Shown: piece after piece, positions 1 to 64,000 of the stretch
Numbering within the stretch: position 1 is the first letter of the stretch
How the letters are laid out: every line of letters begins with the position of its first letter
Assembly (NCBI GenBank): GCA_036704125.1
Contig: DATNQI010000069.1
Location: 6,170 to 70,169 of the forward strand
Direction of reading: 5' to 3'
DNA: 64,000 nucleotides
Source of the DNA: Pantanalinema sp.
Lineage (GTDB): Bacteria; Cyanobacteriota; Sericytochromatia; S15B-MN24; UBA4093
Position numbers and translations under genes: made by a program
The notes under the pieces: generated by a model
What the model saw: only the letters and a program-made list of their open reading frames with translations
The model's database searches: none
What the model was told of the DNA's origin: nothing

Positions 1-3000
1 ACCCTTCGCCACGCGGGGCTGGTCGTGACCCTCGCCATCCACGCGGCGCTCAAGCTCATCGCCCTGGCAGCCGTCGCCCTGCTTTCCCTGCGGCGCTTCC
101 CCTCGCCCTTCGCCGACCCCGCGGTCTGGCCCCACCTGACGATCGGCAGCACCCCCGACAACACCTTCTCGAACTGGATGGGCTACCTGCTGCTGAGCAT
201 GGGCGCGGTCGTCCTGCTGCCCTCCATCTTTCACGTGTGCGTGGTGGAGAACACCCGCGAGGCGGACATCGTGACGGCCCGGTGGGCCTTCCCCCTCCAC
301 TCCCTGGTCCTGTACGCCCTCTTGATCCCCATCGCCCTGGGCGGGGCCCTCGCCGGCCTCTCCGGCGCCGGGGTGCAGGCCTCCGTCCTGGTGCTGCCCT
401 GGCAAGCGGGCTCGCTCCAATTGAGCCTGCTCGCCTACCTGGGGGCGATCGCCGCGGCCTCGGGGATGGCCGTCGTCACGGTCCTGGCGCTCACCAACAT
501 CGTGATGAGCGACCTGCTGCTGCCCGCCCTCAGGCGCCACGTGCACGCGCTGGGGCCCTACCTGCGGCCGCTGAGGTGGGGGATCATCCTCGGCGTCGCG
601 CTGTCGGCCTTCGGGATGTGGGCCCTCACCGACGTCGCCTTCCTCGCCCAGTTCGGCCTGGTCTCCTTCATCGCCGCGGCTCAGCTCGCTCCCGCCTTCT
701 TCCTGGGGCTGGTCTGGCCCGGGCTGCCGGGGCGAGCGGTCACGTGGGGCCTGGGGCTCTCAATTTTCCCCTGGCTCTACACCGCCCTGCTGCCGAATCT
801 CGCCGGCAAGATCCCCCTGCTATCGGCGATCGTCGCGCGCGGACCGTGGGGGATCGACTGGCTTCGCCCCACGGCCATGTTCGGGATGAGCGGGCTGGAC
901 CCCTACGTCCATGCGGCCTTCTGGTGCCTGGCGGCGAACATGGGGGCGATCCTCCTGTGCGCGCTGCGGCGTCCACTGTCGACCGAGCGCGAGCAGCGCG
1001 CGATCGCGCTGCTGAAGGGTGACAAGCGCTCGCTCGGCCTTCACCGCCGGCTCCTCAAGGCGATCTCGCCAGAGGAGATGGAGGCCGTCCTGAGGCGCTT
1101 CCTGGAACCGGATCAGGCCGACTCCGAGCTCGCGCGGATCCGCCGCACCCTCGAGACGGTCGATCTGCCCCTCGAGACCAGGCAGCTGATGGCCCGCCAG
1201 GACCTCGAGCGCGTCCTGAGCGGACCGCTCGGGCCGGCGATCGCCGGCGCCGTGGTCCGGCAGTACTTCCCCATCGCGGAAGAGCCCGTCCCGGACGCCC
1301 TCGAGGCCTTCAAGACGATGGAGCAGGCGCTCGCCCTCAACCGGGCGGACCTGATCAACCGCCTCAAGGAGATGGGCGTCCTCAACGCGGTGGCCGAGCG
1401 CCTGGTGGCCGAGCGGGATCCCGAGCGCATGCTCGCCGAGGTCGGCGCGCTCCTGAGCGACAGCTTCCAGCTCGACCTGGTGGGCACGCTGCTTATCGAG
1501 GGCGACCAGGGGCGCCTGAGCGGCCGGCACGGCTTCAGGGCGAGCGACGATCGCTCGTTCAGGATTCCCGAGGGCTCGGTGCTCGAAGAAGCGATCCGAT
1601 CGCGCGCGCTCCGGGTCCTGACGCTGCCTCTGGAGGTGGACCCGCGCGATCCCTTCATGCGAGGCGAGGGGCTCGAGACCCTGGTCTACGTCCCGATCTC
1701 GCTGCCCGAGAACCTGATCGGCATGCTCGTCTGCGGCATCCGGGGCACGCCCCGGCACGTCTCCCCCGAGTTCAAGAACCTCCTGAGCGCGATCGCCAGC
1801 GAGCTCGCCCTTGCGATCGCCAACGCCCTGCACCGGCAGCGCGAGGACCAGCTCAGGCGGCAGCTCGAGGTCACCCTGGACAACCTGGCGGACGCGGTGG
1901 CGGTGGTCCAGCAAGACGGCCGCATCGTCCTGATCAACGACGCGTTCGCCGGGCTCATCCAGGCCAGCGACAAGGAACGCCTCCTCGGCATGAGCCTCGG
2001 CGAGCTGGTGGCGACGGTCGCGCTCAGGGACCTCTCGGGGACGGCGATCCCCCAGGAGCGCAGCGCGACCTTCCAGGCCCTGAAGGGGAGGAAGATCGAC
2101 CTCCAGGCGTGCTGGACGGGGCTGCAAGGCCGGCGCTACGTCGTCAGCATCTCCAGCGTCCCCATCTTCGACGCCAAGGGGACGGCAATCCAGGCCGTCA
2201 CCGTCATCCGGGACATCACCGAGATCTACCAGCTCAAGGAGGCCCTCGAGGAGCGCGTCGAAGAGCGAACCACCGAGCTCTCGCGCGAGCGGGACCTCCT
2301 CAAGAGCGCCAACGAGAAGCTCGCGGCGGCCCTCGAGGACCTCCGCAGCCTGGAGAAGGTGAAGGCCGCCTTCGTGAACGCCGTCTCCCACGACCTGCGC
2401 ATCCCGCTCACCGGCATCGTCGGCTATGCGGAGCTCCTGGAGGAGGGGATCGGCGGAGCGCTCGGCGAGCAGCAGCTGGACTTCGTGACCCAGATCATGG
2501 AGGCGTCCCGGCGAATGACCCGCCTGCTCAACGAGTTCCTGGACTACGCCCGGATGGAGTCCGGCCAGTTCGCGATCGAGCCGCGCGCGCTCGATCTCGC
2601 GGAGCTCGTCCCGCAGGCGATCGCGGGCTTTCGGCCTGCCGTCGACAAGAAGGGAGTCACCCTGAGCGCGGCGATCGCCCCGGAGCTCCCCGAGGTCTCG
2701 GCGGACCCCGACCGGATCACCCAGATCCTGGGCAACCTGCTCTCCAACGCCGTCAAGTTCACCCCCCCGGGCGGGGAAATCCGGGTGAGCGCCCATCCTC
2801 GCGGGCAAAGCGTCGTGCTCGAGGTGGCCAACGACGGCCCCGGGATCCCCCCCGAGGCCCTGCCCCACATGTTCGAGCGCTTCTTCCAGACCGAGTCGGG
2901 GCGCCAGGCGGGAGGCACCGGGCTCGGCCTCTCCATCGTCAAGAGCCTGGTGGAGGCCCACGGCGGCGAGGTCTGGGTCGAATCGACCCCGGGCAAGGAC

Positions 3001-3033
3001 ACGACCTTCCGCTTCACCCTCCCCGTGGCCTGA
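1..3033 (+). CDS. Sensor histidine kinase, 5'-partial (frame is open from base 1). Polytopic membrane N-terminal sensor domain, then GAF, PAS, HisKA and HATPase_c
   Basis: Multiple hydrophobic TM helices in first ~330 aa. HisKA H-box 'AVSHDLRIPLTGIVGYAELL'. ATPase motifs 'LSNAVKFTPPGGEI', 'DGPGIP', 'GGTGLGLSIVKSLVEAHGGEVWVES'. No stop between base 1 and the listed M at 25. Confidence 0.85.
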   Translation, partial: TLRHAGLVVTLAIHAALKLIALAAVALLSLRRFPSPFADPAVWPHLTIGSTPDNTFSNWMGYLLLSMGAVVLLPSIFHVCVVENTREADIVTARWAFPLHSLVLYALLIPIALGGALAGLSGAGVQASVLVLPWQAGSLQLSLLAYLGAIAAASGMAVVTVLALTNIVMSDLLLPALRRHVHALGPYLRPLRWGIILGVALSAFGMWALTDVAFLAQFGLVSFIAAAQLAPAFFLGLVWPGLPGRAVTWGLGLSIFPWLYTALLPNLAGKIPLLSAIVARGPWGIDWLRPTAMFGMSGLDPYVHAAFWCLAANMGAILLCALRRPLSTEREQRAIALLKGDKRSLGLHRRLLKAISPEEMEAVLRRFLEPDQADSELARIRRTLETVDLPLETRQLMARQDLERVLSGPLGPAIAGAVVRQYFPIAEEPVPDALEAFKTMEQALALNRADLINRLKEMGVLNAVAERLVAERDPERMLAEVGALLSDSFQLDLVGTLLIEGDQGRLSGRHGFRASDDRSFRIPEGSVLEEAIRSRALRVLTLPLEVDPRDPFMRGEGLETLVYVPISLPENLIGMLVCGIRGTPRHVSPEFKNLLSAIASELALAIANALHRQREDQLRRQLEVTLDNLADAVAVVQQDGRIVLINDAFAGLIQASDKERLLGMSLGELVATVALRDLSGTAIPQERSATFQALKGRKIDLQACWTGLQGRRYVVSISSVPIFDAKGTAIQAVTVIRDITEIYQLKEALEERVEERTTELSRERDLLKSANEKLAAALEDLRSLEKVKAAFVNAVSHDLRIPLTGIVGYAELLEEGIGGALGEQQLDFVTQIMEASRRMTRLLNEFLDYARMESGQFAIEPRALDLAELVPQAIAGFRPAVDKKGVTLSAAIAPELPEVSADPDRITQILGNLLSNAVKFTPPGGEIRVSAHPRGQSVVLEVANDGPGIPPEALPHMFERFFQTESGRQAGGTGLGLSIVKSLVEAHGGEVWVESTPGKDTTFRFTLPVA

Positions 3034-3185
3034 AGCAACCTGCCTCCGGTTTGGCCAAGCACTTCCGTCCCCTCGCGAATTGATCCCCGGGCGCTGCGAT
3101 CGCATCATCGGCTCGGAAAACCCCGGCTCGCCCAGCGTGCGAGCAGGGGAAAAGGCAACGCGAGCGTGAGAGGGAGGGCCGAGCC

Positions 3186-5267
3186 ATGAGCGCCACCGCG
3201 AGGATCCGCAACGTCGCCGTCATCGGAGCCCACGGGGTCGGCAAGACGACCCTGGTCGAGTGCATGCTCTTCGACATGACCATGGTCCCGCAGCGTGGGC
3301 GGATCGAGACGGGCAACACCGCCACCGATTTCGACAGCGAGGAGATCCTGCGCCAGATGTCGATCCAGACGGGCATCGCCTCGGGCGAATGGCGCGACCA
3401 CGCCATCAACCTGCTCGACGTGCCGGGCAGCCACGACTTCTCGACCGACGCCCGGCTGGCCATGGCCATGGCCGACGCGGCCGTCCTCGTCGTCAACGCC
3501 GGCAAGGGGGTGGACGCCAACACCCGCAAGGCCTTCGAAACGGCCCGCGAGCTGGGGCTGAGCGTCTTCATCTTCATCAACGGGGTCGAGCAGGACACGG
3601 CCAAGGACTACCCCTTGATCCTGCAGGAGATCCACGAGCGGCTGACCCCCGGTGCGGTGCCGCTCGAGCTGCCCGTCGGCAGGGGCCGGACCTTCAAGGG
3701 CGACGTGGACCTGGTCGGCCTCAGGACCTGGTACTTCGCCCCCGAGTCGGGCGAGGTCACCGAGGTCCCCGACACCCCGCCGGAGCTCGCCGAGCTGGTC
3801 CAGCGCTACCACACCTCCATGGTCGAGGGGGTCGCCGAGCTTCACGACGAGGTCCTCGAGCGCTACCTGGGCGGCCAGGAGCCGGCACAGGCGGAGCTTG
3901 CGGCGCTGCTGCGCGCCGACACCCTCGAAAACAAGCTGGTCCCGGTCATGTGCGGCTCCGCCTTGGGCAACGCCGGCGTGCGTCCCCTGCTGGATGCGAT
4001 CGTCGACCTTCTGCCCTCGCCGCTCGATCGCAGGCCCCCGGCCGTGATCGACCTCGACACCCAGGCCCAGGTCCCGGTGGCCCCCACCCCGGACGCGCCG
4101 GCAGCGGCGGTCGTGCTCAAGACCTTCGCGGATCCCTACCTCGGCAAGATCAGCGTCTTCCGGGTGCTGTCGGGGACGATTTCCTCCGACTCCCACCTCT
4201 TCAACTCCCGGCGCCAGGCCCCCGAGCGGCTGGGCCGCCTCTTCAAGCTCGTCGGAAAGAAGCAGACGCCTGTCGATCGGCTCCTGGCGGGCGACATCGG
4301 GGCCACCACCAAGCTCAAGGAGACCCAGACCGGCGACACGCTGGTGGCCGAGGGTCACTCCCAGCGGCGGCTCGCCTATCCCATGCCGGAGCCTGCGACC
4401 TCCATCTGGTCGGTGGCCATCTCGCCCCTCTCCAAGAACGACGAGGCCAAGCTCGCGATCGCCCTTGCCAAGCTCCGAGAGGAGGACCCCGCCCTGGGGG
4501 TCTCGGTGGAGGGCCGGACCCACCGCACCGTCCTGAGCGGCCAGGGGCAGACCCACCTGGAGGTGACCCTGGCCAAGCTCGCCAACCGCTACAACCTGGA
4601 GGTCTCGCAGGCCGAGCCCGAGGTCCCCTACCGCGAGACGATCGCGGGCCGCGCCCAGGGGCAGGGCAAGCACAAGAAGCAGACCGGCGGGCGCGGCCAG
4701 TACGGGGACGTGTGGCTAAGGATCGAGCCCCTTGCGCGCGGGGCGGGGTTCAAGTTCGTGGACGCGGTGGTGGGCGGGGCCGTGCCGCGCAACTTCATCC
4801 CCGCGGTCGAGAAGGGGGTGCGCGAAACCCTGGAGCAGGGGATCGTCGCGGGCTACCCCATCGTCGACGTCCAGGTGACGCTGTACGACGGCTCATCCCA
4901 CTCGGTCGACAGCTCTGAGATGGCCTTCAAGATGGCCGCGCACCTGGCCATGCGCAAGGTGTTCGCCGAGGCGCAACCGCTGCTGCTTGAGCCCATCCTG
5001 GACGTCCAGGTGTCGGCCCCCGAGGAGGCCCTCGGTGACGTCATGGGCGATCTCAACGGCAGGCGCGCGCACATCGAGGGGATGGAGGGCACCTCCATCC
5101 GCGCCAAGGTGCCCCTTGCCGAGCTCGCGGGCCTGGTGACGGCGGTGCAGAGCATCACCCGCGGCCAGGGGACCCTGGAGTCGACCTTCGCCCACTACCA
5201 GGAGGTTCCGCCCCACCTGCAGGCCAGGCTGCTCTCTGAGCTGAAGGCGGAGACGGCCGCCCACTGA
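3186..5267 (+). CDS. EF-G family translational GTPase paralog, 693 aa
   Basis: P-loop 'GAHGVGKTT', G4 'NGVEQD', full EF-G domain architecture and length. Switch II reads 'DVPGSHDF' instead of canonical 'DTPGHVDF'. Confidence 0.8.
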   Translation: MSATARIRNVAVIGAHGVGKTTLVECMLFDMTMVPQRGRIETGNTATDFDSEEILRQMSIQTGIASGEWRDHAINLLDVPGSHDFSTDARLAMAMADAAVLVVNAGKGVDANTRKAFETARELGLSVFIFINGVEQDTAKDYPLILQEIHERLTPGAVPLELPVGRGRTFKGDVDLVGLRTWYFAPESGEVTEVPDTPPELAELVQRYHTSMVEGVAELHDEVLERYLGGQEPAQAELAALLRADTLENKLVPVMCGSALGNAGVRPLLDAIVDLLPSPLDRRPPAVIDLDTQAQVPVAPTPDAPAAAVVLKTFADPYLGKISVFRVLSGTISSDSHLFNSRRQAPERLGRLFKLVGKKQTPVDRLLAGDIGATTKLKETQTGDTLVAEGHSQRRLAYPMPEPATSIWSVAISPLSKNDEAKLAIALAKLREEDPALGVSVEGRTHRTVLSGQGQTHLEVTLAKLANRYNLEVSQAEPEVPYRETIAGRAQGQGKHKKQTGGRGQYGDVWLRIEPLARGAGFKFVDAVVGGAVPRNFIPAVEKGVRETLEQGIVAGYPIVDVQVTLYDGSSHSVDSSEMAFKMAAHLAMRKVFAEAQPLLLEPILDVQVSAPEEALGDVMGDLNGRRAHIEGMEGTSIRAKVPLAELAGLVTAVQSITRGQGTLESTFAHYQEVPPHLQARLLSELKAETAAH

Positions 5268-5354
5268 GGGGCGGCCGTCACGAAAGTTTGCAATTCCCTC
5301 TCGGTCGACCCTGAACTTATGTGAACCCATCGAGCCTCTCTAGAACGCCGAAAA

Positions 5355-5379
5355 GCCCCGGAGGCAATGCCTCCGGGGC
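5355..5379 (-). terminator. Rho-independent terminator hairpin for the HU gene, also sits between convergent EF-G paralog and HU
   Basis: Perfect 10-bp stem gccccggagg / cctccggggc with 5-nt loop. Minus-strand reading is followed by TTTT (complement of aaaa at 5351-5354). Confidence 0.7.
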
Positions 5380-5392
5380 TCTCGATCAAGCG

Positions 5393-5704
5393 CTAGCGGC
5401 CGCGGCCGGCGCCGGCGAGCTGCTTCTTGCGGCCCTCGATCCGCTCCTTGAGGTTCTTGCCGGCGGTCCAGACCGGGCTCTTCTTGGCGGGGATCTTGAG
5501 GACGGCGCCGGTGCGGGGGTTGCGACCCTCGCGGGCGGCGCGCTGGCGGACCTGGAAGGTGCCGAAGCCGACCAGGGTCACCTTGTGGCCGCGCGACAGG
5601 GCCTGCGAGATGGCCTCGATGGTGGCGTTGAGGCACTCGCCGGCTTCCTTCTGGGAAACCTTCGCCTTGGTGCTGATGGCCTTGATGAGCTCTTCCTTGT
5701 TCAT
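5393..5704 (-). CDS. hup: HU/IHF family nucleoid-associated DNA-binding protein
   Basis: 'MNKEELIKAISTKA...GFGTFQVRQRAAREGRNPRTG' is a canonical HU fold signature, ~100 aa. Confidence 0.9.
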   Translation of the reverse strand: MNKEELIKAISTKAKVSQKEAGECLNATIEAISQALSRGHKVTLVGFGTFQVRQRAAREGRNPRTGAVLKIPAKKSPVWTAGKNLKERIEGRKKQLAGAGRGR

Positions 5705-5794
5705 AGCGGGTCTTTCCTCCTAGTGTGAGATGAAGAGTGTGGGATGGGGCGCCTTTCCTGAACGGCGTAACAAAGTTTAATGAACTTGAGTGTG

Positions 5795-5823
5795 ATTATA
5801 GGAACCCACTTCTGAAAAAGCAA
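5795..5823 (-). promoter_or_regulatory. Sigma70-type promoter for HU (minus strand): TTGCTT-N17-TATAAT
   Basis: Perfect TATAAT (complement of attata 5795-5800) with TTGCTT 17 bp upstream, in an unusually AT-rich island upstream of hup. A T/A tract (gttttttcggaaaaaaaatttt, 5833-5856) lies just upstream and could act as an UP element. Confidence 0.55.
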
Positions 5824-6010
5824 GGGGTCGAGCGTTTTTTCGGAAAAAAAATTTTACAAGCGCGCCTCACCCCTGCCTATCGCCGCCCCCGACACGGCCA
5901 AGGGCGGCCCTTTCAGGGGGGGTGCCGCGGTGCTATACTGAAGAAAAACGATTGCCCGGATCTCGCCCCTCCCGGCCCGAGATCCCGGCCTGTCACGGAG
6001 GGTTAACGCC

Positions 6011-6259
6011 ATCGCCGGCCATTCAAAGTGGGCGAACATCAAGCACACCAAGGCGAAGCAGGACGCCCGAAAAGGCGCCGTGTTCACCGAGATGTCGCGC
6101 GAGATCATCATCGCCGCCAGGACCGGGGGCTCCGACCCCGCGGGCAACTTCCGCCTGTGCCAGGCCATCGACAAGGTCAAGCTCGACGGCGTGCAGCGCG
6201 TCTGCTCCAACTTCGAGCTGCCCGACGCGCTGATGGCCGACCTCCCGGCGCTGGCCTAG
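6011..6259 (+). pseudogene. YebC/PmpR-family N-terminal remnant, ~83 codons, with start codon position occupied by ATC
   Basis: Frame-2 translation '[57 protein letters not shown]...' matches the universal YebC N-terminus '[12 protein letters not shown]...'. GGAGG sits 8 nt upstream of the ATC. Similarity is lost after ~55 codons and there is a stop at 6257-6259; no ATG in frame. Confidence 0.6.
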
Positions 6260-6263
6260 CCCC

Positions 6264-7295
6264 ATGGCTCGTTCGCCGCGCGTCGCCCTCACTGCCCTCG
6301 CCCTCGCCCTCGCGCTGGGGGCGGGGCTCGTCGCTTTCTGGAGGCAAGGCAAGCCCGCGGAGCGCGCCGGGGCGCGCGAGGTGACCCTCTACTACCTGGA
6401 CCCCCAGGCCATGTTCCTGGTCCCCGTCAGCCGCCGCCTTCCTTTGCCTCCCGGCACCGACCGGGCGCTGCAAGCGGCCCTGGATCGGCTCGAAGACGTC
6501 CCGCCGGGCCTCGCGAGCGCCCTTCCCCCCATGACCCGAGCGACGGTCAGTGGGATCAAGGACGGAAAGGCGGGGGTCACCCTTCGCCTCTCGGGCGCTG
6601 CCCCGGGCAGCGGCGGCGAGCAGCTGATGGCCGCCGCCGTGGTCCGGACCGCCGGGGCCATCGACGGGATCCAGGAGGTCGCCCTTTCGCTCGAGGGCCC
6701 CGACGGCAAGCCGCTCGCGAGCGAGCACCTGGACCTCTCGCAGCCCCTCTCGCCCACGGACCCCGGCATGGAGAACCTCTACCTCGAGGGCGGCAACGGC
6801 CTGACCGTGACCATCTACTACCGCGTGCCCCGCTCCTCCTACCTGGTCCCCGTCCGGGTCCCCCTGCCGGCCGCCTACCAGAACGAACCGCTCAAGGGTG
6901 GCTTCGCGCTCCTGCTCGACGGCCCGCCGCCGGCGCTCGCCGCCTTCCTTTCCCCCAGCCTGCCGGGCGCCTGGCGCTGGAACGGCCTCGAGGGGACCAC
7001 CGCCCGCATCCTGTGGAAGGGGAGCGAGCCTCCGCAGCCGCTCGCCATCCGCGCCCTGGCCCTCACCCTGACCGAGCGAGAAGGCATCCGGGCGGTGCGC
7101 ATCGACACGGAAGCAGGCCCCCTCGCGACCAAGGTGGGTCCCTTCGACCTGGGCCGTCCCGTCCCGCGCCCCGAGGCGATCAACCCGCTCGACGACAAGG
7201 TGTCGGTGCTCGGCGCCCCGGGTATGACCGTTAGACCGGCGACGGGCCCCCTCGCGCTCAGGGGCGAGCAGGCTCGCGCCGGGCTCGCCGTTTAA
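6264..7295 (+). CDS. Secreted/lipoprotein-like protein with tandem GerMN (germane) domains
   Basis: Signal peptide 'MARSPRVALTALALALALGAG'. Two repeated blocks resembling 'VTLYYLDPQAMFLVPVSRRLP' and 'VTIYYRVPRSSYLVPVRVPLP'. Sits immediately upstream of the amidase. Confidence 0.65.
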   Translation: MARSPRVALTALALALALGAGLVAFWRQGKPAERAGAREVTLYYLDPQAMFLVPVSRRLPLPPGTDRALQAALDRLEDVPPGLASALPPMTRATVSGIKDGKAGVTLRLSGAAPGSGGEQLMAAAVVRTAGAIDGIQEVALSLEGPDGKPLASEHLDLSQPLSPTDPGMENLYLEGGNGLTVTIYYRVPRSSYLVPVRVPLPAAYQNEPLKGGFALLLDGPPPALAAFLSPSLPGAWRWNGLEGTTARILWKGSEPPQPLAIRALALTLTEREGIRAVRIDTEAGPLATKVGPFDLGRPVPRPEAINPLDDKVSVLGAPGMTVRPATGPLALRGEQARAGLAV

Positions 7296-7313
7296 GCCCC
7301 AGGGAGGGTCCCG

Positions 7314-8738
7314 TTGCGCCGCATCGCCAGCATCTTCGCGCTCGTGAGCGTCGTGGCCTCCGCCGTGACGCTCGCGAGCGGCGCCGAAGCCGCCGAACAG
7401 GCCCAGATCCGCCTCTTCGGCTTCGAGCGCGCCAGCGGCGAGGTCGTGCTCTACGCCGACGCCCCCTTGGCCCCCAAGGCCTTCCACCTGGACCACCCCT
7501 ACCGCTGGGTGGTGGATCTGCCGAACACGCGCTACTCGGGGCTCACCAAGAACCTCGGCCCGATCGCGGGCACCCCCGTCCGGGGCGTGCGCCTCTCCCT
7601 GTTCAAGAGCGGCACCGCCCGGCTGGTCTTCGACCTGTCGCGCAAGGCCGAGTTCCCGCAGGTGGCGACCATCCCCCGCCCCGGCAGCCACAAGCTGGCC
7701 TTCAAGGTGGCCGCCCCGCAGGCTCAGGCGCCGACGCCCCCCCCTGAGCCCGCCTCGCCCGAGCCGACCCCTCGCACCGCCACGCCGCGCCCGGTGATCC
7801 GCCGCAGCCCGCAGCCGCGCGCCACCGAGGCCCCCGCGCGATCCGCGGGCCTCGCCCTTCACCGGGTGGGCGACGGCTGGGAGCTGACCATCACCACCCA
7901 GCAGCCCGTCACCTACGTCCTCTCGCCCCGCACCCGTGCCGACCGCGTGATCTTCGACCTGCAGGGGGCGGGCGCCGAGCTGCCCAAGGACAGCCTGTAC
8001 GTTGACAACGGGCTGATCGCGCGCGTCCGGGTGGCGCCGCTCGGCGACCGAACCCACCGGGTCACCGTGGAGTTCGACCAGCCCATCAAGCATGCCCTCG
8101 ACCTGAGCGAGAACCGCCGCGTCCTCACCCTGAGCCTCGGCGCGGCGGTGCTGGACAAGGGAGCGACCGCCAGCGCGCGCAAGAGCGCCGAGGAGAAGCG
8201 CATCACCATCGACGCGGGCCACGGGGGGATGGACCCCGGCACCATCGGCGCCCACGGCACCCTCGAGAAGGACATCACCCTCCAGATGGCCCTTCGCCTG
8301 CGCAAGCTGATGCAGGACTCGGGGATGGAGGTCCAGATGACGCGCACCGAGGACATGCAGATCATGCTCCGGCCGCGGGTCGACATTGGCGACGCCTTCG
8401 ACTCGGACGTTTTCATCTCGATTCACGCCAACCACGTGGGCGACCCGAGCGTGTCGGGGATCGAGACCTACTACTTCACCCCCAAGTCGCTTCCCCTGGC
8501 CCGCTCGGTCCACAAGCGGCTGGTCAACGCGCTGCAGCGGCGCGATCGCGGCATCCGCCGCAACAACTTCGTGGTGGTCAAGTACAACAAGATGCCCGCG
8601 GTGCTGGTGGAGCTCGGGTACCTCTCGAACCCCACCGAGGAGCGCCTTCTCACGAGTCCCCAGTACCAGCAGCGGGCCGCCGAGGCCATCCTCGTGGGCG
8701 TCCAGGACTACTTCCGGACGCGATCGCTCAAGCAGTAA
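7314..8738 (+). CDS. amiC: N-acetylmuramoyl-L-alanine amidase (AmiC-like) with two N-terminal AMIN domains and a Pro-rich linker
   Basis: Amidase_3 motifs 'ITIDAGHGGMDPG', 'FISIHANH', 'VLVELGYLSNPTEERLL'. Two AMIN-like repeats before a PQAQAPTPPPEP linker. Confidence 0.85.
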   Translation: MRRIASIFALVSVVASAVTLASGAEAAEQAQIRLFGFERASGEVVLYADAPLAPKAFHLDHPYRWVVDLPNTRYSGLTKNLGPIAGTPVRGVRLSLFKSGTARLVFDLSRKAEFPQVATIPRPGSHKLAFKVAAPQAQAPTPPPEPASPEPTPRTATPRPVIRRSPQPRATEAPARSAGLALHRVGDGWELTITTQQPVTYVLSPRTRADRVIFDLQGAGAELPKDSLYVDNGLIARVRVAPLGDRTHRVTVEFDQPIKHALDLSENRRVLTLSLGAAVLDKGATASARKSAEEKRITIDAGHGGMDPGTIGAHGTLEKDITLQMALRLRKLMQDSGMEVQMTRTEDMQIMLRPRVDIGDAFDSDVFISIHANHVGDPSVSGIETYYFTPKSLPLARSVHKRLVNALQRRDRGIRRNNFVVVKYNKMPAVLVELGYLSNPTEERLLTSPQYQQRAAEAILVGVQDYFRTRSLKQ

Positions 8739-8744
8739 GGTCGA

Positions 8745-9665
8745 TCAGCGGGACCGCAGGTAGCGCAGGAGGGCCTCGAAGCGCTCGGGCACGGGGGCCT
8801 CGAAGGTCATTCGCGCGCCCGTGCGCGGGTGGTCGAAGGACAGCCGGAAGGCGTGAAGGGCCTGCCCGCTCAGCTTGACCGGGAAGGGCACCTTGGCGGG
8901 CCCGTAGACCGGATCCCCCACGATGGGATGCCCCAGGTGGGCCATGTGGACCCGGATCTGGTGGGTGCGACCGGTTGCGAGCTGCAAATCGAGCAGCGTC
9001 GCGTCCCGGAAGGCCTCCGCCACCTGCCAGTGCGTCAGGGCCTCGCGGCCGCCCGGCACCACGGCCATCTTGACGCGCTCGCTGGGATGGCGCGCGATGG
9101 GCGCCTCCACCCTGCCGGCGTCGGTGGCCATCACCCCGTGGACGATCGCCCGGTACTCGCGCCGGGCCGTCTTGGCCGCGATCTGGGCCGAAAGCGACTG
9201 GTGCGCCAGGTCCGTCTTGGCCACCACGAGCAGGCCCGAGGTGTCCTTGTCGAGGCGGTGCACGATTCCAGGCCGGGCCACCCCCCCGATGCCGGAGAGG
9301 TCCTTGCAGTGGTGCAGCAGGGCGTTGACCAGGGTCCCCTCCCAGGCGCCGGGGGCAGGGTGGGTGACCATCCCCTGGGGCTTGTTGACCACCAGCAGGT
9401 CGGAGTCCTCGTAGACCACGTCCAGGGGGATGTCCTGGGGCAACACGTTCAGCTCGCGCGGCGGCGGCACGTCGAGCGTCACCTTCTCGCCCCCCTTGAG
9501 GCGGGCGCTGGGCTTGGCAGAGCGGCCCTCGAGCAAGACCGATCCCGCCTGGATCAGCTCCTGAAGGCGGGATCGAGAGACGTCGGGCACGTGGCCCGCG
9601 ATGAAGTGATCGAGCCGCTGCCCCTTCGCCTCCAAGGGCACCGAGAGCAAGAGCGGCTCGTCCAC
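8745..9665 (-). CDS. rluD: 23S rRNA pseudouridine synthase, RluA/RluD family, with S4 domain
   Basis: 'RLDHFIA' S4 N-terminus, catalytic 'HRLDKDTSGLLVVAKT', 'THQIRVHMAHLGHPIVGD'. Confidence 0.85.
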   Translation of the reverse strand: MDEPLLLSVPLEAKGQRLDHFIAGHVPDVSRSRLQELIQAGSVLLEGRSAKPSARLKGGEKVTLDVPPPRELNVLPQDIPLDVVYEDSDLLVVNKPQGMVTHPAPGAWEGTLVNALLHHCKDLSGIGGVARPGIVHRLDKDTSGLLVVAKTDLAHQSLSAQIAAKTARREYRAIVHGVMATDAGRVEAPIARHPSERVKMAVVPGGREALTHWQVAEAFRDATLLDLQLATGRTHQIRVHMAHLGHPIVGDPVYGPAKVPFPVKLSGQALHAFRLSFDHPRTGARMTFEAPVPERFEALLRYLRSR

Positions 9666-9667
9666 GA

Positions 9668-12118
9668 TTACTCCTTGGTCTTGCGGGTCCGGGTCGTCCG
9701 GCGCCGGGCCGGAGCGCGACGCGCGGGCTTGGCCTCGGCCTCCTCGGCGCCCTCCTCGGCCTCGGCCGCTTCGGCCTCGGGGGCCTCCACCGGCTCGGCC
9801 ACGGGGGGCGCGACCTCGACGGGCGCTTCCACCGCAACGGGCTCCTCGCTCGCCTCGGGGGTCTCCTCGGCTGCCGCCTTGGCGGCGCGGCCCTTCACGG
9901 GGCGACGGCGGGCCGTCTTGCGGACCGGGGCGACCTCCTCGACGGCAGGGGCCTCGGGCTCGGCGACGACCTCTTCGGCCGGCGCCGCGGCTTCGGGCTC
10001 GAGCACGGGCTCGACGACCGGCTCGACCACGCTCACCTCGATGGGGGCCTCGGCGGCGGGTGCCGCCTCGAGGACCGGGGCGGGGATCTCGGCGCCTTCC
10101 TCGACCGGCACCAGCTGCATGACGCCGGGGGCGACCTCGATCATCTGCATCTTGGGGCGTGGACGGGACTTGGGCCGGAACACCCGGACCGGAGCCGCGA
10201 CCGGCTCGGCAACCGCCGGAGCGGGGGCCTGAGCGGCCTCGCCCCAGGGCGACGGGCCCGCTGCGACCACGGGGGCCGCTACGGGAGCCACCTCGACGGG
10301 GGCCTCGGGGCGGGGTTCGAAGCGGGGACGCTCGCGATCCCGGTCCCGACCGCGACCACGCTCACCGCGCTCACCGCGCTCGCCGCGCTCGCCGCGCTCG
10401 CCGCGCTCGCCGCGCTCGCCGCGCTCGCCGCGCTCACGGCCGCGCTCGCGGCCGCGGCCGCGCTCCCGGTCCTGGCGCTCGGGACGCGCATGACGCTCGG
10501 TCAGCTCCTCCTCGGAAGGGGCGAAGGCCTCGAGCTCCATGGCCTCGAAGGAGAAGCCCGGGACGCTCGGAGCCGGCGCGCTCGCGGCGGGCTCGATGAA
10601 CGGCTCCTCTTCCTCCTCCTCGCCGGCGAAGGAGGTCGTCAGGACCTGCGTGCCCTCCTCGGCGCGCTCGCCACCCCGGCCGCGACCCCGGCCGCGACGG
10701 CGGCGACGGCGGCGCTGGTTCTCCTCCTCGGCCTCGGCCGCGAGATCCATCCGGGGACCGACGCTCGGATAGGCGGGCGCCTCGATGACGATGGGCTCCT
10801 CGATGATCTCCTCGACCAGCTCGACGGCGGCCTCCTCGGCGTTGCGAGCGGGGCGGGTCTCGACGCGGGCCGTGGGCAGGGCCACGTGCTCGGCGGGCAG
10901 CACCTCGTTGCGCAGGCGGCCGAGACCCAGGCAGGTCGGGCAGGTCTTGGTAAGCTGCTCGAGCAGGCTCTGGCCCTGGCGACGGCGCGAGAGCTCCATC
11001 AGGCCGTGCTCGGAGAACTGGCTGGTGATCTGGGGCCGGCTCTTGTCGGACTTGATCGCCTCGTTCATGGCCTGGATGACCTTCTGCTGGTCGGCCTGGT
11101 AGTCCATGGAGATGAAGTCGACGATGATGATGCCGCCGATGTCGCGCAGGCGGATCTGACGCGCGATCTCGACCGCGGCCTCGAGGTTGGTCTTGAGGAC
11201 CGTCTCGTTGAGGCTCTTGGAGTTGGTGAGCTTGCCCGAGTTGACGTCGATGACGGTCAGGGCCTCGGTGGCCTCGATGACGACGGAGCCGCCCGAGGGC
11301 AGGTTGACCTTGGGCTTGAGGGCCGACTCGATCTCGCTGGCGATGCGGTAGTGGGGCATCAGGGGGGTGCGGGCCCGGTGGACCATCAGGTTGCGGACCA
11401 TCTCGGGCATCCAGCTCGAGAGGATCGATCGCGCGCGCTGGAAGGCGTCCTGGCTATCGACGACGATGCGCTCGGTGTCGTGGGTGAGGCGATCGCGCAG
11501 CACGCGGGTCAAGAGGTCGTTGTCGCGGTAGAGCAGGGCGGGCGGGTTCTTGAGCTGGGCGCCGTGGAGGATCTCGGTCCACTTCTCGATCAGCTCCTCG
11601 ACGTCTCGCTTGAGCTCCTCTTCCGAGCAGCCGGCGGCCTCGGTGCGGACGATCAGGCCGTGGCCCGGGTCCTTGAGCTCGGAGGCGATCCGGCGAAGGC
11701 GCTCGCGCTCCTGCGCGTCGGTGATCATGCGGGACATGCAGACCCGGTTGTCGTGAGGCACGAAGACCAGGTAGCGCCCGGGAATCGAGAGGCGGCCGGT
11801 GAGGCGCGCTCCCTTGGTGCCCGTGGGGGCCTTCGCGATCTGCACCAGGAGCTTCTCGCCGGTGCGGATGGGCTGGGGCTTGGAGCGCTTGCGCGGGCTG
11901 ATGGCGGTGGGCAGGTCCGCCATGTGGATGAAGCCGTTCTTGTCGTGGCCGATGTTGATGAAGGCGGCCTCGATGGCGGGCACCACCGACTCGACGCGGC
12001 CGAGCACGATGTCGCCGACGAGCTGCTCGCCCTGGCGAAGCACGAACTCGACGGCCTTCCCGTCCTCGAACACGACGGCCAGGTCATCCGCCTCGCTGAT
12101 CACGATTTCTTTTTTCAC
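9668..12118 (-). CDS. rne: Ribonuclease E/G family endoribonuclease with Arg/Glu-rich and Ala/Pro/Glu-rich C-terminal extension
   Basis: N-terminal S1 domain and RNase E/G catalytic core ('FINIGHDKNGFIHMADL', 'DVNSGKLTNSKSLNETVLKTNLEAAVEIARQIRLRDIGGIIIVDFI'). Zn-link 'CPTC'. Confidence 0.85.
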   Translation of the reverse strand: MKKEIVISEADDLAVVFEDGKAVEFVLRQGEQLVGDIVLGRVESVVPAIEAAFINIGHDKNGFIHMADLPTAISPRKRSKPQPIRTGEKLLVQIAKAPTGTKGARLTGRLSIPGRYLVFVPHDNRVCMSRMITDAQERERLRRIASELKDPGHGLIVRTEAAGCSEEELKRDVEELIEKWTEILHGAQLKNPPALLYRDNDLLTRVLRDRLTHDTERIVVDSQDAFQRARSILSSWMPEMVRNLMVHRARTPLMPHYRIASEIESALKPKVNLPSGGSVVIEATEALTVIDVNSGKLTNSKSLNETVLKTNLEAAVEIARQIRLRDIGGIIIVDFISMDYQADQQKVIQAMNEAIKSDKSRPQITSQFSEHGLMELSRRRQGQSLLEQLTKTCPTCLGLGRLRNEVLPAEHVALPTARVETRPARNAEEAAVELVEEIIEEPIVIEAPAYPSVGPRMDLAAEAEEENQRRRRRRRGRGRGRGGERAEEGTQVLTTSFAGEEEEEEPFIEPAASAPAPSVPGFSFEAMELEAFAPSEEELTERHARPERQDRERGRGRERGRERGERGERGERGERGERGERGERGERGRGRDRDRERPRFEPRPEAPVEVAPVAAPVVAAGPSPWGEAAQAPAPAVAEPVAAPVRVFRPKSRPRPKMQMIEVAPGVMQLVPVEEGAEIPAPVLEAAPAAEAPIEVSVVEPVVEPVLEPEAAAPAEEVVAEPEAPAVEEVAPVRKTARRRPVKGRAAKAAAEETPEASEEPVAVEAPVEVAPPVAEPVEAPEAEAAEAEEGAEEAEAKPARRAPARRRTTRTRKTKE
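10359..10445 (-). repeat. In-frame 9-bp tandem repeat (cgctcgccg/cgctcaccg, ~9-10 units) encoding an (ERG)n tract in RNase E
   Basis: Directly visible as cgctcaccgcgctcaccgcgctcgccgcgctcgccg... Translates on minus strand to RGERGERGERGERG. Confidence 0.8.
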
Positions 12119-12420
12119 GAAGACTTCCTATTGAAGAAAGAGACAGGCGGAGCGGGGCTCCGAAGAGAGGGGGCCGTAGGCACGGAAGGCCCGGCGCCTG
12201 CCTGGTGGGTGGAGGGTTCCCGCGCTCAACCGCACAGCCCCGGGCCGGTCGGGCCCGAAACGTCATCCCTTCCTTTCATCTCTTCCGTCTGAGGTTCTTC
12301 GGCGCTCGAATCGAGGGCGCGACCACGGAAAAGTGGGACGGGAGCACAGGAACAAAACGTTTGGGCTCAGTGTAACAGGGGGCTTTACAACGGTCAAGAG
12401 AGCTTGGTTGAAAGGGCGCT
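12119..12420 (-). promoter_or_regulatory. Long (~300 nt) candidate 5' leader and promoter region of rne
   Basis: ~340-bp non-coding gap upstream of rne start (12118) containing no convincing ORF. RNase E genes classically carry long structured autoregulatory 5' UTRs. Confidence 0.35.
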
Positions 12421-12449
12421 TGCCAAGCCCCCCGCCGCGCTCCTATGAT
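12420..12449 (+). promoter_or_regulatory. Candidate sigma70 promoter for ruvC: TTGCCA-N18-TATGAT
   Basis: ttgcca 12420-12425, tatgat 12444-12449. Predicted TSS ~12456 abuts the ruvC ATG at 12457, implying a leaderless or near-leaderless mRNA. Confidence 0.4.
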
Positions 12450-12456
12450 AGCCGCC

Positions 12457-12966
12457 ATGCGCGTGTTAGGAATCGACCCGGGGACCGCCACCGTGGGCTA
12501 CGGCGTCGTCGACATGGACGACGACTACCGCTGCACCCTGGTCGCCTGCGGGGTGGTCACCACCAGTAGCAAGCTGCCGATGCCCGAGCGCCTGCGCATC
12601 ATCCACGACGACGTGTCCGAGCTGATCGAAACCTACCGGCCCGGCGTGGTGGTGGTCGAGAAGCTCTTCGCCTTCCGCAACGTCACCACGGTCATCAGCG
12701 TGGCCGAGGCCCGCGGGGTGATCCTGCTCGCCAGCCAGCAGGCCGGCTGCCGAATCGCCGAGTACACCCCCATGGAGGTCAAGCTCACCATCACGGGCTA
12801 CGGCCGCGCCCAGAAGCCCGAGATCCAGGAGCGGGTCCGCGACATGCTCAACCTCCAGGCCATCCCCAGGCCCGACGACGCGGCCGACGCCCTCGCCTTC
12901 GCCCTCACCCACGCCCAGTACCTCGAGGGGCACATGGTCGCGGTCTCCGACCAGGCGGTTCTATAA
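12457..12966 (+). CDS. ruvC: Holliday junction resolvase RuvC
   Basis: 'MRVLGIDPGTATVGYGVV' canonical RuvC N-terminus with catalytic Asp. Start moved from listed 12445 to the ATG at 12457 because 12445 lies inside the predicted -10. Confidence 0.85.
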   Translation: MRVLGIDPGTATVGYGVVDMDDDYRCTLVACGVVTTSSKLPMPERLRIIHDDVSELIETYRPGVVVVEKLFAFRNVTTVISVAEARGVILLASQQAGCRIAEYTPMEVKLTITGYGRAQKPEIQERVRDMLNLQAIPRPDDAADALAFALTHAQYLEGHMVAVSDQAVL

Positions 12967-12967
12967 C

Positions 12968-13576
12968 ATGATCATCCGACTCAGAGGCGAGCTCGCCCAC
13001 GCCGGCCTCGACTACGCCATCCTCGACGTGGGGGGCGTCGGCTACCAGGTCTATCTGAGCGCCCGGGTGCTTTCTCGGCTGCCCGGTATCGGGCAGCCCT
13101 TCACCTGCTTCACCCACCTGGTCCACCGCGAGGACGCCATGCTCCTCTACGGCTTCGCCTCGCTCGAGGAGCGCGAGCTTTTCCTCATGTTGACCTCGGT
13201 CAGCGGGGTGGGCACCAAGACCGGCCTCGGGGTCCTCTCGATCATGGACGCGCCCGAGGTGGTGTCGGCGATCGCGATGGGGGATGCCAAGCGCCTCGCC
13301 AAGGCCCCGGGGGTCGGCAAGAAGACCGCCGAGCGCATCATCCTCGAGCTGAAGGAGAAGCTGAGCGCCAAGCGATCCGCCTACCGGGACCTGGCCCCGC
13401 TGCCCGCGGGCGCCTCCTACGCCCCGGTCGCCGACGCGTTCGCCGAGGCGGAGCTTGCGCTCTTGAGCCTCGGCTTCGACCCCGACGAGATCGCAGGCGC
13501 CCTCTCGCGGATCCCCGCGGGCACCTCGGTCGAGGACGCCATCCGGCAGGCCATCCAGGCGCTTTCCGGGCCCTAG
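12968..13576 (+). CDS. ruvA: Holliday junction branch-migration protein RuvA
   Basis: 'MIIRLRGEL...VGGVGYQV' OB domain, HhH motifs 'LTSVSGVGTKTGLGVLS' and 'LAKAPGVGKKTAERI'. Confidence 0.9.
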   Translation: MIIRLRGELAHAGLDYAILDVGGVGYQVYLSARVLSRLPGIGQPFTCFTHLVHREDAMLLYGFASLEERELFLMLTSVSGVGTKTGLGVLSIMDAPEVVSAIAMGDAKRLAKAPGVGKKTAERIILELKEKLSAKRSAYRDLAPLPAGASYAPVADAFAEAELALLSLGFDPDEIAGALSRIPAGTSVEDAIRQAIQALSGP

Positions 13577-13618
13577 GTGGTACAATTGTTCGAGTAGCAT
13601 CCCGCCCAGGAGGTTCCC

Positions 13619-14710
13619 GTGGCCATCGTCCCATCCCTCGGCTCCAAAGGCATGCCCGAGCGGCCCAAGCCCGACGCCGTCGAGCGCGCCGTCCTCGACC
13701 CGGCGCCGGCCGTCGAGGAGACCCCCCTCGAGACCTCCCTGCGCCCCCAGTCCCTCGACGACTACACCGGCCAGTCGGGCCTCAAGGAGAGCCTGCGGAT
13801 CGCCATCGACGCGGCCAAGCACCGCGCCGAGCCCCTCGACCACCTCCTGTTCTACGGGCCGCCCGGCCTGGGCAAGACCTCGATCAGCCTCATCATCGCC
13901 AAGGAGATGGGGGTCAACATCCGGATCACCTCGGCGCCCGCCCTGGAGCGCCCGCGCGACATCGCGGGCCTGCTGGTCAGCCTACAGCCGGGCGACATCC
14001 TGTTCATCGACGAGATCCACCGCCTCAACCGCCTGGCCGAGGAGATCCTCTACCCGGCCATGGAGGACTTCAGCCTCGACATCACCATCGGCAAGGGCCA
14101 GACGGCGCGCATCAAGCGCCTGCCCCTCAGGCGCTTCACCCTGATCGGGGCGACCACCCGTGCGGGTGCCCTGAGCGCGCCCCTGCGCGATCGCTTCGGC
14201 CTGATCCAGCGCCTCGAGTTCTACCGCCCCGAGGAGCTCGCCATGATCCTCAGCCGCGCGGCCGCCATCCTCAAGGTCGACCTGACGCCCGAGGGCTCCG
14301 AGGTCATCGCTGGCCGCAGCCGCGGCACCCCGCGCATCGCCAACCGGCTGCTCAAGCGGGTGCGCGACTACGCCCAGGTCAAGGCGGGCGGCACGGTGAG
14401 CGCCGAAATCGCCGCCGAGGCCCTCGACAAGCTCAGGATCGACCCGCTGGGGCTGGATCCCACCGATCGGCACCTGCTCGAGCTCATCATCAAGGGGTTC
14501 AACGGCGGTCCCGTCGGCATCGAAACGCTCGCGACCGCCATCAGCGAGGACGCCACCACCATCGAGGACGTCTACGAGCCCTACCTCCTGCAATCCGGCC
14601 TCCTGAGCCGTACTCCGCGCGGCCGAATGGTCACCCCCCTCGCCTACAAGCACCTGGGAATCAAGGTGCCCCGCGAGGCGCAGGGGCTGTTCGCCGACCT
14701 CGAGGGCTGA
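13619..14710 (+). CDS. ruvB: Holliday junction ATP-dependent DNA helicase RuvB (AAA+). True start may be internal (e.g. M at ~13652)
   Basis: '[12 protein letters not shown]', Walker A 'GPPGLGKTS', '[10 protein letters not shown]', 'TLIGATTR'. Confidence 0.9.
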
Positions 14711-14861
14711 GCCCTCGATCGGCTCCAGCAGCGGCCTCGGCCTCTGACGGCGCGCGCCAAAGCGTGGTATCCTTAGTCTTGAGCGAACGGGCAGCCGCAA
14801 CGGAGCGGAGCCCACTTCCTGGGGTCCGGCCCTTGAGCCGGATGCAGAAAGGGTAAGACAA

Positions 14862-15824
14862 ATGGCAAAACAGCTGGCCTTCTTCAAGGGCAAGGTCGTT
14901 CCCATCGAAGAGGCAAACATCAGCATCCTGACCCACGCCTTCAACTACGGCACGGGCTGCTTCGAAGGGATCCGCGGCTACTGGAACCCCGAGAAGGAGG
15001 AGATGTTCGCCCTCTTCCTCGAGGAGCACTACCGCCGGATGTTCCGCTCGGCCAAGATCCTCTTCATGGAGGTCCCCTATTCCCTGACCGAGCTGGTCGA
15101 GATCACGATGGACCTGATCCGTCAGTGTGACTACCGGCAGGACATCTACATCCGTCCGACCCTCTACAAGGCGGACCCGGTGATGGGGGTCCGCCTGCAC
15201 AACCTCAAGGATGACCTCTGCATCTACGTGATCCCCATGGGCACCTACGTGGACGTGGACCGCGGCCTCAAGTGCGGCGTGAGCTCGTGGCGCCGGATCG
15301 ACGACAACGCGATCCCCGCGCGCGCCAAGGTCGTCGGCGGCTACATCAACTCGGCCCTCGCCAAGACCGAGGCCTTCCACCGCGGCTTCGACGAGGCGAT
15401 CTTCCTCAACGCCGACGGCCACGTCTGCGAGGGCTCCGCCGAGAACCTCTTCATCGTCCGCGAGGGGACGCTCGTCACCCCCGGCCAGTACGACAACATC
15501 CTGGAGGGCGTGACCCGCCGCGCGATCATGGAGATCGCCGAGAAGGAGCTGGGGCTCACCACCGACTGCCGCCCCATCGACCGCACCGAGCTGATGATCG
15601 CCGACGAGATGTTGCTCTGCGGCACCGGCGCCCAGGTCGCCTGGGTCGAGAGCGTCGATAACCGCTCGATCGGCGACGGCACCATGGGGCCCATCACCCA
15701 CAAGATCCGCGAGATCTACTACGACGCCGTTCGCGGCAACCTGCCCCGGTACGGCCACTGGGTCAAGCCCGTCTACGGCGCCCAGGCCCCGGCCGCCGAC
15801 AAGGCCGCCGCAAGCCACGCCTAG
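14862..15824 (+). CDS. ilvE: Branched-chain amino acid aminotransferase (PLP fold type IV)
   Basis: 'FNYGTGCFEGIRGYW', 'YIRPTLY', 'AKVVGGYINSALAKTEA', 'GSAENLFIVREGTL' are class-IV aminotransferase signatures. Confidence 0.85.
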   Translation: MAKQLAFFKGKVVPIEEANISILTHAFNYGTGCFEGIRGYWNPEKEEMFALFLEEHYRRMFRSAKILFMEVPYSLTELVEITMDLIRQCDYRQDIYIRPTLYKADPVMGVRLHNLKDDLCIYVIPMGTYVDVDRGLKCGVSSWRRIDDNAIPARAKVVGGYINSALAKTEAFHRGFDEAIFLNADGHVCEGSAENLFIVREGTLVTPGQYDNILEGVTRRAIMEIAEKELGLTTDCRPIDRTELMIADEMLLCGTGAQVAWVESVDNRSIGDGTMGPITHKIREIYYDAVRGNLPRYGHWVKPVYGAQAPAADKAAASHA

Positions 15825-15842
15825 CAGCTGAGCTCGCTCGAG

Positions 15843-15878
15843 CGCCCGCCGGATCGATCCGGCGGGCGCTTTTACTTG
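15843..15878 (+). terminator. Rho-independent terminator after ilvE
   Basis: gcgcccgccgg-atcgat-ccggcgggcgc perfect stem followed by TTTTACTT. Confidence 0.75.
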
Positions 15879-16004
15879 AAATCTCCTCAATTCTTAACCT
15901 GGAATTAGCCATCTCCTCGCAAGATCCCGGATCCGCCTCCCGATAAGTAATTCAAGGCAATTAACACCGCCTTAAAGACACAGTCCTCGAACGGGAAGGG
16001 AAAG

Positions 16005-17369
16005 GTGAGTCAGGTGAACGCACGCCGCTTGCTCAACATCATCACCACGCTGCTGGCCGTCTCGGCGGTCGTCGGATGCGGACGCGTCCCCACCCAGCCC
16101 TTCGAGGGAGACGGCAGCAGCACCGGCGGCTTCGGCCAGATTTCCCAGGTCCCCACCGGCGAGATCCGCGGCCGCGTCGTCAACGCCCAGAGCAACCTCG
16201 GCATCGCCGGGGTCACCGTCACCCTGATGGGCTCGGCGATCGGCGGCAACCGCAGCACCACCACCGACGGCGCGGGCGAGTTCACCCTCACCCAGGTGCC
16301 CGCCACCAAGCAGAAGCTCAGCCTCAGCAAGGCCGGCTTCACCTACCTGGCGTCGAACGGCGACGTGGTCGTCGACGTGATGGCCGGCACCAGCGTCACC
16401 GCCCCCCAGATCCTGATGAGCGAAGGGGTCGACCTGCAGACCAACGCCTTCGTCGGCGCCTTCTCCGGCGTGAAGCTCCCCAAGTACCTGGCCTTCGACG
16501 CCACCCGCAACCACATCTACGCCGCGACCGTCACGACCAAGGATCCCCTCACCGGCGTCAACCTCGGCATCGAGTACGACCAGATCCAGCGCTTCGACAC
16601 CAACGGCGGGGTCCTCAAGTCCTTCGGCGCTACGTATGTCACCTCCATCTCCAAGCACATCTTCCAGCCGGAGGGGATGACCACCGACCAGGGCGGCAAC
16701 GTCCTGCTCTGCGACCCCCAGGGTTTCACCGGCCCCGACAACCCCATCAAGCGCTATGACCTGAACGGCGAGATCATCCCCCCCATCCAGAACAGCTTCA
16801 GCCAGGTGGGCAAGCCCCTCGACATCGCGGCCCTCCCCAAGAGCGGCGGCTACGCGGTGGTCAACACCCTCGGCAAGATCCTCGTCTACGACTCGTCGCT
16901 CACCCTCAAGAAGACGATCGCCGTCGGCACCACCCTCAAGGCCATCGCCGCAGACAAGGACGACAACCTCTACGCGGTGGACGCGGGCCAGGGCTCGGTC
17001 ATCAAGAAGTACGACCTGAAGTCGGCGACCCCCGAGCAGCCCGTCTTCTACACCGGCACCATCGGCGGCCGCGGCGCCAACCAGTTCACGGGCCCCACCG
17101 ACATCGCGGTCGACAACCGCAACGGCGACATCTACGTGGTCGACTCGGGCAACAACCGCGTGGTGCGGCTGAGCAGCCAGGGCACCTACCTCTCGGAGTT
17201 CGGCGGGATGGGCAGCGCCGCGGATGCCGCCCGCAACGTCGCCCAGTTCAACAGCCCCACCGGCATCGTCATCGACAACGGCGGCTACCTCTACGTCAGC
17301 GACACGAAGAACAACCGCATCATGAAGTTCGCCCCCTCGCCCCTGCGCCAGGTCGGCCAGAGCTTCTAG
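16005..17369 (+). CDS. Lipoprotein with carboxypeptidase-regulatory-like (CarbopepD_reg) domain followed by NHL-repeat beta-propeller
   Basis: GTG start. Lipobox 'AVVGC'. 'GRVVNAQSNLGIAGVTVTL...TDGAGEFTL' carboxypeptidase-regulatory-like domain. NHL repeats 'DIAVDNRNGDIYVVDSGNNRVVRL' and 'PTGIVIDNGGYLYVSDTKNNRIMKF'. Confidence 0.7.
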   Translation: MSQVNARRLLNIITTLLAVSAVVGCGRVPTQPFEGDGSSTGGFGQISQVPTGEIRGRVVNAQSNLGIAGVTVTLMGSAIGGNRSTTTDGAGEFTLTQVPATKQKLSLSKAGFTYLASNGDVVVDVMAGTSVTAPQILMSEGVDLQTNAFVGAFSGVKLPKYLAFDATRNHIYAATVTTKDPLTGVNLGIEYDQIQRFDTNGGVLKSFGATYVTSISKHIFQPEGMTTDQGGNVLLCDPQGFTGPDNPIKRYDLNGEIIPPIQNSFSQVGKPLDIAALPKSGGYAVVNTLGKILVYDSSLTLKKTIAVGTTLKAIAADKDDNLYAVDAGQGSVIKKYDLKSATPEQPVFYTGTIGGRGANQFTGPTDIAVDNRNGDIYVVDSGNNRVVRLSSQGTYLSEFGGMGSAADAARNVAQFNSPTGIVIDNGGYLYVSDTKNNRIMKFAPSPLRQVGQSF

Positions 17370-17389
17370 GTCCCACCCAGAACGCACCC

Positions 17390-17430
17390 GGCCCGGCCCC
17401 TCGGATCGAGGGGCCGGGCCCTTCCTTATT
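17390..17430 (+). terminator. Rho-independent-like terminator after the NHL lipoprotein gene
   Basis: ggcccggcccctcg-gat-cgaggggccgggcc long GC stem followed by cttccttatt. Confidence 0.6.
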
Positions 17431-17453
17431 AGTGGGTCGGAACCGAAAAAAGA

Positions 17454-17465
17454 AATTGGCCAATT
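17454..17465. promoter_or_regulatory. Perfect 12-bp palindrome AATTGGCCAATT, candidate operator upstream of the peptidase promoter
   Basis: aattggccaatt is its own reverse complement. Lies 14 bp upstream of the predicted -35. Confidence 0.4.
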
Positions 17466-17478
17466 CGACGAAAAGTCC

Positions 17479-17508
17479 TTGACCTCGACCCTCGATCGAT
17501 CGTATAGT
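17479..17508 (+). promoter_or_regulatory. Sigma70-type promoter for the C1 peptidase gene: TTGACC-N18-TATAGT
   Basis: ttgacc 17479-17484, tatagt 17503-17508. Implies ~105-nt AT-rich leader containing two CTTAACC repeats (17551-17557, 17570-17576). Confidence 0.55.
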
Positions 17509-17620
17509 GAACCCACAAAGTTAAGAGAAGGTTGTGGAGCAACGAAGCACCTTAACCAAAAATCAACCTCTTAACCTACTCACCCTCGGGGCCCCGCCCC
17601 CCATTAGGAGAATCGCCGCA

Positions 17621-18517
17621 GTGAAGACCAAAGCCTTTGCCTGGTTGTCGTCCACCGTCGTCCTCGCCGGCATCCTCGCCGGTTGCGGCATCAACTCGGG
17701 CGTCGGCATCAACGGCGACGCGACCGTCAGCAAGACCGCCAAGATCTTCGCGGACGGCAACGGCGTGGCCCGCCGGTTCGGCTACAAGTTCGTCGGCGGC
17801 CACCTGGGCATGCCCGGCATCGGTCTTCCCAACCGCGCGGTTCTCCCCGCGATGGCCGACCTCCGCACCAGCGGCAAGGTGAGCCCCGTGTACGACCAGG
17901 GCCAGCTCGGCGCCTGCACCGCCTTCGCGATGGGCAAGGGCCTCCGCGAGACCCTGACCAACATCTCCGGCAAGCCCTCGCAGTCCCTCAGCGCCATGTA
18001 CGTCTACTACAAGGAGCGCGAGCGGATGGGCACCATCAACGAGGACTCCGGCGCGATGATGGTCGACGGCATGGAGGTCCTCAAGGCCAACGGTGCCGCC
18101 CTCGACAGCACGATGCCCTACAACGTCGCCAAGTTCAAGGAAGCTCCCAGCGCCAAGGCCGAGGCCGAAGCCGCCGGCTTCAAGATCGAGGACTTCACCC
18201 TCCTCAACGGCCTCGACCAGCTCAAGGCCGAGCTCGCCAAGGGCAACCCCGCGGTCTTCGGCTACACCGTCTACAAGAGCTTCATGAGCCCGACCGTGGC
18301 CAAGACCGGCATGATGCCGATGCCCAAGCCCGGCGAGCAGATCCTCGGCGGCCACGCGGTCTTCATCGTCGGCTACGACGACGCCAAGCAGGTGCTCATC
18401 ATCAAGAACAGCTGGGGCGGCGGCTGGGGCGACAAGGGCTACTTCTACATGCCCTACGCCTACGTGACGGCCGACAAGGTCGACGAGATCTACGTCGCCA
18501 AGGCCAGCAACCGCTAA
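17621..18517 (+). CDS. Papain-like cysteine peptidase (MEROPS C1 family) lipoprotein
   Basis: GTG start at 17621 with AGGAG 10 nt upstream, preferred over the track ATG at 17534. Lipobox 'LAGC'. Catalytic Gln/Cys 'QGQLGACTAFAMG', His 'GGHAVFIVGYD', Asn/Trp 'NSWGGGWGDKGY'. Confidence 0.8.
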   Translation: MKTKAFAWLSSTVVLAGILAGCGINSGVGINGDATVSKTAKIFADGNGVARRFGYKFVGGHLGMPGIGLPNRAVLPAMADLRTSGKVSPVYDQGQLGACTAFAMGKGLRETLTNISGKPSQSLSAMYVYYKERERMGTINEDSGAMMVDGMEVLKANGAALDSTMPYNVAKFKEAPSAKAEAEAAGFKIEDFTLLNGLDQLKAELAKGNPAVFGYTVYKSFMSPTVAKTGMMPMPKPGEQILGGHAVFIVGYDDAKQVLIIKNSWGGGWGDKGYFYMPYAYVTADKVDEIYVAKASNR

Positions 18518-18534
18518 GCCTCACGCAGCTTGAA

Positions 18535-18575
18535 GTCGCCCCCGGACCTCGGTCCGGGGGCGACTCGTTTTATTC
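18535..18575 (+). terminator. Rho-independent terminator after the peptidase gene
   Basis: gtcgcccccggacc-tcg-ggtccgggggcgac perfect 14-bp stem followed by tcgTTTTaTT. Confidence 0.8.
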
Positions 18576-18683
18576 CCCGCCTCCCGGTGGGACGGGGTTA
18601 GGGTGAACGTCTAACGAAACTGCTCCTTCAAGCCGCTTACAGCGGCCACCACGACACATGCCCGGTTTTGTTAGATGTGAAAA

Positions 18684-19802
18684 TCAAGTTCCTTGCGCCC
18701 TCGATGGGGGCTCGGAACGTTTAGATCCCCCACCCCCGCCCCACCGGGGGGCGGGGAGAGGGGGCAAGGGGGACAGGGGGCGCAGGATGGACTGGGGGGA
18801 GAGGCCCTCCTTGAGGGCCAAGAGCGCGCCTGCGGCCTCGAGATAGGTGCCGACCTCGAGGACGCCCGACAGTCCCAGGCTGACGGGGTCCGCCTGCGAG
18901 GCGACGGCGTTGCCCTTCACCGCGATCACCGGGATCCCCCGGTGATGGGCCGCGAGCACCGGGATGCCCCCGCACGCCCCCCACGGCGCGACCACCGCGT
19001 CCACCTGCTCGAAAGCAAGATCGCCGCGCTCCTTCTGGGCGAGGGGCGCCAGGCGCGGCGCGCGGCGCAGGCCCTCCAGGATGCACGGCAAGAAGGTGAA
19101 GCCCACGGACTCGGCCGCCACCCTCGGGTCCACCCGCATGGGGCGATCCGGCGACTCGTAGGGGGCGTGCGCGCACGGCACCCCCAGGGCGCGCGTCACG
19201 ATGTGGGAGAGGATCGCCTCGAGTCCCCCGATGGGGTCCGGCCCAGAACCCGCCAGGTACGCTTCGGTCTCGGCCTCGGGCAGCTCCGGCATGCGGGTGA
19301 CCAGGGCGATCGCCGTGGCCCCTTGCGCCAACAGCGCCCGCGCCCCCTCGAGCAGGACCTCGGGGTTCTCGACCTCGCCCGAGCTCGCGCCCATGGCGCC
19401 GAGCACGATCCGAGATCGCACCGGCTCGCAGGTCGCTAGCCAGCCCACCATCGGCACCCCCTGGACCGCCCGGCAGGCATCGGCCGCCGTGAGCAGGTGC
19501 AGGAGCCCCTCGGGGTCAGCATCAACGATCGTCCGATCGATCAGGAGGCCCACCCGGTTCGCGCGCACCGGCCGCAGCACCCCTTCTCGCAGGCAGAAGC
19601 GATCGAGCATCCCGCCCTCCACGTACCAGACGTTGGACCGGGCCGCGAACAGGCTCGCGGCGTTGACGACGTTGGGGTGGGTGACGAGGCGATCGCAGGC
19701 GGCGGCCAGCAGGTTGGCCGCGGGCGTCGCATCGCCGGCGTAGCCTCCGACCTCGGCCCCGAGGCCGGTGGGGACGATCATGAGGGCGGTGAAGGGGGTC
19801 AT
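18684..19802 (-). CDS. Conserved hypothetical protein, DUF3326-like, with low-complexity Pro/Gly tail
   Basis: N-terminus 'MIVPTGLGAEVGGYAGDA' recalls the uncharacterised DUF3326 family known from cyanobacteria and plastid lineages (assignment from memory, not verified). ATG overlaps the upstream ORF stop (ATGA). Confidence 0.45.
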   Translation of the reverse strand: MTPFTALMIVPTGLGAEVGGYAGDATPAANLLAAACDRLVTHPNVVNAASLFAARSNVWYVEGGMLDRFCLREGVLRPVRANRVGLLIDRTIVDADPEGLLHLLTAADACRAVQGVPMVGWLATCEPVRSRIVLGAMGASSGEVENPEVLLEGARALLAQGATAIALVTRMPELPEAETEAYLAGSGPDPIGGLEAILSHIVTRALGVPCAHAPYESPDRPMRVDPRVAAESVGFTFLPCILEGLRRAPRLAPLAQKERGDLAFEQVDAVVAPWGACGGIPVLAAHHRGIPVIAVKGNAVASQADPVSLGLSGVLEVGTYLEAAGALLALKEGLSPQSILRPLSPLPPLPAPRWGGGGGSKRSEPPSRAQGT

Positions 19803-19963
19803 GACTGGAGGGCCGCCTCCACGCGCAGGCGATCGCCCTCGAGGGCCGTGACGGCCCAGCGCAGGGGGATGGCCCCTGTCTCGGCGCGCAGGCGATCCTC
19901 GATCCAGGCCGGATCGAGCGCTCCTTCGGGGCGGGGCAGGTGCACGGTGGCGTGACGGATCAT
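19799..19963 (-). CDS. Small hypothetical protein, 54 aa, translationally coupled between sigD and the DUF3326-like gene
   Basis: Hand-translated 'MIRHATVHLPRPEGALDPAWIEDRLRAETGAIPLRWAVTALEGDRLRVEAALQS'. ATG lies 2 nt after the sigD TGA; its own TGA overlaps the next ATG. Below the ORF-track size cutoff. Confidence 0.45.
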   Translation of the reverse strand: MIRHATVHLPRPEGALDPAWIEDRLRAETGAIPLRWAVTALEGDRLRVEAALQS

Positions 19964-19965
19964 GC

Positions 19966-20769
19966 TCAGGACTTGGCGCGAGCGGAGCGCGCGGGCTTGG
20001 CGGCGCCCTCGATGCCCAGATAGCGATTGATGGCGGTCCGCAGGCGCAGGGCCGCCTGGGTGTGGAGCTGGCAGACGCGCGACTCGGTGACGCCCAGGAC
20101 CTGGCCGATCTCCTTGAGGGTCAGGCCCTCGTGGTAGTAGAGGGCCAGCAGCTGCTTCTCGCGAGGGGGCAGGGCGTCGATGGCCGAGGCCAGCTGCTCG
20201 CGGAACTCGCGGTCCTCCAGCTGGGCGCTCGGGCCCGGCCGGTCGTCCACCATGGTGTCGACCCAGCTGAGGCTCTGGCCGTCCTCGCCCACCTGGACCA
20301 GCTCGTCGAGCGAGAGGAAGGGCGAGGTCGCAGCAGCCATCATGCCCGCGAGCTCGTCGGTCGAGACGCCCATGGCCTGGGCGATCTCGGCTTCGGTGGC
20401 GTGACGCCCGAGCGCGCCTTCCAGCTGGCTGATGACGGCCGAGAGCTCCCGGCCGCGCGCGCGCACCGAGCGCGGCACCCAGTCCTGGCTGCGCAGCTCG
20501 TCGATGATGGCCCCCCGGACCCGGGTCATGGCGAAGGTCTCGAACTTGACGCCGCGCTCGGGCGAGAACCGCTCGATGGCGTGGATCAGCCCGATGACGC
20601 CGTACCCGTAGAGGTCGTCGTGGTCGATGGTCGCAGGAAGGGTGACCGCCAGGCGGCCCACCACGTAACGGACCATGGGGGCATACTGGAGGATCAGCTG
20701 CTCGCGGCTCTCCCGGTCGCCCTCGGTCGTGTACTTCTTCCAGAGCTCAGCGGTGCCGGTGGCCGCCAT
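19966..20769 (-). CDS. fliA: Flagellar/motility sigma factor, FliA/SigD (sigma-28) family
   Basis: Region 2 'VRYVVGRL...[43 protein letters not shown]', region 4 'LSLDE...[33 protein letters not shown]'. RBS caggagg upstream. Confidence 0.85.
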   Translation of the reverse strand: [267 protein letters not shown]

Positions 20770-20902
20770 TCAACCTCCTGTGGAACGCGTGAGGGTCCCG
20801 CCCCATCATACCCGCGCAGAGCAAAGAGCATCCAACGAAACCAGGCATGTTACGACCGTTGGCCGCCGTCGGCGGCTTGAAGGAACAGCTTTGTTAGACG
20901 CG

Positions 20903-21235
20903 CTAGTCCTCGTGCATGGTCTGCTGAACGACCCGGGCCGCCTGGGCGAAGTCCATGGGCACGAAGCGCTCGGGGCGAGGGGTGAGATCCAGGGGCTCCA
21001 CCCCCCCGCTGGCCTCGGGCAGGACCACGTCGAAGGAGTTGCCCTTGGTCCCCCGCGCAGGGACGGCGGCGGCACCGAGGTAGTTGAGGCCGATGCCGAT
21101 GAAGCCGCCCACCAGCCCGCCCACCAGCCCGCGGATCACGGCCGTCTCCTCGGATACCCCCGAGAAGAGGGCAACCCCGAAGATCACGAAGGTGCTGATG
21201 ACCCCGAGCACCAGGCTCCAGTTGCGATCGCTCAC
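20903..21235 (-). CDS. Small membrane protein, 2 predicted TM helices, flagellar-operon associated, unknown function
   Basis: 'LVLGVISTFVIFGVALF' and 'LVGGLVGGFIGIGLNYLGAAAV' hydrophobic/Gly-rich segments. 4-nt overlap with upstream PilZ gene. Confidence 0.45.
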   Translation of the reverse strand: MSDRNWSLVLGVISTFVIFGVALFSGVSEETAVIRGLVGGLVGGFIGIGLNYLGAAAVPARGTKGNSFDVVLPEASGGVEPLDLTPRPERFVPMDFAQAARVVQQTMHED

Positions 21236-21945
21236 CGCTCGAGGCCCTCCCGATCGAGGCGGGCCTTGCGGGCCAGCTCGCGCTGGACGGCGAAGACGTA
21301 GCGCACGACGCGCGTACGGATGGCCTGGTCAAGCTTGCCGAAGTCGACCCCCATCAGGAACCGGGTCCCCTTGCGGGTCTGCACGCTGGAGGTCCGGACG
21401 ACGGCGCCGAAGACGAGGACCTCGCCCTCCTGGGGCAGCTCGAGGGTGATGCGAATCCGGCTGTTGCGCGGCAGGTCCATCGGCATCAAAAGCGAGCAAC
21501 CGCCGCCCGAGATGTCCTGGACGTAGGCCGGCAAGGGGGCGCCGTACTCGTCGGGGTCGACGCCCTCGGGCAGCTGCTCGCGCTGCAGGGCGATCGCCTC
21601 CTCGCTGAGCTCGGGCTCCACCTGGCACGGCAGCGAGGTCGGCACCCGGACGAACTCGCGGCGCTGCACGCGGCGCACGTCGTCCTCGGGCGGCAGGCCG
21701 AGCGACAGGCCCTCCGAGTTGACCACGACCACCGGGCACTTCAGGGTGTAGACCGCGTCGGCCAGGGTGAGCGAGACGGTGAGGTGGTCCACCTCCACCG
21801 GGATCTTGAGGCCGTGGCGCTGGGGAAGCCCCGTGTCGAAGGTCCGGTTCCCGACCCGCAGGACGACAGCCTGGCAAGGCACGGTGCGAGCGCCGACGGG
21901 AACGAGTATCTGGAGGGTCTGGCCAGGTTGAATCGGTAGCTTCAT
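21232..21945 (-). CDS. PilZ-domain c-di-GMP-binding protein (YcgR/flagellar-brake-like)
   Basis: PilZ motifs 'RREFVRV' (RxxxR) and 'DISGGGCSL' (D/NxSxxG), YcgR-like N-terminal domain. Directly downstream of flhA. Confidence 0.7.
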   Translation of the reverse strand: MKLPIQPGQTLQILVPVGARTVPCQAVVLRVGNRTFDTGLPQRHGLKIPVEVDHLTVSLTLADAVYTLKCPVVVVNSEGLSLGLPPEDDVRRVQRREFVRVPTSLPCQVEPELSEEAIALQREQLPEGVDPDEYGAPLPAYVQDISGGGCSLLMPMDLPRNSRIRITLELPQEGEVLVFGAVVRTSSVQTRKGTRFLMGVDFGKLDQAIRTRVVRYVFAVQRELARKARLDREGLER

Positions 21946-21957
21946 CCCAATGATCCC

Positions 21958-24051
21958 TTAGAGAGCGATCACGCCCAGCGAGCGAACTTCGGTCTGAGGC
22001 GGAACCACCTCATTGTAAGCGAGCACGGACAGGTTGGGGAACTTCCTCTCGATCAATCTTCTGAAAACCAGCCTGACCTTCGAGGAGCAGAGCACCACCG
22101 GCACGTGGCCCTGGGCCATCAGGCGCTCGACCAGCTCGCCCATGTTGCGGATGAGGCGGCTCGCGGTGCCGGGCTCCAGGGCGACGAAGGCCCCTTGATC
22201 GGTGACCTGGATGGAGTTGCCCAGGAGCTGCTCGAGGCCGGGGTCCAGGGTCACCACCGACAGGGCGCCGTCGTGGCCGAGGGCGGACTTGCAGATGGAG
22301 CGCGCGAGGGCCGCGCGCGCATGCTCGGTGAGCATGTCCAGGTCCTTGGTGAGGCGCGCGTTGGTGGCGAGGCTCTCGAGCACCGGCAAGAGGTCGCGGA
22401 CCGAGACCCGGTCCTTGAGGAGGTTCTGGAGCACCCGCTGGATGTCGCCGACCCCCAGAAGGTCGGGGACCAGCTCGGCGACCACCGCCGGCGAATCCTG
22501 CTTGATGTTGTCCAGGAGGCCCTGCACGTCCTGGCGGGTGAGGATCTCGGGGGCGTGGGCCTTGATCACCTCGGTCAGGTGGGTGGCCACCACGCTCGAC
22601 GCGTCGAAGACGGTGTAACCCGCAAGCTCCGCGCGCTCCTTGAGGTCCTCGGTGATCCAGACCGCCGGCAGGCCGAAGACCGGCTCGACCGTGGGGATGC
22701 CGTCGATCTGCTCGACGGCCATCCCGGCGTTCATGGCCATGTAGTGGTCGATCTGGATCTCGCTGCGGGCGATCTCGATGCCGCGCAGGTTGATGCGGTA
22801 CTCCTTGGGCTTGAGCTGGAGGTTGTCGCGCACGCGGATGGGAGGCAGCACCAGGCCCAGCTTGATAGCCGTCTGGCGCCGGATCATGGTGATGCGATCC
22901 AGCAGGTCGCCCCCCTGCGCCGCGTCCACCAGGGGGATCAGGCGATAGCCGATCTCGAGCTCCATGGGATCGACCTTCAGGAGGTTCATGACGTTCTCGG
23001 GGCCCTTGGGGGTCACCGCGGCCTCGGCCTCGCTGGCCCGGGCCGCCTCGGCCTCCTGGGCGACGGTCTGCTCGTTGCGGCGCAGGGCGAAGGCCAGCGC
23101 CCCGATCCCGCCGCCCACCATGAGGAAGGGCAGGGTGGGAAGGCCCGGCACCATGGCCATGGCCACGAGCATGGCCGAGACGATCATCAGGGGCTTGGGG
23201 TTCGCCAGCAGCTGGCGCGAGATGTTCTGGCCCAGGTTGACGTCGGAGGCCGCGCGCGAGACCAGGATGCCCGTGCCGGTCGAGATGAGCAGGGCCGGGA
23301 TCGCCGAGACCAGGCCGTCGCCGACCGTCAGCAGGGTGTAGGTCTGGAGGGCCTGCACGATGTCGCGGTGCTGCTGGAACACCCCGATCAGGATGCCGCC
23401 CACGATGTTGACGGCGGTGATGACCAGGCCCGCGACCGCGTCGCCCTTGGTGAACTTGGAGGCGCCGTCCATGGTGCCGTAGAAGTCGGCCTCCTGCTGG
23501 AGGGCCTTGCGGCGCTCCTTGGCCTGCTCCTCGTTGATCAGGCCCGCGTTGAGGTCGGCGTCGACCGCCATCTGCTTGCCCGGCATGGCGTCCAGGGTGA
23601 AGCGGGCGGCCACTTCCGAGATGCGGCCCGAGCCGTTGGTGATGACCACGAACTGGATGACGGTCAGGATCAAGAAGATGATGATCCCGACGACGTAGTT
23701 GCCCTGGATGACGAAGTTGCCGAAGGCCTCGACCACGTGACCGGCCTCGCCGTGCAGGAGGATCAGGCGCGCGGTCGAGACGTTCAGCGCGAGCCTAAAG
23801 AGCGTCAGCACCAGGAGCAGCGACGGGAAGGTGTTGAACTGGACGGGCTCCAGGACGTAGAGCGAGATGAGCAGCATCAAGAGGCTGCCCGTAATGTTCA
23901 GGACCAGGAAGACGTCCAGGATGGCGGTGGGCAAGGGGATGATCAGCATCCCCACGATCACCACCATCACGACCGCAAGCACCAGGTCGCTCTGCTGGAG
24001 CATCCGCGTGAGCCCGGAGGCTGGGGTCTTTACTGCTGCGCCGGTTGCCAT
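21958..24051 (-). CDS. flhA: Flagellar type III export apparatus protein FlhA
   Basis: 697 aa, 8 N-terminal TM helices, conserved 'FPSLLLVLTLFRLALNVSTARLIL' and FHIPEP cytoplasmic domain. Confidence 0.95.
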   Translation of the reverse strand: MATGAAVKTPASGLTRMLQQSDLVLAVVMVVIVGMLIIPLPTAILDVFLVLNITGSLLMLLISLYVLEPVQFNTFPSLLLVLTLFRLALNVSTARLILLHGEAGHVVEAFGNFVIQGNYVVGIIIFLILTVIQFVVITNGSGRISEVAARFTLDAMPGKQMAVDADLNAGLINEEQAKERRKALQQEADFYGTMDGASKFTKGDAVAGLVITAVNIVGGILIGVFQQHRDIVQALQTYTLLTVGDGLVSAIPALLISTGTGILVSRAASDVNLGQNISRQLLANPKPLMIVSAMLVAMAMVPGLPTLPFLMVGGGIGALAFALRRNEQTVAQEAEAARASEAEAAVTPKGPENVMNLLKVDPMELEIGYRLIPLVDAAQGGDLLDRITMIRRQTAIKLGLVLPPIRVRDNLQLKPKEYRINLRGIEIARSEIQIDHYMAMNAGMAVEQIDGIPTVEPVFGLPAVWITEDLKERAELAGYTVFDASSVVATHLTEVIKAHAPEILTRQDVQGLLDNIKQDSPAVVAELVPDLLGVGDIQRVLQNLLKDRVSVRDLLPVLESLATNARLTKDLDMLTEHARAALARSICKSALGHDGALSVVTLDPGLEQLLGNSIQVTDQGAFVALEPGTASRLIRNMGELVERLMAQGHVPVVLCSSKVRLVFRRLIERKFPNLSVLAYNEVVPPQTEVRSLGVIAL

Positions 24052-24239
24052 GATTGCATCTTACGCGCGATACCGTTTCCTTAAACGCACTGCCTGCCGC
24101 GCCTGGACCATTGTACAACCAAGCGAGGCGCAAGGGCGCTCTCCCGGACGAAAATTCGGGACTAAAGTCCCAAGGCGGCGGAGCTTGCGCCCCCTATAGT
24201 GATAAAATTACCGCGCCCGCACCACAAGGAGAAGCAGCC

Positions 24240-26297
24240 ATGCGCCTCACGCTCCGCGCCCGCATCTTTTCTGGCTTCCTGCTCATGATCGCGCTGATCG
24301 CGGCCCTCGGGGTGGCCTCGGTCTTCTCGGTCCAGCGGGTGCAGGGCCTTCTGGCCGCGACCTACCGGCAGGACCTGGCCGGCCTGAACCAGAGCGCCGA
24401 GACCCTCGCCCAGCTCCACAACCTGCGCGTGGGCGCCCACCGCTTCGTCGGCGCCCCCACCCCGCAGCGCGAGGAGAAGATCGCCGGGACCCTCGACGGC
24501 GACCTGACCGACTTCCAGAAGATGGTCACCGCGCTCGAGGGGCTCGACGCGGTCAAGGAAGGCCAGGTCGAGCTGAGCGCCTTCAAGGCCGAGACCGACG
24601 CCTTCATCTCCATCGTCAGGCAGGCCATGGTCGAGAAGCAGACGCGCGGGGCCGTCGAGGCCGCCTGGCTGATGGAGCGCGACGGGCGCGATCACTTCCT
24701 CAAGGCCGAAGAGGCCATCCAGCAGGTCCACGACCGGATCCAGGCCGAGAGCAAGGCGCGCTACGAGGCCTCGGTGCAAGACGCCCAGCGCTCGCTCGCG
24801 CTGACCGTCGGCTTCATCGTCGTCGCGCTCGGGGCGGCCCTCGCGATGGCGTGGGTCCTCGCCCGCTCCATCGTGAACCCCATCCAGCGCATGCAGCGCG
24901 CCGCCCAGGCGATCGCGCGAGGCGAACTGGACCAGGACGTGCGCGAACGTCGCCAGGACGAGATCGGAGCCATGGCGCAGAGCTTCCAGGACATGACCCG
25001 CTACCTCACGGAGGTCGCCACGGTCGCGAGCGCCATGAGCCAGGGGGACCTCAGCCGGAGCCTCACCCCCAAGAGCCCGAGCGACCGGCTCGGCACCGCC
25101 GTCGCCCAGATGGTCGAGAGCCTGCGCGGCATCGTCCAGCGGGTGCGCGCCGCCTCCGACGCGGTGGGCGCGGAGGCCCATGCGATCGCAAGCTCCAGCG
25201 CGGAGCTCGCGGCGTCGGTCGCCGTCCAGGCGTCCAGCGCCGAAGAGACCTCGGCGGCCATGGTGGAGATGAACGCCAGCCTCCACTCGGTCGACTCGAC
25301 CGTGCAGACCATGGATCGCAAGGTGGGCCTGGTTCGGGGCCAGTCGGACGCGCTGGCCGCGGCCGTCAGCCAGACCAGCAGCTCCATCTCGGAGCTTGCG
25401 GCCAGCATCCAGCAGGTGGCGGGCAACGTCTCGAACGCCAACCGGGTGGCCGAGGAGGCCTCCGGGGCGGCGCACGCCGGCGAAGAGGCCGTCAACCAGA
25501 CCGTGGCCGGCATGAAGGCGATCGCCGAGACCATGGGGGGCATCCGTGCCACCATCCAGCTGCTGGATCAGCGCTCGGGCGAGATCGGGGCGATCATCGA
25601 GGTGATCGACGACATCGCCGATCAGACCAACCTCCTGGCGCTCAACGCCGCCATCGAGGCCGCCCGCGCCGGCGACGCGGGCCGGGGCTTCGCGGTGGTC
25701 GCCGACGAGGTGCGCAAGCTCGCCGAGCGCTCGGCCAAGGCCACCAAGGAGATCGGCGACCTCATCCGGGCCATCCAGCAGGAAACCACCCAGGCGGTCG
25801 GCGTCACCCACGAGGGCGCCTCCAAGGTCGAAGAGGGCTCGCGGCTGGCGAGCCGTACCGGCGAGGCCCTCGGGCGGATGCGGGATGCGGCGAGCCACGT
25901 CGGCCGGCTCCTGGCCGAGGTCGCCACGGCCACCGACGAGCAGGCGCGCTCCGGCGGCGCGATCGTCTCGGCCACCGAGCAGATGGCTGCGATCAACGAC
26001 CAGGTCACCGGCGCGGTGGCCGAGATGGAGCAGCTCGCCCGGGGCGTCTCCTACGCCACCGGCGAGCAGCGCCAGGGCTCCGAGCAGGTCGTGGTCGCGG
26101 TCGAGAGCCTGAACCGCAGCTCGCGCGAGGCCTCGGCCGCCACCGATCAGGTCGCCCGCACGGCCGACGACCTCACCGAGCAGGCGCGCCGGCTCCAGGA
26201 GGCCATCTCCTTCTTCAAGCTCGACTCCCAGGATCCTCAGACGGCGCTGGGCGCCGAGCGTCCCCTCGCCCTCGCGGCGCCTCGCCCCTCACGATAA
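24240..26297 (+). CDS. Methyl-accepting chemotaxis protein (two-TM, HAMP, MA domain)
   Basis: Start set at ATG 24240 ([17 protein letters not shown] 24226-24231), not the track start 24054. MCP signalling hairpin '[44 protein letters not shown]'. Confidence 0.9.
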
Positions 26298-26306
26298 GGA
26301 GCCCCC

Positions 26307-27317
26307 ATGACCCTCTCTTCGACCCTTCCCTCCTGCCTGGCGCTCTTCACGGCGCTCATCCCCCTCTGGGCCCCGGCCGCCGAGGCCAAGCCCGAGGCCT
26401 CCGTCTCGGGGGTCGTCTTCGCCGACTACAGCGCCCCCACCTCGGGCCAGCTCGCGGGCTTCAACCTGACCCGGGCCTTCCTCACGGGCAAGGTCCGGAT
26501 CGACAACGTCTGGTCGGGCGTCATCACCCTCAACCCCTACGCCGAGCCCCTGCCTAGCGGCTCGACCGAGCCCCACGACGTCCTCCTCCAGAACGCCTAC
26601 CTCCAGGCGGACGGCCTCTATCCCGGCGGTAGCCTGCAGCTCGGGATGGTGACCCTGCCCTGGACCGAGTACGAGTATGGCTTCTGGGGCTACCGCATGC
26701 TGGGCACCGTGCCGCTCGCCGGCGGCATCGGCAAGGGCCAGACCTACGTCGGCACCTGGGACAAGGGCCTCAAGGCCCTGGGCAGCAACGGCCCGCTCGA
26801 CTACGCCCTGGCGGTCTACAACGGGGAGGGCTTCCGCTCCGGCGAGACCGACGGCTTCAAGTCCGCCCAGGGGCGCGTGAGCCTCGTCGCCCCCTTCGGC
26901 ATGGAGCTGACGGCGCTCGGCGAGCGGAGCCGGACGGCGGCCAAGTTCGTCAGCGATCGCGCCTCGGTCCTGCTGGGCTTCAGGAGCGACACCTTCCGCT
27001 GCGCCCTCCAGGGCACCCGCCTCTGGGACCAGGCCAGCGAGACAAGCCCCTTCGGAATGGGCCACGTCCTGAGCGCCTACGAAGTGGCCGCGCTGCCGAT
27101 CCCGGGCGTGCCGGGGGTCGAGTTGCTGCTGCGCGGCGACTACATCGAGCCGAGCGAGATCACCGCGGGCGACGAGCGCCTCGAGGCCATCGCGGGCCTC
27201 TCCTTCAAGCCCGCCAAGGGGGTCACCCTGGTGCTCGACAACCAGAACATCACCCGCTACGGCGCCACGACCACCAACGCCAACGTGGTCGCCCTGCACA
27301 CCAGCTTGGCGTTCTAA
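26307..27317 (+). CDS. Outer-membrane beta-barrel protein (porin-like)
   Basis: Signal peptide 'MTLSSTLPSCLALFTALIPLWAPAAEA', alternating amphipathic beta-strands, C-terminal 'ALHTSLAF' with terminal Phe. Confidence 0.6.
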   Translation: MTLSSTLPSCLALFTALIPLWAPAAEAKPEASVSGVVFADYSAPTSGQLAGFNLTRAFLTGKVRIDNVWSGVITLNPYAEPLPSGSTEPHDVLLQNAYLQADGLYPGGSLQLGMVTLPWTEYEYGFWGYRMLGTVPLAGGIGKGQTYVGTWDKGLKALGSNGPLDYALAVYNGEGFRSGETDGFKSAQGRVSLVAPFGMELTALGERSRTAAKFVSDRASVLLGFRSDTFRCALQGTRLWDQASETSPFGMGHVLSAYEVAALPIPGVPGVELLLRGDYIEPSEITAGDERLEAIAGLSFKPAKGVTLVLDNQNITRYGATTTNANVVALHTSLAF

Positions 27318-27330
27318 CGCTCAGCACGAC

Positions 27331-27363
27331 GATGCCCCGGGCGGTTATACCGCCCGGGGCATC
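27331..27363. terminator. GC-rich hairpin between convergent porin (+) and cheB (-) genes, no U-tract on either side
   Basis: gatgccccgggcgg-ttata-ccgcccggggcatc perfect 14-bp stem. Confidence 0.45.
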
Positions 27364-27378
27364 GTGCCGGAACGCGAC

Positions 27379-28497
27379 CTAGCCGTCGACCAGGGTGGTC
27401 AGGGCCGTAGGGATGGAGCCGAGGGGCAGGACCCGATCCACCACCCCCGCCTCGAAGACCGTGCGGGGCATGCCGTAGACGACGCTGGTGGCCTCGTCCT
27501 GGGCCCAGATCTCGCCGCCGCGGCTCTTGATGGCGCCAGCCCCCGCGGTGCCGTCGTTGCCCATGCCGGTCATGATGACCGCCAGCGCCTTGGGACCGAC
27601 CACCTGGGCGATCGAGGCGAAGAGGACGTCCACCGAGGGCTTGTGCCACGTCTTGGTGGTCGAGGCGTCCATGGTGCGGCAGACCAGGTGGCTGCCCTCC
27701 CGCTTCAGGACCAGGTGGGTCCCCGCCGGGGCGATCAGGGCCTTCTTGGGCTCCACCACCTCGCCGTCCACCGCCTCGCGGATGGTGAGCGGGCAGATGC
27801 GGTTGAGGCGCTCGGCCAGGGGCTTGGTGAAGCCGGGCGGCATGTGCTGGACCACCACGATCCCCACCGGGAAGTCGCCGGGCAGGGCGCTGAAGAGCGA
27901 CTGGAGCGCGGGGGGGCCGCCCGTCGAGATGCCGATCCCGATCACCTCGGGCACCCGCTGGCCCGAGCGCGCGGCCGGGGCGACCAGCAGGGGCTGAGGG
28001 GGCTTCGCGGGAGCCGGCGCCGAGGCCTGGTGGCCGAGCGTGGCCGCATGGACCGCGGCCGGGCCGTGACCACCCGACAGGCGACGGCGGGAGCGGCGCG
28101 AGTGGGCCGCCGCCCTCACCTTCTCGCGCAGCTCGCGCTCCACCCCGAGCACGTCGATCATGGACGACTCGGGCTTGGGCACGAAGTCGAAAGCCCCGAG
28201 GGAGAGGGCCGTCAGGGTGGCCGTCGCCCCGTTCTGGGTCAGGGTGCTCATCATGATGACCGGCAGCGGCATCTCGTCCATGACCCGCTTGAGGGCGGTC
28301 AAGCCGTCCATGACCGGCATCTCGATGTCCATGGTGACGACATCCGGCTGGAGGGTCTTGATCGCCTCGAGTCCCTGGGCGCCGTCTCCCACGCTGCCGA
28401 CGATCTCGATCTCGGGATCGGCCGCGAGCATGCGGGCGATCGCCCGGCGCATGAAGGCCGAGTCGTCGACGATCAGAACGCGAATGGAGTCGCTCAT
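27379..28497 (-). CDS. cheB: Chemotaxis response regulator protein-glutamate methylesterase CheB
   Basis: REC domain 'VLIVDDSAFMRR...VTMDIEMPVMDG' plus CheB_methylest motifs 'GISTGGPPAL', 'VVVQHMPPGFT', 'GMGNDG'. Confidence 0.95.
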   Translation of the reverse strand: MSDSIRVLIVDDSAFMRRAIARMLAADPEIEIVGSVGDGAQGLEAIKTLQPDVVTMDIEMPVMDGLTALKRVMDEMPLPVIMMSTLTQNGATATLTALSLGAFDFVPKPESSMIDVLGVERELREKVRAAAHSRRSRRRLSGGHGPAAVHAATLGHQASAPAPAKPPQPLLVAPAARSGQRVPEVIGIGISTGGPPALQSLFSALPGDFPVGIVVVQHMPPGFTKPLAERLNRICPLTIREAVDGEVVEPKKALIAPAGTHLVLKREGSHLVCRTMDASTTKTWHKPSVDVLFASIAQVVGPKALAVIMTGMGNDGTAGAGAIKSRGGEIWAQDEATSVVYGMPRTVFEAGVVDRVLPLGSIPTALTTLVDG

Positions 28498-29357
28498 CGC
28501 ATGACCTTCTCAATCTCAGCGGTCGGCTTGTAGTAGACCATGGCACGGTGCACCGGGTCGGGCAAGAACGAGGTCCCAAGCGTCAGCAGCGATTCGGAGT
28601 GCCCCAGGAGCAGGTACCCGCCCGGGTTGAGGGCCTGGTAGAACAGGTCCACCAGGCGGCGCTGGGTCGCCTGGTCGAAGTAGATGAGCAGGTTGCGGCA
28701 CAGGATCACGTCGAAGCCCTTGAACCCCGGCCACTTGTTCATCTCCAGCAGGTTACCCTGCCGGAAGGCCACCGCCTTGCGCACCCGCTCCAGGATGCGG
28801 TAGCGATCGCCCTCGGCCTTGAACCAGCGGTCGAGCTGCGCCTGGTCGGTGGCCCGGAAGGCCGCCTTGGGGTAGAGGCCCTCCTTGGCCTGCTCGACGA
28901 CCGGCCCGTCGATGTCCACCCCGTGGATCTCGACGTTCCATCCCACCATGTTGGCCGGCGTCTGCTCCAGGAGCATGGCCAGGGTGTAGGGCTCGGCGCC
29001 CGTCGAGCAGGGCGCGCTCAGGATCTTGAGGTGGCGGCGCGTCGCGTTGCGCCTCTGCAGCTCGGGGACCAGGTGGGCGCGGAAGATCTCGAGCTGGTGC
29101 ATCTCGCGGAAGAAGTAGGTCTCGTTGATCGTCACCAGCGGGATCACCGCCGTCCATGCCTTGCCCGCCCCGAAGGCCATCTCGCGCATGAGCATGTCCC
29201 CCAGCGCCGAGAGGCTGGGGCAATTGATTTCCCGCATCACCCCCTCGAACTTGGGGACGAGCGCCTGGAGCTTGGCCTCCTCGAGCCTCAGGCCCGCATG
29301 CGCCTGGATCAGGTCACGCAGGCGCAGCAATTCGCCGTGGGTCTTGGGGTCCAGCAT
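28494..29357 (-). CDS. cheR: Chemotaxis protein methyltransferase CheR
   Basis: 'ETYFFRE', SAM-binding 'ILSAPCSTGAEPYTLAML', 'ILCRNLLIYF'. Confidence 0.95.
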   Translation of the reverse strand: MLDPKTHGELLRLRDLIQAHAGLRLEEAKLQALVPKFEGVMREINCPSLSALGDMLMREMAFGAGKAWTAVIPLVTINETYFFREMHQLEIFRAHLVPELQRRNATRRHLKILSAPCSTGAEPYTLAMLLEQTPANMVGWNVEIHGVDIDGPVVEQAKEGLYPKAAFRATDQAQLDRWFKAEGDRYRILERVRKAVAFRQGNLLEMNKWPGFKGFDVILCRNLLIYFDQATQRRLVDLFYQALNPGGYLLLGHSESLLTLGTSFLPDPVHRAMVYYKPTAEIEKVMR

Positions 29358-29372
29358 GGTGCGCCGCGCCCC

Positions 29373-31484
29373 CTAACCGGCGCTCGTCGCGCCGAGCCCG
29401 GCGCGCCGGGCGCCCTCGTCGATGAGGGTCGCCACGTCCAGGATGAGGGCCACGCGGCCGTCGCCCAGGATGGTCGCGCCAGCGACGCCCTGGATCTCGC
29501 CCAGGTAGTTGCCCATGCTCTTGACCACGATGTCCTGCTCGCCTTCCAGGCGATCGACGATCAGGCCCAGCTGCTCCTTGCCGCTGCCCACCACGACCAC
29601 CGGCAGGTGACGCGCCTCCTGGCCGTCCGAGCCGAAGCCGAAGGCCTCCTGCAGCTTGAAGAGGGGAAGCACCTCGTCGCGGACCTGGGTCACGGGCCTG
29701 CCGTTGATGGTTTTGATGGCCGAAGGCGCGAGGCGGATGCTCTCGCGGACGCTCTCGAGCGGGATGGCGAACGTCTCGCCGCCCGCGCGCACCAGGAGGG
29801 CCTTGGTGATGGCGAGCGTCAAGGGCAGCTTGATGATGAACTTCGAGCCCTCGCCCTTGGTCGATTCGACGTGGACCGAGCCCTTGAGCTTGCGGATGTT
29901 CTGGTTGACCACGTCCATGCCGACCCCGCGGCCCGAGACGTCAGTGACCTTCTCGGCGGTGCTGAAGCCCGGGGCGAAGATGAACTGGACCGCGTCGTGA
30001 TCGCTGTAGACGGCATCCGGGCTCGCCAGGCCCAGGTCCCGGGCCTTCTTGAGGATCTTGGCCGGGTCGATGCCGCCGCCGTCGTCCTCCAGGAGGATCA
30101 CGATGTGGTTGCCCTCGTGGTGGGCCGAGAGCTTGATGGTGCCCGTCCGGGGCTTGCCGCTGGCCTCGCGCCTGTCGGGCGTCTCGACCCCGTGGTCGAT
30201 GGCATTGCGCAGCAGGTGGACCAGGGGATCCTCCAGCTCCTCGCTGACGGTCTTGTCGATCTCGGTCTCCTGGCCGCTCATCTCGAGCTTGGCTTCCTTG
30301 CCGAGGTTGCGGGCCAGGTCGCGGATGAGGCGAGGGAAGCGCGAGAAGACGCGCTCGACCGGCACCATGCGGGTCCGGATGACCGTCATCTGCAGGTCGC
30401 CCACCAGGCGCCCGAGCTGTCCCAGGCTCTCGGTGAGCTGCTGGACGGTCACGTCGCGGTCGTAGCGGCCCTCCAGGACCCCGCCGAGCTGCGAGAGGCG
30501 GGTGTTGCCGATGACGATCTCGCCGACCACGTTCATCAGGTCGTCCAGGCGCTCCACGTCGACGCGGATACTCTGGCTGTGGGCAGCAGCGGCGCCGCCC
30601 GCCCGTGCCGCCTGCTTGGCGGCGGGCTTGGGAGCCTCGCTGGCCTTCACGACCGCAGCGGCCTCCTGGGGCGCGGCGGGCGCGTCCTCGGGGGCGCTGC
30701 TCGGATCGTAGACCAGGCGCAGCTCGTCCGGGCCCATCGGCACCAGGATCGAGAGGATCATGGGGTCCGCCGAGGACTGGACCAGAGCGTGGCCCTTGAG
30801 GGCGAACGCCTCGGTGCTGCCCTGCTCGGGGGGGGCGGGGTCCGAGTGCAGGGCGATCACCTCGGAGATGGCCGCGAGCTTCTGGAAGACGTCGTGATCG
30901 ATGCTCTCCTCGACCCAGCGACAGCCCTCGAGATCGAGCTTGACCTCGTACAGGTAGCGCTTCTCGCGGATGGCGCGCTTGGCCGTCTCCATGGCCTTGG
31001 CGTCGAGCGAGGCCTCGAGCCCGTGCTCCAGGTGGAAGGGCAGCAGGGTCTTCGCGTCTTCGGTGGTGGGTCCGGCGTTCTCGCGGGCCGAGAGGAGGTC
31101 CTTGAGGCGCTGGGTGGTGGGGGCGGTGTCGGTCCGGGTCGTCCGGTCCTGGCCGCCCATCTCGACCATGAGGGTGCCGAGCACGTCCACCGCCTCGAAG
31201 AGGCCCTCGAGCAGCTCCGGGTCGGTGCCGATCTTGCCCTCTCGCATGCGGCCGAGCAGGTTCTCGAGCTGGTGCGTCAGGGCCTGGATGGTCTTGAGGC
31301 CGAGCATGCCGGCCGCGCCCTTGACCGAGTGCGCCGCCCGGAACATCTCGTTGATCAGGGCGAGATCGAGGGGCTCACCGAGGGTGTCCTCCAAGACCAG
31401 CAGGCTCTGCTCCAGGGTCTGGAGGTGGGCCCTTCCCTCTTCCAGGAAGAGCTTGAAATCCTCGTCGCTAAATTCGAAACTCAT
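29373..31484 (-). CDS. cheA: Chemotaxis histidine kinase CheA
   Basis: Hpt 'FRAAHSVKGAAGMLG', HATPase 'HLLRNAIDHGVE', 'DDGGGID', 'GRGVGMDVV', C-terminal CheW-like domain. Confidence 0.95.
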   Translation of the reverse strand: MSFEFSDEDFKLFLEEGRAHLQTLEQSLLVLEDTLGEPLDLALINEMFRAAHSVKGAAGMLGLKTIQALTHQLENLLGRMREGKIGTDPELLEGLFEAVDVLGTLMVEMGGQDRTTRTDTAPTTQRLKDLLSARENAGPTTEDAKTLLPFHLEHGLEASLDAKAMETAKRAIREKRYLYEVKLDLEGCRWVEESIDHDVFQKLAAISEVIALHSDPAPPEQGSTEAFALKGHALVQSSADPMILSILVPMGPDELRLVYDPSSAPEDAPAAPQEAAAVVKASEAPKPAAKQAARAGGAAAAHSQSIRVDVERLDDLMNVVGEIVIGNTRLSQLGGVLEGRYDRDVTVQQLTESLGQLGRLVGDLQMTVIRTRMVPVERVFSRFPRLIRDLARNLGKEAKLEMSGQETEIDKTVSEELEDPLVHLLRNAIDHGVETPDRREASGKPRTGTIKLSAHHEGNHIVILLEDDGGGIDPAKILKKARDLGLASPDAVYSDHDAVQFIFAPGFSTAEKVTDVSGRGVGMDVVNQNIRKLKGSVHVESTKGEGSKFIIKLPLTLAITKALLVRAGGETFAIPLESVRESIRLAPSAIKTINGRPVTQVRDEVLPLFKLQEAFGFGSDGQEARHLPVVVVGSGKEQLGLIVDRLEGEQDIVVKSMGNYLGEIQGVAGATILGDGRVALILDVATLIDEGARRAGLGATSAG

Positions 31485-31511
31485 CGCGCTACTCCTCGAT
31501 CGCTACCCCCC

Positions 31512-31877
31512 TTACTTCTTGAGCGCTCCCTCGACGGCCGCGAGAACGCGGTCCTTCTGGAAAGGCTTGACGATGAAGTCCTTGGCGCCGGCCTTGACCG
31601 CGTCGACGATCATGTCCTGCTGGCCGACGGCCGAGCACATGATGATCCGCGCTGCGGGATGCTTCGCGACGATCTCCTTGACCGCCGTGATGCCGTCCAT
31701 CTCGGGCATGGTGATGTCCATGGTCACGATGTCGGGCTGCAATGACGCGAACTGCGTGACCGCCTCGGCCCCGTTGGCGGCTTCACCGACCACTTCCCAG
31801 CCCTTCTCGTCGAAGAGCTTCGCGAGGGTGCGGCGCATGAAGGGGGCATCATCGACGATCAGAATGCGGATGCTCAT
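31512..31877 (-). CDS. cheY: Chemotaxis response regulator CheY
   Basis: 121-aa single REC domain 'ILIVDDAPFMRR...VTMDITMPEMDG...KDFIVKPF'. Confidence 0.95.
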   Translation of the reverse strand: MSIRILIVDDAPFMRRTLAKLFDEKGWEVVGEAANGAEAVTQFASLQPDIVTMDITMPEMDGITAVKEIVAKHPAARIIMCSAVGQQDMIVDAVKAGAKDFIVKPFQKDRVLAAVEGALKK

Positions 31878-31883
31878 GAATCA

Positions 31884-32375
31884 CTATGCTCCTTGGCGAA
31901 TGCCGACGGTCACGAGGATCTTGCCCGCGCTGAGGTCGAGGGGGACGGCCATCGCGCGGATCCGGTGCCAGGTCGCGCTCATGTCCTTGCCGACCAGCAT
32001 CGTGGGGGGGGTGATGTCCGAGGTGATTCCCAGGTCGTTGAGGTGGAAGCGCGCGTTGCCCGAGATCATGTTCGCCAGCTCCTGCAACGCCGAGATCGAC
32101 ATCTCGTCGAGGGCAGCCACCGGCTCCATCATCATGGTCGAGGCGATGGCGAGCGCGGTGGCCATGTCCATGCCGTAGTTGACCTGGCCCTGCACGTCGC
32201 CGGTGATGCCCACCGTGACGTTGACTTCCTGCAGGCCGATGGAGGGCGCCGTCTGGAAGATCGGCGTGCCCTTGCCGGGCACCTCCCCGATCACCTCGCC
32301 CAGGACGCGCTCAGCAGCCTGGACGAACGCCCGAACGTAATCCAGGCTGGCGGGGCTCCTTTGATCGTTTACCAT
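31884..32375 (-). CDS. cheX: CheX/CheC-family CheY-P phosphatase (CheX-like)
   Basis: ~160 aa. 'ALQELANMISGNA' matches the CheC/CheX/FliY E-x2-N-x22-P class motif region and the Thermotoga CheX layout. Confidence 0.7.
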   Translation of the reverse strand: MVNDQRSPASLDYVRAFVQAAERVLGEVIGEVPGKGTPIFQTAPSIGLQEVNVTVGITGDVQGQVNYGMDMATALAIASTMMMEPVAALDEMSISALQELANMISGNARFHLNDLGITSDITPPTMLVGKDMSATWHRIRAMAVPLDLSAGKILVTVGIRQGA

Positions 32376-32379
32376 GGGT

Positions 32380-34212
32380 TCAGGCTTCCTCTCTCAGTGG
32401 CTGAACAAGGGGGATGGACGGATCGGATGAAGAATCGGCGGCAGCGTCCGCTTCCTGGGCCACCAGGAGCTCCAGCGCCCGCTGGAACTGGCTCGCAGAG
32501 AAGCGGGCATCCTCGAAGGTCCGGCTCATGATGGCGAAGCAGGTCTCGAGATCGCCGCTCTGGCGGACCTGATGGAGCAGCACGCTGAACCGGCGCCAGT
32601 CGCCGTTGAAGGTGTGGACGCAGACCCCGTAGGCCTCGATCAGCTCGAGCGTCGGGAACGCCGCCTCGTGGCGCTGGACCTCGTCCAGGGTGATGCGATG
32701 GTCCCCCTGGAGGATCTCCGAAAGGGCAAGCAGACAGGCCGTACGCTCGGGCTGGGGGGCCGCGTCGATGAGCCAGGCATCCAAGGCCTGGGGGTCGGCG
32801 TTGAGCCAGTCGAAAGCCCGCTTCAGCCGGAAGTAGCGATACAGCAAAGGGGGCTCGGGGCAGCGCTCGCGCAGGTGCAGGATCTTGATGCGACCGAGCT
32901 TTTCCTCGGAGTCGCCGGCGCTCGCGAGCACCGCCTCGAGCCAGTAGATGTCGTCGGCGCTCGAGATGAACTGCTCGGCCAGGGCCTCCACGTCGCCCGC
33001 GCTGAGCTTGAGCTCCTTGAAGAGCAGGACGGCGGTCTCGTAGCGCTTCAGGCGGGCGCGATCCGTCAGGGTGTTGGCGAGGTGCTCGGCCCGCTCGAAG
33101 CTCAGATCCCCGAGCCCCAGCCGGAACCACAGCTCGCCCACCAGGCCGAGCACCTGGCTGCGCTCCTCGGACTCGACCCGCTTGAGGACCAGTCGATCGA
33201 TGTCGTCCACGCTCAGCCCCGAGCTCTGGAAGGCGCGCACCGCCGTCAGGTACCGCCCCAGCGCGCCGATCTCGGGCGCCCATTCCCGCAGCTGCATGAG
33301 GACCACCCGATCGACCGAGCGTCCCAGCTCGGTCATGCCCTTGAGGGCGCGATCGAGCCACTCCAGCTCGGCCTGGGAATCGGCGAAGGAGAGGTGGAAG
33401 GTGTCCAGATCGCCGACCTGGACCTCGTACTCCTCGAAGAGGTTGAGGGTCTTGGAGAGGCGGCGCACGGTGATCCGGTCGCGGACCCCCTCGACCAGGC
33501 CCCGGATGTCGTCGTAGCGCTCGATCCGCTTGACCCTGAGCGCCACAAGGTCCAGCAGCGCGGCCGTGGCGGCCATGGCCTCCTCGTCGACGACCCGATC
33601 GAGCAGCAAGGCGTCGAAGGAGGCGTCCACCGGCCCCAGGGCCTCGTAGGCCGACGCGCAGCCCAGGAAGGTCGCGATGGCGGGCGTGCCACCGGCACCG
33701 CCGAGGCGCTCGATCGCCTTCTGGAGGTTGTGGATCGCCACCGGGCGGCCGAGCTGCTGGTAGACGGAGGCCACCGTGCGAAGGGACTCCACGCTCACCC
33801 TGGCCGGCTCCGCGCCGAGCACGCCCAAGAGGGCGTCCAGGTCGTGAAGGTCCTTGGGTCGGGTCAGGTCGAAGACGCCGTAAAGGGTGGAGGCGGAGAT
33901 GCCCAGATCCAGCCAGGCGATCAGGCGCTCGGGGTCGTAGGCGAAGCCCTCGAGGCCCATCAGCGCGATCACCTCGACGCAGGCGTTGAACGAGGCCTCG
34001 TCGTGGACGCGCGCCTCGAACGCGCCGACGTCGGGATCGTCCCCCGCCCGCTCGCCGAAGTTGGTTCGGACGATCGGGATCAAGGCCCGCACGCGGTCCT
34101 CGGGGGCCGCCTCCTCGGCGCGCGAGGAAGCATGCCCGTCGAGCCCGCCGCGCCGCCGCAGGACGGCGGCGAAGGATGCCGTGATCCGGTCGAACCAACC
34201 CGTCGTCGACAT
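32380..34212 (-). CDS. Hypothetical 610-aa protein of unknown function embedded between cheW and cheX
   Basis: Long ORF that is codirectional and tightly packed (5-bp gaps to both neighbours). No TM segments or recognisable motifs; Leu/Ala/Arg/Glu-rich, probably all-helical. Confidence 0.6.
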   Translation of the reverse strand: MSTTGWFDRITASFAAVLRRRGGLDGHASSRAEEAAPEDRVRALIPIVRTNFGERAGDDPDVGAFEARVHDEASFNACVEVIALMGLEGFAYDPERLIAWLDLGISASTLYGVFDLTRPKDLHDLDALLGVLGAEPARVSVESLRTVASVYQQLGRPVAIHNLQKAIERLGGAGGTPAIATFLGCASAYEALGPVDASFDALLLDRVVDEEAMAATAALLDLVALRVKRIERYDDIRGLVEGVRDRITVRRLSKTLNLFEEYEVQVGDLDTFHLSFADSQAELEWLDRALKGMTELGRSVDRVVLMQLREWAPEIGALGRYLTAVRAFQSSGLSVDDIDRLVLKRVESEERSQVLGLVGELWFRLGLGDLSFERAEHLANTLTDRARLKRYETAVLLFKELKLSAGDVEALAEQFISSADDIYWLEAVLASAGDSEEKLGRIKILHLRERCPEPPLLYRYFRLKRAFDWLNADPQALDAWLIDAAPQPERTACLLALSEILQGDHRITLDEVQRHEAAFPTLELIEAYGVCVHTFNGDWRRFSVLLHQVRQSGDLETCFAIMSRTFEDARFSASQFQRALELLVAQEADAAADSSSDPSIPLVQPLREEA

Positions 34213-34217
34213 GGGGG

Positions 34218-34706
34218 CTAGACGGGCGCCTTATCCAAGGCGGCGATCTCTTCCATGCTGAGCAAGCGCTGGAGGTCGAGCAGGATGATGAGGCGATCGC
34301 CGAGCTGGCCGACGCCCTTGAAGAACGCGGCGTCGATGCCGCTCGCCACGAGCTCGGGGGTCGCCGAGACGGCCTCGGAGTCGAGGCGAAGCACCTCACG
34401 CACCGCGTCGACGATCAGGCCGACGGTCTTGCCGGCCACGTCCACGATGATGATGCGGGTCGCCTTGGTCGGCTCGGCCGAGGCCATGCCGAAGCGCCGG
34501 CGCAGGTCGATGACGGGCACGATCTTTCCGCGCAGGTTCACCACGCCCTCGACGAAGGAGGGGGCGCGGGGCACGCGGGTGATGGAGGACATGCGCACGA
34601 TCTCCTGGACCGCGGAGATGTCGACCGCGTACTCCTCCTCGGCCAGGCGGAAGCTGGCGAGCTGAAGCAAGGTCGAAGCTTGGCGCTCGATGGTGGTTTC
34701 GGACAT
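34218..34706 (-). CDS. cheW: Chemotaxis coupling protein CheW
   Basis: 162 aa, 'EEEYAVDISAVQEIVRM...VEGVVNLRGKIVPVIDLRRRFG...GLIVDAVREVLRL'. Confidence 0.95.
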   Translation of the reverse strand: MSETTIERQASTLLQLASFRLAEEEYAVDISAVQEIVRMSSITRVPRAPSFVEGVVNLRGKIVPVIDLRRRFGMASAEPTKATRIIIVDVAGKTVGLIVDAVREVLRLDSEAVSATPELVASGIDAAFFKGVGQLGDRLIILLDLQRLLSMEEIAALDKAPV

Positions 34707-34993
34707 TCAGAATCCCTCGCTTAGTGGCGCGACCGTGCGGGTCGCGCTGTCTCCCGTGCGGCTTTTTATACCCCGGTTTGTATCCTTCCAACACGCCGGA
34801 AAGAAGGATCTGGCGGGCATTTTCGAGCATCGACGATAGCAAGCGGTCCACGGCGCGCGCAAACTCGCTTCTCTAGGGTATACCTCGTTCGCCCGGTTTG
34901 AATTGGGACAAAATACCTAACTTCGCCAGGGATCGCCCAAAGGATGAGCTTAGGCGACCCCCCTGAAAGAACCCTGAGCGATCGCGGAGCGAT

Positions 34994-37411
34994 CTAGCGC
35001 CGCTGCGGCAGCGCCAGCACCTTGGGCACCTGCCGCCCGCTCGCCTTCAGCGCTTCGGGGGCGACCTGGAAGAACGCCACCGCTTCCTGGAGCTGCTGGG
35101 CCTGACGGCTCAGCTCGTCCGCGGTGCGGGCCACCTGGTCCGTGGCCCCGGAGGCCTCCTGGGAGCTGCGGTTGAGGCTCTCGACCGCGATCACCACCTG
35201 ATCCGAGCCCTGGCGCTGCTCGGCGGTCGCGTAGGTCACGCTGCGCGTCAGCTCGTCCATCTCGGCCACCGCGCCGGTCACCTGGTCGTTGATGGCGGCC
35301 ATCTGCTCGGTCGCCGTCACGATCGAGGCGCTGGCTCGTGCTTGCTCGCTCGTCGCCCCGGTGACCTCGCCCAGGAGGCTGCTGACCTGGCTGGCCGCCT
35401 GCTTGATCCGGGCCAGGGCCTCGCCGGTGCGCTCGGCGAGCTCGGCGCCCTCTCGCACCTTCCCCGCGCCCTCTCGGGTCACGTGCACCGCCTGCGAGGT
35501 CTCGGCCTGGATGCCCTTGATGAGGTCCCCGATCTCCCGGGTGGCCTTGGCCGAGCGCTCGGCGAGCTTGCGCACCTCGTCGGCGACCACCGCGAAGCCG
35601 CGCCCGGCCTCGCCGGCTCGGGCGGCCTCGATGGCCGCGTTGAGGGCCAGGAGGTTGGTCTGCTCGGCGATGTCGTCGATCACCTCGATGATCGCCCCGA
35701 TCTCGCCCGAGCGCCGGTCGAGCATCTGGATGGTCTCCCGGATGCCGGCCATGGTCTCGTCGATCGCCTTCATGCCGGCGATGGTCTTGGTCACCGCCGC
35801 ATCACCCGCCTCCGCTGCGACAGAGGCCTCACCGGCCACCCGGTTGGCCCCTTCCACGTTGCCGGCCACCTGCTGGATGCTGGCGGCAAGCTCCGAGATG
35901 GAGCTGCTGGTCTGGGTGACGGCGGCGGCGAGCTCGTCCGACTGGCCCCGTACCAGGCTCACCTTGCTGCCCAGACGCTGCACGCTCGAATCCACCGACT
36001 TGAGGTTGGCCGCCATCTCCTCCATGGCCGCCGAGGTCTCTTCGGCGCTCGAGGCCTGGACCGAGGTCGTCTGGCTGAGTTCCGCGCTCGAGCTGCTGAT
36101 CTGCACGGCGCCGGCGCCCACCTCGTCGGCGGCCGATCGCACCCGGCCCACCACCTCTTGCAGCTCGGTGGACATGCGCGAGAGGGCCACCCCGAGCTGG
36201 TCGCGCTCGCTCTTGGCCTCGACCGAGCGGCTGAGGTCCCCCTGGGCGATGCGGTCCATGTGGCCGGCCACGGCCGAGAGGTAACCGATCGCCCCGCGGA
36301 AGGCCAGGGTCATGCGGGCGAACTCGTTCTGGCCCTTCACCACCTCGGTCTCGGGGACCAGGACGCGCACCTGGCCGAGATCGCCCTCGGCGATCGCCTC
36401 GCACGCCTTGGTCAGGCGCTCCATCGGCTTGACGGCCGAGCCGATCATCCAGAGCAGGAGACCGGCGACGAGAGCGACCCCGAGGGCGGCGAGCAACCCG
36501 AGCACCAGCATCATGCGGTTGACCGAGGCCAGGGCCTCGCCCTGGTCGACGTACATGGCAAGCATCCACTCGCCCTGCTCGACCGGGTGGTAGAACATCC
36601 AGCCGTCCTTGCCCGTGATGGGATCGTGCACGTCGCGCACGCCTGACTTCTTCGTGCCGACCAGGTCCTTGAAGATGGGACCGAACTTCTCGTCCTTGGT
36701 GATGTCCTTGCCGAGAAGCGCATCGACGGGTGCCGCGACGACCCCGCCCCGGGGGCTCAGCAGCAGGAACATGGCGGACTGGTAAGGCTTGAGCTCCTTG
36801 AGCTTCCTCTGGATGTCCCCGAGGCCGCGGTCGACGCCGGCGATGCCGGCAAAGCGCCCATCCTTGCGCAGGGGGGTGACGAAGGAGGTCATCATGACCC
36901 CATCGTAGAGGTAGGGATCGACCACCACCGGGCGACCCAGCTTCTTGGGGAGCTGGTAGTAGGCGTCGGTCTCCATGCCCACCAGCAGATCGAGGTTCAT
37001 CCCGCCCTTGAGGCGGTTGTAATAGGGAATGAAGCGCCCGCTCTTATCGGCTCCGCGCGCGCCGCCCCACGCCTGGTCGTTGCCATCGGCGTTGGGCTCG
37101 TAGCCCACGTAGGCGCCGAGCACGTCGGGGTTGCCCTCGGCGATTCTGCGCAGGTAATCGGCAGTCATCGCCCGCCTTCCGAAGGCCCCGGTGAGCTGGT
37201 GATCCGCCATCAGGTCGACCATCTTGAGCATGCGGGCATTGTCGGCGCTCATGCGATCGGCGATGTCGGTGGTGATGGCCTTGCCGTACTTCTCGCTGGC
37301 TACGATCTGGTCTTGGCGCACCGAGACGGCGACGAAGGCGAAGAGGGCGACGAAGAGCAGGGCGATGCCCGCTCCAAGCCGGAGGGTGATCTCGTGCTTG
37401 ATGCTGCGCAT
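34994..37411 (-). CDS. Methyl-accepting chemotaxis protein with periplasmic double-Cache-like sensor domain
   Basis: Start set at internal M ([10 protein letters not shown]), not the track start 37546 which overlaps flhB. N-TM, ~300-aa periplasmic domain, TM, HAMP, MA domain '[44 protein letters not shown]'. Confidence 0.9.
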
Positions 37412-37526
37412 GGGGCCTCCTGGAGGGGGGACGATGGGGCACACCTTTAGTAATAACGAATCAGCCGCAAGCAGGGGAGGGACTTTGGTCCCGACCTTGC
37501 CGCAAAACGTGATCTGCCGCTCGCGC

Positions 37527-38594
37527 TCAGATGCGCGCCTTGGCATCCGCCCGGGTCACGGCCACCAGGATCTCGGCCACCACCGCGTACATGTCGGGGG
37601 GGATCTCGTCGCCGACCTCGACCTGGCGGTAGAGGGCCTGGGCCACCGGCTTGTTCTCGACCAGAGGCACCATCGCCTCGCGCGCCACGTCGCGAATTCG
37701 CTTGGCCACCAGGTCCGTCCCCTTGGCGACCACCACCGGCACCTCCATCGCGTCCCGGTCGTACCTGAGGGCGACGGCGAAGTGGGTGGGGTTGGTGATG
37801 ACGACCGTCGCCGTGGGGACCTCCTGCATCATGCGGCGGCGCGCGGCCTGGCGCTGGCGCTTGCGGATCTCGCCCTTTACCTCGGGCGAGCCCTCTTGCT
37901 GCTTGGCCTCGTCCTTGACCTCCTGCTTGGTCATCTTGAGGTTGCGCCACCACTCCCAGCGCTGGTAGGCGTAGTCCAGCAGGCCCAGGACGAAGAGCGC
38001 CAGGGCCGAGCGCCATGCGATGGTCCAGGCGGTATCGGCCAATAGCGCCCCGAGCTGCGCCCTGCCCGCCTGGACCGCCGTCACGATCGGCACGTAGCGC
38101 TCCTGGATGACCGCGTAGCTCAGTGAGCCCACCACCGCGATCTTGAGCAGGCCCTTGAGGGTCTCGACCACCCCGCGCAGCGAGACGATGCGCTTCATGC
38201 CCTGGATCGGGTTGAGCTTGGCGAACGACGGCTTGAGGGGCTCGAGGGTGTAGAGAAGGCCCACCTGGGCGTAGCTCGCCAGGAGGCCGACCAGGAGGAT
38301 CCCCGCCAGGAAAGGGGCGATCGCAAGCAGGGTCTCGCGGGTCAGGGTCAGGGCCATCACCTGCAGGGCCGGGATCGTCAGGTCCCCCTGCGGGAAAGCG
38401 CTCAGGTTCTCGACCATGCGGTTGCGGGTGAGCTCGACGATGTTGCGCCACTGCCAGTAAAGCAGGATCGCCGCCACCATGAGCCCCACGGCCGCGTTGA
38501 CGTCCATGCTGCGCGGGATGTTGCCCTTCTTGCGGGCATCGCCCAGGCGTTTGCCTGAAGGGTCCTCGGTCTTCTGATCCTTGTCCGCGCTCAC
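37527..38594 (-). CDS. flhB: Flagellar export apparatus protein FlhB
   Basis: '[18 protein letters not shown]' N-terminus, 4 TM helices, autocleavage site 'NPTHFAVAL' (NPTH), C-terminal domain. Confidence 0.95.
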
Positions 38595-39370
38595 CGGAAG
38601 AGCTCCAGGAGGCGGTGGTTGAGCCTATCGACGAGCAGGTCGAAGGTGCCGCCGATCAAGGGCAGGGTCGCGGCCAGGGTGCCCAGCCCGAGCAGGACCT
38701 TGACCCCCATGCTGATCGAGAAGACGTTCATCTGGGGGATGACCCGGTTGAGGATGGCGAGTGCCAGCTCGATGACCAGGATGATGCCGGTGATGGGCAG
38801 CATGATCGTCAAGGCCGTGTCGAAGATGCCGCTGACCTCGGCGATGACCCGATCGAGCAGAACCCCGTTCGGGGTGAAGGTCGCCAGGGGCACCGTCTCG
38901 AACGAGCGCCACACCGCGGCGAGCAACCAGTGGTGCGCATTGAGCGCGAGGAAGCAGACGGTGGCCAGCTGCAGCAGCAGCACCGCGATCTCGGAGGTCT
39001 GGCTGCGGGTGGTGGGGTCGAACATCATGCTCATGCCGAAGCCCATCTGCAGCCCCAGGAGGTGGCCCGCGAACTGCACCGCGTAGAAGAAGGTCATCGC
39101 CACGAAGCCGATCAGGAGCCCGACGGCAAGCTCTCGGCCGACCGCCAGCGCCAGGGCATTGGCACCATCCAGGGCGGGCCGGGGCCCCGAGAGCGCGATC
39201 GGCAGGATCAGGAGGGTCACCAGGACCGCGAGGCCCACCCGGAAGCGCATGGGAAGGACCTGGTTGCCGAACACCGGCGCGATGACGAACAGGGCCGAGA
39301 TCCGAACCAGGACCAGCAGGGCGACTTCGAGCCCGCCGGGGGGCAGCTGCATGAGGGCCGCCAGGTCCAC
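38591..39370 (-). CDS. fliR: Flagellar export apparatus protein FliR
   Basis: 259-aa polytopic membrane protein 'LLVLVRISALFVIAPVFG'. 4-nt overlap with flhB. Confidence 0.9.
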   Translation of the reverse strand: MDLAALMQLPPGGLEVALLVLVRISALFVIAPVFGNQVLPMRFRVGLAVLVTLLILPIALSGPRPALDGANALALAVGRELAVGLLIGFVAMTFFYAVQFAGHLLGLQMGFGMSMMFDPTTRSQTSEIAVLLLQLATVCFLALNAHHWLLAAVWRSFETVPLATFTPNGVLLDRVIAEVSGIFDTALTIMLPITGIILVIELALAILNRVIPQMNVFSISMGVKVLLGLGTLAATLPLIGGTFDLLVDRLNHRLLELFR

Positions 39371-39374
39371 GGCG

Positions 39375-39644
39375 CTACCTCGCGAAGCGCGGCAGGTCGA
39401 TCAGGAGCTGCGCCATGAAGTCGAGGATCGACTGCACCATCCACGGCCCGGCGAAGATCAGCACGGCGACGGCCGCGATGATCTTGGGGATGAAGGTCAA
39501 GGTCGCCTCGTTGATCGAGGTCACCGCCTGGAAGATGCTGACCAATAGGCCGACCGCGAGGCTCACGATGAGGATCGGGCCGCCGACGGTGATGGTCAGC
39601 CACAGGGCCCGCTGGCAGAGCTCGTAGAAGACCGTCTGGCTCAT
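39375..39644 (-). CDS. fliQ: Flagellar export apparatus protein FliQ
   Basis: 89 aa, two TM helices, 'TLTFIPKIIAAVAVLIFAGPWM'. Confidence 0.95.
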   Translation of the reverse strand: MSQTVFYELCQRALWLTITVGGPILIVSLAVGLLVSIFQAVTSINEATLTFIPKIIAAVAVLIFAGPWMVQSILDFMAQLLIDLPRFAR

Positions 39645-40378
39645 TGGAAGCTCGAGACCAGCGCGCGGCTCAGCAGGTGCCAGCCGTCCACCAGCACGAA
39701 GAGGATCAGCTTGAAGGGCAGCGAGATCATCACGGGCGGCAGCATCATCATGCCCATGCTCATCAGCAGGCTCGCCACGATCATGTCGATCACGAGGAAC
39801 GGCAGGTAGATGACGAACCCGATCTGGAAGGCGGTCTTGATCTCGGAGATGACGAAGGCCGGCACCAGCACGTAGGTCGGGATGTCCCCGGGGTTGCGGG
39901 GGCGCTGGAGCTTGGCCATGTGCACGAACAGGGCCAGGTCCTTCTGGCGCGTCTGCTTGAACATGAACTTGCGGATGGGGGCCTGCGCCCGATCCAGGGC
40001 CACGGTCTGCGAGATCTCGTTGGCCATGTAGGGCTGGAGGGCCTTGGTGTTGATCTCGCCCAGGGTCGGGGCCATGACGAAGAAGGTCAGGAACATGGCC
40101 AGCCCGATGATCACCTGGTTGGGCGGCATCATCTGGGTGCCCATGGCCTGGCGGGTGAAGGAGAGGACGATGACGATCCGGGTGAAGGACGTCATCAGGA
40201 GCAGGATCGCAGGGGCCAGGCTAAGCACCGTCAAGAGCGCCAGGAGCTGGAGGTTGGCGGCCACGTCCTGGGGGGCGCCCGAGATGGGGATTCGCGGCAC
40301 CTGCACCTGGGCGAGGGCCGGCGCCTGGGCGAGGGCCCAGCTCCCGAGCGCCAGGGAAAGGGCGTTCAGGTGCTTCAT
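39641..40378 (-). CDS. fliP: Flagellar export apparatus protein FliP (with signal peptide)
   Basis: Begins 'MKHLNALSLALGSWALA' (ATG overlaps fliO TGA). 'LLALLTVLSLAPAILLLMTSFTRIVIVLSFTRQAMGTQ' and 'GFVIYLPFLVIDMIVASLLMSMGMMMLPP'. The 422-aa track ORF is an N-terminal over-extension. Confidence 0.95.
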   Translation of the reverse strand: MKHLNALSLALGSWALAQAPALAQVQVPRIPISGAPQDVAANLQLLALLTVLSLAPAILLLMTSFTRIVIVLSFTRQAMGTQMMPPNQVIIGLAMFLTFFVMAPTLGEINTKALQPYMANEISQTVALDRAQAPIRKFMFKQTRQKDLALFVHMAKLQRPRNPGDIPTYVLVPAFVISEIKTAFQIGFVIYLPFLVIDMIVASLLMSMGMMMLPPVMISLPFKLILFVLVDGWHLLSRALVSSFQ

Positions 40379-40980
40379 GGCTGCTCCTTGGGCCGGCGGA
40401 TCACCTGGCGCAGGCTGGACTCCAGCGCGTCCGAGAAGTCCCCCGAAGCGTCGTCCTCGACGCGATCGACGAGCGCCTCGAAGCGGGCCGTGCCAGGGGC
40501 GGCCTCCCACTCCGTGAGCTTGACCAGGGTCTCGCGGCCGTTGCTCCCGACGACCAGGTAGCGCCCGCCCGCCTGCACCAGGTGCAGCGACTGCCCCCCC
40601 TTGAGGGGCATGCTCTCGAGCACCTTCATGCCGGTGCCCGAGGGGGTGAAGCCCGTGGTGCCGAGGGCGAGCTTCGAGATGACGCCGCGCTTGTACAGCC
40701 AGGCTGCACCGAAGATCATCCCGATCACCAGGCTGAACTTGAAGGCGAAGAGGACGGCATTGGCGATGGGGTTGCCCTCGTCGCGCTTGAGGCCGGGATC
40801 CTCGTAGTCCTTCCAGTCGAAGCCCTCGGCCGACTCGGTGGCCGCCACGATCGGCGGCTGCGGCACCTCGCGGCGCGCCTCGGCCACGCCACGATCGACA
40901 CCCGCCCACAGGCCGAGGACGAGCAGTAGCGCGGCGAAAAACCGCTTGAAGCCTGGTGCTTTCAGAACGCCTAGAGCCAA
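40375..40980 (-). CDS. fliO: Flagellar biosynthesis protein FliO (FliZ of Bacillus), single-TM
   Basis: Position immediately upstream of fliP, N-terminal TM 'FFAALLLVLGLWAGV', second hydrophobic helix 'AVLFAFKFSLVIGMIFGAAWLY'. Confidence 0.7.
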   Translation of the reverse strand: MALGVLKAPGFKRFFAALLLVLGLWAGVDRGVAEARREVPQPPIVAATESAEGFDWKDYEDPGLKRDEGNPIANAVLFAFKFSLVIGMIFGAAWLYKRGVISKLALGTTGFTPSGTGMKVLESMPLKGGQSLHLVQAGGRYLVVGSNGRETLVKLTEWEAAPGTARFEALVDRVEDDASGDFSDALESSLRQVIRRPKEQP

Positions 40981-40990
40981 GATTGTCCTC

Positions 40991-42097
40991 TTACGCCCGG
41001 AACGAGGTGAATCGCTCCGCGGGACTCACGATGTCGGTGACGCGGATGCCGAAGTTCTCGTCGATGACGACCACCTCGCCGCGCGCGATGAGCTTGCCGT
41101 TGACCAAAAGGTCGACCGGCTCGCCGGCGAGCTTGTCCAGCTCGACCACCGAGCCCTTGCCGAGCTCCAGCACGTCTCGGATCTGCATCCGGGTGCGCCC
41201 CAGCTCGACGGTGACCTTGAGCGGCACGTCCATGACCAGGTCCAGGCCCGAGGGCGGGGCCATGGTCTGGCTCGCGGCACCCAAGGGCGCGAACTGGGCG
41301 GCCTGCGCGTTGACGGGAACGGCCAGGGCAGCGGCAGGCGCGGCGTAGGCCGGCTGGGGAGCAGCCGCGTACGCAGGCTGCGGAGCCGGCGCGTGGACCG
41401 GCTGCGGGGCAGGCTGCGGCGCCTGGGTAGGCGGCGCAGGCTGGGGGACGGGGGCCGCCTTGGGCGCCGGGGGGGCAGCGGCCGGCACCGTCTTCTCGCT
41501 CGCCGCCTGGGCGGCGAAGGCCTCGCCCATGACGCGCGCCGACTCCTCGGGCAACAGCTGCACCAGCGTGCTGGTGACCAGCCCCTCGATCGAGAGCTGG
41601 AAGGCCACCGCCGCGAGCGAGCCTTGCTGGTAGGAGGGGGGCAGCGAGTTGTCCTCGGGGTTGTCCATCACCCCCGCCTGAGGCGGCTGGATCTCGAGCT
41701 TCTTGCCGTAGGTCGAGTTGAGGGTGTTGGCCGCCATGCCGAGCATCTGGTTGATCGCCTCGGAGATGGCGGAGAGCTGCAGGTCGTCGATGATGGCGGA
41801 GGGCGGGGTGCCCTCGCCTCCCATCATCAGGTCGGTGATGATCGACGTGTCGTTCTGAGTCAGGACGAACGCCATGGTCAGCGGATCCCCCGCCACGCTG
41901 GCGGGCACGTCCACGTACACCACCGGCTCCTTCAGGACCGTCCCGAGCTCGTTGCTCGCCACGACCGTCGCGCGCGGCGAGGCGATCGTGACCTGCTTGT
42001 TGAGGAGGATCGACAGCGTGGTCGCTCCCGAACCGAGCGCGAGCGCGCCGACCTCCTCCAGCGAGCGCAAAAGCTCGGGCGTCAAGGCATCGCTCAT
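40991..42097 (-). CDS. fliY: Flagellar motor switch protein FliY (CheC-like N-terminal domain plus FliN C-terminal domain)
   Basis: C-terminal FliN/SpoA domain '[72 protein letters not shown]'. N-terminus CheC-like with long Ala/Pro/Gln linker. 368 aa, as in Bacillus/Thermotoga FliY. Confidence 0.85.
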
Positions 42098-43110
42098 GCT
42101 TCTTCCCCTTCCGCGTTATCCACCACTTCGGTAATTTGAATGGCCATTTTGTTTCGGAGTGTCCCGGGTTTTCCCTTGAACTTGAGCTGCTCGCTCACGA
42201 GGACGGACAGTTCGGCCTCGACGGAGGTCGAAAGGGGCAAAACGTCGCCGATGCCCAACGATACCACGTCCGAGACCGTCACTTCGGCCTCGCCGAGCAC
42301 CACCTGGAAGGGCACGTAGGTCGCGTTGACCCGCCCCTGAAGGTTGGCGCGATACTCGGTCGACTGGCTCTGGCGCTGGGTGGCGAACATGGCCTGGGCC
42401 GAGATCTTGCTCATGACGGGCTCGAGCACGATGTAGGGGATGCACAGGGACAGGGGCCCCGTGTTCTCGCCGAACTTGGCCTCGAAGGTGATGAGCACCA
42501 CCGGGTCGGTCGGCGGCACGATCTGGACGAAGCGCGGGTTCATCTCCATGGTCTCCAGCTTGGGGCTGAAGGTCAGGATGTTCTGCCAGGCCTCGCTGAG
42601 GGTGCTCAAGAGGCGCTGGGTGATGCTGGAAATGAGGGTCCGCTCGATGTCGGTCAGATCCCGCCGGATGCGCGTCACCCGGCCCGGGCCGCCCAGGAGG
42701 CGGTCGATGATGGCCGAGGTGATGTCGATGTTGATCTCGAACAGGCTCGTCCCGACCAGGGGCTCCATGGTGAAGACGTTGAGGATGGTCGGCGAGGGCA
42801 GCGAGCGCGAGTACTCGTCGAAGGTGAGCTGCTCGACCGAGACCACCTCGATCTGGACCAGCATCCGGAGCTGACCCGAGAGCGAGGTGCTCAAGAGGCG
42901 GCTGAAGGCCTCGTGGATCATCGACAGGGTGCGGATGTGATCCTTCGAGAACTTGTTCTGGCGCTTGAAGTCATAGATCTTGACCGTACGCCGGACGTGC
43001 TCCTCTTCAGGGATCGCGGCCGCAGCCGTCGCCTTCTCCGGGGTCAGATCCCCGGAGGAGAGGGCCGACAGCAGCGCGTCGATCTCCGATTGCGAGAGAA
43101 TCTCCGACAT
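42094..43110 (-). CDS. fliM: Flagellar motor switch protein FliM
   Basis: '[14 protein letters not shown]' CheY-binding N-terminus, CheC-like middle domain, FliN-like C-terminus. Confidence 0.95.
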
Positions 43111-43119
43111 GCGAGGTCC

Positions 43120-43704
43120 TTACTGGATCACGAAATCCGTGAAGTAGACGCCCATGACCTTCTTGTCGGGCGCGATGCGGTTGAGGGTCACCTTGAGCTC
43201 GTCCTTGATCAGGTCCCGGCCGCCGGGCGCCTTGAGGCGCGCGATCGACTGGCGCGACAGGGTGGCGATGATCGCGTCCTTGTACAGGGGCTCGTAGGTC
43301 GCCATGGCCGCCTTGATCGCAGCCGAGGGGTCCTCCTCGGCGCCGCCGCCGTGGCCGCCGCCGCCCTTCTTCTCGCCATCGGCGTGGGCCTCGCCGGCCA
43401 TGGCGAGCGCCACGGTGGTCTTGAGGTAGTGGCGGCCCGGGTCCGAGAGGTTGACGATGAACTCGCCGACCGGGTAGATCTCGGTGACGGGCGCGGGCGC
43501 CTCCTCGTGCTGCTTGTCCTCGACGACCTTGCCCTTCTCGGTGATCACGTGCTTCTCGATGATCACCTGCTTGGGCATGGCGAAGCGGATCGCGACGAAC
43601 GAGCTGAGGCTCGAGATCAGGGCGATGCCGACCGCCGCCATGATCACCTTGCCGTTCATCGGTCCGTCCGACGGCGGTTTCTTCGCAGCAGCTTGCTTGG
43701 CCAT
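43120..43704 (-). CDS. fliL: Flagellar basal-body-associated protein FliL
   Basis: N-terminal TM 'KVIMAAVGIALISSLSSFVAI', 'YPVGEFIVNLSDPGRHYLKTTVAL'. Confidence 0.85.
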   Translation of the reverse strand: MAKQAAAKKPPSDGPMNGKVIMAAVGIALISSLSSFVAIRFAMPKQVIIEKHVITEKGKVVEDKQHEEAPAPVTEIYPVGEFIVNLSDPGRHYLKTTVALAMAGEAHADGEKKGGGGHGGGAEEDPSAAIKAAMATYEPLYKDAIIATLSRQSIARLKAPGGRDLIKDELKVTLNRIAPDKKVMGVYFTDFVIQ

Positions 43705-43721
43705 GGTTCGGGTGGTGCCTC

Positions 43722-44516
43722 CTAGTAGCGAGTCGTGTCAGGGGAGGGCGGAACAGGGGGCTGCGCGGCGCGCAGGACCACGATGTCGACGCGCCGGTTC
43801 TGGGCACGGTGGGCTTCGGTGTCGTTGGGAACCTTGGGGTAGTATTCCCCGTACCCCGCCGCTGATAACCGGCGCGGCTCGTAGGAATGGCGCTCTATCA
43901 GGAACCGCACCAGGTTGGTCGCGCGGGACGCCGACAGCTCCCAGTTCGAGGGGTAGCGCGCCGTCGAGATGGGGGTGTTGTCGGTGTGACCCTCGATCCG
44001 CATGGTGTGGTCGAAGGTCCTGAGCATGCGCGCGATCCGGTCCAGGGTCGGCACCGCCTTGGGGCGCAGGCCCGCGTCGCCGGGCATGAAGAAGCCGGCG
44101 TTCGAGATCGAGACCACCAGGCCCTCGCTCGTGACGGTCGCCTCCAGCTCGTCGGCGAGGCCCGCCTCCTCGGCCATCTGCTCCACCTCGGTCGAGAGGC
44201 GCTCGAGCTCCAGCTGCTCGGGCGGCACGATGAGCTGCTCGTGGGGCAGCACGCCCTTTCCGCCGTCCAGGAGGGTGTTCTCGCGGTGACCCGCACCCTT
44301 CAGATCGATCACGGTGCTGTTCGCGCCCATGGACTTGTTGAGCGACTCCTTGAGCTTCTCGTACTTGGCCACGTCGACCTGGGAGAGGGCGTACAGCACG
44401 ACGAAGAAGACCAGCAGCAGCGTGATCAGGTCGGCGTAGGTCAACAGCCAGCGCTCGGAAGAGCCGCCGCCGTGGCCGCCCCCGCCGTGTGCCCGGCGCG
44501 CGCGCCGACCGCTCAA
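43722..44516 (-). CDS. motB: Flagellar stator protein MotB (OmpA-like peptidoglycan-binding domain)
   Basis: 'WLLTYADLITLLLVFFVVLY' TM with plug/Asp, C-terminal OmpA-like 'IEGHTDNTPISTARYPSNWELSASRA...NRRVDIVVL'. Confidence 0.9.
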   Translation of the reverse strand: MSGRRARRAHGGGGHGGGSSERWLLTYADLITLLLVFFVVLYALSQVDVAKYEKLKESLNKSMGANSTVIDLKGAGHRENTLLDGGKGVLPHEQLIVPPEQLELERLSTEVEQMAEEAGLADELEATVTSEGLVVSISNAGFFMPGDAGLRPKAVPTLDRIARMLRTFDHTMRIEGHTDNTPISTARYPSNWELSASRATNLVRFLIERHSYEPRRLSAAGYGEYYPKVPNDTEAHRAQNRRVDIVVLRAAQPPVPPSPDTTRY

Positions 44517-44517
44517 G

Positions 44518-45306
44518 CTAGACCTCCTCGGCGGGCTTGAGGGCGCGCCGCATCTCGGGCGAGAGGAAGCTCTTGAGCTTCTCCTCGACGATCTGGGGGT
44601 TGTCGCCCGCCTGGATGGCGAGGATCCCCGCGAGCATCATCTCGCGGACCAGGACCTCCTGCTCGCTGCGACGCTTGAGCTTGGTGGCCAGCGGCAGCCA
44701 GAGGAGGTTGGCGGTCCAGACGCCGTAGAGGGTCGCCACGAAGGCCACCGCGATCGCCCCGCCCAGACCCGAGGGGTTGCTGAGATTCCCCAGCACGTGG
44801 ATCAGGCCCATGACCGTTCCGATGATGCCCATGGTGGGCGCGAAGCCGCCCATGGCCTCGAGGATGCCGAAGGAGGCCGCGTGGCGGCTGGCGATGAAGC
44901 TCAGCTCGGTCTCGAGCATGTCGCGGACGGTGTGCTGGTCGATGCCGTCGGCCACCATCTGCATCCCCTTCTGGAGGTAGTCGTCGCCCGCCTCGGCCAC
45001 GTCGGCCTCGAGGGCGAGCAGCCCCTCGCGGCGGGCCTTCTCGGCGTAGCCGACCAGCTGCGGGATCAAGGAGACCGGGTCGTAGGGGTTGGCCGTGAAG
45101 GTCAACGACAGCATCCGGGGCAGGTTGAGGACGTCCTTCAGGGGGAAGGCGATCAGGGCCGCGCCGAAGGTGCCTCCGAACACGATGATGAAGGCCGTCA
45201 GCTGCCAGAGGGCGGTGAGGCCGTGGATGCCGCCCGACTCCATCGCGCTGGCGACGAGCATGGCCCCCCACCCGAGGAGCAGTCCGAGAATGGTTGCGAT
45301 TTCCAC
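44518..45306 (-). CDS. motA: Flagellar stator protein MotA
   Basis: 4-TM MotA/TolQ/ExbB architecture, 'GGFAPTMGIIGTVMGLIHVLGNLSNPSGLGGAIAVAFVATLYG'. Confidence 0.9.
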   Translation of the reverse strand: MEIATILGLLLGWGAMLVASAMESGGIHGLTALWQLTAFIIVFGGTFGAALIAFPLKDVLNLPRMLSLTFTANPYDPVSLIPQLVGYAEKARREGLLALEADVAEAGDDYLQKGMQMVADGIDQHTVRDMLETELSFIASRHAASFGILEAMGGFAPTMGIIGTVMGLIHVLGNLSNPSGLGGAIAVAFVATLYGVWTANLLWLPLATKLKRRSEQEVLVREMMLAGILAIQAGDNPQIVEEKLKSFLSPEMRRALKPAEEV

Positions 45307-45542
45307 TAGGCCTCCGCTACGACGGCCGCGCCGGGCGCGGCCCCAAGAATCAAGCGAACATCGGGGTGGCAGCGGCGCTTGAAGGCGGCCACCCGCTCGA
45401 TCACCTCGTCGACGGACTCCTGCACCACGTAGCGCTGGTTGGAGGTCAGCGCCACGATGGTGTCGGGCGTCGCCTCGACCGACTCGATCAGGTCGCAGTT
45501 GATCACGAACGCGATCCCGTTAAGGCGGGTGAGCTTGATCAC
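45306..45542 (-). CDS. flbD: Flagellar protein FlbD
   Basis: 'MIKLTRLNGIAFVINCDLIESVEATPDTIVALTSNQRYVVQESVDEVIERV' closely matches FlbD of Firmicutes/spirochaetes. Confidence 0.85.
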   Translation of the reverse strand: MIKLTRLNGIAFVINCDLIESVEATPDTIVALTSNQRYVVQESVDEVIERVAAFKRRCHPDVRLILGAAPGAAVVAEA

Positions 45543-45826
45543 TGCCTTGCCTCTCCCTTCTCGCGGTTCATCCGCTGCACGAACACCAGGACCTCCGCCA
45601 CCACCGGATAAAGCTCGGCGGGGATCGCCTCGCCCAGCTCCAGGACCGAGAGGCTCTCGACCAGAAGCGGGTCGTGGTGGACCGCGACCCCGTGCTCGGC
45701 GGCGAGCGCCAGGATCTTCTCGGCCGTGAGCCCGCGGCCGCTCGCGACCACCGTCGGGGCCTCGTCGTGCTCGGTCTCGTAGCGCAGCGCCACGGCGCGC
45801 TTTTCGGCGTCCTCACCGGTGGTCAT
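45539..45826 (-). CDS. FlhB C-terminal-domain paralog (EscU/YscU/FlhB-CTD family, YlqH-like), 95 aa
   Basis: 'AVALRYETEHDEAPTVVASGRGLTAEKILALAAEHGVAVHHDPLLVESL...LYPVVAEVLVFV' matches the FlhB cytoplasmic domain after the NPTH site. Confidence 0.75.
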   Translation of the reverse strand: MTTGEDAEKRAVALRYETEHDEAPTVVASGRGLTAEKILALAAEHGVAVHHDPLLVESLSVLELGEAIPAELYPVVAEVLVFVQRMNREKGEARQ

Positions 45827-45834
45827 GACGGCTC

Positions 45835-47493
45835 CTAGCCATAGAAGTCCACGCCCGAGGCACCCGCGACACCCGAGGCGGGGGCCGTCCCTGGCGCCTT
45901 GCGGCGCTGGGCCTCCTTGCGCAGGCCCATGGTCCCGACCCGGACCCCGACCCCCTCGATTGCGTCTCGCAACTCCGGGAGGCGTGCTTCCAGGAAGGCC
46001 GCCGCGGCCGGATCCTGGAGGGAGACTTGGCAGTTTACCTGGCGCTGATTCAAAAGTAAATCGATCCGGATGCCGTGCAAGTGAGGCGTATCGAGGGCGA
46101 TGACCACGCGCGTGGCCCCGGAGGGGCCGCTGGCCGTGGAATCGCCCTCCCCCTGGCGCTCATGTACCCGGATCTCGCCGCTTCCCCTACTCCACCATAA
46201 AGGAATCGTGAAGGCAAGCCCTTCGTCGCCCGCCGCGCGCAGCTGGCCGAAGCGGATCTCGTCGCGCAGGGCCCGGGCATCGGCGTCCACCGGGTGACGA
46301 TCCACCACCCGTTCCAGGACCTCGGCCAGGCGCTCGCGCGGCACGGCCGCCTCTTTAGAGGCCTCTTCGGGGGCTTGCTCGGCCATGCGGGCCAGGTCCG
46401 CCTCGGGCGGCACCAGGGCGGCCACCAGGCGACGAAGGGCCGCTTCGACCTCGGTGCGTCCCCCCTCGGGCAGCGCCAGGCCCTGCAGCCTCGCGAGGGC
46501 CTCGGCCTTCGGGGCGAGCGGCGCCGGGGCGGGGGGCTCGTCGTGGCGGACCTCGATCGGAGCGCCGGCTTCGGCCAGGAAGTCCGACAAGAGGGCATCG
46601 AGCGCGGCCTCGAAGGCGGGTTGCCTGGCGGCAGGCAAGGCGCGATAAGCCCGGACGATCGCCTCGTGGAGCGACGGCTGGGCGCCGTCAGCCTCGATCG
46701 TCCCCGGGTGGGGCGCCGGGGAGAGGGACGCCGGGGGCTGGGCCGAGGGCCGGGCCGGGGACAGGGACGCCGGGGCCGAGGGCTGGGCCGGGGCGCTCGG
46801 GATCGAGACGCTCGGAGCCTTGGCGCTCGGATCGTGAGCCTCCCCTTCTGGCGCCTCGTCGGCCGGGCTCGCGAAGGCGGCGAGCAGGCGTGTCACCGCC
46901 TCCGCGAGGGCCTCTCGGCGCTCGGGCGCGATGGTGGCGAAGAGGCGCTCCAGGCCCTCGGCGAGATGGGGCACGCGCGAGGTCTGCGCCTCGCGCGAGG
47001 GCAGCCGCGACTCGTCCTCGGGTCCCCACTGGAGCGAGACCTGCTCGACCATGAGCTTGAGGCGCTCCCCCGAGGTCTGGGGGGCGTCGTGGCGACCGAG
47101 GACCATCAGCGCCGTCTCGGGGGTCACCGGCAAGCGCCTCACCACCAGAAAGGCGATCGCCGCCGCGTCGCGAGGCTCGGGCCGCTCGAGGCGCGAGAGA
47201 CCTCGCTCGACCTCCTTGAGCAGCATGGGGTCCAGGCGCCCCTGCTCGGCCACCAGGGCACGGGCGGCCAGTAGGCGGGTGGGCTCGGGCGGGAGGCCGA
47301 GCTTCTCGACCTCCTGGGCCAGATGACCGTCGCTGAGAACGTCCGCGATGAGGTCGATCGCCATTCCCTTGAGGGCCTCGATGCGCGACCGGACGTGCTC
47401 GCCCACAAGCGAAGCGCCCGGCTCCGGGGAAATCCCCCCCGAAGCCGGGAAAACTCCGCCCGGGACCACCGGGCCGACGCCATGCACCTCCAA
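45835..47493 (-). CDS. FliK-like protein (second copy, YlqG-like): Ala/Pro-rich with C-terminal Flg_hook-like domain
   Basis: C-terminus 'RVVIALDTPHLHGIRIDLLLNQRQVNCQVSLQDPAAAAFLEARLPELRDAIEGVGVRVGTMGL' parallels the FliK C-domain of the canonical copy. Paired with the FlhB-CTD paralog, as YlqG-YlqH are in Firmicutes. Confidence 0.55.
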   Translation of the reverse strand: MEVHGVGPVVPGGVFPASGGISPEPGASLVGEHVRSRIEALKGMAIDLIADVLSDGHLAQEVEKLGLPPEPTRLLAARALVAEQGRLDPMLLKEVERGLSRLERPEPRDAAAIAFLVVRRLPVTPETALMVLGRHDAPQTSGERLKLMVEQVSLQWGPEDESRLPSREAQTSRVPHLAEGLERLFATIAPERREALAEAVTRLLAAFASPADEAPEGEAHDPSAKAPSVSIPSAPAQPSAPASLSPARPSAQPPASLSPAPHPGTIEADGAQPSLHEAIVRAYRALPAARQPAFEAALDALLSDFLAEAGAPIEVRHDEPPAPAPLAPKAEALARLQGLALPEGGRTEVEAALRRLVAALVPPEADLARMAEQAPEEASKEAAVPRERLAEVLERVVDRHPVDADARALRDEIRFGQLRAAGDEGLAFTIPLWWSRGSGEIRVHERQGEGDSTASGPSGATRVVIALDTPHLHGIRIDLLLNQRQVNCQVSLQDPAAAAFLEARLPELRDAIEGVGVRVGTMGLRKEAQRRKAPGTAPASGVAGASGVDFYG

Positions 47494-47525
47494 GGGTCAG
47501 GTCCTGCGAAGCCGAGTCGCGAGCG

Positions 47526-48842
47526 CTAGCGCTTGAGCGACATCAGCTCCTGGAGCACCTCGTCCGAGGTGGTGATGATCTTGGAGTTGGACTGCAGGCC
47601 GCGCTGCGCCACGATCATGTCGGCGAACGACGAGGCCAGGTCCACGTTCGAGTTCTCGAGCGAGCCGGGGGCGATGAGCCCGCGCGAGCCCGCGCCCGCG
47701 ACGCCCACCTGGGGCTCGCCCGAGTTGGGCGTCGCCGAGAAGAGGTTGTCGCCGTTGACCAGAAGACCGACGGGGTTGGTGAAGGTCGCGACCGACACCT
47801 GACCGAGGACGCGGGTGCGGCCGTTCGAGAAGACGCCCTGGATGGAGCCCGCGGCGTCCACCGCCACGCCCGTCAGCGAACCCGACGAGTAGCCGTCCTG
47901 GTCGGTCATGACCGCGGTGCTGTTGTAGAAGCTCTTCGACTCGTCGGTCCTGGGGTCGTTGTACTGGGTCATGGAGCTGGTGTCGCCGGGCTTGCCCAGG
48001 TTCAGCTTGATGTTGAGCTGGTCGAAGTCGCCGGCGTTGGCGGGGTCCAGGGTAAGGGTCGGCTGGTCGTAGCTCGCGAAGACGCCCTTGTTGTCGAAGG
48101 TCAGGGTGCCCAGGTCGTAGGAGGTGGCGCCCCCCTGGAAGGAGTCGGCCTTGTCCGGCACGAAGGCCACCGTCCAGGTGTTGGTCGCGGTCTTGGTGAA
48201 CTCCACGTTGCCCTTGTGGACGTTGCCCTTGGAGTCGAAGATCGTCACCGAGCTCTTGGCCTTGCTGTTGGGATCGGGATCGATCGGGGTCAGGGCCTCG
48301 AGGTTGGCGCCGATGCGGATGTTCTGGGTGGCCTGGGGGGTCAGGGTGACGCCGGCGGGCACCCTGAGGGTCTCGGGGGGGCGGGCGGTCTCGACCTTGT
48401 AGGTGCCATCCGGCTGCGAGGTGGCGTTCCAGCCCATGACCTTGAAGCCGTTCGAGATCTTGACCAGGTTGCCCTCGCGGTCGAAGTCGAAGGAGCCGTC
48501 GCGGGTGAAGACCTGCTGCTTGCCGTCGCTGACGACGAAGAAACCCTCGCCGCTGATGGCCATGTCGGTGCTCTTGCCGGTCGGATTGAGCGAGCCCTGG
48601 CCCATGAGGAGGTCGATGGAGCCCACCGTGACGCCGAGGCCCAGCTGGCTGGGGTTGGTTCCGCCCAAAGCGCCGCTGGGAGCCGAGCCGCCGCGCAGGG
48701 TCTGCAGGAACTGCTCCTGGAAGTTCACCCGCTGCGCCTTGTAGCCGATGGTGTTCACGTTGGCGATGTTGTTGCCGATGACATCCAAGCGGATCTGCTG
48801 GTTGCGCAGACCGGACACGCCGGAGTTGAGTGAACGAAGCAT
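47526..48842 (-). CDS. flgE: Flagellar hook protein FlgE
   Basis: N-terminus 'MLRSLNSGVSGLRNQQIRLDVIGNNIANVNTIGYK', C-terminus 'ENSNVDLASSFADMIVAQRGLQSNSKIITTSDEVLQELMSLKR'. Confidence 0.95.
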   Translation of the reverse strand: MLRSLNSGVSGLRNQQIRLDVIGNNIANVNTIGYKAQRVNFQEQFLQTLRGGSAPSGALGGTNPSQLGLGVTVGSIDLLMGQGSLNPTGKSTDMAISGEGFFVVSDGKQQVFTRDGSFDFDREGNLVKISNGFKVMGWNATSQPDGTYKVETARPPETLRVPAGVTLTPQATQNIRIGANLEALTPIDPDPNSKAKSSVTIFDSKGNVHKGNVEFTKTATNTWTVAFVPDKADSFQGGATSYDLGTLTFDNKGVFASYDQPTLTLDPANAGDFDQLNIKLNLGKPGDTSSMTQYNDPRTDESKSFYNSTAVMTDQDGYSSGSLTGVAVDAAGSIQGVFSNGRTRVLGQVSVATFTNPVGLLVNGDNLFSATPNSGEPQVGVAGAGSRGLIAPGSLENSNVDLASSFADMIVAQRGLQSNSKIITTSDEVLQELMSLKR

Positions 48843-48970
48843 CTGGACTCCTCCTTATGGGGTCACCGCGAGGCAATCGGGGAAAATTTCGGCCGCCAGG
48901 AAGGCGAAACCTTCCGACTAGTATTGGTATCGGCCACGCAAGCGAGACCTTTAGGGGCGGCTGTGGCCGC

Positions 48971-49399
48971 TTAGGCGATCTGCTCGATGTGCTGGATCTC
49001 GACCGGCACCAGGGCGCCGTCGGCCTCCCCGTCGGGCTTGACCATGAGCTTGATCGCGCCGTCCACGCGACGCGCCTCGACGACCTGGCCGGCGAAGTGG
49101 GCGTCGTCGGTGCGCACGGCCACCTTCTTGCCGATCAGGCCGGAGGCCTGGCTCAGCTGACCGAGCTCGGCCTGCTGGGAAAGGGTCTTGCTCAGGTTCT
49201 GCATCTCCTCGAGCGAGCTGAACTGCGCCATCTGGGCGATGAACTCCTTGTCCTCCATGGGGTTCATGGGGTCCTGGAAGCGCAGCTGGGTGACCAGCAG
49301 CTTGAGGAAGTCGTTCTTGCCGAGATCCGAGTTCTTCTTGGTGGTCGTCTGGACGGGGTTGTTGTTGCTGCTGCCCGAAACGGCTCCGGTCTCTGCCAT
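48971..49399 (-). CDS. flgD: Flagellar hook capping/assembly protein FlgD
   Basis: 'LGKNDFLKLLVTQLRFQDPMNPMEDKEFIAQMAQFSSLEEMQN' is the FlgD N-domain. Confidence 0.9.
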   Translation of the reverse strand: MAETGAVSGSSNNNPVQTTTKKNSDLGKNDFLKLLVTQLRFQDPMNPMEDKEFIAQMAQFSSLEEMQNLSKTLSQQAELGQLSQASGLIGKKVAVRTDDAHFAGQVVEARRVDGAIKLMVKPDGEADGALVPVEIQHIEQIA

Positions 49400-49427
49400 G
49401 GGGATTCGCCTCCTGAACTAAGGGCGT

Positions 49428-50906
49428 CTAAGCCTGGTAATCGATGCGCTCGGCGACGGCGGACGCTTCGCCCGCCGCCTCCTCCGGGGTCATTTCCGCG
49501 ACGGGCTCGCCCGCGTCGTCGAAGCCGAGGGAACGAGGGCGGCCGGACGCCTGCGCGTCCTGCTGCGACTGCTGCTGGGACTGCTGCTGGTAACCGCCCG
49601 AGAGATCGAAGCCCTGCTCGGGGCGACGCTGATCCTGCCCCACGCTGACCTCGAGGCGGTCGATCTTGATGCCCTGATCGGCGAGCGTCTGGCGCAGCTC
49701 GGCCATCTGGACCTGCATCATGTCGCGCGTCGCGCTCTGCTCGACCCGGATCGAGGCGCTGAGCGTGCCCTGGTGGGAGACGACGCGGATCTGCATCCGG
49801 CCGAGATGCTCGGGGCTGAGCTGCAGGCGCAGCTCGGTCGGCTTGCCGGGCTCGCGGGCCGCCTGCTCGAAGGAGGTCTTGAGGGCCTCGCGCATGGGCA
49901 TGGCCTCCGCGCGAGGGGCATCGCCATCGAGAACCCGCGCCTGGGGCACGGCGACCTCCGCCGCCTGAACGGGGTGGTGCAGCTCCCACGGCTGGACCGC
50001 AGCCTCCGGCGCGGGGCTCGCCTGAGCGCTCGCTGCGGGGCCGGCGGGGACGTTCTGCGTCTCGAGCGCCTTGGTCAAGGCCTCGGCCGCGACCGGCTTC
50101 GACTCGGTGGGGATCGGCGCCTGCGCCGTGGCGCGCGCCGCGGCCTCCTGGTGCTTGCGGTTCAGGGGGGCGTCGTGGGCCGTCAGGCTCATGGTCGCCT
50201 TGACGGTCTCGAGGGATTCGGGCACGTGCTGGCGCGCCACCGGGCTCACGGGAACCCTGGGCATCTGATCGCCGGCCGCCGGCTCCTCGCCCTCGGAGGC
50301 CTCCTCGGGCAACGCCTCGGCAGTAGGGGCATCGACGGCCTCCGAGACGGCCTGCGCGACAACGGTCGCCGCCGCGAGTGGGTTCAGGGCGGCCTCGGCG
50401 ACCTGGGGCTGGGCAGGCGTCACGGGAGCCGTCACGGGAGCCGTCACCGGAGCCGTCACGGGGGCCGTCACGGGAGCCGCCACGGGAGGCGCCGCGCCGA
50501 CGACGGCCGGGGCCTGGGCGAGCTGGACGGGAGGCACCGGCACCGCAGAGGTGACCTGCACCAAGCCCGGCAGCATGACCTGGGGGTCGTGCAGCGAGGG
50601 CTGGGCGGGGATGGTGGCCTCGACGCCGGGCTGAGCTGCCTGGTCGGCAGCGGGCGGCTGCGCGACGGTCTCGTCGGGCTTCGCCGCATCGCGGCTCGAA
50701 CCCTCGCTCGAGGGCTCCGCCTCGGCGCGCTCGGGCCTGCGCTCTGCGCGCTCGGGCCTGCGCTCGGCGCTCCGGGCCGGCTCCTGCCGGCGGGCGCTGC
50801 GGTCCATGGCATTGGCGAAGCCGTCGCGGGGCGAGGCGGAAGCCCCGGCCTTGGTGCGGACGGGAGCCGTCTCGGCGCCCGGGAAGATCTGGATGGGTTG
50901 AGTCAA
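49428..50906 (-). CDS. fliK: Flagellar hook-length control protein FliK (canonical position between fliJ and flgD)
   Basis: C-terminal Flg_hook domain 'PTELRLQLSPEHLGRMQIRVVSHQGTLSASIRVEQSATRDMMQVQMAELRQTLADQGIKIDRLEVSVG', Ala/Pro/Gln-rich ruler region with (APVT)n. Confidence 0.8.
   Translation of the reverse strand: MTQPIQIFPGAETAPVRTKAGASASPRDGFANAMDRSARRQEPARSAERRPERAERRPERAEAEPSSEGSSRDAAKPDETVAQPPAADQAAQPGVEATIPAQPSLHDPQVMLPGLVQVTSAVPVPPVQLAQAPAVVGAAPPVAAPVTAPVTAPVTAPVTAPVTPAQPQVAEAALNPLAAATVVAQAVSEAVDAPTAEALPEEASEGEEPAAGDQMPRVPVSPVARQHVPESLETVKATMSLTAHDAPLNRKHQEAAARATAQAPIPTESKPVAAEALTKALETQNVPAGPAASAQASPAPEAAVQPWELHHPVQAAEVAVPQARVLDGDAPRAEAMPMREALKTSFEQAAREPGKPTELRLQLSPEHLGRMQIRVVSHQGTLSASIRVEQSATRDMMQVQMAELRQTLADQGIKIDRLEVSVGQDQRRPEQGFDLSGGYQQQSQQQSQQDAQASGRPRSLGFDDAGEPVAEMTPEEAAGEASAVAERIDYQA
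50417..50488 (-). repeat. In-frame 12-bp tandem repeat (gtcacgggagcc, x5-6) encoding (APVT)n in the FliK ruler
   Basis: Directly visible tandem copies gtcacgggagccgtcacgggagccgtcaccggagccgtcacgggggccgtcacgggagcc. Confidence 0.8.
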
Positions 50907-50933
50907 GGGGGAATCCTCCTCGTCGCAGGGGCC

Positions 50934-51431
50934 CTACTTCTCCCCTTCTTCCATCATCGGCGGCGGTGAAGGAAAGTTGAGGGCATTCGTCCGCGCGAAT
51001 CGGATCGTCGCGAGCTCGTCGATGAAGCGGGCCTCGGCCCGGTCGAGCCCGCGCTGGTGCTCGGCCTTGGCGCTCGCCTTGAGCTTCTCGAGCACCTGGA
51101 CCTTCTGGGCGGCCTCCATCAGCTCGGCGCGCGCCGCCTCGGCCTCGCGCTCGGCCTGGGCGATCGCCCCGAGCTGCCGATGCGCCTGGTCGATCAGGTG
51201 GCCCAGGTGGTCGTGGCCGAACTGCATGGCCTGGAGGTCGAGGCGGCCCGAGGCCTGCATGGCGAGGATCTCCTGGCGCGCGCGGCCCTGCGCCTCGACG
51301 AGCCCGGCGTGGCGATCGCGCTCGGCGACGACCTTGGCCTGCGCCTCGCCCAAAAGCTGCGCCCTCTGGTCCTGCACCCGCACCGCTAGATCCAGCACGG
51401 TCTGGAGGCGGAACTTGAACCCGCTCGCCAT
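50934..51431 (-). CDS. fliJ: Flagellar export chaperone/stalk protein FliJ
   Basis: 'FKFRLQTVLDL...' coiled-coil ~150-aa protein directly after fliI. Confidence 0.8.
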   Translation of the reverse strand: MASGFKFRLQTVLDLAVRVQDQRAQLLGEAQAKVVAERDRHAGLVEAQGRARQEILAMQASGRLDLQAMQFGHDHLGHLIDQAHRQLGAIAQAEREAEAARAELMEAAQKVQVLEKLKASAKAEHQRGLDRAEARFIDELATIRFARTNALNFPSPPPMMEEGEK

Positions 51432-51440
51432 GGACCGGGC

Positions 51441-52754
51441 CTATTCCCCGAACAGGCCCTGGAGGGCCGCGACCGTCTCGTCCATGACCATGGGCTCGTT
51501 CACCCCCTGCCTCAGGAAGAAGTTGACCGCCTCGATCCGGGCGATCGCCCGGTCGATGGAGGGGTTGGATCCCGCGGCGTAGGCCCCGATGTTGATCAGG
51601 TCCCGCGCCTCTCGGTAGGTCGCGAGCGTCTCGCGCAGGGCCCCTGCGGCCCGCACGTGCTCTAGCGGGACGATCTCGGTCATGACGCGCGAGACCGACG
51701 ACAGCACGTCGATGGCCGGGTAGTGGTTCTGCGCGGCGAGATCGCGCGAGAGCACCACGTGCCCGTCCAGGATGCCTCGCACCGTGTCGGCGATGGGCTC
51801 GTTGGTGTCGTCGCCCTCGACCAGCACGGTGTAGAGGGCGGTGATGGCCCCCACCTCGGAGGTACCCGAGCGCTCCAGGAGGCGCGGCAACAGGGCGAAG
51901 ACCGAGGGGGTGTAGCCCTTGGTCGCGGGCGGCTCGCCGACGGCGAGGCCCACCTCGCGCTGGGCCATGGCGAAGCGCGTCACCGAGTCCATCATCATGA
52001 TCACGTTGGCGCCCTGGTCGCGGAAGTACTCGGCGATCGCGGTCGCGACGAACGCCCCCTTGAGGCGCTGCAGAGCGGGCTGGTCCGAGGTCGCGACCAC
52101 CACCACCGAGCGCGCGAGGCCCTCCGGCCCCAGGTCGCGCTCCAGGAACTCCCGCACCTCGCGACCTCGCTCGCCGATCAAGGCGATCACGTTGAGGTCC
52201 GCATGGGCTGAGCGCGCGATCATGCCGAGCAGGGTCGACTTGCCGACCCCCGAGCCCGCAAAGATGCCGATGCGCTGCCCCTCGCCGCAGGTGAGCAGGC
52301 CGTCCATGGCGCGCACGCCCAAGGGCAGCGGCTTGTGGATTCGCTGGCGGGTCAGGGGGTTGGGGGGCGGGGCCTCGAGCGGGGCGCGGTGGGTGGCCAG
52401 GAGGGGGCCCTTGCGGTCGATGGGGTTGCCGAGGCCGTCGAGGACCCGCCCCAGGAGGTGGGGCCCGACCCGGACCCCCAGCGTCTGGCCGGTGGCGGCC
52501 ACCGGGCTGCCCGGCTTGACCCCCTCCATGAGGCCGAGCGGCATCAGGAGGACCCGGTCGTCCCTGAAACCGACCACCTCGGCCATCAGGGGGGGGCGGT
52601 TCGAACCGAGGGAGATGCGGCACAGCTCGCCGAGGCTCGCCCGGGGCCCGAAGCTCTCGATCACCAGGCCGATCACCTGGGCGACCTTGCCCTCGACCCG
52701 GATGGGGTCGGCACCTTCCACGCGCGAGAGGGCCGCCGCCAAGAGGTCGCCCAT
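51441..52754 (-). CDS. fliI: Flagellum-specific ATP synthase FliI
   Basis: Start at ATG ([14 protein letters not shown]) overlapping the fliH stop (TGATG). Walker A '[11 protein letters not shown]', Walker B '[12 protein letters not shown]'. The 698-aa track ORF is an artefactual 5' extension. Confidence 0.95.
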
Positions 52755-53587
52755 CAGCGCCCGAAGCCCTGGGGCGAGAAGCCCCCGCCCCCGAAGGGAC
52801 TCGCCTTGCCGCTCTTGGCGGGAGGCGCAGGGGGCGCCTTGCGCAGGTCCTGGAAGGTACCGGACAGGCTCGGCTCGGCCTCGGGCTCCGCGTCGAGCAC
52901 CGCGCGGGCGAGCTCCTCGAACTGGGTCGCGAACGTCGCGTCGACGCGACCGGTCTTGGTCTCGACCACGCAGCCGCCGGCCCCGACCAGGGGATCGGCG
53001 ACGACCTCGAATTTGGGCGCCGGCTGCGGCTTGCTCGCACCGAACGGGCTGGGCGGGGGGGGACCCAGGTGCCCCGCGTCCTGGGGGTTGAGGCGCACGC
53101 GCACGACGGCCTCGCCGGCCACCTTGGCCACGGCCGCGTCCACCAGGCCCTTGACCAGGGCCGCATCGCGCGGCTCCTTCAGGAGGACCTTCGAGGCGAC
53201 GATGAGGCCCAGCCGCATCAGATCGGGCTCCAGCTCGCCGAGCCTCGCCTCGCGCTCGGCGTTGAAGGCCTCGGCGGCGGCGCGCACGGCCTCGATGCCC
53301 TGCTGCCAGGCGGCGAGGCCTTCCTGGAACCCGTCGTCGCGGCCCTGGGCCAGGCCGTCCTCGTAGGCCGCGCGGGTCACGCGCTCGATGAGGTCGTTGG
53401 CCTCGGCCTCGGCAGCTGCGAGCAGGGCCTGGGCCCGGCGCTCGGCCTCGGCCAGGAGCTCGGCGGGATCGATCGCAGGAGCCGCCTCGACGTCCTCGGC
53501 CGGGACGTTCTCGGGCTCGGGGACGCTGACGACCCACTTCCCGTCGATCCAGCGGGTCTGATCGCGCTTGATGATCTTGCCGCTCAT
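52754..53587 (-). CDS. fliH: Flagellar assembly protein FliH
   Basis: Coiled-coil Ala/Glu-rich N-domain, '[12 protein letters not shown]' C-domain, positioned between fliG and fliI. Confidence 0.85.
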
Positions 53588-53600
53588 GACGCTCGCCGCC

Positions 53601-54614
53601 TCAGCTCAGCAGCTCGTCGCCGCCGCCGCGCGAGACGATGATCTCGCCGCGCTCCTCGAGCGCGCGGATGATCGAGACGATCTTTTGCTGGACCTCTTCC
53701 ACGTCGCGCACGCGCACCGGGCCCATGAAGTCCAGCTCGTCGCGGACGATCTTGCCCATTCGCTCGGACATGTTCTTGAAGACCTTGGCCCGGACCTCCT
53801 CGTTGGAGCCCTTGAGGGCGAGCGAGAGCTCCTTGGTGTCCACCTCGCGCAGGATGCGCTGGATCGAGCGATCGTCGAGGATGACGATGTCCTCGAAGAC
53901 GAACATGAGCTTCTTGATCTCCTCGGCGAGATCCGGGTTCTGCTCTTCGAGCGACTCGAGGATGGTCTTCTCGGTGCCACGGTCGACCGAGTTGAGCATG
54001 GAGACCAGGGCCTTGATGCCGCCCGCGTTGGTGAAGTCCTGGCTCATGACCGCCGAGAACTTGCGCTCGAGCACCTTCTCGACCTCGCGCAGGACCGCGG
54101 GGGTGGTGCGGTCCATCTGCGCGATGCGGGTCGCCACGTCGGTCTGGAGGTCGCTGGGAAGACCCGAGACGACAAGCGCCGCCTGCTCCGGCTTCATGTA
54201 GGCCAGGATGAGGGCGATGGTCTGGGGGTGCTCGTTCTGGATGAAGTTGAGGATCTGCATGGGATCCGCCTGGCGGATGAACTCGAACGGCAGGGCCGTC
54301 AGGCTCTCCGAGAGGCGGTGCAGGATCTCCTCGGCCTTGTCGGCGCCGAGGGCCTTGGTCAGGAGCTCGCGGGCGTAGCCCACGCCGCCGGTGCTGATGT
54401 ACTGGTTGGCCTGGAGGACGTGGTAGAACTCCTCGAGGATGCCCTCGGTGTCCTCGGGCGGCAGCTTGCCCAGGTTCGCGACCTCGAGGGTGAGGGTCTC
54501 GATGTCCTCGTTGTTGCCCAGGTACTTGAGGATCTGGCTCGACGTCTCGGGGCCGAGCGCCACCAGGAGCGCGGCCGCCTTCTGCTTGCCGGATAGGTGT
54601 TGCTGCCGTGCCAT
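53601..54614 (-). CDS. fliG: Flagellar motor switch protein FliG
   Basis: 'LSGKQKAAALLVALGPETSSQILKYL', torque helix 'DRSIQRILREVDTKELSLALKGSNEEVRAKVFKNMSERMGKIVRDEL'. Confidence 0.95.
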   Translation of the reverse strand: MARQQHLSGKQKAAALLVALGPETSSQILKYLGNNEDIETLTLEVANLGKLPPEDTEGILEEFYHVLQANQYISTGGVGYARELLTKALGADKAEEILHRLSESLTALPFEFIRQADPMQILNFIQNEHPQTIALILAYMKPEQAALVVSGLPSDLQTDVATRIAQMDRTTPAVLREVEKVLERKFSAVMSQDFTNAGGIKALVSMLNSVDRGTEKTILESLEEQNPDLAEEIKKLMFVFEDIVILDDRSIQRILREVDTKELSLALKGSNEEVRAKVFKNMSERMGKIVRDELDFMGPVRVRDVEEVQQKIVSIIRALEERGEIIVSRGGGDELLS

Positions 54615-54615
54615 G

Positions 54616-56220
54616 TTACTCGTCCTCGAGCATCCAGGATTTCAGCAGCTTGGCCACGTCCGAGGGCTGCTGCTTGACCACCTTGGTGATCTCCTTCTGG
54701 AGGTGCGTCTTGCGGTCGTCCTCGCCGATGGTGCCGATCGAGGCGGGCTGGGAGAGCCGGGCGTCCACGTCGAAGCCTTCCAGGGTAAGCGGGGTCTCGT
54801 CGAAGCTCTCGGCGCGAGCGGCGAGGCCGCGGCGCAAGAGGAAGAGCGCCGCGATGCCGATCAGCACGCCCACCAGGATCTTGAGGTAGCTCTGGACCGT
54901 CTCCTGCTGCTTGGCCTTGGCGAGCTCCATCTCCTCGGCCTTCTGGACCGTGTCGTTGAACTTCTGGGCCGTCACGACGACCGTGTCGCCGCGCACCGCG
55001 TCGCTGCCCGCCGCGGCCGAGACCATCTGCTTGAGGTCCGCCAGCTGCTGGGGGTCCAGCTCGCCGTTGACGGCGACCGCCACCGAGAGGCGCTTGATCT
55101 CGGCCGGCGCCTTGATCTTGCGGGTCACGTTCTTGTTGACCTCGTAGTTGCGGACCAGGTCGCTCTTGTTGTAGGCGCCGGGCACGCCCGCGGACTCGGA
55201 GGCCGGGTAGGTGGGCAGGCTCGCGTTGGCGCCGCCGTTGATGTTGGAGGTGACGCCCGGGATCCCGCCGCTGGGCGCACCCGCCCCGTTGTAGCTCTCG
55301 CGCAGCTCCTTGGTCGAGCGCAGGATGCCGGTCTGGCTGCCATCCTGGTTGCGGACCACGGGCTGGTAGGTCTCCTCGTTGGTCTCGACCTGGCTGAAGT
55401 CCAGGTCCGCCGCCACCGTCACCACCGAGTTGTTGGGACCGAGCACCCGATCGAGGGTCGCCTGGAGGTTCTTGCGCAGGCCGCTCTCGACCTGCTTCTT
55501 GACCTCCATCTGGGACATGGTCAGCTCGGGAGACGCCATGCCGTCCTCGCCGGGGCCCACCTCGTCCGAGTAGTTCCGGCCGTCCACGTCGGTGATGACC
55601 ACGTTGGCGACCTTGAGGCCCTCGACGCTCTTGGCCACCAGGTACGCGACGGTCTTGACCTGCTCGCCCTTCAGCTTGGCGCCCGGCCTGAGCTTGACCA
55701 CCACCGCGGCCGAGGGCTCCTCGGCACTGTCCGAGAAGAGGTCCTTCTCGGGGATGACCAGGTGGACCCGGGCGGTCTCGATGCCGTCCAGCGACTGGAT
55801 GGTGCGCACCAGCTCCCCTTGCAGGGCGCGCTGGTAGTTGAGCTTCTGGAGGGCATCGGTCATGCCGAACTGGTTCTTGTCGAAGAGCTCGAAGCCCACG
55901 GTGCCGCCCTGGGGCAGGCCCTTGGCCGCCATCTCGAGGCGCAGCTCGTGGACCTTGGACTTGGGCACCATGATCGCGGAGCCCGTGACCTGGTAGGGGA
56001 CCTTGGCCTCCTTGAGCTTCTCGATCACCTGGCCGGCGTCCTGCTCCTCCATGTTGGTGAAGAGGGGCGACCACTCCGGCGTCTGGGCCCAGAGCACCAG
56101 CATGACGATGGCCACCACGCTCGCGGCGGCGACCGCCCCGAAGACGATCCGCTGGACCTGCGTCAAGCTGGTCCAGATGCGGGTGATGTCTTGCTTTAGC
56201 TGCTTGATGAAGTCGTTCAT
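54616..56220 (-). CDS. fliF: Flagellar MS-ring protein FliF
   Basis: 534 aa, N-terminal TM 'IVFGAVAAASVVAIVMLVLWA', YscJ/FliF domains, C-terminal TM. Confidence 0.95.
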   Translation of the reverse strand: MNDFIKQLKQDITRIWTSLTQVQRIVFGAVAAASVVAIVMLVLWAQTPEWSPLFTNMEEQDAGQVIEKLKEAKVPYQVTGSAIMVPKSKVHELRLEMAAKGLPQGGTVGFELFDKNQFGMTDALQKLNYQRALQGELVRTIQSLDGIETARVHLVIPEKDLFSDSAEEPSAAVVVKLRPGAKLKGEQVKTVAYLVAKSVEGLKVANVVITDVDGRNYSDEVGPGEDGMASPELTMSQMEVKKQVESGLRKNLQATLDRVLGPNNSVVTVAADLDFSQVETNEETYQPVVRNQDGSQTGILRSTKELRESYNGAGAPSGGIPGVTSNINGGANASLPTYPASESAGVPGAYNKSDLVRNYEVNKNVTRKIKAPAEIKRLSVAVAVNGELDPQQLADLKQMVSAAAGSDAVRGDTVVVTAQKFNDTVQKAEEMELAKAKQQETVQSYLKILVGVLIGIAALFLLRRGLAARAESFDETPLTLEGFDVDARLSQPASIGTIGEDDRKTHLQKEITKVVKQQPSDVAKLLKSWMLEDE

Positions 56221-56228
56221 TTAGGGGA

Positions 56229-56675
56229 CTAGACGGACATCCGCATGATTTCTTGGTAGGCGTCGAGGAGCTTGTTGCGCAGCTGCATGGTCAACTCGAC
56301 CGAGATCCCGGCCTTCTCGGCCGCGATCATCACGTCGTGCAGCTCCACGTCCCCTCCCGTCGCAAGCTCGTTCTTCAGGGAGTCGGCATGGATCTGCTCC
56401 GCGTTGACGCTCTCCAGGAAGGCCCCGAGGGGCTTGCCGAGCTCGGAGATCGCCGTGGGGGCCGCGGGCTGCGCCGGCGCCACCGGAGCGGCGAACAGGG
56501 ACTTGGCCGGCTTCTCGACCGGGGCCATGGGCAGCTCGGCCCGCTTGCGCTGGGCCTCGTCGAACATGCTGCCGAAGTCGGCGCCGGGTGCCGCCTGAGG
56601 CTGACCCAGCTTTGGGAAGGGCAGACCGAGACCCGGAGCCCCGGGAATGGGAATGAAAGGAGGAAGCCCAGCCAT
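56229..56675 (-). CDS. fliE: Flagellar hook-basal body protein FliE
   Basis: C-terminus 'DVELHDVMIAAEKAGISVELTMQLRNKLLDAYQEIMRMSV'. Start chosen at internal M (MAGLPP) to avoid overlapping flgC; the track ORF starts at 56708. Confidence 0.8.
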   Translation of the reverse strand: MAGLPPFIPIPGAPGLGLPFPKLGQPQAAPGADFGSMFDEAQRKRAELPMAPVEKPAKSLFAAPVAPAQPAAPTAISELGKPLGAFLESVNAEQIHADSLKNELATGGDVELHDVMIAAEKAGISVELTMQLRNKLLDAYQEIMRMSV

Positions 56676-56679
56676 GCGC

Positions 56680-57084
56680 CTAGATCTCCAGGGCCTTGTT
56701 GGCAGCACCCTTGAGGGCCTGCACGACGGTGACGTTTGCCTCGTAAGAGCGGGTCGCCGAGATCATGTCGGTCATCTCGGCGACGGGATTGACGTTCGGG
56801 AACGCCACGTAGCCCTGCTGGTTGGCGTCGGGGTGGCCGGGGTCGTAGACCAGCCGGAAAGGGGCCTGGTCCTCGACGATTCCCGCCACGTGGACGCCGG
56901 TGCCCGGGAGACCCGGGCGGTTGGAGGGCTTGGCCTCGAAGACGACCATCTCGCGGCGGAAGGGGGTACCCTTGTCGGTTCGGGTCGTGTTGGCGTTGGC
57001 GAGGTTGCTCGCGATGGTGTCCATCCGCAGGCGCTGGGCCGTCAAGGCGCTGCCGCTGACGTTGAGGGCGTCGAAGGTGCTCAT
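56680..57084 (-). CDS. flgC: Flagellar basal-body rod protein FlgC
   Basis: 'MSTFDALNVSGSALTAQRLRMDTIASNLANANTTRT...AFPNVNPVAEMTDMISATRSYEANV'. Confidence 0.95.
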   Translation of the reverse strand: MSTFDALNVSGSALTAQRLRMDTIASNLANANTTRTDKGTPFRREMVVFEAKPSNRPGLPGTGVHVAGIVEDQAPFRLVYDPGHPDANQQGYVAFPNVNPVAEMTDMISATRSYEANVTVVQALKGAANKALEI

Positions 57085-57100
57085 GGGTCCTCCTCGGGGC

Positions 57101-57577
57101 CTAGTTGCCGCGGATGATCGAGTGCAGCCCGGTCATCTTGCGCTTCATCAGGTCGGCAATGGCGTTGTAGGTGACGTTGGCCTGCGCCAGGCGCGTCATC
57201 TCCGCGTCGATGTCGACGTTGTTGCCGTCGTTGCGCATGGTCACCTCGCTGGATCGCGAGACCGTGGCCTGGAAGTCGTCGAGGCTCTGGGGACCATCCA
57301 CCCGGTAGTGCCCCGGGTGCGTGGCCGCCATCGGGACCGAGAAGGCGTCGGGCCGCGAAACGGTCCTGGCGAGCGCCCCCTCGAAGGCGACCTCGAAGCG
57401 CTTGTAGTGGGGGGTGTCGGCGTTGGCGACGTTCTCGGCGATCGCCTTCTGACGCATGGAGAGGCCGTCCAGCGCACTGGCCATCACCTCTGCGTTCTTG
57501 CCGAACAGCTTGTCCAACACGGAGCGAACCTCCCCGGCCCAAGGCCGGCCTTCTCGAGCACCCGACGCACCGTCCAT
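57101..57577 (-). CDS. flgB: Flagellar basal-body rod protein FlgB (start may be internal)
   Basis: 'LDGLSMRQKAIAENVANADTPHYK...DAEMTRLAQANVTYNAIADLM'. First gene of the operon, with a ~240-bp upstream intergenic region. Confidence 0.9.
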   Translation of the reverse strand: MDGASGAREGRPWAGEVRSVLDKLFGKNAEVMASALDGLSMRQKAIAENVANADTPHYKRFEVAFEGALARTVSRPDAFSVPMAATHPGHYRVDGPQSLDDFQATVSRSSEVTMRNDGNNVDIDAEMTRLAQANVTYNAIADLMKRKMTGLHSIIRGN

Positions 57578-57814
57578 GGCGCCGCGCCTCGCTTTGAATC
57601 ATGCAAGCCCGCCCTGGCTCGCGTCCGCTAAGGGCTACATACCCGCGAGCAGCCTCTCCCGAAACCGGAAACTCACGCTAGCTTCACGCATCATAGCAGA
57701 AACCGCGCCGGATCGTTGTGACGGCCGGCCAATTTCCCCCACCTTTGAGAGTAGCAGGTGAGAGGCGGTCATGCGAGGGGCCAAACGGCCCACGTGCACC
57801 GGATTTCGAAAAAT

Positions 57815-58489
57815 CTATCGTCCGACCCCTGTGCCCGCGCGTGCCACGATGGCCGCGACCACCTCGTCGGCGCTCAGGCCGTCGCTGTCGAGCAGGATGG
57901 CGTCCTCGGCGGGCTTGAGCGGGGAGTGCTCGCGCGTCGAGTCGAGGGAGTCGCGGCGCGAAATCTCGAGCTCGAGCGCCGTGACGTCCACCACGTGCCC
58001 GGCGCGCTCCAGGTCCCTGGCCCGGCGGCGCGCCCGCTCGGCAGGGCTTGCGACCAGGAAGATCTTGAGGTCAGCCCAGGGAAAGACCACCGTCCCGATG
58101 TCGCGCCCCTCGGCGACGACCCCGCCGGCACGGCCGATGGCCTGCTGCAGGGCGACCAGCTCCCTGCGCACGCCCGCCACCTTGGCCACCTCCGAGACGC
58201 GCCGGGTGACCTCGGGGGTGCGGATCGCCTCGGTCACGTCCTCGTCGTCGATGGCGACCCGATCGCCCTCGGCCCCCGGCGTGAAGGCGATCGCGCACCG
58301 CTTGGCCAGCTCGGTGAGGGCGGCCTCGTCGCCGAGGTCCAGGCCCGTGGCCAAGGCCTTCCAGGTGAGTGCCCGGTACATGGCACCGGTGTCCAGGAAG
58401 ACCAGGCCGAGCTGCTGGGCCACGCGGCGCGCGACCGTGCTCTTGCCGGCACCCGCGGGGCCGTCGATGGCGATTACCAGGCGGTTCAT
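57815..58489 (-). CDS. cmk: Cytidylate kinase
   Basis: 'IAIDGPAGAGKSTVARRVAQQLGLVFLDTGAMYRALT'. Confidence 0.9.
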   Translation of the reverse strand: MNRLVIAIDGPAGAGKSTVARRVAQQLGLVFLDTGAMYRALTWKALATGLDLGDEAALTELAKRCAIAFTPGAEGDRVAIDDEDVTEAIRTPEVTRRVSEVAKVAGVRRELVALQQAIGRAGGVVAEGRDIGTVVFPWADLKIFLVASPAERARRRARDLERAGHVVDVTALELEISRRDSLDSTREHSPLKPAEDAILLDSDGLSADEVVAAIVARAGTGVGR

Positions 58490-58502
58490 CTAGAGACTCT
58501 CC

Positions 58503-59372
58503 TTAAAGGGGAAGGGCGCAGAGGGCGGCGTCGGGGCCGTGGGGATCCAGGATGACGTTGTCGATCAGGCGCGTGCTCCCCAGCTGGGCTGCCACCAGGG
58601 CCACCGTGCCGGGCCCCGCGGCGGTCGCGGGCCCGAGGTGCTCGGCGTCCACCGCCGAAAGGTACTGGAGCGAAAGGCGTGGCTCGGCCTCGAGGTAGGC
58701 GCGCGCCTGAGCGAGGGCCTCGGCGAGCGGGTGATCCGCAACGCGGCGCAAGAGAAGGCCGAGCGAGCGCGAGAGGCGAAGGGCCGCCACCCGGTCCTCG
58801 GCGCTCAGGTAGGTGTTGCGGCTGCTCATGGCCAGCCCGTCGGCTTCTCGCACGATCGCACCGCGCACGATCTCGGTGGGGAAGGCCAGATCCCGGGCCA
58901 TCCGGCTGAGGACGCGCCACTGCTGGAAGTCCTTCTGGCCGAAGTAGGCCCGCTCGGGATTTACCAGATTCAGCAGCTTGGCCACGACCGTGGCGACGCC
59001 CGCGAAGTGGCCCGGACGCAAGGCCCCGCAGAGCACCCCGGTCAGCTCGGGCGCAACCGAGACCTCGGTGGCGAAGCCCGGCGGGTACATCTCCGCGACC
59101 GAGGGCGCGAAGAGCACGTCCACCCCGACCGCCTCGCACATGGCGCGATCCCGCGCGAAATCGCGCGGGTAGCGCGCGAGGTCCTCCCGGGGACCGAACT
59201 GCTTGGGGTTGACGAAGATCGAGGCGACCACGACCCCGCACTCGCGCCGGGCCTGGCGCATGAGGCTCATGTGGCCCTCGTGGAGAAAGCCCATGGTGGG
59301 AACGAAGCCGATGCCTCCTGCCGGGGCGCGAAGCGCCGCGCGCAACGCCGCGCCGGTTTCGACGATAAGCAA
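58503..59372 (-). CDS. panC: Pantoate--beta-alanine ligase
   Basis: 'GFVPTMGFLHEGHMSLMRQAR', 'FVNPKQF', 'FGQKDFQQ', 'LAMSSRNTYL'. Confidence 0.9.
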   Translation of the reverse strand: MLIVETGAALRAALRAPAGGIGFVPTMGFLHEGHMSLMRQARRECGVVVASIFVNPKQFGPREDLARYPRDFARDRAMCEAVGVDVLFAPSVAEMYPPGFATEVSVAPELTGVLCGALRPGHFAGVATVVAKLLNLVNPERAYFGQKDFQQWRVLSRMARDLAFPTEIVRGAIVREADGLAMSSRNTYLSAEDRVAALRLSRSLGLLLRRVADHPLAEALAQARAYLEAEPRLSLQYLSAVDAEHLGPATAAGPGTVALVAAQLGSTRLIDNVILDPHGPDAALCALPL

Positions 59373-59593
59373 GCCGCAAGTCCTTTCAGTCAGAGCAAAG
59401 CCGCGTCAATTCTATCACCCCCGCCGCCAGGCGACCATAAGAGCCGGCTGGCGGGGGTGATGCCACCGCCAAACCCTTTCGCCGCCCCGGCCATTCGCGG
59501 CAGCGATCGCCCCTCGTAGGATCGGCCCTGTGCGAGGGGTCGGTGGTGCGTGGTAAGCCGGCCAAGCAAAGCATCTGAGGAGCGACGCGTGCG

Positions 59594-59956
59594 ATGAGCG
59601 TGAGTGACTTCGATCTGCTGGGGTGCCCGGTGAGCGACTACGCCACCGGCAAGCTGCTCGGCCGCGTCAAGTGCGTGGTGCGCGAGGCCCCGAGCGCGGG
59701 CATCGCGAGGATCGCGCTCGAGTGCGCGAGCGAGGCCCAGGGCGCCGCGTGGGAGGAGCCGCTCGACGTGACGCTCCACCACGAGCCGCGCTCGCAGCAC
59801 GACTACATGGTCGGGCAGTACGCGACGGTCAACCTCGCCGACGGTGACGGCCGCCCCATCGTCCAGGCGGGCGGCCTGATCACCCCGCAGGTGCTGGATC
59901 GCGCCCGCCGGGCGGGGCTGCTGCACCGCCTCGGCGCGACCTTCGCCAAGGATTAG
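59594..59956 (+). CDS. Hypothetical protein, 120 aa
   Basis: ORF only; no recognisable motifs. 4-nt overlap with the convergent permease gene end. Confidence 0.3.
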   Translation: MSVSDFDLLGCPVSDYATGKLLGRVKCVVREAPSAGIARIALECASEAQGAAWEEPLDVTLHHEPRSQHDYMVGQYATVNLADGDGRPIVQAGGLITPQVLDRARRAGLLHRLGATFAKD

Positions 59957-61386
59957 GCCTTCTTGCCCAGGATGCTGTGGCGGAAGCCGTAGGAGAAGTA
60001 GCAGACCAGGCCGATGGTGAGCCAGATGCCGAAGCGGGTCCAGGTCTCGTGCGGCAGCTTGATCATCATGTAGCCGCACGACAGCACCGCCCCCACGGCG
60101 ATTACCGGCAGCATGGGCGCGCGGAAGCCGCGCTTCCACTCGGGGTGCTTGACGCGCAGCACCCAGACCCCGATCGCCGCCATGATGAAGGCGAAGAGGG
60201 TCCCGATGTTGGCGAGCTCCGCCACCATCGAGATGGGGGTGAAGGCCGCCAGGGTCGCGATCGCCACCCCGGTCAGGATGGTGGTGACGTAGGGGGTGCC
60301 GAAGCGGGGGTGGACCTTGGCGAAGACCTTGGGAAGCAGGCCGTCGCGGGCCATGGCGAAGAAGATGCGGGGCTGCCCCATCATCAGCACGACCAGCACC
60401 GAGGTGATGCCCGTGACCGCCCCCACCGAGAGGAGGGCGGCCGCCCAGCCCTTGTTGACGTACTCGAGGGCGAAGGCCAGAGGCGCCGGGTCGTTGAGCA
60501 GCTTGGGGTAGAGCGACTGCGGAATGACGCCGGTGAAGATGGCGGCGATGACGATGTAGAACACGGTGCAGACGCCGAGCGAGGCGATCAGGCCGATCGG
60601 CAGGTCTCTCTGGGGGTTCTTGACCTCCTCGGAGACCGTCGAGATGGCGTCGAAGCCGATGTAGGCGAAGAAGATGGTCGCCGCCCCGGTCATGACCCCG
60701 TTGAAGCCCTTGGGCATGAAGGGGGTCCAGTTGCCCGGGTTGACGTGGCCGAGCATCAGGGCGATGAACAGCAACAGCACCAGCACCTTGAGGAAGACGA
60801 AGAAGGTGCTGACGTTGGCGCTCTCCTTGATCCCGCGGATCAAGAGCGCCATGACCGCCAGGGCGATCACGAAGGCCGGCACGTTCATCAGGGCTCCCGG
60901 GACCACGCCCGGGGCGTTGACGAAGGCCGCCGGCAGCTCGAGGCCGACGTTGTGGAGGATCTTGACGAAGTACCCTGACCACCCGATGGCGACCGCGCTG
61001 GAGGCCACCACGTACTCGAGGATCAAGGCCCAGCCGATGAGCCAGCCGAAGATCTCGCCGAACGCCGAGTAGGCGTAGGTGTAGGCGCTGCCAGAGGCCG
61101 GGATCATCGAGGCGAGCTCGGCGTAGGCGAGGGCCGCGAAGGCGCAGGCGATGCCCGCGATGATGAACGAGAGGATGATGCCGGGGCCGGCCCAGCGGGC
61201 CGCCGCGGTGCCGGTGATGACGAAGATGCCGGTCCCGATGATCGCCCCGATGCCGAGGGCGGTCAAATCGAGGGCGCCGAGCACCCGCTTGAGGCCGGAG
61301 TCGTGGAACTGGCCGACGGGCTTACGAACGAGTAACCGCCTCAGGATGGAGGGGGGGAGGCGGTCTTCGGTGTGGGTCACGCTCAA
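59953..61386 (-). CDS. APC-superfamily amino acid permease (cationic amino acid transporter-like), ~12 TM
   Basis: 'LGALDLTALGIGAIIGTGIFVITG', 'SGSAYTYAYSAFGE', 12 hydrophobic segments. Confidence 0.85.
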   Translation of the reverse strand: MSVTHTEDRLPPSILRRLLVRKPVGQFHDSGLKRVLGALDLTALGIGAIIGTGIFVITGTAAARWAGPGIILSFIIAGIACAFAALAYAELASMIPASGSAYTYAYSAFGEIFGWLIGWALILEYVVASSAVAIGWSGYFVKILHNVGLELPAAFVNAPGVVPGALMNVPAFVIALAVMALLIRGIKESANVSTFFVFLKVLVLLLFIALMLGHVNPGNWTPFMPKGFNGVMTGAATIFFAYIGFDAISTVSEEVKNPQRDLPIGLIASLGVCTVFYIVIAAIFTGVIPQSLYPKLLNDPAPLAFALEYVNKGWAAALLSVGAVTGITSVLVVLMMGQPRIFFAMARDGLLPKVFAKVHPRFGTPYVTTILTGVAIATLAAFTPISMVAELANIGTLFAFIMAAIGVWVLRVKHPEWKRGFRAPMLPVIAVGAVLSCGYMMIKLPHETWTRFGIWLTIGLVCYFSYGFRHSILGKKA

Positions 61387-61623
61387 TCACTTCTCCTCGT
61401 CGACGAGACGTTGGCGCCCCACGTGGACGCCGGCGGTCCAGGCTATCACAAGAGCGCCCGCGGCGCGAGATTCCTGCCACTATAGCAAAGCGATCGAAAT
61501 CGCATCAAGACGTTCGAGCGGGATCAGGGCAAACCGATGCGAAAAGGATGGCCATCCCGCCGATGCCGCGACACCACCGCCCCCCTAGAATCGAAGCAAG
61601 CGAGACTTGACAGGGGGTGCGCC

Positions 61624-62064
61624 ATGCCGCGAACCATCCACCTCACGCCCGGGCGCCGGAGGCTCAACGCCGTTCTGGCGCGCGCGGCCCTGGCCGGCGC
61701 CCTCTGCGGCGCGCTCGCCCCGGCCGCCACGGCCGCCCAGGCGAGCGGGTGGATCGAGCCGCCGCCGGTGGTCGCCTTCAGCGCCCTCGCGCGCGCCCAG
61801 AGCGACCTGGACATCCTCCAGGCCGCCATCGAGGCCTACCGAGGCCAGCACTTCTTCCGGTACCCCGAGGCCTCGACCCTCGTCGAGCTGGTGCGGCTGC
61901 TGGATGCGCGGCGGCTGCTGCCCCCGGGCTTTTCCCCCACCCTCGAACTGAGCGAGTTCCGGGCGGATCGCAAGGGCTACAGGATCAGCGCCCGGGTGGA
62001 CGCCGAGGTCCTCACCATCCAGACCCCCGAGCGCTTCGACCCCTTCTGGTCGTTTCTCTGGTGA
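61624..62064 (+). CDS. Secreted hypothetical protein (signal peptide, ~146 aa)
   Basis: 'MPRTIHLTPGRRRLNAVLARAALAGALCGALAPAATAAQA' signal. Start chosen at internal ATG with a plausible signal peptide; the track ORF begins at 61537. Confidence 0.4.
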   Translation: MPRTIHLTPGRRRLNAVLARAALAGALCGALAPAATAAQASGWIEPPPVVAFSALARAQSDLDILQAAIEAYRGQHFFRYPEASTLVELVRLLDARRLLPPGFSPTLELSEFRADRKGYRISARVDAEVLTIQTPERFDPFWSFLW

Positions 62065-62913
62065 CTAGAGCAGGCTGGTGATGCGGGCGCGCAGCTTGCG
62101 CATGCACTCCTGGCCCTGGTCGAAGCCGACCATGCGCGAGATGGCCATGCCCAGGCGATCCGAGAGGTCGACCATCTGGCCGAAGGTCACGTCCTCGAGG
62201 TCGGCGAGGCCCATCTCCCGGCAGGCCGAATCGACCAGGTTGTTGGCGACCTCGTAGCCCACGTACTCCATGACGATCAAGGAGAAGGAGTCGAAGCGGG
62301 TCCGCTGGATGGGAGCCGAGGCCAGGTCGGGGCCGTGGTCGGCGCTGTGGGCGACGGCCGCCCCCGTGTAGAGCAGGCTCTTGAGGGCGCCGCAGGTCTC
62401 CATCTCGCCGAGGCGCGACTCCGCGAAGAACTGGGCGAGCGTGAAGGAGCGCGGCAGCTTGCGCATCCAGTGGGGGATCCACTCGGGAGGGTCCTGGCGG
62501 TCCCACGTGAAGGCGTCCAGGGCGTCCTGGGTGTAGGAGACCGCGGTGGTCAGATCCGCGATGAGCCCCTTGTAGTGGTGGCACTCGTCCATGCGGCGCA
62601 TGCCCTCGAGCAGGACCCAGTCCACCTGGCGCGAGATGTTGTGCTCGGGGATCTCGTCGGGGGCGCACTCGACGACCTTGAAGGTGCCGACCTTCCACCA
62701 GCAGATGATCCGGAACATGGCGTCCTCGCCGCGCAGGGCGTTGACCGCCGCGTACTTGAGGTTGCCGCCGACGAAGTACATCTCGGCGGCCTGGCCGATC
62801 TCGACCCGCGACAGCTCGAGCTTCGCCGTCTTCTGCTCCAGCTTGATGAGCTGCACCAGGTTGGGGAAGCTGATAGAGGCGATATTGCCTTCCAGCAACG
62901 TGAGGTTCGCCAA
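62065..62913 (-). CDS. DUF4388 (PATAN-like) domain protein with uncharacterised C-terminal domain
   Basis: N-terminus 'LEGNIASISFPNLVQLIKLEQKTAKLELSRVEIGQAAEMYFVGGNLKYAAV' fits the DUF4388/PATAN pattern (L-G-L-x-F-S-L-x-LLQ-L...G-x-L...G-I-x-F...G-x-I-x-A). Confidence 0.5.
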   Translation of the reverse strand: MANLTLLEGNIASISFPNLVQLIKLEQKTAKLELSRVEIGQAAEMYFVGGNLKYAAVNALRGEDAMFRIICWWKVGTFKVVECAPDEIPEHNISRQVDWVLLEGMRRMDECHHYKGLIADLTTAVSYTQDALDAFTWDRQDPPEWIPHWMRKLPRSFTLAQFFAESRLGEMETCGALKSLLYTGAAVAHSADHGPDLASAPIQRTRFDSFSLIVMEYVGYEVANNLVDSACREMGLADLEDVTFGQMVDLSDRLGMAISRMVGFDQGQECMRKLRARITSLL

Positions 62914-62976
62914 GAGTCGTTCCCTTTCCGCATCTGTTCAGAGGTGAGCCGCCCCATTATACCTCAAGAGCGACCG

Positions 62977-64000
62977 TCACTCGCCGGCGACCGCCTGCCG
63001 CCTGCGCCCACGGAGGGCCGCGACGAAGGGCACCCGCAGCGCGACCAACAGCCCCACGTAGCTCGCCAGGCCGAGCACCCCCAGGAGGGCCAGCTGCAAG
63101 AGCGCCCCCAGCTGGCCCTCGCCGGGCAGCACGACGCGCGCGATCGCCGTGACGGAAGTGGCCACGATCGCCGAGGCCAGGGCCTTGAGGGCGGTCGGGA
63201 CGCTGGGCGAGAGGCCCAGCCGGCCGAGATCCTTGCGCAAGAGGCCGCCCAGGATCAGCATGTTCAGGACGGTCACGAGGGTCGTGGAGAGGGCGAGCCC
63301 CTTGATGCCGAAGCGGACGAAGTAGGAGTTCAGCAGGAAGTTGGTGCCGATGGAGACGAGGGTCACCATGAGCGGGACGCGGCTCTTGTTCTGGGCGTAG
63401 AACACCCGGGTGAACAGGTCGCGCGTGGCGTAGGCCACGATCGACAGGGCCACGATCGACAGCACGGTCGCGGTGGCGGCCGTGTCCCGGGCGCTGAACG
63501 CCCCGCGCTCGAAGGCCAGCCGCACCGCGCTCTCGCCCAGCACGACGAGCAGGCCCGTCATGGGAAGGGTCGTCAGCACGATGGTCTGGAGGCCCTTGTT
63601 GAGCCAGCCGTGCAGGCTCGCGCGATCGCCCGAAGCCGCCGCCTCGGTCAGCTTGGGGAACATGGGCACCAGCAGGGCCGTGAGCATGATCCCGAGCGGC
63701 AGCTGGATGAGCAGGTTGGAGTAGTTGAAGACGCTGATGGCCCCCGAGCCGACCTTCGAGCAGAAGGCCGTGCCGATGGCCACGTTGATCGAGCCCACCG
63801 AGCTCGAGAGGGCCGCAGGCAGGAGCATGCGCAGCATGTCGACGAAGGCCGGGTGGGTCAGCGGCGCCGGGCGCAGGGGCGCGCCCTCGGCGATCTCGCG
63901 CCAGTCGCGCACGACGGGCCACGCCTGCAAGAGGAGCTGGCCGACGGCCCCGGCGAGAGTCCCCCATGCGATCGCGAGCGGCGAGGAGGTCGCGAACACC
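62977..64000 (-). CDS. murJ: Lipid II flippase MurJ/MviN, 3'-portion only (gene continues beyond window end)
   Basis: Polytopic membrane 'VGSINVAIGTAFCSKVGSGAISVFNYSNLLIQLPLGIM...ARDTAATATVLSIVALSIVAYA...FYAQNKSRVPLMVTLVSIGTNFLLN'. ORF open to the last base of the window. Confidence 0.8.
   Translation of the reverse strand, partial: VFATSSPLAIAWGTLAGAVGQLLLQAWPVVRDWREIAEGAPLRPAPLTHPAFVDMLRMLLPAALSSSVGSINVAIGTAFCSKVGSGAISVFNYSNLLIQLPLGIMLTALLVPMFPKLTEAAASGDRASLHGWLNKGLQTIVLTTLPMTGLLVVLGESAVRLAFERGAFSARDTAATATVLSIVALSIVAYATRDLFTRVFYAQNKSRVPLMVTLVSIGTNFLLNSYFVRFGIKGLALSTTLVTVLNMLILGGLLRKDLGRLGLSPSVPTALKALASAIVATSVTAIARVVLPGEGQLGALLQLALLGVLGLASYVGLLVALRVPFVAALRGRRRQAVAGE

Follow-up and report, generated by a model that had tools for sequence, protein, structure and literature searches.

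The gene at positions 3186 to 5267 of the stretch analysed is a member of the described EFG II (EF-G2) subfamily of EF-G duplicates, and a real, ordinary feature. What reads as a missing universal catalytic histidine in its product is the default among second EF-G copies, a large family that has been known for a long time; the absence is therefore not special to this gene, and does not rank it as a discovery. Taking the evidence as a whole, we consider it fairly probable that the gene encodes an EFG II-type duplicate which serves as an alternative factor, has its own promoter region and hydrolyses GTP, in all likelihood, with little or no stimulation by the ribosome. The EF-G2 family, whose physiological role has been worked out in no more than two or three organisms, thereby gains an uncharacterised non-photosynthetic cyanobacterial clade.

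The gene and its place among EF-G proteins

The window (the whole 64-kb stretch of DNA that was analysed) would belong to a high-G+C, flagellated, Sericytochromatia-like lineage, that is, a non-photosynthetic cyanobacterial one. The gene, whose product is called the query below, is located as follows:

3186..5267, + strand: EFG II-type (EF-G2-like) elongation factor G paralogue (ORF, translation, Pfam, NF009381, diagnostic residues, AlphaFold model)

The ORF starts with ATG, is preceded by a Shine-Dalgarno sequence (GGGAGGG, 3172-3178) and encodes a 693 aa product. Pfam recognised all five EF-G domains (GTP_EFTU, EF-G_D2, EFG_III, EFG_IV and EFG_C), and the top PDB sequence match in HMMER alignments was T. 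thermophilus EF-G (564 bits, 40% identity), all in agreement with the initial annotation of a full-length EF-G-family protein. The AlphaFold model (pLDDT 90.8) gave TM scores of 0.85-0.91 against ribosome-bound EF-G and EF-G2 structures. Translation of the ORF also confirmed the two unusual motifs annotated, GAHGVGKTT in G1 and DVPGSHDF in switch II. The latter is found identically in P0002-P0005, four proteins 85-87% identical to the query that come from independent assemblies, and is thus not a sequencing artefact. The dN/dS ratio of the gene was 0.24-0.34 overall, 0.13-0.23 in domains IV-V and 0.26-0.40 in the G domain: selection is purifying yet relaxed, and strictest on domains IV-V.

The initial annotation had suggested a comparison with the EF-G1, EF-G2, TetM, RF3 and LepA families. 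Among the profiles compared, the query passed only NF009381 (PRK12740.1-5, 'elongation factor G' subfamily), over its full length and with 806.3 bits for a cut-off of 583. It stayed below the cut-offs of TIGR00484, the canonical EF-G equivalog (587 bits, cut-off 659.4), of NF009377 for the Thermus-type EF-G2 (557 bits, cut-off 890) and of NF058620 for the Bacteroides-type EF-G2 (528 bits, cut-off 1000). By profile score, the query is in the same broad subfamily as the Thermus- and Bacteroides-type EF-G2, and outside both equivalog groups. A contig search with the query returned, among the matches listed, only unrelated EF-Gs, 37-42% identical, from Firmicutes, Chloroflexi and others.

Diagnostic residues point to the same subfamily. 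Margus 2011 (PMC3150367) lists as type I residues of EFG II, in T. thermophilus EF-G1 numbering, Gly19, Leu28, Ser64, Thr316, Gly360 and Lys/Arg379, and as type II positions D224, V258, L272, K498, K499, E543 and G633. All six type I residues are present in the query (G14, L23, S59, T313, G357 and K376), and six of the seven type II positions (V254, L268, K497, K498, E542 and G632). At the seventh, Asp is replaced by H220, as in 30 of 52 members of the clade. The relaxation of G2 from RGITI to xxxSx is seen as RQMSI; G1, the DxPG of G3 and the GSA of G5, which EFG II keeps, are present, while the G4 motif NKxD is absent (NGVE). Conversely, RGITI, DTPGH and NKxD of canonical EF-G are all altered, and the gene has no str-operon position. 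In a distance-based neighbour-joining tree of 151 sequences, in which spdEFG1 and spdEFG2 were not explicitly sampled, the split between EFG I and the rest was recovered in 60 of 60 bootstraps and left the query together with EFG II; EFG I consisted there of 7 monophyletic sequences, namely six representatives and T. thermophilus EF-G.

Two other identities were weighed. The query shares its G domain and domains II-V with the ribosomal protection proteins (Tet(M)/Tet(O)-like) and with RF3, LepA and BipA, and the depositor of PDB entry 7uvp named it 'TetQ'. The scores are all far below the respective cut-offs, however: 293 bits with tet_protect (cut-off 775), 167 with RF3 (473), 94 with LepA (534) and 138 with BipA/TypA (757). 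Moreover the loops of domain IV are those of an EF-G, and membership in one of these groups is extremely improbable. The protein could also be the only or main translocase of the organism, encoded by a fast-evolving canonical fusA. It is full length, its domain IV tips are perfect, its top PDB sequence match is the canonical EF-G mentioned above, and its NCBI name is 'elongation factor G'. Against this, it lies under the TIGR00484 cut-off with all EFG II signatures present, the str operon was found in 0 of 9 contexts, and its dN/dS of ∼0.3 exceeds what one expects of a core factor that is essential. In addition, wherever a genome had just one EF-G gene among the 305 surveyed (Margus 2011, PMC3150367), that gene was always EFG I. 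We regard this identity as highly unlikely. The 64-kb window contained no other EF-G gene, and a tblastn search of the window and loci L001-L006 that started from T. thermophilus EF-G detected EFG II genes only. Membership in EFG II also bears on the proposal of a regulatory or rescue paralogue rather than a translocase: the paralogue type and the divergent GTPase centre stand, the novelty of the kind does not.

The GTPase centre and the domain IV loops

The motifs that matter for nucleotide hydrolysis and for ribosome binding are the following:

3225..3251, + strand: G1 / P-loop GAHGVGKTT, residues 14-22 (translation, alignment, Table 1 of Margus 2011, PMC3150367)
3351..3365, + strand: G2 / switch I RQMSI in place of RGITI (alignment; PMC3150367)
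3417..3440, + strand: G3 / switch II DVPGSHDF, residues 78-85 (alignments, census, model)
3579..3590, + strand: G4 NGVE in place of NKMD (alignment, census)
4668..4712, + strand: domain IV loop 1, basic EFG II motif KHKK-QTGGRGQYGDV, residues 495-509 (alignment; type II positions 498/499 of Margus 2011)
4884..4916, + strand: domain IV loop 2 YDGSSHSVDSS, residues 567-577, tip His572 conserved (alignment)

In the P-loop, GxxxxGKT is unbroken and starts with the Gly of EFG II type, with Gly17 where the canonical AHIDAGKT has Asp. Ser59 stands for the Mg-coordinating Thr, which is an EFG II signature. In G4 the Lys is gone and Glu is found where Asp stood, while the GSA of G5 is retained. The altered G2 and G4 are further departures, beyond those annotated initially. 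Judging from these motifs, the query keeps its phosphate- and Mg-binding elements (GxxxxGKT, Ser59, Asp78-x-x-Gly81), and the alignment shows that RGITI, the P-loop Asp and the hydrophobic-gate Ile of the catalytic centre are lost. The domain IV loop 1 motif is nearly invariant across the family; QTGGRGQYGDV, YDGSxHxVDSS and KK497/498 are likewise invariant or almost so, and the ribosome-binding elements (domain IV loops and KK497/498) are retained.

We then considered switch II. HMMER alignment of the query with T. thermophilus EF-G has no gap in this region: in DTPGHVDF the catalytic His lies opposite Ser82, and the Val that follows it opposite His83. The annotated replacement of the catalytic His by Ser is thus correct. 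Among 139 EFG II-like cluster representatives, the residue at this position was most often Tyr (59), Phe (29) or Asp (11), and more rarely Ser (7), Leu (6) or His (5). By this census, absence of the catalytic His is the ordinary state of the known EFG II / EF-G2 subfamily; EF-G2 proteins of solved structure are likewise devoid of it. In the Sericytochromatia-type clades, 17 of 52 relatives do have His there, so that activity may vary among close relatives. Altered GTPase chemistry remains a reasonable reading of the query's GTPase centre, which departs from the canonical one; the part of the claim that made it an unusual paralogue falls, His loss being the norm in EFG II.

The initial annotation further held that the His had moved by one position, and named a clade-typical indel, realigning it with the catalytic position, as the result that would overturn its view. 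No such indel was found. The spacing of DxPGxxDF is constant in all ∼260 aligned sequences, which rules out an indel-shifted His, and relatives have Gly, Ser or Ala just after the catalytic site, His being there only in P0001-P0005; P0010, the sister of these five, reads SG at the two positions. His83 is therefore a substitution private to P0001-P0005 rather than a displaced His.

A functional version of the shift, in which His83 acts as a register-shifted catalytic His, perhaps with Ser82, activates the hydrolytic water and makes the query a proficient ribosome-dependent GTPase, can still be argued: SH is strictly kept in the five closest sequences, a Gly codon must change at two nucleotides to encode His, switch II is flexible, and T. 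thermophilus EF-G2 is reported, as cited, to hydrolyse GTP without the canonical His. It has against it the unchanged register, as well as the lack of a His at the +1 position in all of the 138 other EFG II-like representatives and in every relative beyond P0001-P0005, the sister having SG. In the AlphaFold model, moreover, the switch II helix begins with His83, where canonical EF-G has Val, and the other catalytic elements (RGITI, P-loop Asp and hydrophobic-gate Ile) are lost too. We judge it quite unlikely. Another possibility concerns base specificity. The eroded G4 NGVE (NxxE, as in YchF/Ola1) could mean that ATP or any NTP is used, or that the protein is effectively nucleotide-independent. 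The NxxE motif is held responsible for the adenine preference of YchF/Ola1 (PMC8779481), NKxD has lost its Lys throughout the Sericytochromatia-type clade (Gly or Ala in 39/52), and its Asp is a Glu in the query. Nevertheless, of the four relatives with 85-87% identity, the two that differ here (P0002 and P0005) have NGVD; in the closer clade Asp and Glu swap freely, an acidic residue being present in 42 of the 42 members listed. The GSA of G5 is retained, and G4 variants lacking Lys (NGxD, NQxD, NRxD) are scattered widely over EFG II in the census of 139 representatives. A change of nucleotide is, on balance, unlikely.

These data nevertheless bear on the subfamily description. Only 53 of the 139 EFG II-like representatives have NK[ML]D, and retention of NKxD is thus not an EFG II-defining feature; its conservation is a description from 2011 data. 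The guanine-specificity motif is eroded in EFG II much more widely than this description says. There is a small chance that in the narrow clade of the query (Sericytochromatia-type, one 50%-identity cluster) the G domain exceeds the usual EFG II state, either by use of ATP or relaxed nucleotide use, or by a new catalysis through Ser82-His83, perhaps with His16 of the P-loop. Should this be true, the protein would be a mechanistically distinct ribosome-bound NTPase with a dedicated, regulated promoter.

The upstream region and the neighbouring kinase

The features that flank the gene are the following:

1..3033, + strand: membrane sensor histidine kinase (GAF-PAS-HisKA-HATPase) truncated at the window edge, a neighbour only (Pfam, full-length locus)
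3050..3068, + strand: conserved upstream element TTTGGCCAAGCACTTCCGT, core CCAAG-N3-TTCCG at 3055-3067 (cross-genome conservation)
3080..3108, + strand: promoter-like pair TTGATC, 17 nt, CATCAT (putative; conservation in the four closest genomes, alignment)
5354..5380, no strand assigned: 12-bp G+C-rich hairpin between the EF-G and HU genes (sequence; T-run after the hairpin on the minus strand)

The large membrane GAF-PAS histidine kinase annotated directly upstream is indeed there, as Pfam domains and predicted membrane spans agree. Its full gene, in locus L001 (the window genome's own contig), encodes 1194 aa with ∼11 predicted N-terminal membrane spans, and the window edge cuts it at residue 185. 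It adjoins the EF-G gene only in the window genome and in one 87% identical relative (L088, kinase 76% identical). In L002 and L087 (85% identity), rpmA and a terminator hairpin are directly upstream of the EF-G gene, whereas in the window genome the order is the C-terminus of L27, a small ORF, the kinase and the EF-G gene. We conclude from these two arrangements that the kinase was inserted recently, separating rpmA from the EF-G gene, and that its link to EF-G is incidental. Other upstream neighbours among relatives were L27, a reverse ORF, MGDG synthase, a cyanophycin-synthetase-like gene and others, with no str operon. Downstream, the HU gene (5393-5704, minus strand) is convergent with the EF-G gene, and the hairpin between them is the probable terminator closing the EF-G transcription unit.

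A functional module, in which kinase and paralogue are co-transcribed or the factor is under control of the kinase, would fit with the two genes being on the same strand, 152 bp apart and with no predicted terminator between them, and with the recurrence of the pair in L088. This does not hold up well against the insertion seen by comparison with L002 and L087, nor against the seven other contexts in which no kinase is adjacent upstream. No response regulator is adjacent either, and the ∼150 bp ahead of the EF-G start codon, with its promoter-like elements, is conserved whatever the upstream neighbour, with or without a kinase. Control by the kinase, as proposed initially, is accordingly very unlikely.

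The alignments suggest instead that the EF-G gene is an independent unit with its own conserved upstream region, containing a putative promoter and regulator site. A consensus scan for sigma-70 promoters and terminators between 2800 and 5800 gave no promoter and terminators at chance level only; the promoter-like elements rest instead on cross-genome conservation. The TTTGGCCAAGCACTTCCGT element occurs once in the window, for 0.11 expected. It was found 89-134 nt before the orthologue in seven loci (L001-L004 and L087-L089), and was absent from the 85 other loci examined. We consider it a candidate regulator-binding site, and a possible handle for finding the regulator, hence the conditions that switch on the alternative translation factor. 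A sigma-54 promoter was envisaged for the TGGCCA-N5-TTCC element, and rejected since the GG and GC dinucleotides vary among relatives. The Rfam scan of 2900-6300 gave a sub-threshold isrL match only, on the terminator hairpin, and no known leader or riboswitch.

Proposed role and comparison with known EF-G proteins

In the scheme that we favour, the EF-G gene would be transcribed from its own conserved upstream region, next to which the kinase would have come by recent insertion. The protein would bind the factor site of the ribosome and reach the decoding centre as EF-G does; the bound nucleotide would switch its conformation, and the ribosome would stimulate hydrolysis little or not at all. 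By analogy with the Bacteroides and Mycobacterium EF-G2, it may, under particular conditions, carry out translocation in an alternative, slow or energy-sparing way, or else hold ribosomes, and routine translocation would be left to a canonical fusA elsewhere.

Compared to canonical EF-G (EFG I; 1DAR, 2BM0), the query has the same five domains, length and fold and identical domain IV tip motifs, at 40% identity, whereas RGITI, DTPGH, NKxD and AHIDAGKT are all altered. It resembles EFG II as described by Margus, Remm & Tenson 2011 (PMC3150367) in all six type I residues and 6/7 type II positions, in the G2 relaxed to xxxSx, in the basic KK ahead of domain IV loop 1, in the fast evolution of its G domain, in a gene outside the str operon and in a branch apart from EFG I. 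It differs in G4, given as a conserved NKxD in that paper and N[G/A]x[D/E] in the query's clade. Relative to EF-G1 the query has few indels, unlike the highly diverged alpha-proteobacteria/Cyanobacteria sub-subgroup of EFG II.

T. thermophilus EF-G2 (1WDT/2DY1) is also an EFG II member: its His is replaced (DAPGYGDF), its P-loop begins with Gly and its G4 is non-canonical (TKLD). The query model matches 1wdt with a TM of 0.86 (rmsd 3.3 Å). It has Tyr where the query has Ser, keeps the Lys and Asp of G4, and its sequence similarity to the query is moderate (419 bits), the query being under the NF009377 cut-off. Ribosome-dependent GTPase and translocation have been reported for this protein in spite of the missing His (Connell 2007, as cited), so that His loss alone is no proof of lost hydrolysis. 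With B. thetaiotaomicron EF-G2 (fusA2; 7UVP/8DMF), the structural match is a TM of 0.90 (8dmf). Sequence identity is 32%, the query is under the NF058620 cut-off, and lineage and regulator are different. Carbon limitation induces fusA2 238-fold, and the promoter involved has a regulator site dedicated to it (PMC6989115).

M. smegmatis EF-G2 (9K0Z/9K10) resembles the query in its replaced His, its altered G1, G2, G4 and G5, and its structure (TM 0.89 with 9k0z). It has Tyr98 at the His position and minimal or no ribosome-dependent GTPase, and H88Y in EF-G1 nearly abolishes GTPase (bioRxiv 10.64898/2026.05.25.727771). The same study proposes that it holds post-translocation ribosomes under stress. 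Its domain IV loops are described as shifted from the tRNA, whereas the loop sequences of the query, 36% identical overall, are canonical.

Family placement of the EF-G homologue

Three features describe the gene and its GTPase motifs:

3186-5267, + strand: EF-G homologue ORF, ATG start, 693 codons
3225-3251 (residues 14-22), + strand: G1/P-loop GAHGVGKTT, from the translation
Residues 78-85, + strand: switch II DVPGSHDF, from the translation

The ORF is preceded by a Shine-Dalgarno sequence (GGGAGGG), and its product carries the Pfam domains GTP_EFTU, EF-G_D2, EFG_III, EFG_IV and EFG_C, in this order. Its top PDB sequence match was T. thermophilus EF-G (564 bits, ~40% identity). ORF, Pfam and alignment analyses agreed with the initial annotation on the reading frame, G1, switch II and the upstream kinase; its list of departures was right for G1 and switch II, but left out G2 (RQMSI versus RGITI) and G4 (NGVE versus NKMD). 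DVPGSHDF was also found in four more proteins (85-87% identity) from separate assemblies, and is therefore real sequence.

Scores of the window protein against family models
NF009381 (NCBIfam, PRK12740.1-5, 'elongation factor G' subfamily): 806 bits, cut-off 583, passes
TIGR00484 (canonical EF-G): 587 bits, cut-off 659, below
NF009377 (Thermus-type EF-G2): 557 bits, cut-off 890, below
NF058620 (Bacteroides-type EF-G2): 528 bits, cut-off 1000, below
tet_protect: 293 bits, cut-off 775, below
RF3: 167 bits, cut-off 473, below
BipA (TypA): 138 bits, cut-off 757, below
LepA: 94 bits, cut-off 534, below

EF-G has been split into four subfamilies by Margus, Remm and Tenson (2011, PMC3150367), who marked EFG II by six residues with differential conservation and by seven positions where selection is stronger. 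In a MAFFT alignment with T. thermophilus EF-G numbering as reference, the window protein had all six of the former (G14, L23, S59, T313, G357 and K376) and 6 of the 7 latter, including the KK ahead of domain IV loop 1. A neighbour-joining tree of 151 sequences gave an EFG I-type clade that excluded it in 60 of 60 bootstraps, all EFG I-type sequences having RGITI, DTPGH[VI]DF and NK[ML]D. Judged by these residues and this separation, the window protein is an EFG II (EF-G2-type) paralogue. The EF-G paralogue call made initially is thus borne out, and the alignment against EF-G families proposed with it led to EFG II, while the Thermus and Bacteroides EF-G2, tet_protect, RF3, LepA and BipA cut-offs were not reached.

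The AlphaFold model matched ribosome-bound EF-G with TM-scores of 0.85-0.91, and the EF-G2 of Bacteroides (8DMF), M. smegmatis (9K0Z) and T. thermophilus (1WDT) with 0.90, 0.89 and 0.86 respectively. At unrelated EF-G loci (L027, L050, L064, L073, L076, L080), tblastn spans of 2.5-2.8 kb for ~680 matched residues imply that some Chloroflexi and Patescibacteria carry insertions of ~150-260 codons in their EF-G genes; these may be inteins.

Switch II and the other GTPase motifs

Switch II aligned to T. thermophilus EF-G without a gap, so that Ser82 stands in the column of the DTPGHVDF catalytic His, and His83 in that of the Val after it. The initial annotation had described the catalytic His as replaced by Ser, with a His shifted by one position. 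This is no shift of register: the DxPGxxDF spacing is constant, without indel, across all aligned sequences, and the +1 His is limited to P0001-P0005 (the window protein and its nearest group), the sister P0010 having SG and relatives having Gly, Ser or Ala at +1. In the AlphaFold model (pLDDT 90.8) the switch II helix starts at His83, a position held by Val in canonical EF-G.

How unusual the missing His is was measured by a motif census of the best 150 matches among 1.84 billion cluster representatives. The catalytic column held His in all 7 EFG I-like sequences; the 139 that were EFG II-like by diagnostic residues had Tyr (59), Phe (29), Asp (11), Ser (7), Leu (6), His (5), Ala (5), Asn (5) and others. 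The rarity implied at first was therefore overstated: by its motif, this switch II is odd among translational GTPases overall, but ordinary within EFG II. Across the narrow clade P0001-P0055 (the window protein and its relatives) the column was His (17), Leu (16), Tyr (8), Ser (7), Val, Phe, Ala or Lys, and in the NJ tree the His-bearing relatives sat in later-branching lineages of the closer clade, except P0046 in the more distant one. These flips and the tree position of the His-bearers suggest a weakly constrained site that either lost the His repeatedly or reverted to it.

The Sericytochromatia-type relatives form two clades. The closer one (P0001-P0042, 58-100% identity, one 50% cluster) has N[G/A/K/R][V/I/F][D/E] as G4; the more distant one (P0046-P0055) retains the Lys and has lost the Asp (NKYA, NKLE, NKLA), and NC10-type homologues, still more distant, retain NKMD. 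G4 is described as conserved in EFG II (PMC3150367). In the 150-representative census non-canonical G4 was dispersed across EFG II, and the erosion seen here is therefore a matter of degree. The phosphate- and Mg-contacting parts (GxxxxGKT, Ser59, Asp78-x-x-Gly81) are retained, with Gly17 replacing the P-loop Asp of canonical AHIDAGKT. In the P-loop (residues 14-22, 3225-3251), most closer-clade members have a His as third residue (G-P/A-H-G-V-G-K-T-T) in place of the hydrophobic-gate Ile of canonical EF-G.

The domain IV tips QTGGRGQYGDV and YDGSxHxVDSS are nearly invariant family-wide. Against three relatives, dN/dS was 0.24-0.34 overall, lowest in domains IV-V (0.13-0.23) and highest in the G domain (0.26-0.40), values probably inflated by strong GC3 bias. 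The gene is under purifying selection, concentrated in domains IV-V.

Transcription unit and neighbouring genes

1-3033 (L001, the genome's own contig, 284-4082): GAF-PAS-HisKA-HATPase kinase (Pfam), upstream of the EF-G gene
3050-3068: candidate upstream element TTTGGCCAAGCACTTCCGT, core CCAAG-N3-TTCCG at 3055-3067, from cross-genome conservation
5354-5380: perfect 12-bp G+C-rich hairpin AGCCCCGGAGGC-AAT-GCCTCCGGGGCT, between the convergent EF-G and HU genes

The 150 bp ahead of the start codon are conserved whether the kinase is present or absent, and contain a promoter-like pair (TTGA(C/T)C, 17 nt, CATCAT). The CCAAG-N3-TTCCG core lies 12 nt 5' of the -35-like hexamer and has a single occurrence in the 64-kb window, against 0.11 expected. 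It was found 89-134 nt 5' of the gene in seven fetched clade loci (L001-L004, L087-L089) and in 0 of 85 other loci, and is retained in relatives down to 60% protein identity regardless of the upstream gene; we regard it as a candidate regulator-binding site. The hairpin has a minus-strand T-run and an Rfam isrL match below threshold; it probably serves as the terminator of HU and may work in both directions. Given the conserved 150 bp, the element and the hairpin, the EF-G gene looks like an independent transcription unit, probably a regulated one.

The 3' synteny is conserved among closer relatives and runs from convergent HU to GerMN, AMIN-amidase, pseudouridine synthase and RNase E/G, and the 5' neighbour varies. 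At L002 and L087 (85% protein identity) SpoVS, rplU and rpmA lie 5' of the gene, with a terminator-like hairpin after rpmA. L001 opens with the 14 C-terminal residues of L27, and then come a membrane ORF of 69 aa, the kinase and the EF-G gene; L088, an 87%-identical relative, also has the kinase (76% identity), and only these two genomes have the membrane ORF and kinase pair between rpmA and the EF-G gene. More distant relatives have yet other 5' neighbours, and a str operon surrounded the gene in 0 of 9 contexts. These gene orders indicate an insertion of the kinase cassette between rpmA and the EF-G gene that is limited to a single shallow lineage. Functional coupling to the adjacent kinase, raised initially as possible joint control, is not supported, since the kinase is confined to that lineage and the 150-bp region is kept without it; the neighbouring kinase is incidental. 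Its full length is 1194 aa (L001), cut at residue 185 by the window start, and its solute-symporter-like N-terminus has ~11 hydrophobic/membrane spans. The SpoVS-rplU-rpmA order before the EF-G gene was seen at L002:8738-12082, L003/L004:7996-12079 and L087:1-2388; in many bacteria the slot 3' of these genes is occupied by the GTPase gene obg.

Elsewhere, a flagellar/chemotaxis cluster (~21200-45500: PilZ, FlhA, two MCPs, CheB, CheR, CheA-CheW, FlhB, FliR, FliN/FliY, FliM, MotA) includes two sizeable ORFs, 26298-27317 (+) and 32380-34230 (-), with coding-like GC3 and no Pfam match. The cluster and the 69% G+C are at odds with the 'Pantanalinema sp.' label (a filamentous photosynthetic cyanobacterium) of the identical NCBI protein, and relatives carry the labels Sericytochromatia or 'Cyanobacteria bacterium'; the MAG label is therefore probably wrong.

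Proposed activity and comparison with known EF-G2 factors

The window protein has the architecture and fold of EF-G, the phosphate-binding elements and the decoding-centre loops, without the canonical catalytic set. No canonical fusA was found within the 64-kb window; one is expected elsewhere in the genome, because in a survey of 305 genomes a lone EF-G gene was always EFG I (PMC3150367). We conclude that the protein adds a new, uncharacterised member to a known family, one that as a rule has lost the catalytic His; what remains of interest is how far G4 has eroded, the private Ser-His pair, and the element conserved upstream of the gene.

By analogy, the factor would bind the ribosome like EF-G, nucleotide-bound, with slow or absent hydrolysis, and under particular conditions could act as an alternative elongation factor or hold ribosomes. 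Two caveats bear on this mechanism: one third of the clade relatives have His at the catalytic position, and T. thermophilus EF-G2, as cited in a preprint (bioRxiv 10.64898/2026.05.25.727771), is reported active despite its lost His. The solved structure of the latter (1WDT) has the motifs GHAGSGKTT, DAPGYGDF and TKLD, the catalytic His being likewise replaced. M. smegmatis EF-G2 has Tyr98 in this place and no detected ribosome-dependent GTPase, and the His-to-Tyr swap in EF-G1 almost wholly abolished GTPase activity; the role suggested for this EF-G2 is to hold ribosomes after translocation when cells are under stress (bioRxiv 10.64898/2026.05.25.727771).

Follow-up and report, generated by a model that had tools for sequence, protein, structure and literature searches.

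In Bacillus subtilis, swrB follows the flagellar sigma factor gene sigD near the end of the fla/che operon. In cyanobacteria, fed3, a small ORF and a DUF3326 gene make up 'cluster d' (Cassier-Chauvat and Chauvat, 2014; PMC4284462), in which fed3 was reported to be essential in Synechocystis and the middle gene was labelled 'DUF650'. This label could not be reproduced here, as the small gene matches no Pfam family at E ≤ 10. A search of the literature on the function of PF11805 (DUF3326) and of Fed3 returned nothing beyond PMC4284462. Another DUF3326 protein, PavB, belongs to the pavABC pavettamine polyamine cluster (bioRxiv 10.64898/2026.06.12.731819). The stretch of DNA analysed here, hereafter the window, is 64,000 nucleotides long, and in it a DUF3326 gene and the small ORF preceding it lie directly behind fliA.

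All three genes are on the minus strand. The first (19966..20769) encodes a 267-residue sigma-28 factor of the FliA/WhiG type, which scores 259.2 bits against TIGR02479 (FliA_WhiG, cut-off 189.6) and matches the Pfam families for sigma-70 regions 2, 3 and 4 (PF04542, PF04539 and PF04545). Its TGA stop codon (19966–19968) is separated from the ATG of a 54-aa ORF (19799..19963) by a 2-nt spacer (19964..19965) that, as read from the sequence, is not associated with a Shine-Dalgarno element; this ATG, which begins at 19963, is the earliest start codon available in that frame. The TGA of the small ORF (19799–19801) overlaps the ATG (19800–19802) of the gene encoding the 372-residue DUF3326 protein (18684..19802), the two forming an ATGA stop/start overlap (19799..19802). 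The tight three-gene unit put forward in the original prediction was therefore found exactly where it had been placed. By contrast, its description as the distal end of a flagellar super-operon proved too simple. The unit belongs to a co-directional block running from 24051 down to 18684, which also includes, upstream and on the same strand, flhA (21958–24051), a PilZ protein gene (21232–21945) and orf110 (20903–21235), a 110-aa ORF with hydrophobic stretches. Two genes on the opposite strand, an MCP gene (24054–26297) and an uncharacterised ORF (26307–27317), set this block apart from the rest of the che and flagellar genes, which lie from 27379 on. Nor are the two proteins unannotated, as had been stated, since NCBI names them 'hypothetical protein V6D00_11060' and 'DUF3326 domain-containing protein'.

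A -10-like hexamer, TATGAT (20805..20810, minus strand), precedes the fliA ATG by about 35 nt and lies in a context, GGTATGATGGGG, that is conserved as GGTATGATGGGG in L001 and as GGTATAATCGGG in L014 (L numbers designate loci from other genomes). Taken on the sole basis of its conservation in three genomes, this hexamer is a candidate promoter of the three-gene unit; a strict sigma-70 consensus scan of 18400–24400 returned no promoter. Between the DUF3326 gene and a convergent peptidase C1 gene, a 14-bp GC-rich hairpin (18534..18565), with a T-run on the plus strand only, is likely to be a terminator region. Two copies of a hairpin repeat element of about 75 nt were also noted, one at 18608..18680 (plus strand) and the other, inverted, at 20830..20900 (minus strand), where it is inserted in the gap that separates orf110 from the promoter region of fliA. 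The 28-nt repeat pattern has just two occurrences in the window, and its 13-nt core was found in 0 of 96 comparison loci. A mobile or invertible fliA-DUF3326 cassette bounded by these inverted repeats was considered and rejected, because the gene order is unchanged in L001 and L014, which lack the repeats. Comparison of 18400–21400 with Rfam gave nothing close to any gathering score.

An ORF of 54 codons in such a genome could be a chance open frame, produced by the high G+C content between two genes; it is short, lacks a Shine-Dalgarno element and diverges fast in the closest relatives, and its dN/dS ratio reaches about 1 in saturated pairs. However, in 86 of the 94 sequences examined, among them Nostoc, Prochlorococcus, Synechococcus/Cyanobium and further Sericytochromatia, a homologue directly precedes DUF3326 on its strand; across about 22,000 six-frame ORFs, the search gave no off-target match. 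From AT-rich Prochlorococcus to the 69% G+C genome of the window, the small ORF keeps its length, frame, position and PLRWA...VE motif; the GC3 of the 54-aa ORF, 0.84, is a typical coding value in this genome. A profile search with the small family retrieved 7253 database clusters, and the 120 listed are 57–79 aa long, with a Pfam domain in none of those listed. The Pfam and NCBIfam libraries gave no match at E ≤ 10 for the window ORF or for its Nostoc, Prochlorococcus and Synechococcus versions. In the PLRWA...VEA motif, P33, L34, R35, W36, A37 and E49 are invariant (alignment A2), and the window ORF has the family features throughout: the [PA]-L-R-W motif with a V/I-E strand after it, a predicted beta-alpha-beta-beta fold, and a position immediately before the DUF3326 gene, in the same orientation. 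The AlphaFold2 model of the small protein (mean pLDDT 96.4) displays strands at residues 2–10, 32–42 and 45–53 and a helix at 18–29. These features, together with the in-frame fusions found in other phyla (see below), effectively refute a chance frame, a reading left with next to no probability; the 54-aa ORF is a real, conserved gene. In unsaturated pairs, codon alignments gave dN/dS values of 0.45–0.56, below 1, the value of 0.56 for the window-L097 pair resting on 28 substitutions, too few on their own to establish purifying selection. Between the window and L001 the small protein is 48% identical, against 95% for the FliA orthologue and 88% for DUF3326. This much faster evolution in the flagellated clade may reflect relaxed or altered constraint.

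The assignment of the third gene, checked by HMM search, was borne out: residues 5–339 align with positions 1–336 of the 337-position PF11805 profile (350.6 bits, cut-off 25; E=1e-104). The family-invariant motifs PTGxGxxxGGYAGD, HPNxxN and PCAHAP are all present, and the columns of the window protein that are invariant in an 18-sequence alignment (A3) include P11, T12, G13, G15, G19, G20, G23, D24, P43, N44, N47 and H212. The AlphaFold2 model (mean pLDDT 84.8) consists of two Rossmann-like alpha/beta domains followed by a lineage-specific, low-confidence C-terminal tail (residues ~345–372). A single-sequence search of the PDB with this protein gave at best an aspartate aminotransferase at E ~0.1. 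A profile search pointed to RecA (2e-12), a candidate homologue that was dismissed as an artefact in which six 8-bit matches are summed over an artificial RecA concatemer. Comparison of folds with the PDB gave, for DUF3326, a best E of 1.5e-3 with TM below 0.25 and partial lumazine-synthase-like matches only, and for the small protein nothing with E below 0.1, so that no function was drawn from either.

The relationship between the two proteins emerges from long forms of DUF3326. Outside the cyanobacteria, the small domain is usually the N-terminal part of the DUF3326 protein. It lies in frame ahead of DUF3326 in a Micromonosporaceae locus (L021) and in the metagenome loci L094–L096, and 90 of 148 DUF3326 representatives, which stand for 50%-identity clusters, are extended at the N-terminus by 45 aa or more. 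Sixty-four of these 90 extensions match the small-domain profile at E ≤ 0.01, a threshold reached by 0 of 900 shuffled decoys, and a profile made from the fused N-termini picks up the window ORF with E=1.9e-9. Candidatus Marinimicrobia is the source of one fused cluster, and the fused form also occurs in Actinomycetota and many further lineages. By homology, the 54-aa ORF is a free-standing version of the N-terminal domain of long DUF3326 proteins; most likely it encodes a domain or subunit that was split off from DUF3326.

Gene neighbourhoods provide a hint of what the pair may do. Of 80 genome loci, 66 have a ferredoxin gene upstream in the same orientation, in agreement with cluster d of PMC4284462. 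In oxygenic cyanobacteria, it is the 2Fe-2S ferredoxin (Fed3) gene that precedes the small ORF and DUF3326, while four loci of other Sericytochromatia (L007, L037, L100 and L101) have Fur-FeoA-FeoB upstream, in three of the four directly before the pair. It is because of these upstream genes in other lineages that a role in ferredoxin or iron metabolism is proposed, and because such a role would be general that the function is held not to be specific to the flagellum. DUF3326 is most likely an enzyme-like protein with a ferredoxin/iron context.

The reading that I prefer, with a probability of about 0.72, is that the 54-aa ORF and the DUF3326 gene are a split version of one protein whose function is general and not flagellum-specific. 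In most non-cyanobacterial lineages, a beta-alpha-beta-beta domain, a linker and a two-lobed Rossmann-like body make up a single polypeptide, while in Cyanobacteria and Sericytochromatia the small domain is supplied by a separate ORF just upstream. The two products would assemble into a heteromer that corresponds to the fused protein. Judging from genomic context, this heteromer would catalyse a general, enzyme-like and probably cofactor-binding reaction linked to ferredoxin or iron metabolism. The pair would have been inherited behind fliA in a flagellated Sericytochromatia-like clade, with cheW in between in some members, and in the window it may be co-transcribed with fliA from the candidate promoter and/or by read-through from flhA. 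Since the small ORF lacks a ribosome-binding site and begins 2 nt past the fliA stop, its translation probably relies on termination-reinitiation; the ATGA overlap would then carry translation on into DUF3326, which would favour equal amounts of the two parts. Two observations speak against this reading, namely the fast evolution of the small protein in this clade and the survival of the fliA linkage through rearrangement of its flanks (discussed below).

The original prediction saw a quite different possible role for the pair, that of new motility regulators in the slot behind the sigma factor gene, for example as FliA anti-sigma factors or as SwrB-like secretion activators. The tight packing behind fliA speaks for such a role, as does the behaviour of the linkage in relatives, where the conservation of the small ORF and the association of DUF3326 with fliA and che genes were both encountered. 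Linkage to fliA is restricted to the window, L001–L003, L097, L014, L004–L006, L012 and L098, in which FliA is 67–95% identical to that of the window (where full-length FliA could be compared). In at least six lineages of this one clade the order sigma factor, (cheW), small ORF, DUF3326 is kept while both flanks have changed: flhA-pilZ, cheA-C-D or a divergent uvrC upstream, and NHL, aminotransferase and RuvB genes or an HD-PilZ gene downstream. In L012 and L098 the genes run cheA-cheC-cheD-orf-sigma-cheW-DUF3326, an order similar to that at the end of the fla/che operon in B. subtilis. The junctions themselves vary, fliA and the small ORF being separated by a 31-nt spacer with GGAG in L001 and joined by a GTGA overlap in L014 and a 4-nt overlap in L097; the 4-nt overlap between the small ORF and DUF3326 also occurs in L001, L004, L012 and Cyanobium L009. 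Against a regulatory role, however, the pair is near-universal in non-flagellated oxygenic cyanobacteria and reported in plants, it is fused in Marinimicrobia and Actinomycetota, and other Sericytochromatia hold it beside feoAB. Moreover, the small protein is predicted to be a compact domain, with no hydrophobic membrane-spanning segment in its 54 residues and no match to FlgM or any other Pfam family, and the fusions point to DUF3326, not FliA, as its partner. New anti-sigma or secretion-coupled regulators in the swrB slot are therefore distinctly improbable: the anatomy described in the original prediction stands, but the motility-regulator function finds no support.

Why, then, has the pair stayed with fliA? 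The adjacency appears to be mainly inherited synteny of one flagellated clade. NHL-repeat, aminotransferase-IV and RuvB genes lie downstream in four genomes of the clade, and these shared neighbours suggest that much of the synteny is simple inheritance. Yet an adjacency that outlives the rearrangement of its flanks is not obviously drift, and selection for co-expression with motility genes could contribute. One possibility is that the role of the pair is general but that its product, such as a metabolite, a cofactor or a modification, is specifically needed for building or using flagella in this clade. The adjacency has indeed remained stable while the DUF3326 proteins of the clade diverged to 53% identity, and elsewhere DUF3326 is found in small-molecule pathways (PavB; the fused form of L021, which is flanked by a KS-III-like gene and an FMN dehydrogenase gene). 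On the other hand, no link leads from DUF3326 chemistry to flagella, and the downstream genes common to the four genomes are themselves unrelated, so this possibility is doubtful. It is likewise unlikely, though it would account both for the persistence of the sigma-(cheW)-DUF3326 adjacency through rearrangement and for the fast evolution of the small protein, that the ancient, ferredoxin- or iron-linked DUF3326 module was captured by the sigma-28 operon in one flagellated clade and gained a motility-related role there. If so, flagellar assembly or chemotaxis might depend on a metabolite or modification that the captured module provides, or the free small domain, which evolves fast, might have a second function as a FliA-coupled factor.

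Under the preferred split-protein reading, the linkage to fliA mainly marks synteny in flagellated, non-photosynthetic relatives of cyanobacteria, and a tempting annotation as flagellar regulators, probably wrong, is replaced by a testable one. DUF3326 is widespread, occurring in cyanobacteria and several other phyla and reported in plants, and it has a previously uncurated second module, which is a separate protein of ~55–65 aa in cyanobacteria and an N-terminal domain elsewhere. Defining the small family would improve the annotation of thousands of genomes, and functional work on DUF3326 and Fed3 should treat the small and the large part jointly.

Comparison with the known systems places the window locus as follows. 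With sigD-swrB of B. subtilis and with FlgM, the only likeness is the position behind a flagellar sigma factor gene. SwrB is a single-pass membrane protein encoded after sigD, from which the small protein, although its position matches, is set apart by its predicted compact fold and the lack of a membrane segment. FlgM is equally remote, since the small ORF matches no Pfam or NCBIfam family (E ≤ 10 in Pfam), DUF3326 matches PF11805 alone, and the fusions indicate DUF3326, not sigma-28, as the partner. PavB has the Pfam domain in common with the window protein and is Rossmann-like according to its authors, a comparison made by description; unlike the window gene, it belongs to a secondary-metabolite cluster of a Burkholderia-type endophyte (bioRxiv 10.64898/2026.06.12.731819). 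The long DUF3326 proteins (among them Candidatus Marinimicrobia MCH7613896.1, Micromonosporaceae L021, and L098) have the identical two modules in identical N-to-C order, joined by a linker of ~20–35 aa where the window has two ORFs with an ATGA overlap, and the fused form of L098 is likewise preceded by sigma-28, together with cheW. Finally, in the fed3 cluster d, a 2Fe-2S ferredoxin gene occupies the place of fliA. In the window it is fliA, and not a plant-type 2Fe-2S ferredoxin gene, that adjoins the small ORF, and a phmmer search of the 64-kb window with the ferredoxin encoded beside the pair in Cyanobium L009 found no Fed3-like ORF. The small protein is also far less conserved in the flagellated clade than in Nostocales. 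The two downstream genes, however, are identical in kind, order and strand in cluster d and in the window, the small protein of the fed3 cluster bears the same PLRWA...VEA motif, and Cyanobium has the same 4-nt stop/start overlap.

The tight packing originally noted for the sigma factor gene, a 54-aa ORF and a DUF3326 gene is confirmed by the window sequence. On the minus strand, fliA (19966-20769, 267 aa) ends with a TGA (19966-19968) separated by a 2-nt spacer (19964-19965) from the small ORF (19799-19963, 54 aa), whose own TGA overlaps the ATG of the DUF3326 gene (18684-19802, 372 aa) in an ATGA junction at 19799-19802. The sigma factor clearly belongs to FliA/WhiG (TIGR02479, 259 bits against a cut-off of 189.6), with regions 2, 3 and 4 all found, and the 372-aa protein matches PF11805 over its full length, as anticipated (E=1e-104, profile positions 1-336 of 337). 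The small ORF matched no Pfam or NCBIfam model; its ATG is the earliest start codon of its frame, and its GC3 of 0.84 is typical of coding sequence in this DNA.

Upstream of fliA, the same strand carries a 110-aa ORF with hydrophobic stretches (20903-21235, immediately upstream, no Pfam match), a PilZ protein gene and flhA. The 110-aa ORF is conserved (79% identity in comparison locus L001, 44% in L012), with a common C-terminal AARVVQQ motif. The unit was thought to close a flagellar super-operon; it does lie at the distal end of a six-gene block starting at flhA, but not of a single uninterrupted super-operon, because two opposite-strand genes lie beyond flhA. An MCP gene (24054-26297, opposite strand to flhA) and a 336-aa ORF (26307-27317, plus strand) are found there, and past 27317 minus-strand genes restart, with chemotaxis genes that include cheB, cheR, cheA, cheY, cheX, cheW and another MCP gene, one gene of the set having no Pfam match. 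The 336-aa ORF and a 610-aa ORF (32380-34212, minus strand), both within the chemotaxis region, have coding-like GC3 and no Pfam match at E<=1e-5. Pfam also confirmed flagellar genes, among them flhB, fliR, fliQ, fliO, fliN, fliM, motB, motA, flgE and fliF. Downstream of the unit, a strong hairpin (18534-18565) lies at the end of a convergent papain-family peptidase gene. A -10-like box, GGTATGATGGGG, precedes the fliA ATG by ~35 nt and is kept in L001 and L014; its conservation suggests that the three genes may also form a transcription unit of their own.

The DUF3326 homologues of L001 (88% identity) and L004 (60%) are each preceded by a 54-aa ORF with the 4-nt overlap seen in the window. 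The ORF called in L012 (57%) is 72 aa long and ends in the conserved 54 codons, and Cyanobium, which is non-flagellated and oxygenic, has a 65-aa ORF with that overlap. A PLRWA motif is invariant among the small proteins of the window and these four loci, and all of them have a V/I-E strand. When a profile built from them was used in an iterated search of the six-frame ORFs of 94 sequences (the window and 93 loci, 80 from a species-level genome collection), 86 of the 94 had a homologue, and every match preceded DUF3326 in the same orientation, in groups including Nostocales, Prochlorococcus, Synechococcus and Sericytochromatia. The small ORF is conserved in relatives: it is a real gene, and DUF3326 is its likely partner. 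In a large protein database, profile searching gave 7253 clusters; among the matches listed (120 of the 7253), lengths are 57-79 aa, with no meaningful name and no Pfam domain. Two small-protein database entries of roughly 60 aa, P0125 and P0181, are named 'CRISPR/Cas system endoribonuclease Cas6' by JGI, probably a spurious automatic annotation given the fixed pairing of the small family with DUF3326. AlphaFold2 predicts for the window small protein (mean pLDDT 96.4) a three-stranded sheet against one helix, in the order beta-alpha-beta-beta, and a PDB fold search with this model returned nothing at E below 0.1.

In L021, a Micromonosporaceae MAG, the DUF3326 frame is open further upstream, where it encodes a Pro/Ala-rich linker preceded by a domain with the pattern of the small protein (...PLRWFVSRV...VVVEV...), an architecture likewise present in three metagenome contigs (62% identity). 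All 1.84 billion cluster representatives were scanned with HMMER, using the window DUF3326 protein as query, and 626 proteins were retrieved at E<=1e-10. Among the best 148 of the 626, 90 are extended N-terminally by 45 aa or more; the small-domain profile matched 64 of these 90 extensions at E<=0.01, whereas 0 of 900 shuffled decoys matched. A profile rebuilt from the fused N-termini recovered the window small ORF (E=1.9e-9) and a Nostoc ORF (1e-7). One fused cluster comes from Candidatus Marinimicrobia; several unmatched extensions, Ser/Thr-rich or hydrophobic, may be transit or signal peptides. Given the fused homologues, the small ORF is most likely the N-terminal module of a two-module protein, separately encoded.

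The genes preceding the pair differ between lineages. In oxygenic cyanobacteria a Fed3-type 2Fe-2S ferredoxin gene comes first (66 of 80 genome loci), an arrangement called 'cluster d' in PMC4284462, where fed3 is reported to be essential in Synechocystis. In four Sericytochromatia loci (L007, L037, L100, L101) Fur-FeoA-FeoB precedes the pair, directly in three, an opposite-strand gene intervening in L101; an ArsA/Get3-like ATPase is encoded further downstream. Together, these two contexts suggest an iron or Fe-S theme for DUF3326. Of the fused forms, L099 stands alone, and L021 (942-2372) has a KS-III-like gene upstream and an FMN-dependent dehydrogenase gene downstream, surroundings that look like a small-molecule pathway.

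In the window clade, fliA precedes the pair, with or without cheW. An upstream sigma-28 gene was found only in the window, L001-L003, L097, L014, L004-L006, L012 and L098. In L097, the closest relative, the last 4 nt of fliA are shared with the small ORF, and in L014 the overlap is GTGA; L004-L006 and L012 have the order sigma, cheW, small ORF, DUF3326, and L098 has cheA, cheC, cheD, orf, sigma, cheW, fused DUF3326. Full-length FliA of these loci is 67-95% identical to that of the window, so all belong to one clade; the linkage is conserved in relatives but confined to that clade. The window, L001, L004 and L012 also have in common the unrelated, convergent NHL-repeat, aminotransferase-IV and RuvB genes downstream, so that much of the synteny is plain inheritance. 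Since the adjacency of sigma, (cheW) and DUF3326 persists though both flanks differ (L004, L098), a clade-specific tie of the pair to motility may nevertheless exist. I consider the original suggestion that the small ORF and DUF3326 could be new motility regulators improbable, and a looser link to motility about equally so. As a candidate flagellum-specific accessory factor, the 110-aa ORF is more plausible than either protein of the pair.

No Shine-Dalgarno sequence precedes the small ORF in the window, whose spacer lacks about 29 nt of the GGAG-containing one of L001; the ORF is probably translated by ribosomes that have terminated at fliA. For DUF3326, a GGAGG is found 14-18 nt before the ATG. 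Between the small ORF and DUF3326, the fliA-linked clade, the FeoB-context Sericytochromatia and most Synechococcus/Cyanobium loci have a tight junction; the gap is tens of nucleotides in Prochlorococcus and usually 50-300 nt in Nostocales. Lineages thus differ in translational coupling, which does not define the pair. Amino-acid identity between the window and L001 is 95% for FliA, 48% for the small protein and 88% for DUF3326; the corresponding dN/dS values are 0.07, 0.56 and 0.18 for the window and L097, and 0.13, 0.45 and 0.22 for L004 and L012. Constraint on the small ORF is weaker but real. The Nostocales small protein is highly conserved, unlike that of the fliA-linked relatives.

The three-gene unit is exactly bracketed by two inverted copies of an element of roughly 75 nt (18608-18680, plus; 20830-20900, minus; core GTCTAACNAARCTGYTCCTTCAAGCCGC), against 0 copies expected by chance in the window. 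Each has terminal inverted repeats and an internal GC hairpin; the element looks MITE- or REP-like and matched no Rfam family. L001 and L014 lack it at the same positions, their gap between the 110-aa ORF and fliA being 49 nt versus 133 nt. Of a 30-nt inverted repeat (18574-18603 and 18728-18757, 87% complementary), one arm falls within the DUF3326 gene, at the 3' end of its coding region, and the second past the element. The window DUF3326 protein is 21 aa longer than its L001 orthologue (351 aa), and the 3' end of its gene may have been remodelled; its last roughly 30 residues, PLSPLPPLPAPRWGGGGGSKRSEPPSRAQGT, are low-confidence.

Proteins identical to those of the window are deposited at NCBI in a TPA MAG under the name Pantanalinema sp.; the genus is an oxygenic one of the Leptolyngbyaceae. 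This label is probably wrong, because a complete flagellar and chemotaxis apparatus is encoded in the window, the nearest named relative is 'Candidatus Sericytochromatia bacterium' L014 (DUF3326 72% identical), and P0199, the small protein of a genuine Pantanalinema, is of the canonical cyanobacterial type.

The AlphaFold2 model of DUF3326 (pLDDT 84.8) has two Rossmann-like alpha/beta lobes and a glycine-rich loop after the first strand; sequence and fold searches of the PDB found no solved relative. The sole functional hint in the literature is PavB, an uncharacterised DUF3326 protein of the pavettamine cluster (bioRxiv 10.64898/2026.06.12.731819). For the small ORF and DUF3326, the best explanation is a two-module protein encoded in two parts, with a general function that probably involves ferredoxin or iron and a position behind fliA that the fliA-linked clade would have inherited. 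A useful by-product is the recognition of an uncurated small domain; within its known but uncharacterised family the pair itself is nothing out of the ordinary, and what is unusual is its operon context.

Follow-up and report, generated by a model that had tools for sequence, protein, structure and literature searches.

A fliK2-flhX-type gene pair embedded in the flagellar hook operon of Pantanalinema sp.

Two minus-strand genes standing between flgE and flbD in a flagellar operon of Pantanalinema sp. are, on well-supported homology, orthologues of the widespread two-gene module fliK2-flhX (ylqG-ylqH). The module is known, widespread, and poorly understood, and it is unusual here only in its place inside the hook operon. 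It lies in a 64,000-nucleotide stretch of contig DATNQI010000069.1 (assembly GCA_036704125.1), referred to below as the window; features are collected in Table 1. We give about an even chance to the reading that the module, a soluble FlhB_CC with a FliK-like handler, tunes or backs up the FliK-FlhB export switch; the binding, the docking, and the effect on switching are what we infer.

Table 1. Features of the fliK2-flhX pair and its operon (window positions)
Feature	Position	Strand	Basis or remark
fliK2-like gene (ylqG-type)	45835..47493	-	552-aa ORF from TTG 47493; Pfam Flg_hook
Pro/Ala/Ser-rich low-complexity linker of FliK2	46681..46866	-	residues ~210-271; translation
Motif IRFGQLRAAG...FTIPLWW of FliK2	46192..46257	-	residues 413-434; directly upstream of Pfam domain
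T3S4 / Flg_hook domain of FliK2	45916..46122	-	residues 458-526; PF02120
C-terminal pentapeptide VDFYG of FliK2	45838..45852	-	tail comparison, 63 FliK2-like proteins
fliK2-flhX junction	45827..45840	-	read from sequence; intergenic gap 8 nt
flhX (ylqH-type)	45539..45826	-	95 aa; free-standing FlhB_CC domain, Pfam and NCBIfam
flhX/flbD GTGA overlap	45539..45542	-	flbD start GTG overlaps flhX stop TGA
flgE (hook protein)	47526..48842	-	Pfam Flg_bb_rod, LlgE_F_G_D1, FlgE_D2, Flg_bbr_C; directly upstream of fliK2
flbD (swrD-type)	45306..45542	-	Pfam FlbD, 96.9 bits; directly downstream of flhX
motA	44518-45306		after flbD; Pfam MotA_ExbB
motB	43722-44516		after motA; Pfam MotB_plug/OmpA
Canonical fliK	49428..50906	-	Pfam Flg_hook, 71.5 bits; fliJ-fliK-flgD slot
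Full-length flhB	37527..38594	-	Pfam Bac_export_2, 407.5 bits, profile positions 2-335 of 335
NPTH self-cleavage site of FlhB	37782-37793		residues 268-271; translation; FAVALRY comes next

Both open reading frames were confirmed on the minus strand at the coordinates that a sequence-only reading of the window had assigned to them. Pfam matches identified the flanking genes as flgE and flbD, in agreement with the insertion described there, and showed the pair to be additional to a canonical fliK and a full-length flhB; FlhX and full-length FlhB are encoded in one genome. The flgE stop and the fliK2 TTG are separated by 32 nt. The fliK2 TAG stop sits within an AGGAG ribosome-binding site, 5 nt ahead of the flhX ATG, and the overlap of flhX with flbD is an arrangement typical of translational coupling; translation of flhX may be coupled to that of its neighbor genes. 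A scan of positions 43500-51500 detected no promoter-like sites and found terminator-like sites at chance level, and it is therefore neutral on an internal transcription unit around fliK2-flhX. A shared transcript probably covers the pair, flgE, flbD, and motAB in this lineage.

The flhX product matched Pfam Bac_export_2 (E = 5e-18, 65.8 bits, cutoff 24.4) over profile positions 262-335 of 335 only. Profile positions 1-261 are unmatched; the protein lacks a transmembrane part, FlhB_CN, and NPTH alike, and the alignment of its N terminus (MTTGEDAEKR-AVALRY) to the window's FlhB opens right after NPTH. The homology to the FlhB C terminus that had been proposed thus stands, while its extension to the whole cytoplasmic domain does not; what is present is the post-NPTH fragment, FlhB_CC. 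In the PDB, the sequence matches were to chain B of 3B1S and of 3B0Z, the fragments that lie after the cleavage site, and opened at residue 5 of these chains. The same fragments were the top Foldseek matches of an AF2 model of FlhX (pLDDT 86.1), with TM scores of 0.77 to 0.90 and rmsd values of 1.1 to 1.7 Å (3b1s_B and 3b0z_B; for 3b1s_B, TM 0.81/0.90 and rmsd 1.1 Å). The predicted fold is that of the cleaved FlhB C-terminal fragment, and FlhX retains the conserved core of FlhB_CC with its AVALRY strand. These alignments support well the assignment of FlhX as a copy of FlhB_CC that is soluble and ready-made; full-length FlhB releases this fragment by self-cleavage at NPTH.

FlhX is 42% identical to residues 273-350 of the window's own FlhB (78 aa) and, among the matches listed, 55 to 62% identical to FlhX of Latescibacterota, Herbinix, Nitrospirota, and others. 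Of the NCBIfam models, TIGR00789 (flhB_rel) fits FlhX best, at 93.4 bits against a curated cutoff of 117.35, compared with 72.5 bits for the flhB model. Because FlhX is closer to its counterparts in other phyla than to the FlhB encoded beside it, and because it scores higher with TIGR00789 than with flhB, we consider it a member of an old family and not a local copy.

The product of fliK2 is an Ala/Pro-rich protein of ~552 aa, as translated from the open reading frame, in which helical N-terminal and middle segments (secondary structure taken from a low-confidence AF2 model) and Pro/Ala-rich linkers precede the T3S4 (Flg_hook) domain at the C-terminal end, itself followed by a short tail. The FliK-like C-terminal domain attributed to it was borne out by a Pfam Flg_hook match above the cutoff (E = 3.5e-08, 33.6 bits, cutoff 29.8; profile positions 10-78 of 85), so that the profile comparison returned significant matches for both proteins of the pair. 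The domain is 19% identical over 63 aa to residues 353-415 of the window's own FliK. By place, FliK2 is not the canonical FliK, as it sits after flgE and scores 33.6 bits versus 71.5 bits for the product of the gene in the fliJ-fliK-flgD slot.

FliK2 was compared with its relatives at two motifs, both derived in this analysis and not curated. The segment before the T3S4 core is common to FliK2-like proteins of other phyla, with the consensus F-x-Q-L-N...Y-x-Q-L-P-L, also written F-x-Q-L...(Y/F)-x-x-(L/I)-P-L, to which the window's FliK2 conforms. A hidden Markov model of 59 FliK2 C termini aligned with the window's FliK2 from profile position 19, but its alignments with three canonical FliKs did not open before positions 46-48; the scores, 46.9 bits for the window's FliK2 versus 42.4 for its FliK, differ by a small gap. 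At the extreme C terminus, 63 FliK2-like proteins typically end in SFDVRA, with a hydrophobic residue at -5 in 61, Asp at -4 in 48, and Arg/Lys at -2 in 51; the window's FliK ends in IDYQA and E. coli K-12 FliK in VDIFA. The VDFYG tail of the window's FliK2 keeps the hydrophobic-Asp-hydrophobic core, while its last two residues depart from the hydrophobic-Asp-hydrophobic-(Arg/Lys)-Ala consensus. Close relatives also end in VDFYG, and the FliK2 of locus L004 ends in VDVWL. By sequence comparison, VDFYG is a divergent version of the hydrophobic-Asp-hydrophobic-x-Ala ending common to FliK2-like proteins, the window's FliK, and E. coli FliK.

The remainder of FliK2 is far more variable. Homologues were found at 70 to 100% identity. 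An exhaustive HMMER search over 1.84 billion representatives returned 38 relatives at E ≤ 1e-3, most of them aligning with the C-terminal domain alone, and a deep alignment was therefore not feasible. A word-indexed protein search seeded with an alignment of five FliK2 sequences gave the same four proteins again; its candidate list was probably filled by low-complexity words. The AF2 model of the whole protein, built with four sequences, reached a pLDDT of 48.8, too poor for a fold search, and predicted with low confidence that the first ~30 residues are disordered. The linker at residues ~210-271 (pLDDT about 30) exceeds, from alignment gaps, that of the two closest homologues by ~25 to 30 residues, and a degenerate 12-nt repeat occupies positions 46730-46794 in this region.

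The start of fliK2 is not settled between TTG 47493 and GTG 47406, the latter used in the NCBI annotation (523 aa); the rest of both open reading frames is firm. In favor of the TTG, an AGGA stands 8 nt upstream of it and the 29 additional residues can be aligned to two 70%-identical homologues, with differences that are whole-codon insertions and deletions. Synonymous divergence in these first 29 codons is very low (0.08 to 0.17), which would also fit a conserved untranslated leader. The dN/dS values were 0.31 to 0.33 for fliK2 (0.20 to 0.35 for its T3S4 domain) and 0.17 to 0.23 for flhX; both genes are under purifying selection, with dN/dS about 0.2 to 0.3.

The distribution of the pair was surveyed in the best-scoring 80 of at least 556 flhX matches, a sample spanning many phyla in which Lachnospiraceae dominate. 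Among these loci, 64 of 77 same-strand genes directly upstream of flhX carry Flg_hook when classed by Pfam scan, whereas phmmer with the window's FliK2 recognized FliK2-like genes in just 3 of the 80; the fliK2-to-flhX gaps mostly fall between -19 and +50 nt. Because so many of the upstream genes carry Flg_hook, we regard fliK2-flhX as a conserved pair. The order flgE-fliK2-flhX-flbD is kept in related genomes (L001, L002, L004, L084/L085, L087, and L088), so that the position proves conserved, and a short contig (L083) carries fliK2-flhX-flbD with an unannotated gene upstream. The relatives in which this order, extended by motAB, was seen again among the loci surveyed were all labelled Sericytochromatia or Cyanobacteria.

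Firmicute loci present a different setting. The sequence-only reading had pointed to the YlqG-YlqH pair of Firmicutes as an unlinked counterpart, and the survey agrees: surveyed Lachnospiraceae and other Bacillota carry a 500- to 700-aa Flg_hook protein followed by an ~95-aa FlhX, in a housekeeping context with YraN/UPF0102 downstream at 38 of 65 loci and RNase HII upstream at 4 (best 80 of at least 556 matches), and flagellar genes were not detected within 8 kb of the pair in the Firmicute loci surveyed. Many Firmicute FliK2s differ further in an extra N-terminal region that is absent from the window's FliK2. We take ylqG and ylqH of B. subtilis to give the names and the location of this counterpart pair.

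Within or beside flagellar clusters, fliK2-flhX is already known from other phyla. The name FlhX goes back to Pallen 2005, as cited in bioRxiv 10.1101/2021.08.29.457346, and in Pseudomonas putida the pair is named fliK2-flhX (PP_4328-PP_4329) and forms one FliA-dependent operon (bioRxiv 10.1101/2021.08.29.457346). Compared by description, the P. putida pair resembles that of the window in its Flg_hook gene followed by a small FlhB C-terminal homologue, in a flagellar cluster beside canonical fliK and flhB; FliK2 sequence similarity is limited to the C-terminal part. It differs in having a late operon of its own, whereas the window's pair is embedded between flgE and flbD-motAB. FliA-dependent late expression in P. 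putida fits a hook-stage role poorly, and the comparison suggests that the timing of fliK2-flhX expression differs between lineages. The description of the module as functionally uncharacterised was only partly true: the sole family member with functional data, as cited in that preprint, is H. pylori FlhX (HP1575), by description likewise a free-standing FlhB_CC homologue beside full-length FlhB. H. pylori FlhX takes over the function of FlhB in part (Wand 2006 and Smith 2009, cited in bioRxiv 10.1101/2021.08.29.457346).

In a 2026 Salmonella model, FlhB_CC is a lock that holds the export gate in rod/hook (early) mode until it is ejected by FliK, and it is proposed that FliK uses its five C-terminal residues to engage FlhB_CCD and eject it (PMC13344023). 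The pair has the two domain types of the Salmonella/E. coli switch, the FlhB_CC fold and a T3S4 domain with a terminal hydrophobic-Asp-hydrophobic-x-Ala motif, diverged in the window's FliK2; unlike the parts of that switch, FlhX has neither a tether to the membrane gate nor an NPTH site, and FliK2 lies outside the fliJ-fliK-flgD slot and has an extra conserved motif before T3S4. By analogy, FliK2 would bind FlhX through its T3S4 domain and tail, as canonical FliK engages FlhB_CC. FlhX would occupy the FlhB_CN docking site at the export gate, as was shown for H. pylori FlhX when FlhB_CC is deleted. FlhX could then supply or replace the FlhB_CC lock, and FliK2 could hold FlhX back or remove it. 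Since FlhB_CC is the lock that FliK ejects in the Salmonella model and FlhX could take the FlhB_CN site, a free FlhB_CC that comes with a dedicated FliK-like handler would most plausibly tune or back up the early-to-late lock. Co-transcription with flgE, flbD, and motAB would place the action of the pair at the hook stage.

The same features could serve a buffer in the cytoplasm. FlhX, with the predicted FlhB_CC fold that FliK targets, would soak up the FliK C-terminal domain against premature switching, FliK2, with its FliK-type end, would set the amount of free FlhX, and neither would dock at the gate; the tight gene junctions, which suggest coupled translation and matched dosage, suit such an arrangement. 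The present evidence does not separate this decoy from the preferred explanation, but the H. pylori data indicate that FlhX can work at the gate (bioRxiv 10.1101/2021.08.29.457346), and we consider the decoy unlikely.

FliK2 might instead be a second ruler, itself secreted by way of the flagellar export apparatus, that measures another length (the rod, or the hook in other conditions), with FlhX as its private receptor. FliK2-like proteins of at least 300 aa are long and variable (333 to 733 aa, median about 557), as rulers would be, their Pro/Ala-rich linkers differ in length even among close relatives, and the first ~30 residues of FliK2 are predicted to be disordered; moreover, a distal-rod gene comes next after flhX in five Desulfobacterota/Planctomycetota-type loci (best 80 of at least 556 matches). 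However, the N-terminal and middle parts are mostly helical segments in the low-confidence prediction and not one extended tape, length is not kept within the clade (394 to 552 aa), and it is hard to see where a transiting ruler would meet a soluble FlhX outside the gate. On balance a second ruler seems improbable to us.

We are similarly doubtful that FlhX is only a spare part, a redundant FlhB_CC back-up whose FliK2 neighbor is functionally unrelated or dispensable. The retained FlhB_CC core with its AVALRY strand would allow this, as would the partial replacement of FlhB by H. pylori FlhX (Wand 2006 and Smith 2009, as given in bioRxiv 10.1101/2021.08.29.457346). Yet redundancy leaves unexplained the adjacency of T3S4 genes in 64 of 77 genomes (best 80 of at least 556 matches), the purifying selection on both genes, and the FliK-type terminal motif kept in FliK2. 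A recent origin by local duplication from fliK and the 3′-terminal part of flhB, the sense in which the pair might have been called a duplicated module, or decay into remnants is rejected as scarcely credible: both domain families do occur twice within one operon, but both genes come from old, separately evolving families, the local paralogues share little identity with the pair (19% for FliK, 42% for FlhB), FlhX being closer to FlhX of other phyla (55 to 62%), the open reading frames are intact with dN/dS of 0.2 to 0.3, and the same pair is present in many phyla.

The export-switch reading, which we prefer, can be carried further for the non-photosynthetic Cyanobacteriota (Sericytochromatia-like), at a probability we judge to be low. 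There the pair, having been built into the hook/motor operon, would form a second, soluble layer of the switch, in which FlhX re-loads the FlhB_CN site emptied by FliK, re-locking or delaying the gate, and FliK2 removes or withholds FlhX through its FliK-type terminal motif. Lineage and operon position are new in the window; the kind of system is not. What FlhX and its FliK-like partner do has been a minor question of flagellar assembly, weightier since the 2026 Salmonella lock model. The T3S4 gene before flhX in 64 of 77 genomes, the terminal motif of the E. coli FliK type, and the hook/motor placement together yield a testable hypothesis, that FliK2 is to FlhX as FliK is to FlhB_CC. If a second soluble layer does exist, the "irreversible" early-to-late switch would be adjustable or resettable.

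The long flagellar and chemotaxis cluster on the minus strand of the window (G+C, ~69%) contains, beside the canonical fliK and flhB, an extra pair of genes that the sequence-only reading had described as FliK-like and FlhB C-terminal, at coordinates that proved exact. Profile searches recovered both members: FliK2 matched Pfam Flg_hook at 33.6 bits (cutoff, 29.8; residues 458 to 526), and FlhX matched Bac_export_2 at 5e-18. Given the exact coordinates and these Pfam scores, the pair is therefore confirmed far beyond chance. The fliK2 stop codon, TAG, lies within an AGGAG sequence 5 nt ahead of the flhX ATG, and flhX and flbD overlap at GTGA, where the stop of the former meets the start of the latter. 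The gap from the flgE stop to the fliK2 TTG is 32 nt and includes an AGGA 8 nt before the TTG. A consensus scan gave no promoter-like site and no more terminator-like sites than expected by chance. This layout indicates that fliK2-flhX and the neighboring genes are probably cotranscribed and that their translation may be coupled.

Features of the flagellar cluster and its surroundings
Feature	Coordinates	Strand	Remarks
panC-cmk	57815-59405	-	Pantoate ligase, cytidylate kinase
flgB, flgC, fliE, fliF, fliG, fliH, fliI	57598 down to 51441	-	
fliJ	50934-51431	-	
fliK	49428-50906	-	Canonical; Flg_hook, 71.5 bits
fliK tandem repeats	50418-50488, 50705-50778		In frame
flgD	48971-49399	-	
flgE	47526-48842	-	
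fliK2	45835-47493	-	552-aa ORF between flgE and flhX
flhX	45539-45826	-	95 aa, between fliK2 and flbD
flbD	45306-45542	-	
motA, motB, fliL, fliM, fliY-type fliN, fliO/P/Q/R		-	Between flbD and flhB
flhB	37527-38594	-	Full length; Bac_export_2, 407.5 bits
MCP gene	34994-37555	-	Beyond flhB, then che genes
616-aa ORF	32380-34230	-	Between cheW and cheX
ORF	26298-27317	+	No Pfam match
flhA	21958-24060	-	FHIPEP, 908 bits
PilZ-domain gene	21232-21957		After flhA
ORF	20903-21328	-	No Pfam match
FliA-like sigma factor gene	19966-20769		After flhA
DUF3326 gene	18684-20120	-	

The gene right after flhB encodes an 853-aa methyl-accepting chemotaxis protein (MCPsignal, HAMP, dCache), not FlhA; flhA lies ~13 kb beyond it, with cheW, cheX, cheY, cheA, cheR, and cheB in between. 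The 616-aa ORF in this chemotaxis block has coding-like codon bias and no Pfam match even at an E value of 0.1. The tandem repeats of canonical fliK (12 nt in 5.9 copies, PVTA; 21 nt in 3.5 copies, RRPERAE-like) are candidates for ruler length variation.

FlhX (MTTGEDAEKRAVALRYE) covers only positions 262 to 335 of the 335-position Bac_export_2 profile, and BLAST aligned its residues 11 to 87 with residues 273 to 350 of the window's FlhB (42% identity). It lacks NPTH and the strand preceding it; sequence comparison and the BLAST alignment thus place its start just past the FlhB self-cleavage site. The top matches in a PDB sequence search were the postcleavage chain B of Aquifex and Salmonella FlhB_C (3B1S and 3B0Z), from their residue 5, and an AF2 model built from a 42-sequence alignment (pLDDT, 86) fitted 3b1s_B with TM scores of 0.81/0.90 and an rmsd of 1.1 Å. 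The protein had been described as a homologue of the FlhB cytoplasmic domain; the homology stands, but the protein is the FlhB_CC part only. TIGR00789, "FlhB-like," was its top NCBIfam model (93.4 bits, below the curated cutoff of 117), ahead of the flhB model (72.5 bits), and small FlhB-like proteins of Latescibacterota, Herbinix, Nitrospirota, and Chloroflexota are 55 to 62% identical to it, its own FlhB being less similar. The higher cross-phylum similarity, the preference for TIGR00789, and the FlhB_CC fold and start therefore make FlhX an orthologue of an old FlhX family. A recent copy of the flhB 3′ end is excluded, since FlhX-like proteins of other phyla are closer than the window's own FlhB. 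In Neomoorella stamsii DSM 26217 (L064, ~8000-8255), the flhX frame is interrupted by a stop codon where AVALRY has its conserved Leu (...REILA*RYNSEQDKAPRVVASG...), which could be due to a sequencing error or recoding or could mark a pseudogene.

The large protein is of the FliK2/YlqG type and is fast evolving. Similarity to the local FliK was detected only within the T3S4 domain, where 63 residues align at 19% identity. A word-indexed protein search returned four relatives, and exhaustive HMMER comparison with 1.84 billion cluster representatives returned 38 at an E value of ≤1e-3 and 7 at ≤1e-30, most matching in the C-terminal third only. A poor AF2 model from a shallow alignment (pLDDT, 48.8) suggests helical segments at residues 33 to 206 and 275 to 424, disordered Pro/Ala-rich linkers and tail, and a mixed alpha/beta domain at 427 to 526. 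Against two 70%-identical orthologues, dN/dS was 0.31 to 0.33 for fliK2 (T3S4 domain, 0.20 to 0.35) and 0.17 to 0.23 for flhX; both are in the range of flgE (0.39 to 0.44), motA (0.15 to 0.18), and fliK (0.46). Selection maintains both genes. FliK2 of a Sericytochromatia MAG (L004, 6397-7983) and a Methylomirabilota MAG (L017, 2705-4306) has an extra N-terminal segment of ~75 residues (…GKVEARVLQV…LRAGDVFTA…), cut to ~30 residues in the window protein (47400-47493) and its closest relatives.

Terminal residues were tabulated for 63 FliK2-like proteins and are strongly conserved: hydrophobic at -5 (61/63), Asp at -4 (48/63), hydrophobic at -3, Arg/Lys at -2 (51/63), and Ala at -1 (37/63), typically SFDVRA. 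Canonical FliKs end in IDYQA (window), VDYQA (L002, a relative's contig), FDAQA (L004), and VDIFA (E. coli K-12). The window FliK2 ends in VDFYG, keeping the hydrophobic-Asp-hydrophobic core and deviating in its two final residues. Another shared feature of FliK2 proteins is a motif directly before the Pfam domain, F-x-Q-L-N...Y-x-Q-L-P-L (window, IRFGQLRAAG...FTIPLWW), to which canonical FliKs did not align.

We surveyed 80 loci on one-genome-per-species contigs, the top-scoring ones among at least 556 hits to the 42-sequence FlhX alignment, from Lachnospiraceae, other Bacillota, Nitrospirota, Desulfobacterota, Hydrogenedentota, Chloroflexota, Planctomycetota, Methylomirabilota, Aquificota, Acidimicrobiia, and one Sericytochromatia MAG. 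Among these best 80, 77 had a same-strand ORF ending near the flhX start, mostly at -19 to +50 nt, and 64 of the 77 contained Flg_hook; six upstream genes additionally matched HpaP, another T3S4 family. The pairing is general, and the window genes are very probably members of the fliK2-flhX module. Where a duplicated module had been suggested, local duplication or decay of fliK/flhB is excluded, and the pair is an ancient module that already has a name and has been seen inside or beside flagellar clusters of other organisms. Pseudomonas putida PP_4328/PP_4329, named fliK2 and flhX, form one FliA-dependent operon in which fliK2 is uncharacterized (bioRxiv 10.1101/2021.08.29.457346), for Nitratiruptor there is mention of an "flhX-fliK" pair (PMC9321776), and FlhX is counted as a flagellar component in early-branching Actinobacteria (PMC10746217).

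When 18 window flagellar proteins were compared by phmmer with the 80 loci (the same top-scoring subset of at least 556 hits), full synteny was found only in L004, which has the order fliJ-fliK-flgD-flgE-fliK2-flhX-flbD-motA-motB-fliL-fliM-fliN. The order flgE-fliK2-flhX-flbD-motAB recurs on contigs of the closest FlhX/FliK2 relatives (L001, L002, L084/L085, L087, labeled "Cyanobacteria bacterium RYN_339," and L088, a compost MAG). Profile matches and position in related genomes, the two checks set for the sequence-only reading, both came out in its favor. A short contig (L083) has fliK2-flhX-flbD, with an unannotated gene upstream, and in L086 an unannotated 460-aa gene and flhX head a flbD-motAB-fliLMN operon. 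Directly after flhX came YraN/UPF0102 in 38 of 65 loci and a flgF/G-type rod gene in 5. The 64 other loci scanned, which did not include the syntenic L001, L002, and L004, had no FlbD gene in this position. Because the order recurs in relatives and flbD does not follow flhX in the other scanned loci, the flgE/flbD insertion looks like a trait of a nonphotosynthetic cyanobacterial lineage, as far as a survey of the top 80 among at least 556 hits can show. Syntenic relatives are labeled Sericytochromatia or "Cyanobacteria bacterium," but a 100%-identical database protein is labeled "Pantanalinema sp."; the source MAG thus probably bears a genus name that is wrong or too narrow.

The window also carries adjoining panC and cmk and a DUF3326 gene, two features typical of the cyanobacterial lineage and in keeping with such a genome. 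In seven Desulfobacterota, Syntrophales, and Planctomycetota MAGs (L015, L023, L031, L044, L051, L055, and L063), two rod genes of ~240 to 260 aa (flgF/flgG type) follow flhX directly or one ORF later, a flagellar linkage unlike that of the window. In L084 (2970-3353) and L088 (1319-1702), flgD and flgE are separated by a gene for a 127-aa "Flagellar_put" (PF12611) protein; at this point the window has only a 128-nt gap.

In the Salmonella model, cleaved FlhB_CCD and Fluke keep the gate in early mode until FliK, through its folded T3S4 region and its five C-terminal residues, engages FlhB_CCD and ejects it (PMC13344023, a paper in which FlhX is not mentioned). Helicobacter pylori FlhX partially replaces FlhB function, as cited in bioRxiv 10.1101/2021.08.29.457346. 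Rival readings would make FliK2 a second, secreted ruler, FlhX/FliK2 a spare part only, or the pair a cytoplasmic decoy. The conserved pairing, the common terminal motif, the FlhB_CC fold, the Salmonella model, and H. pylori FlhX best support FliK2 and FlhX as a cognate pair that copies the FliK-FlhB_CC interface in soluble form, a family of mechanisms that we regard as evenly poised between right and wrong. FlhX could sit on FlhB_CN and FliK2 would handle FlhX, so that the early-to-late switch might be tuned, backed up, or reset. The late, FliA-dependent pair of P. putida and the hook-operon position here suggest lineage-dependent timing. The distinctive feature of the window's pair is its lineage-specific operon position, and the finding is chiefly of value as comparative evidence in favor of a FliK2-FlhX hypothesis that can be tested.
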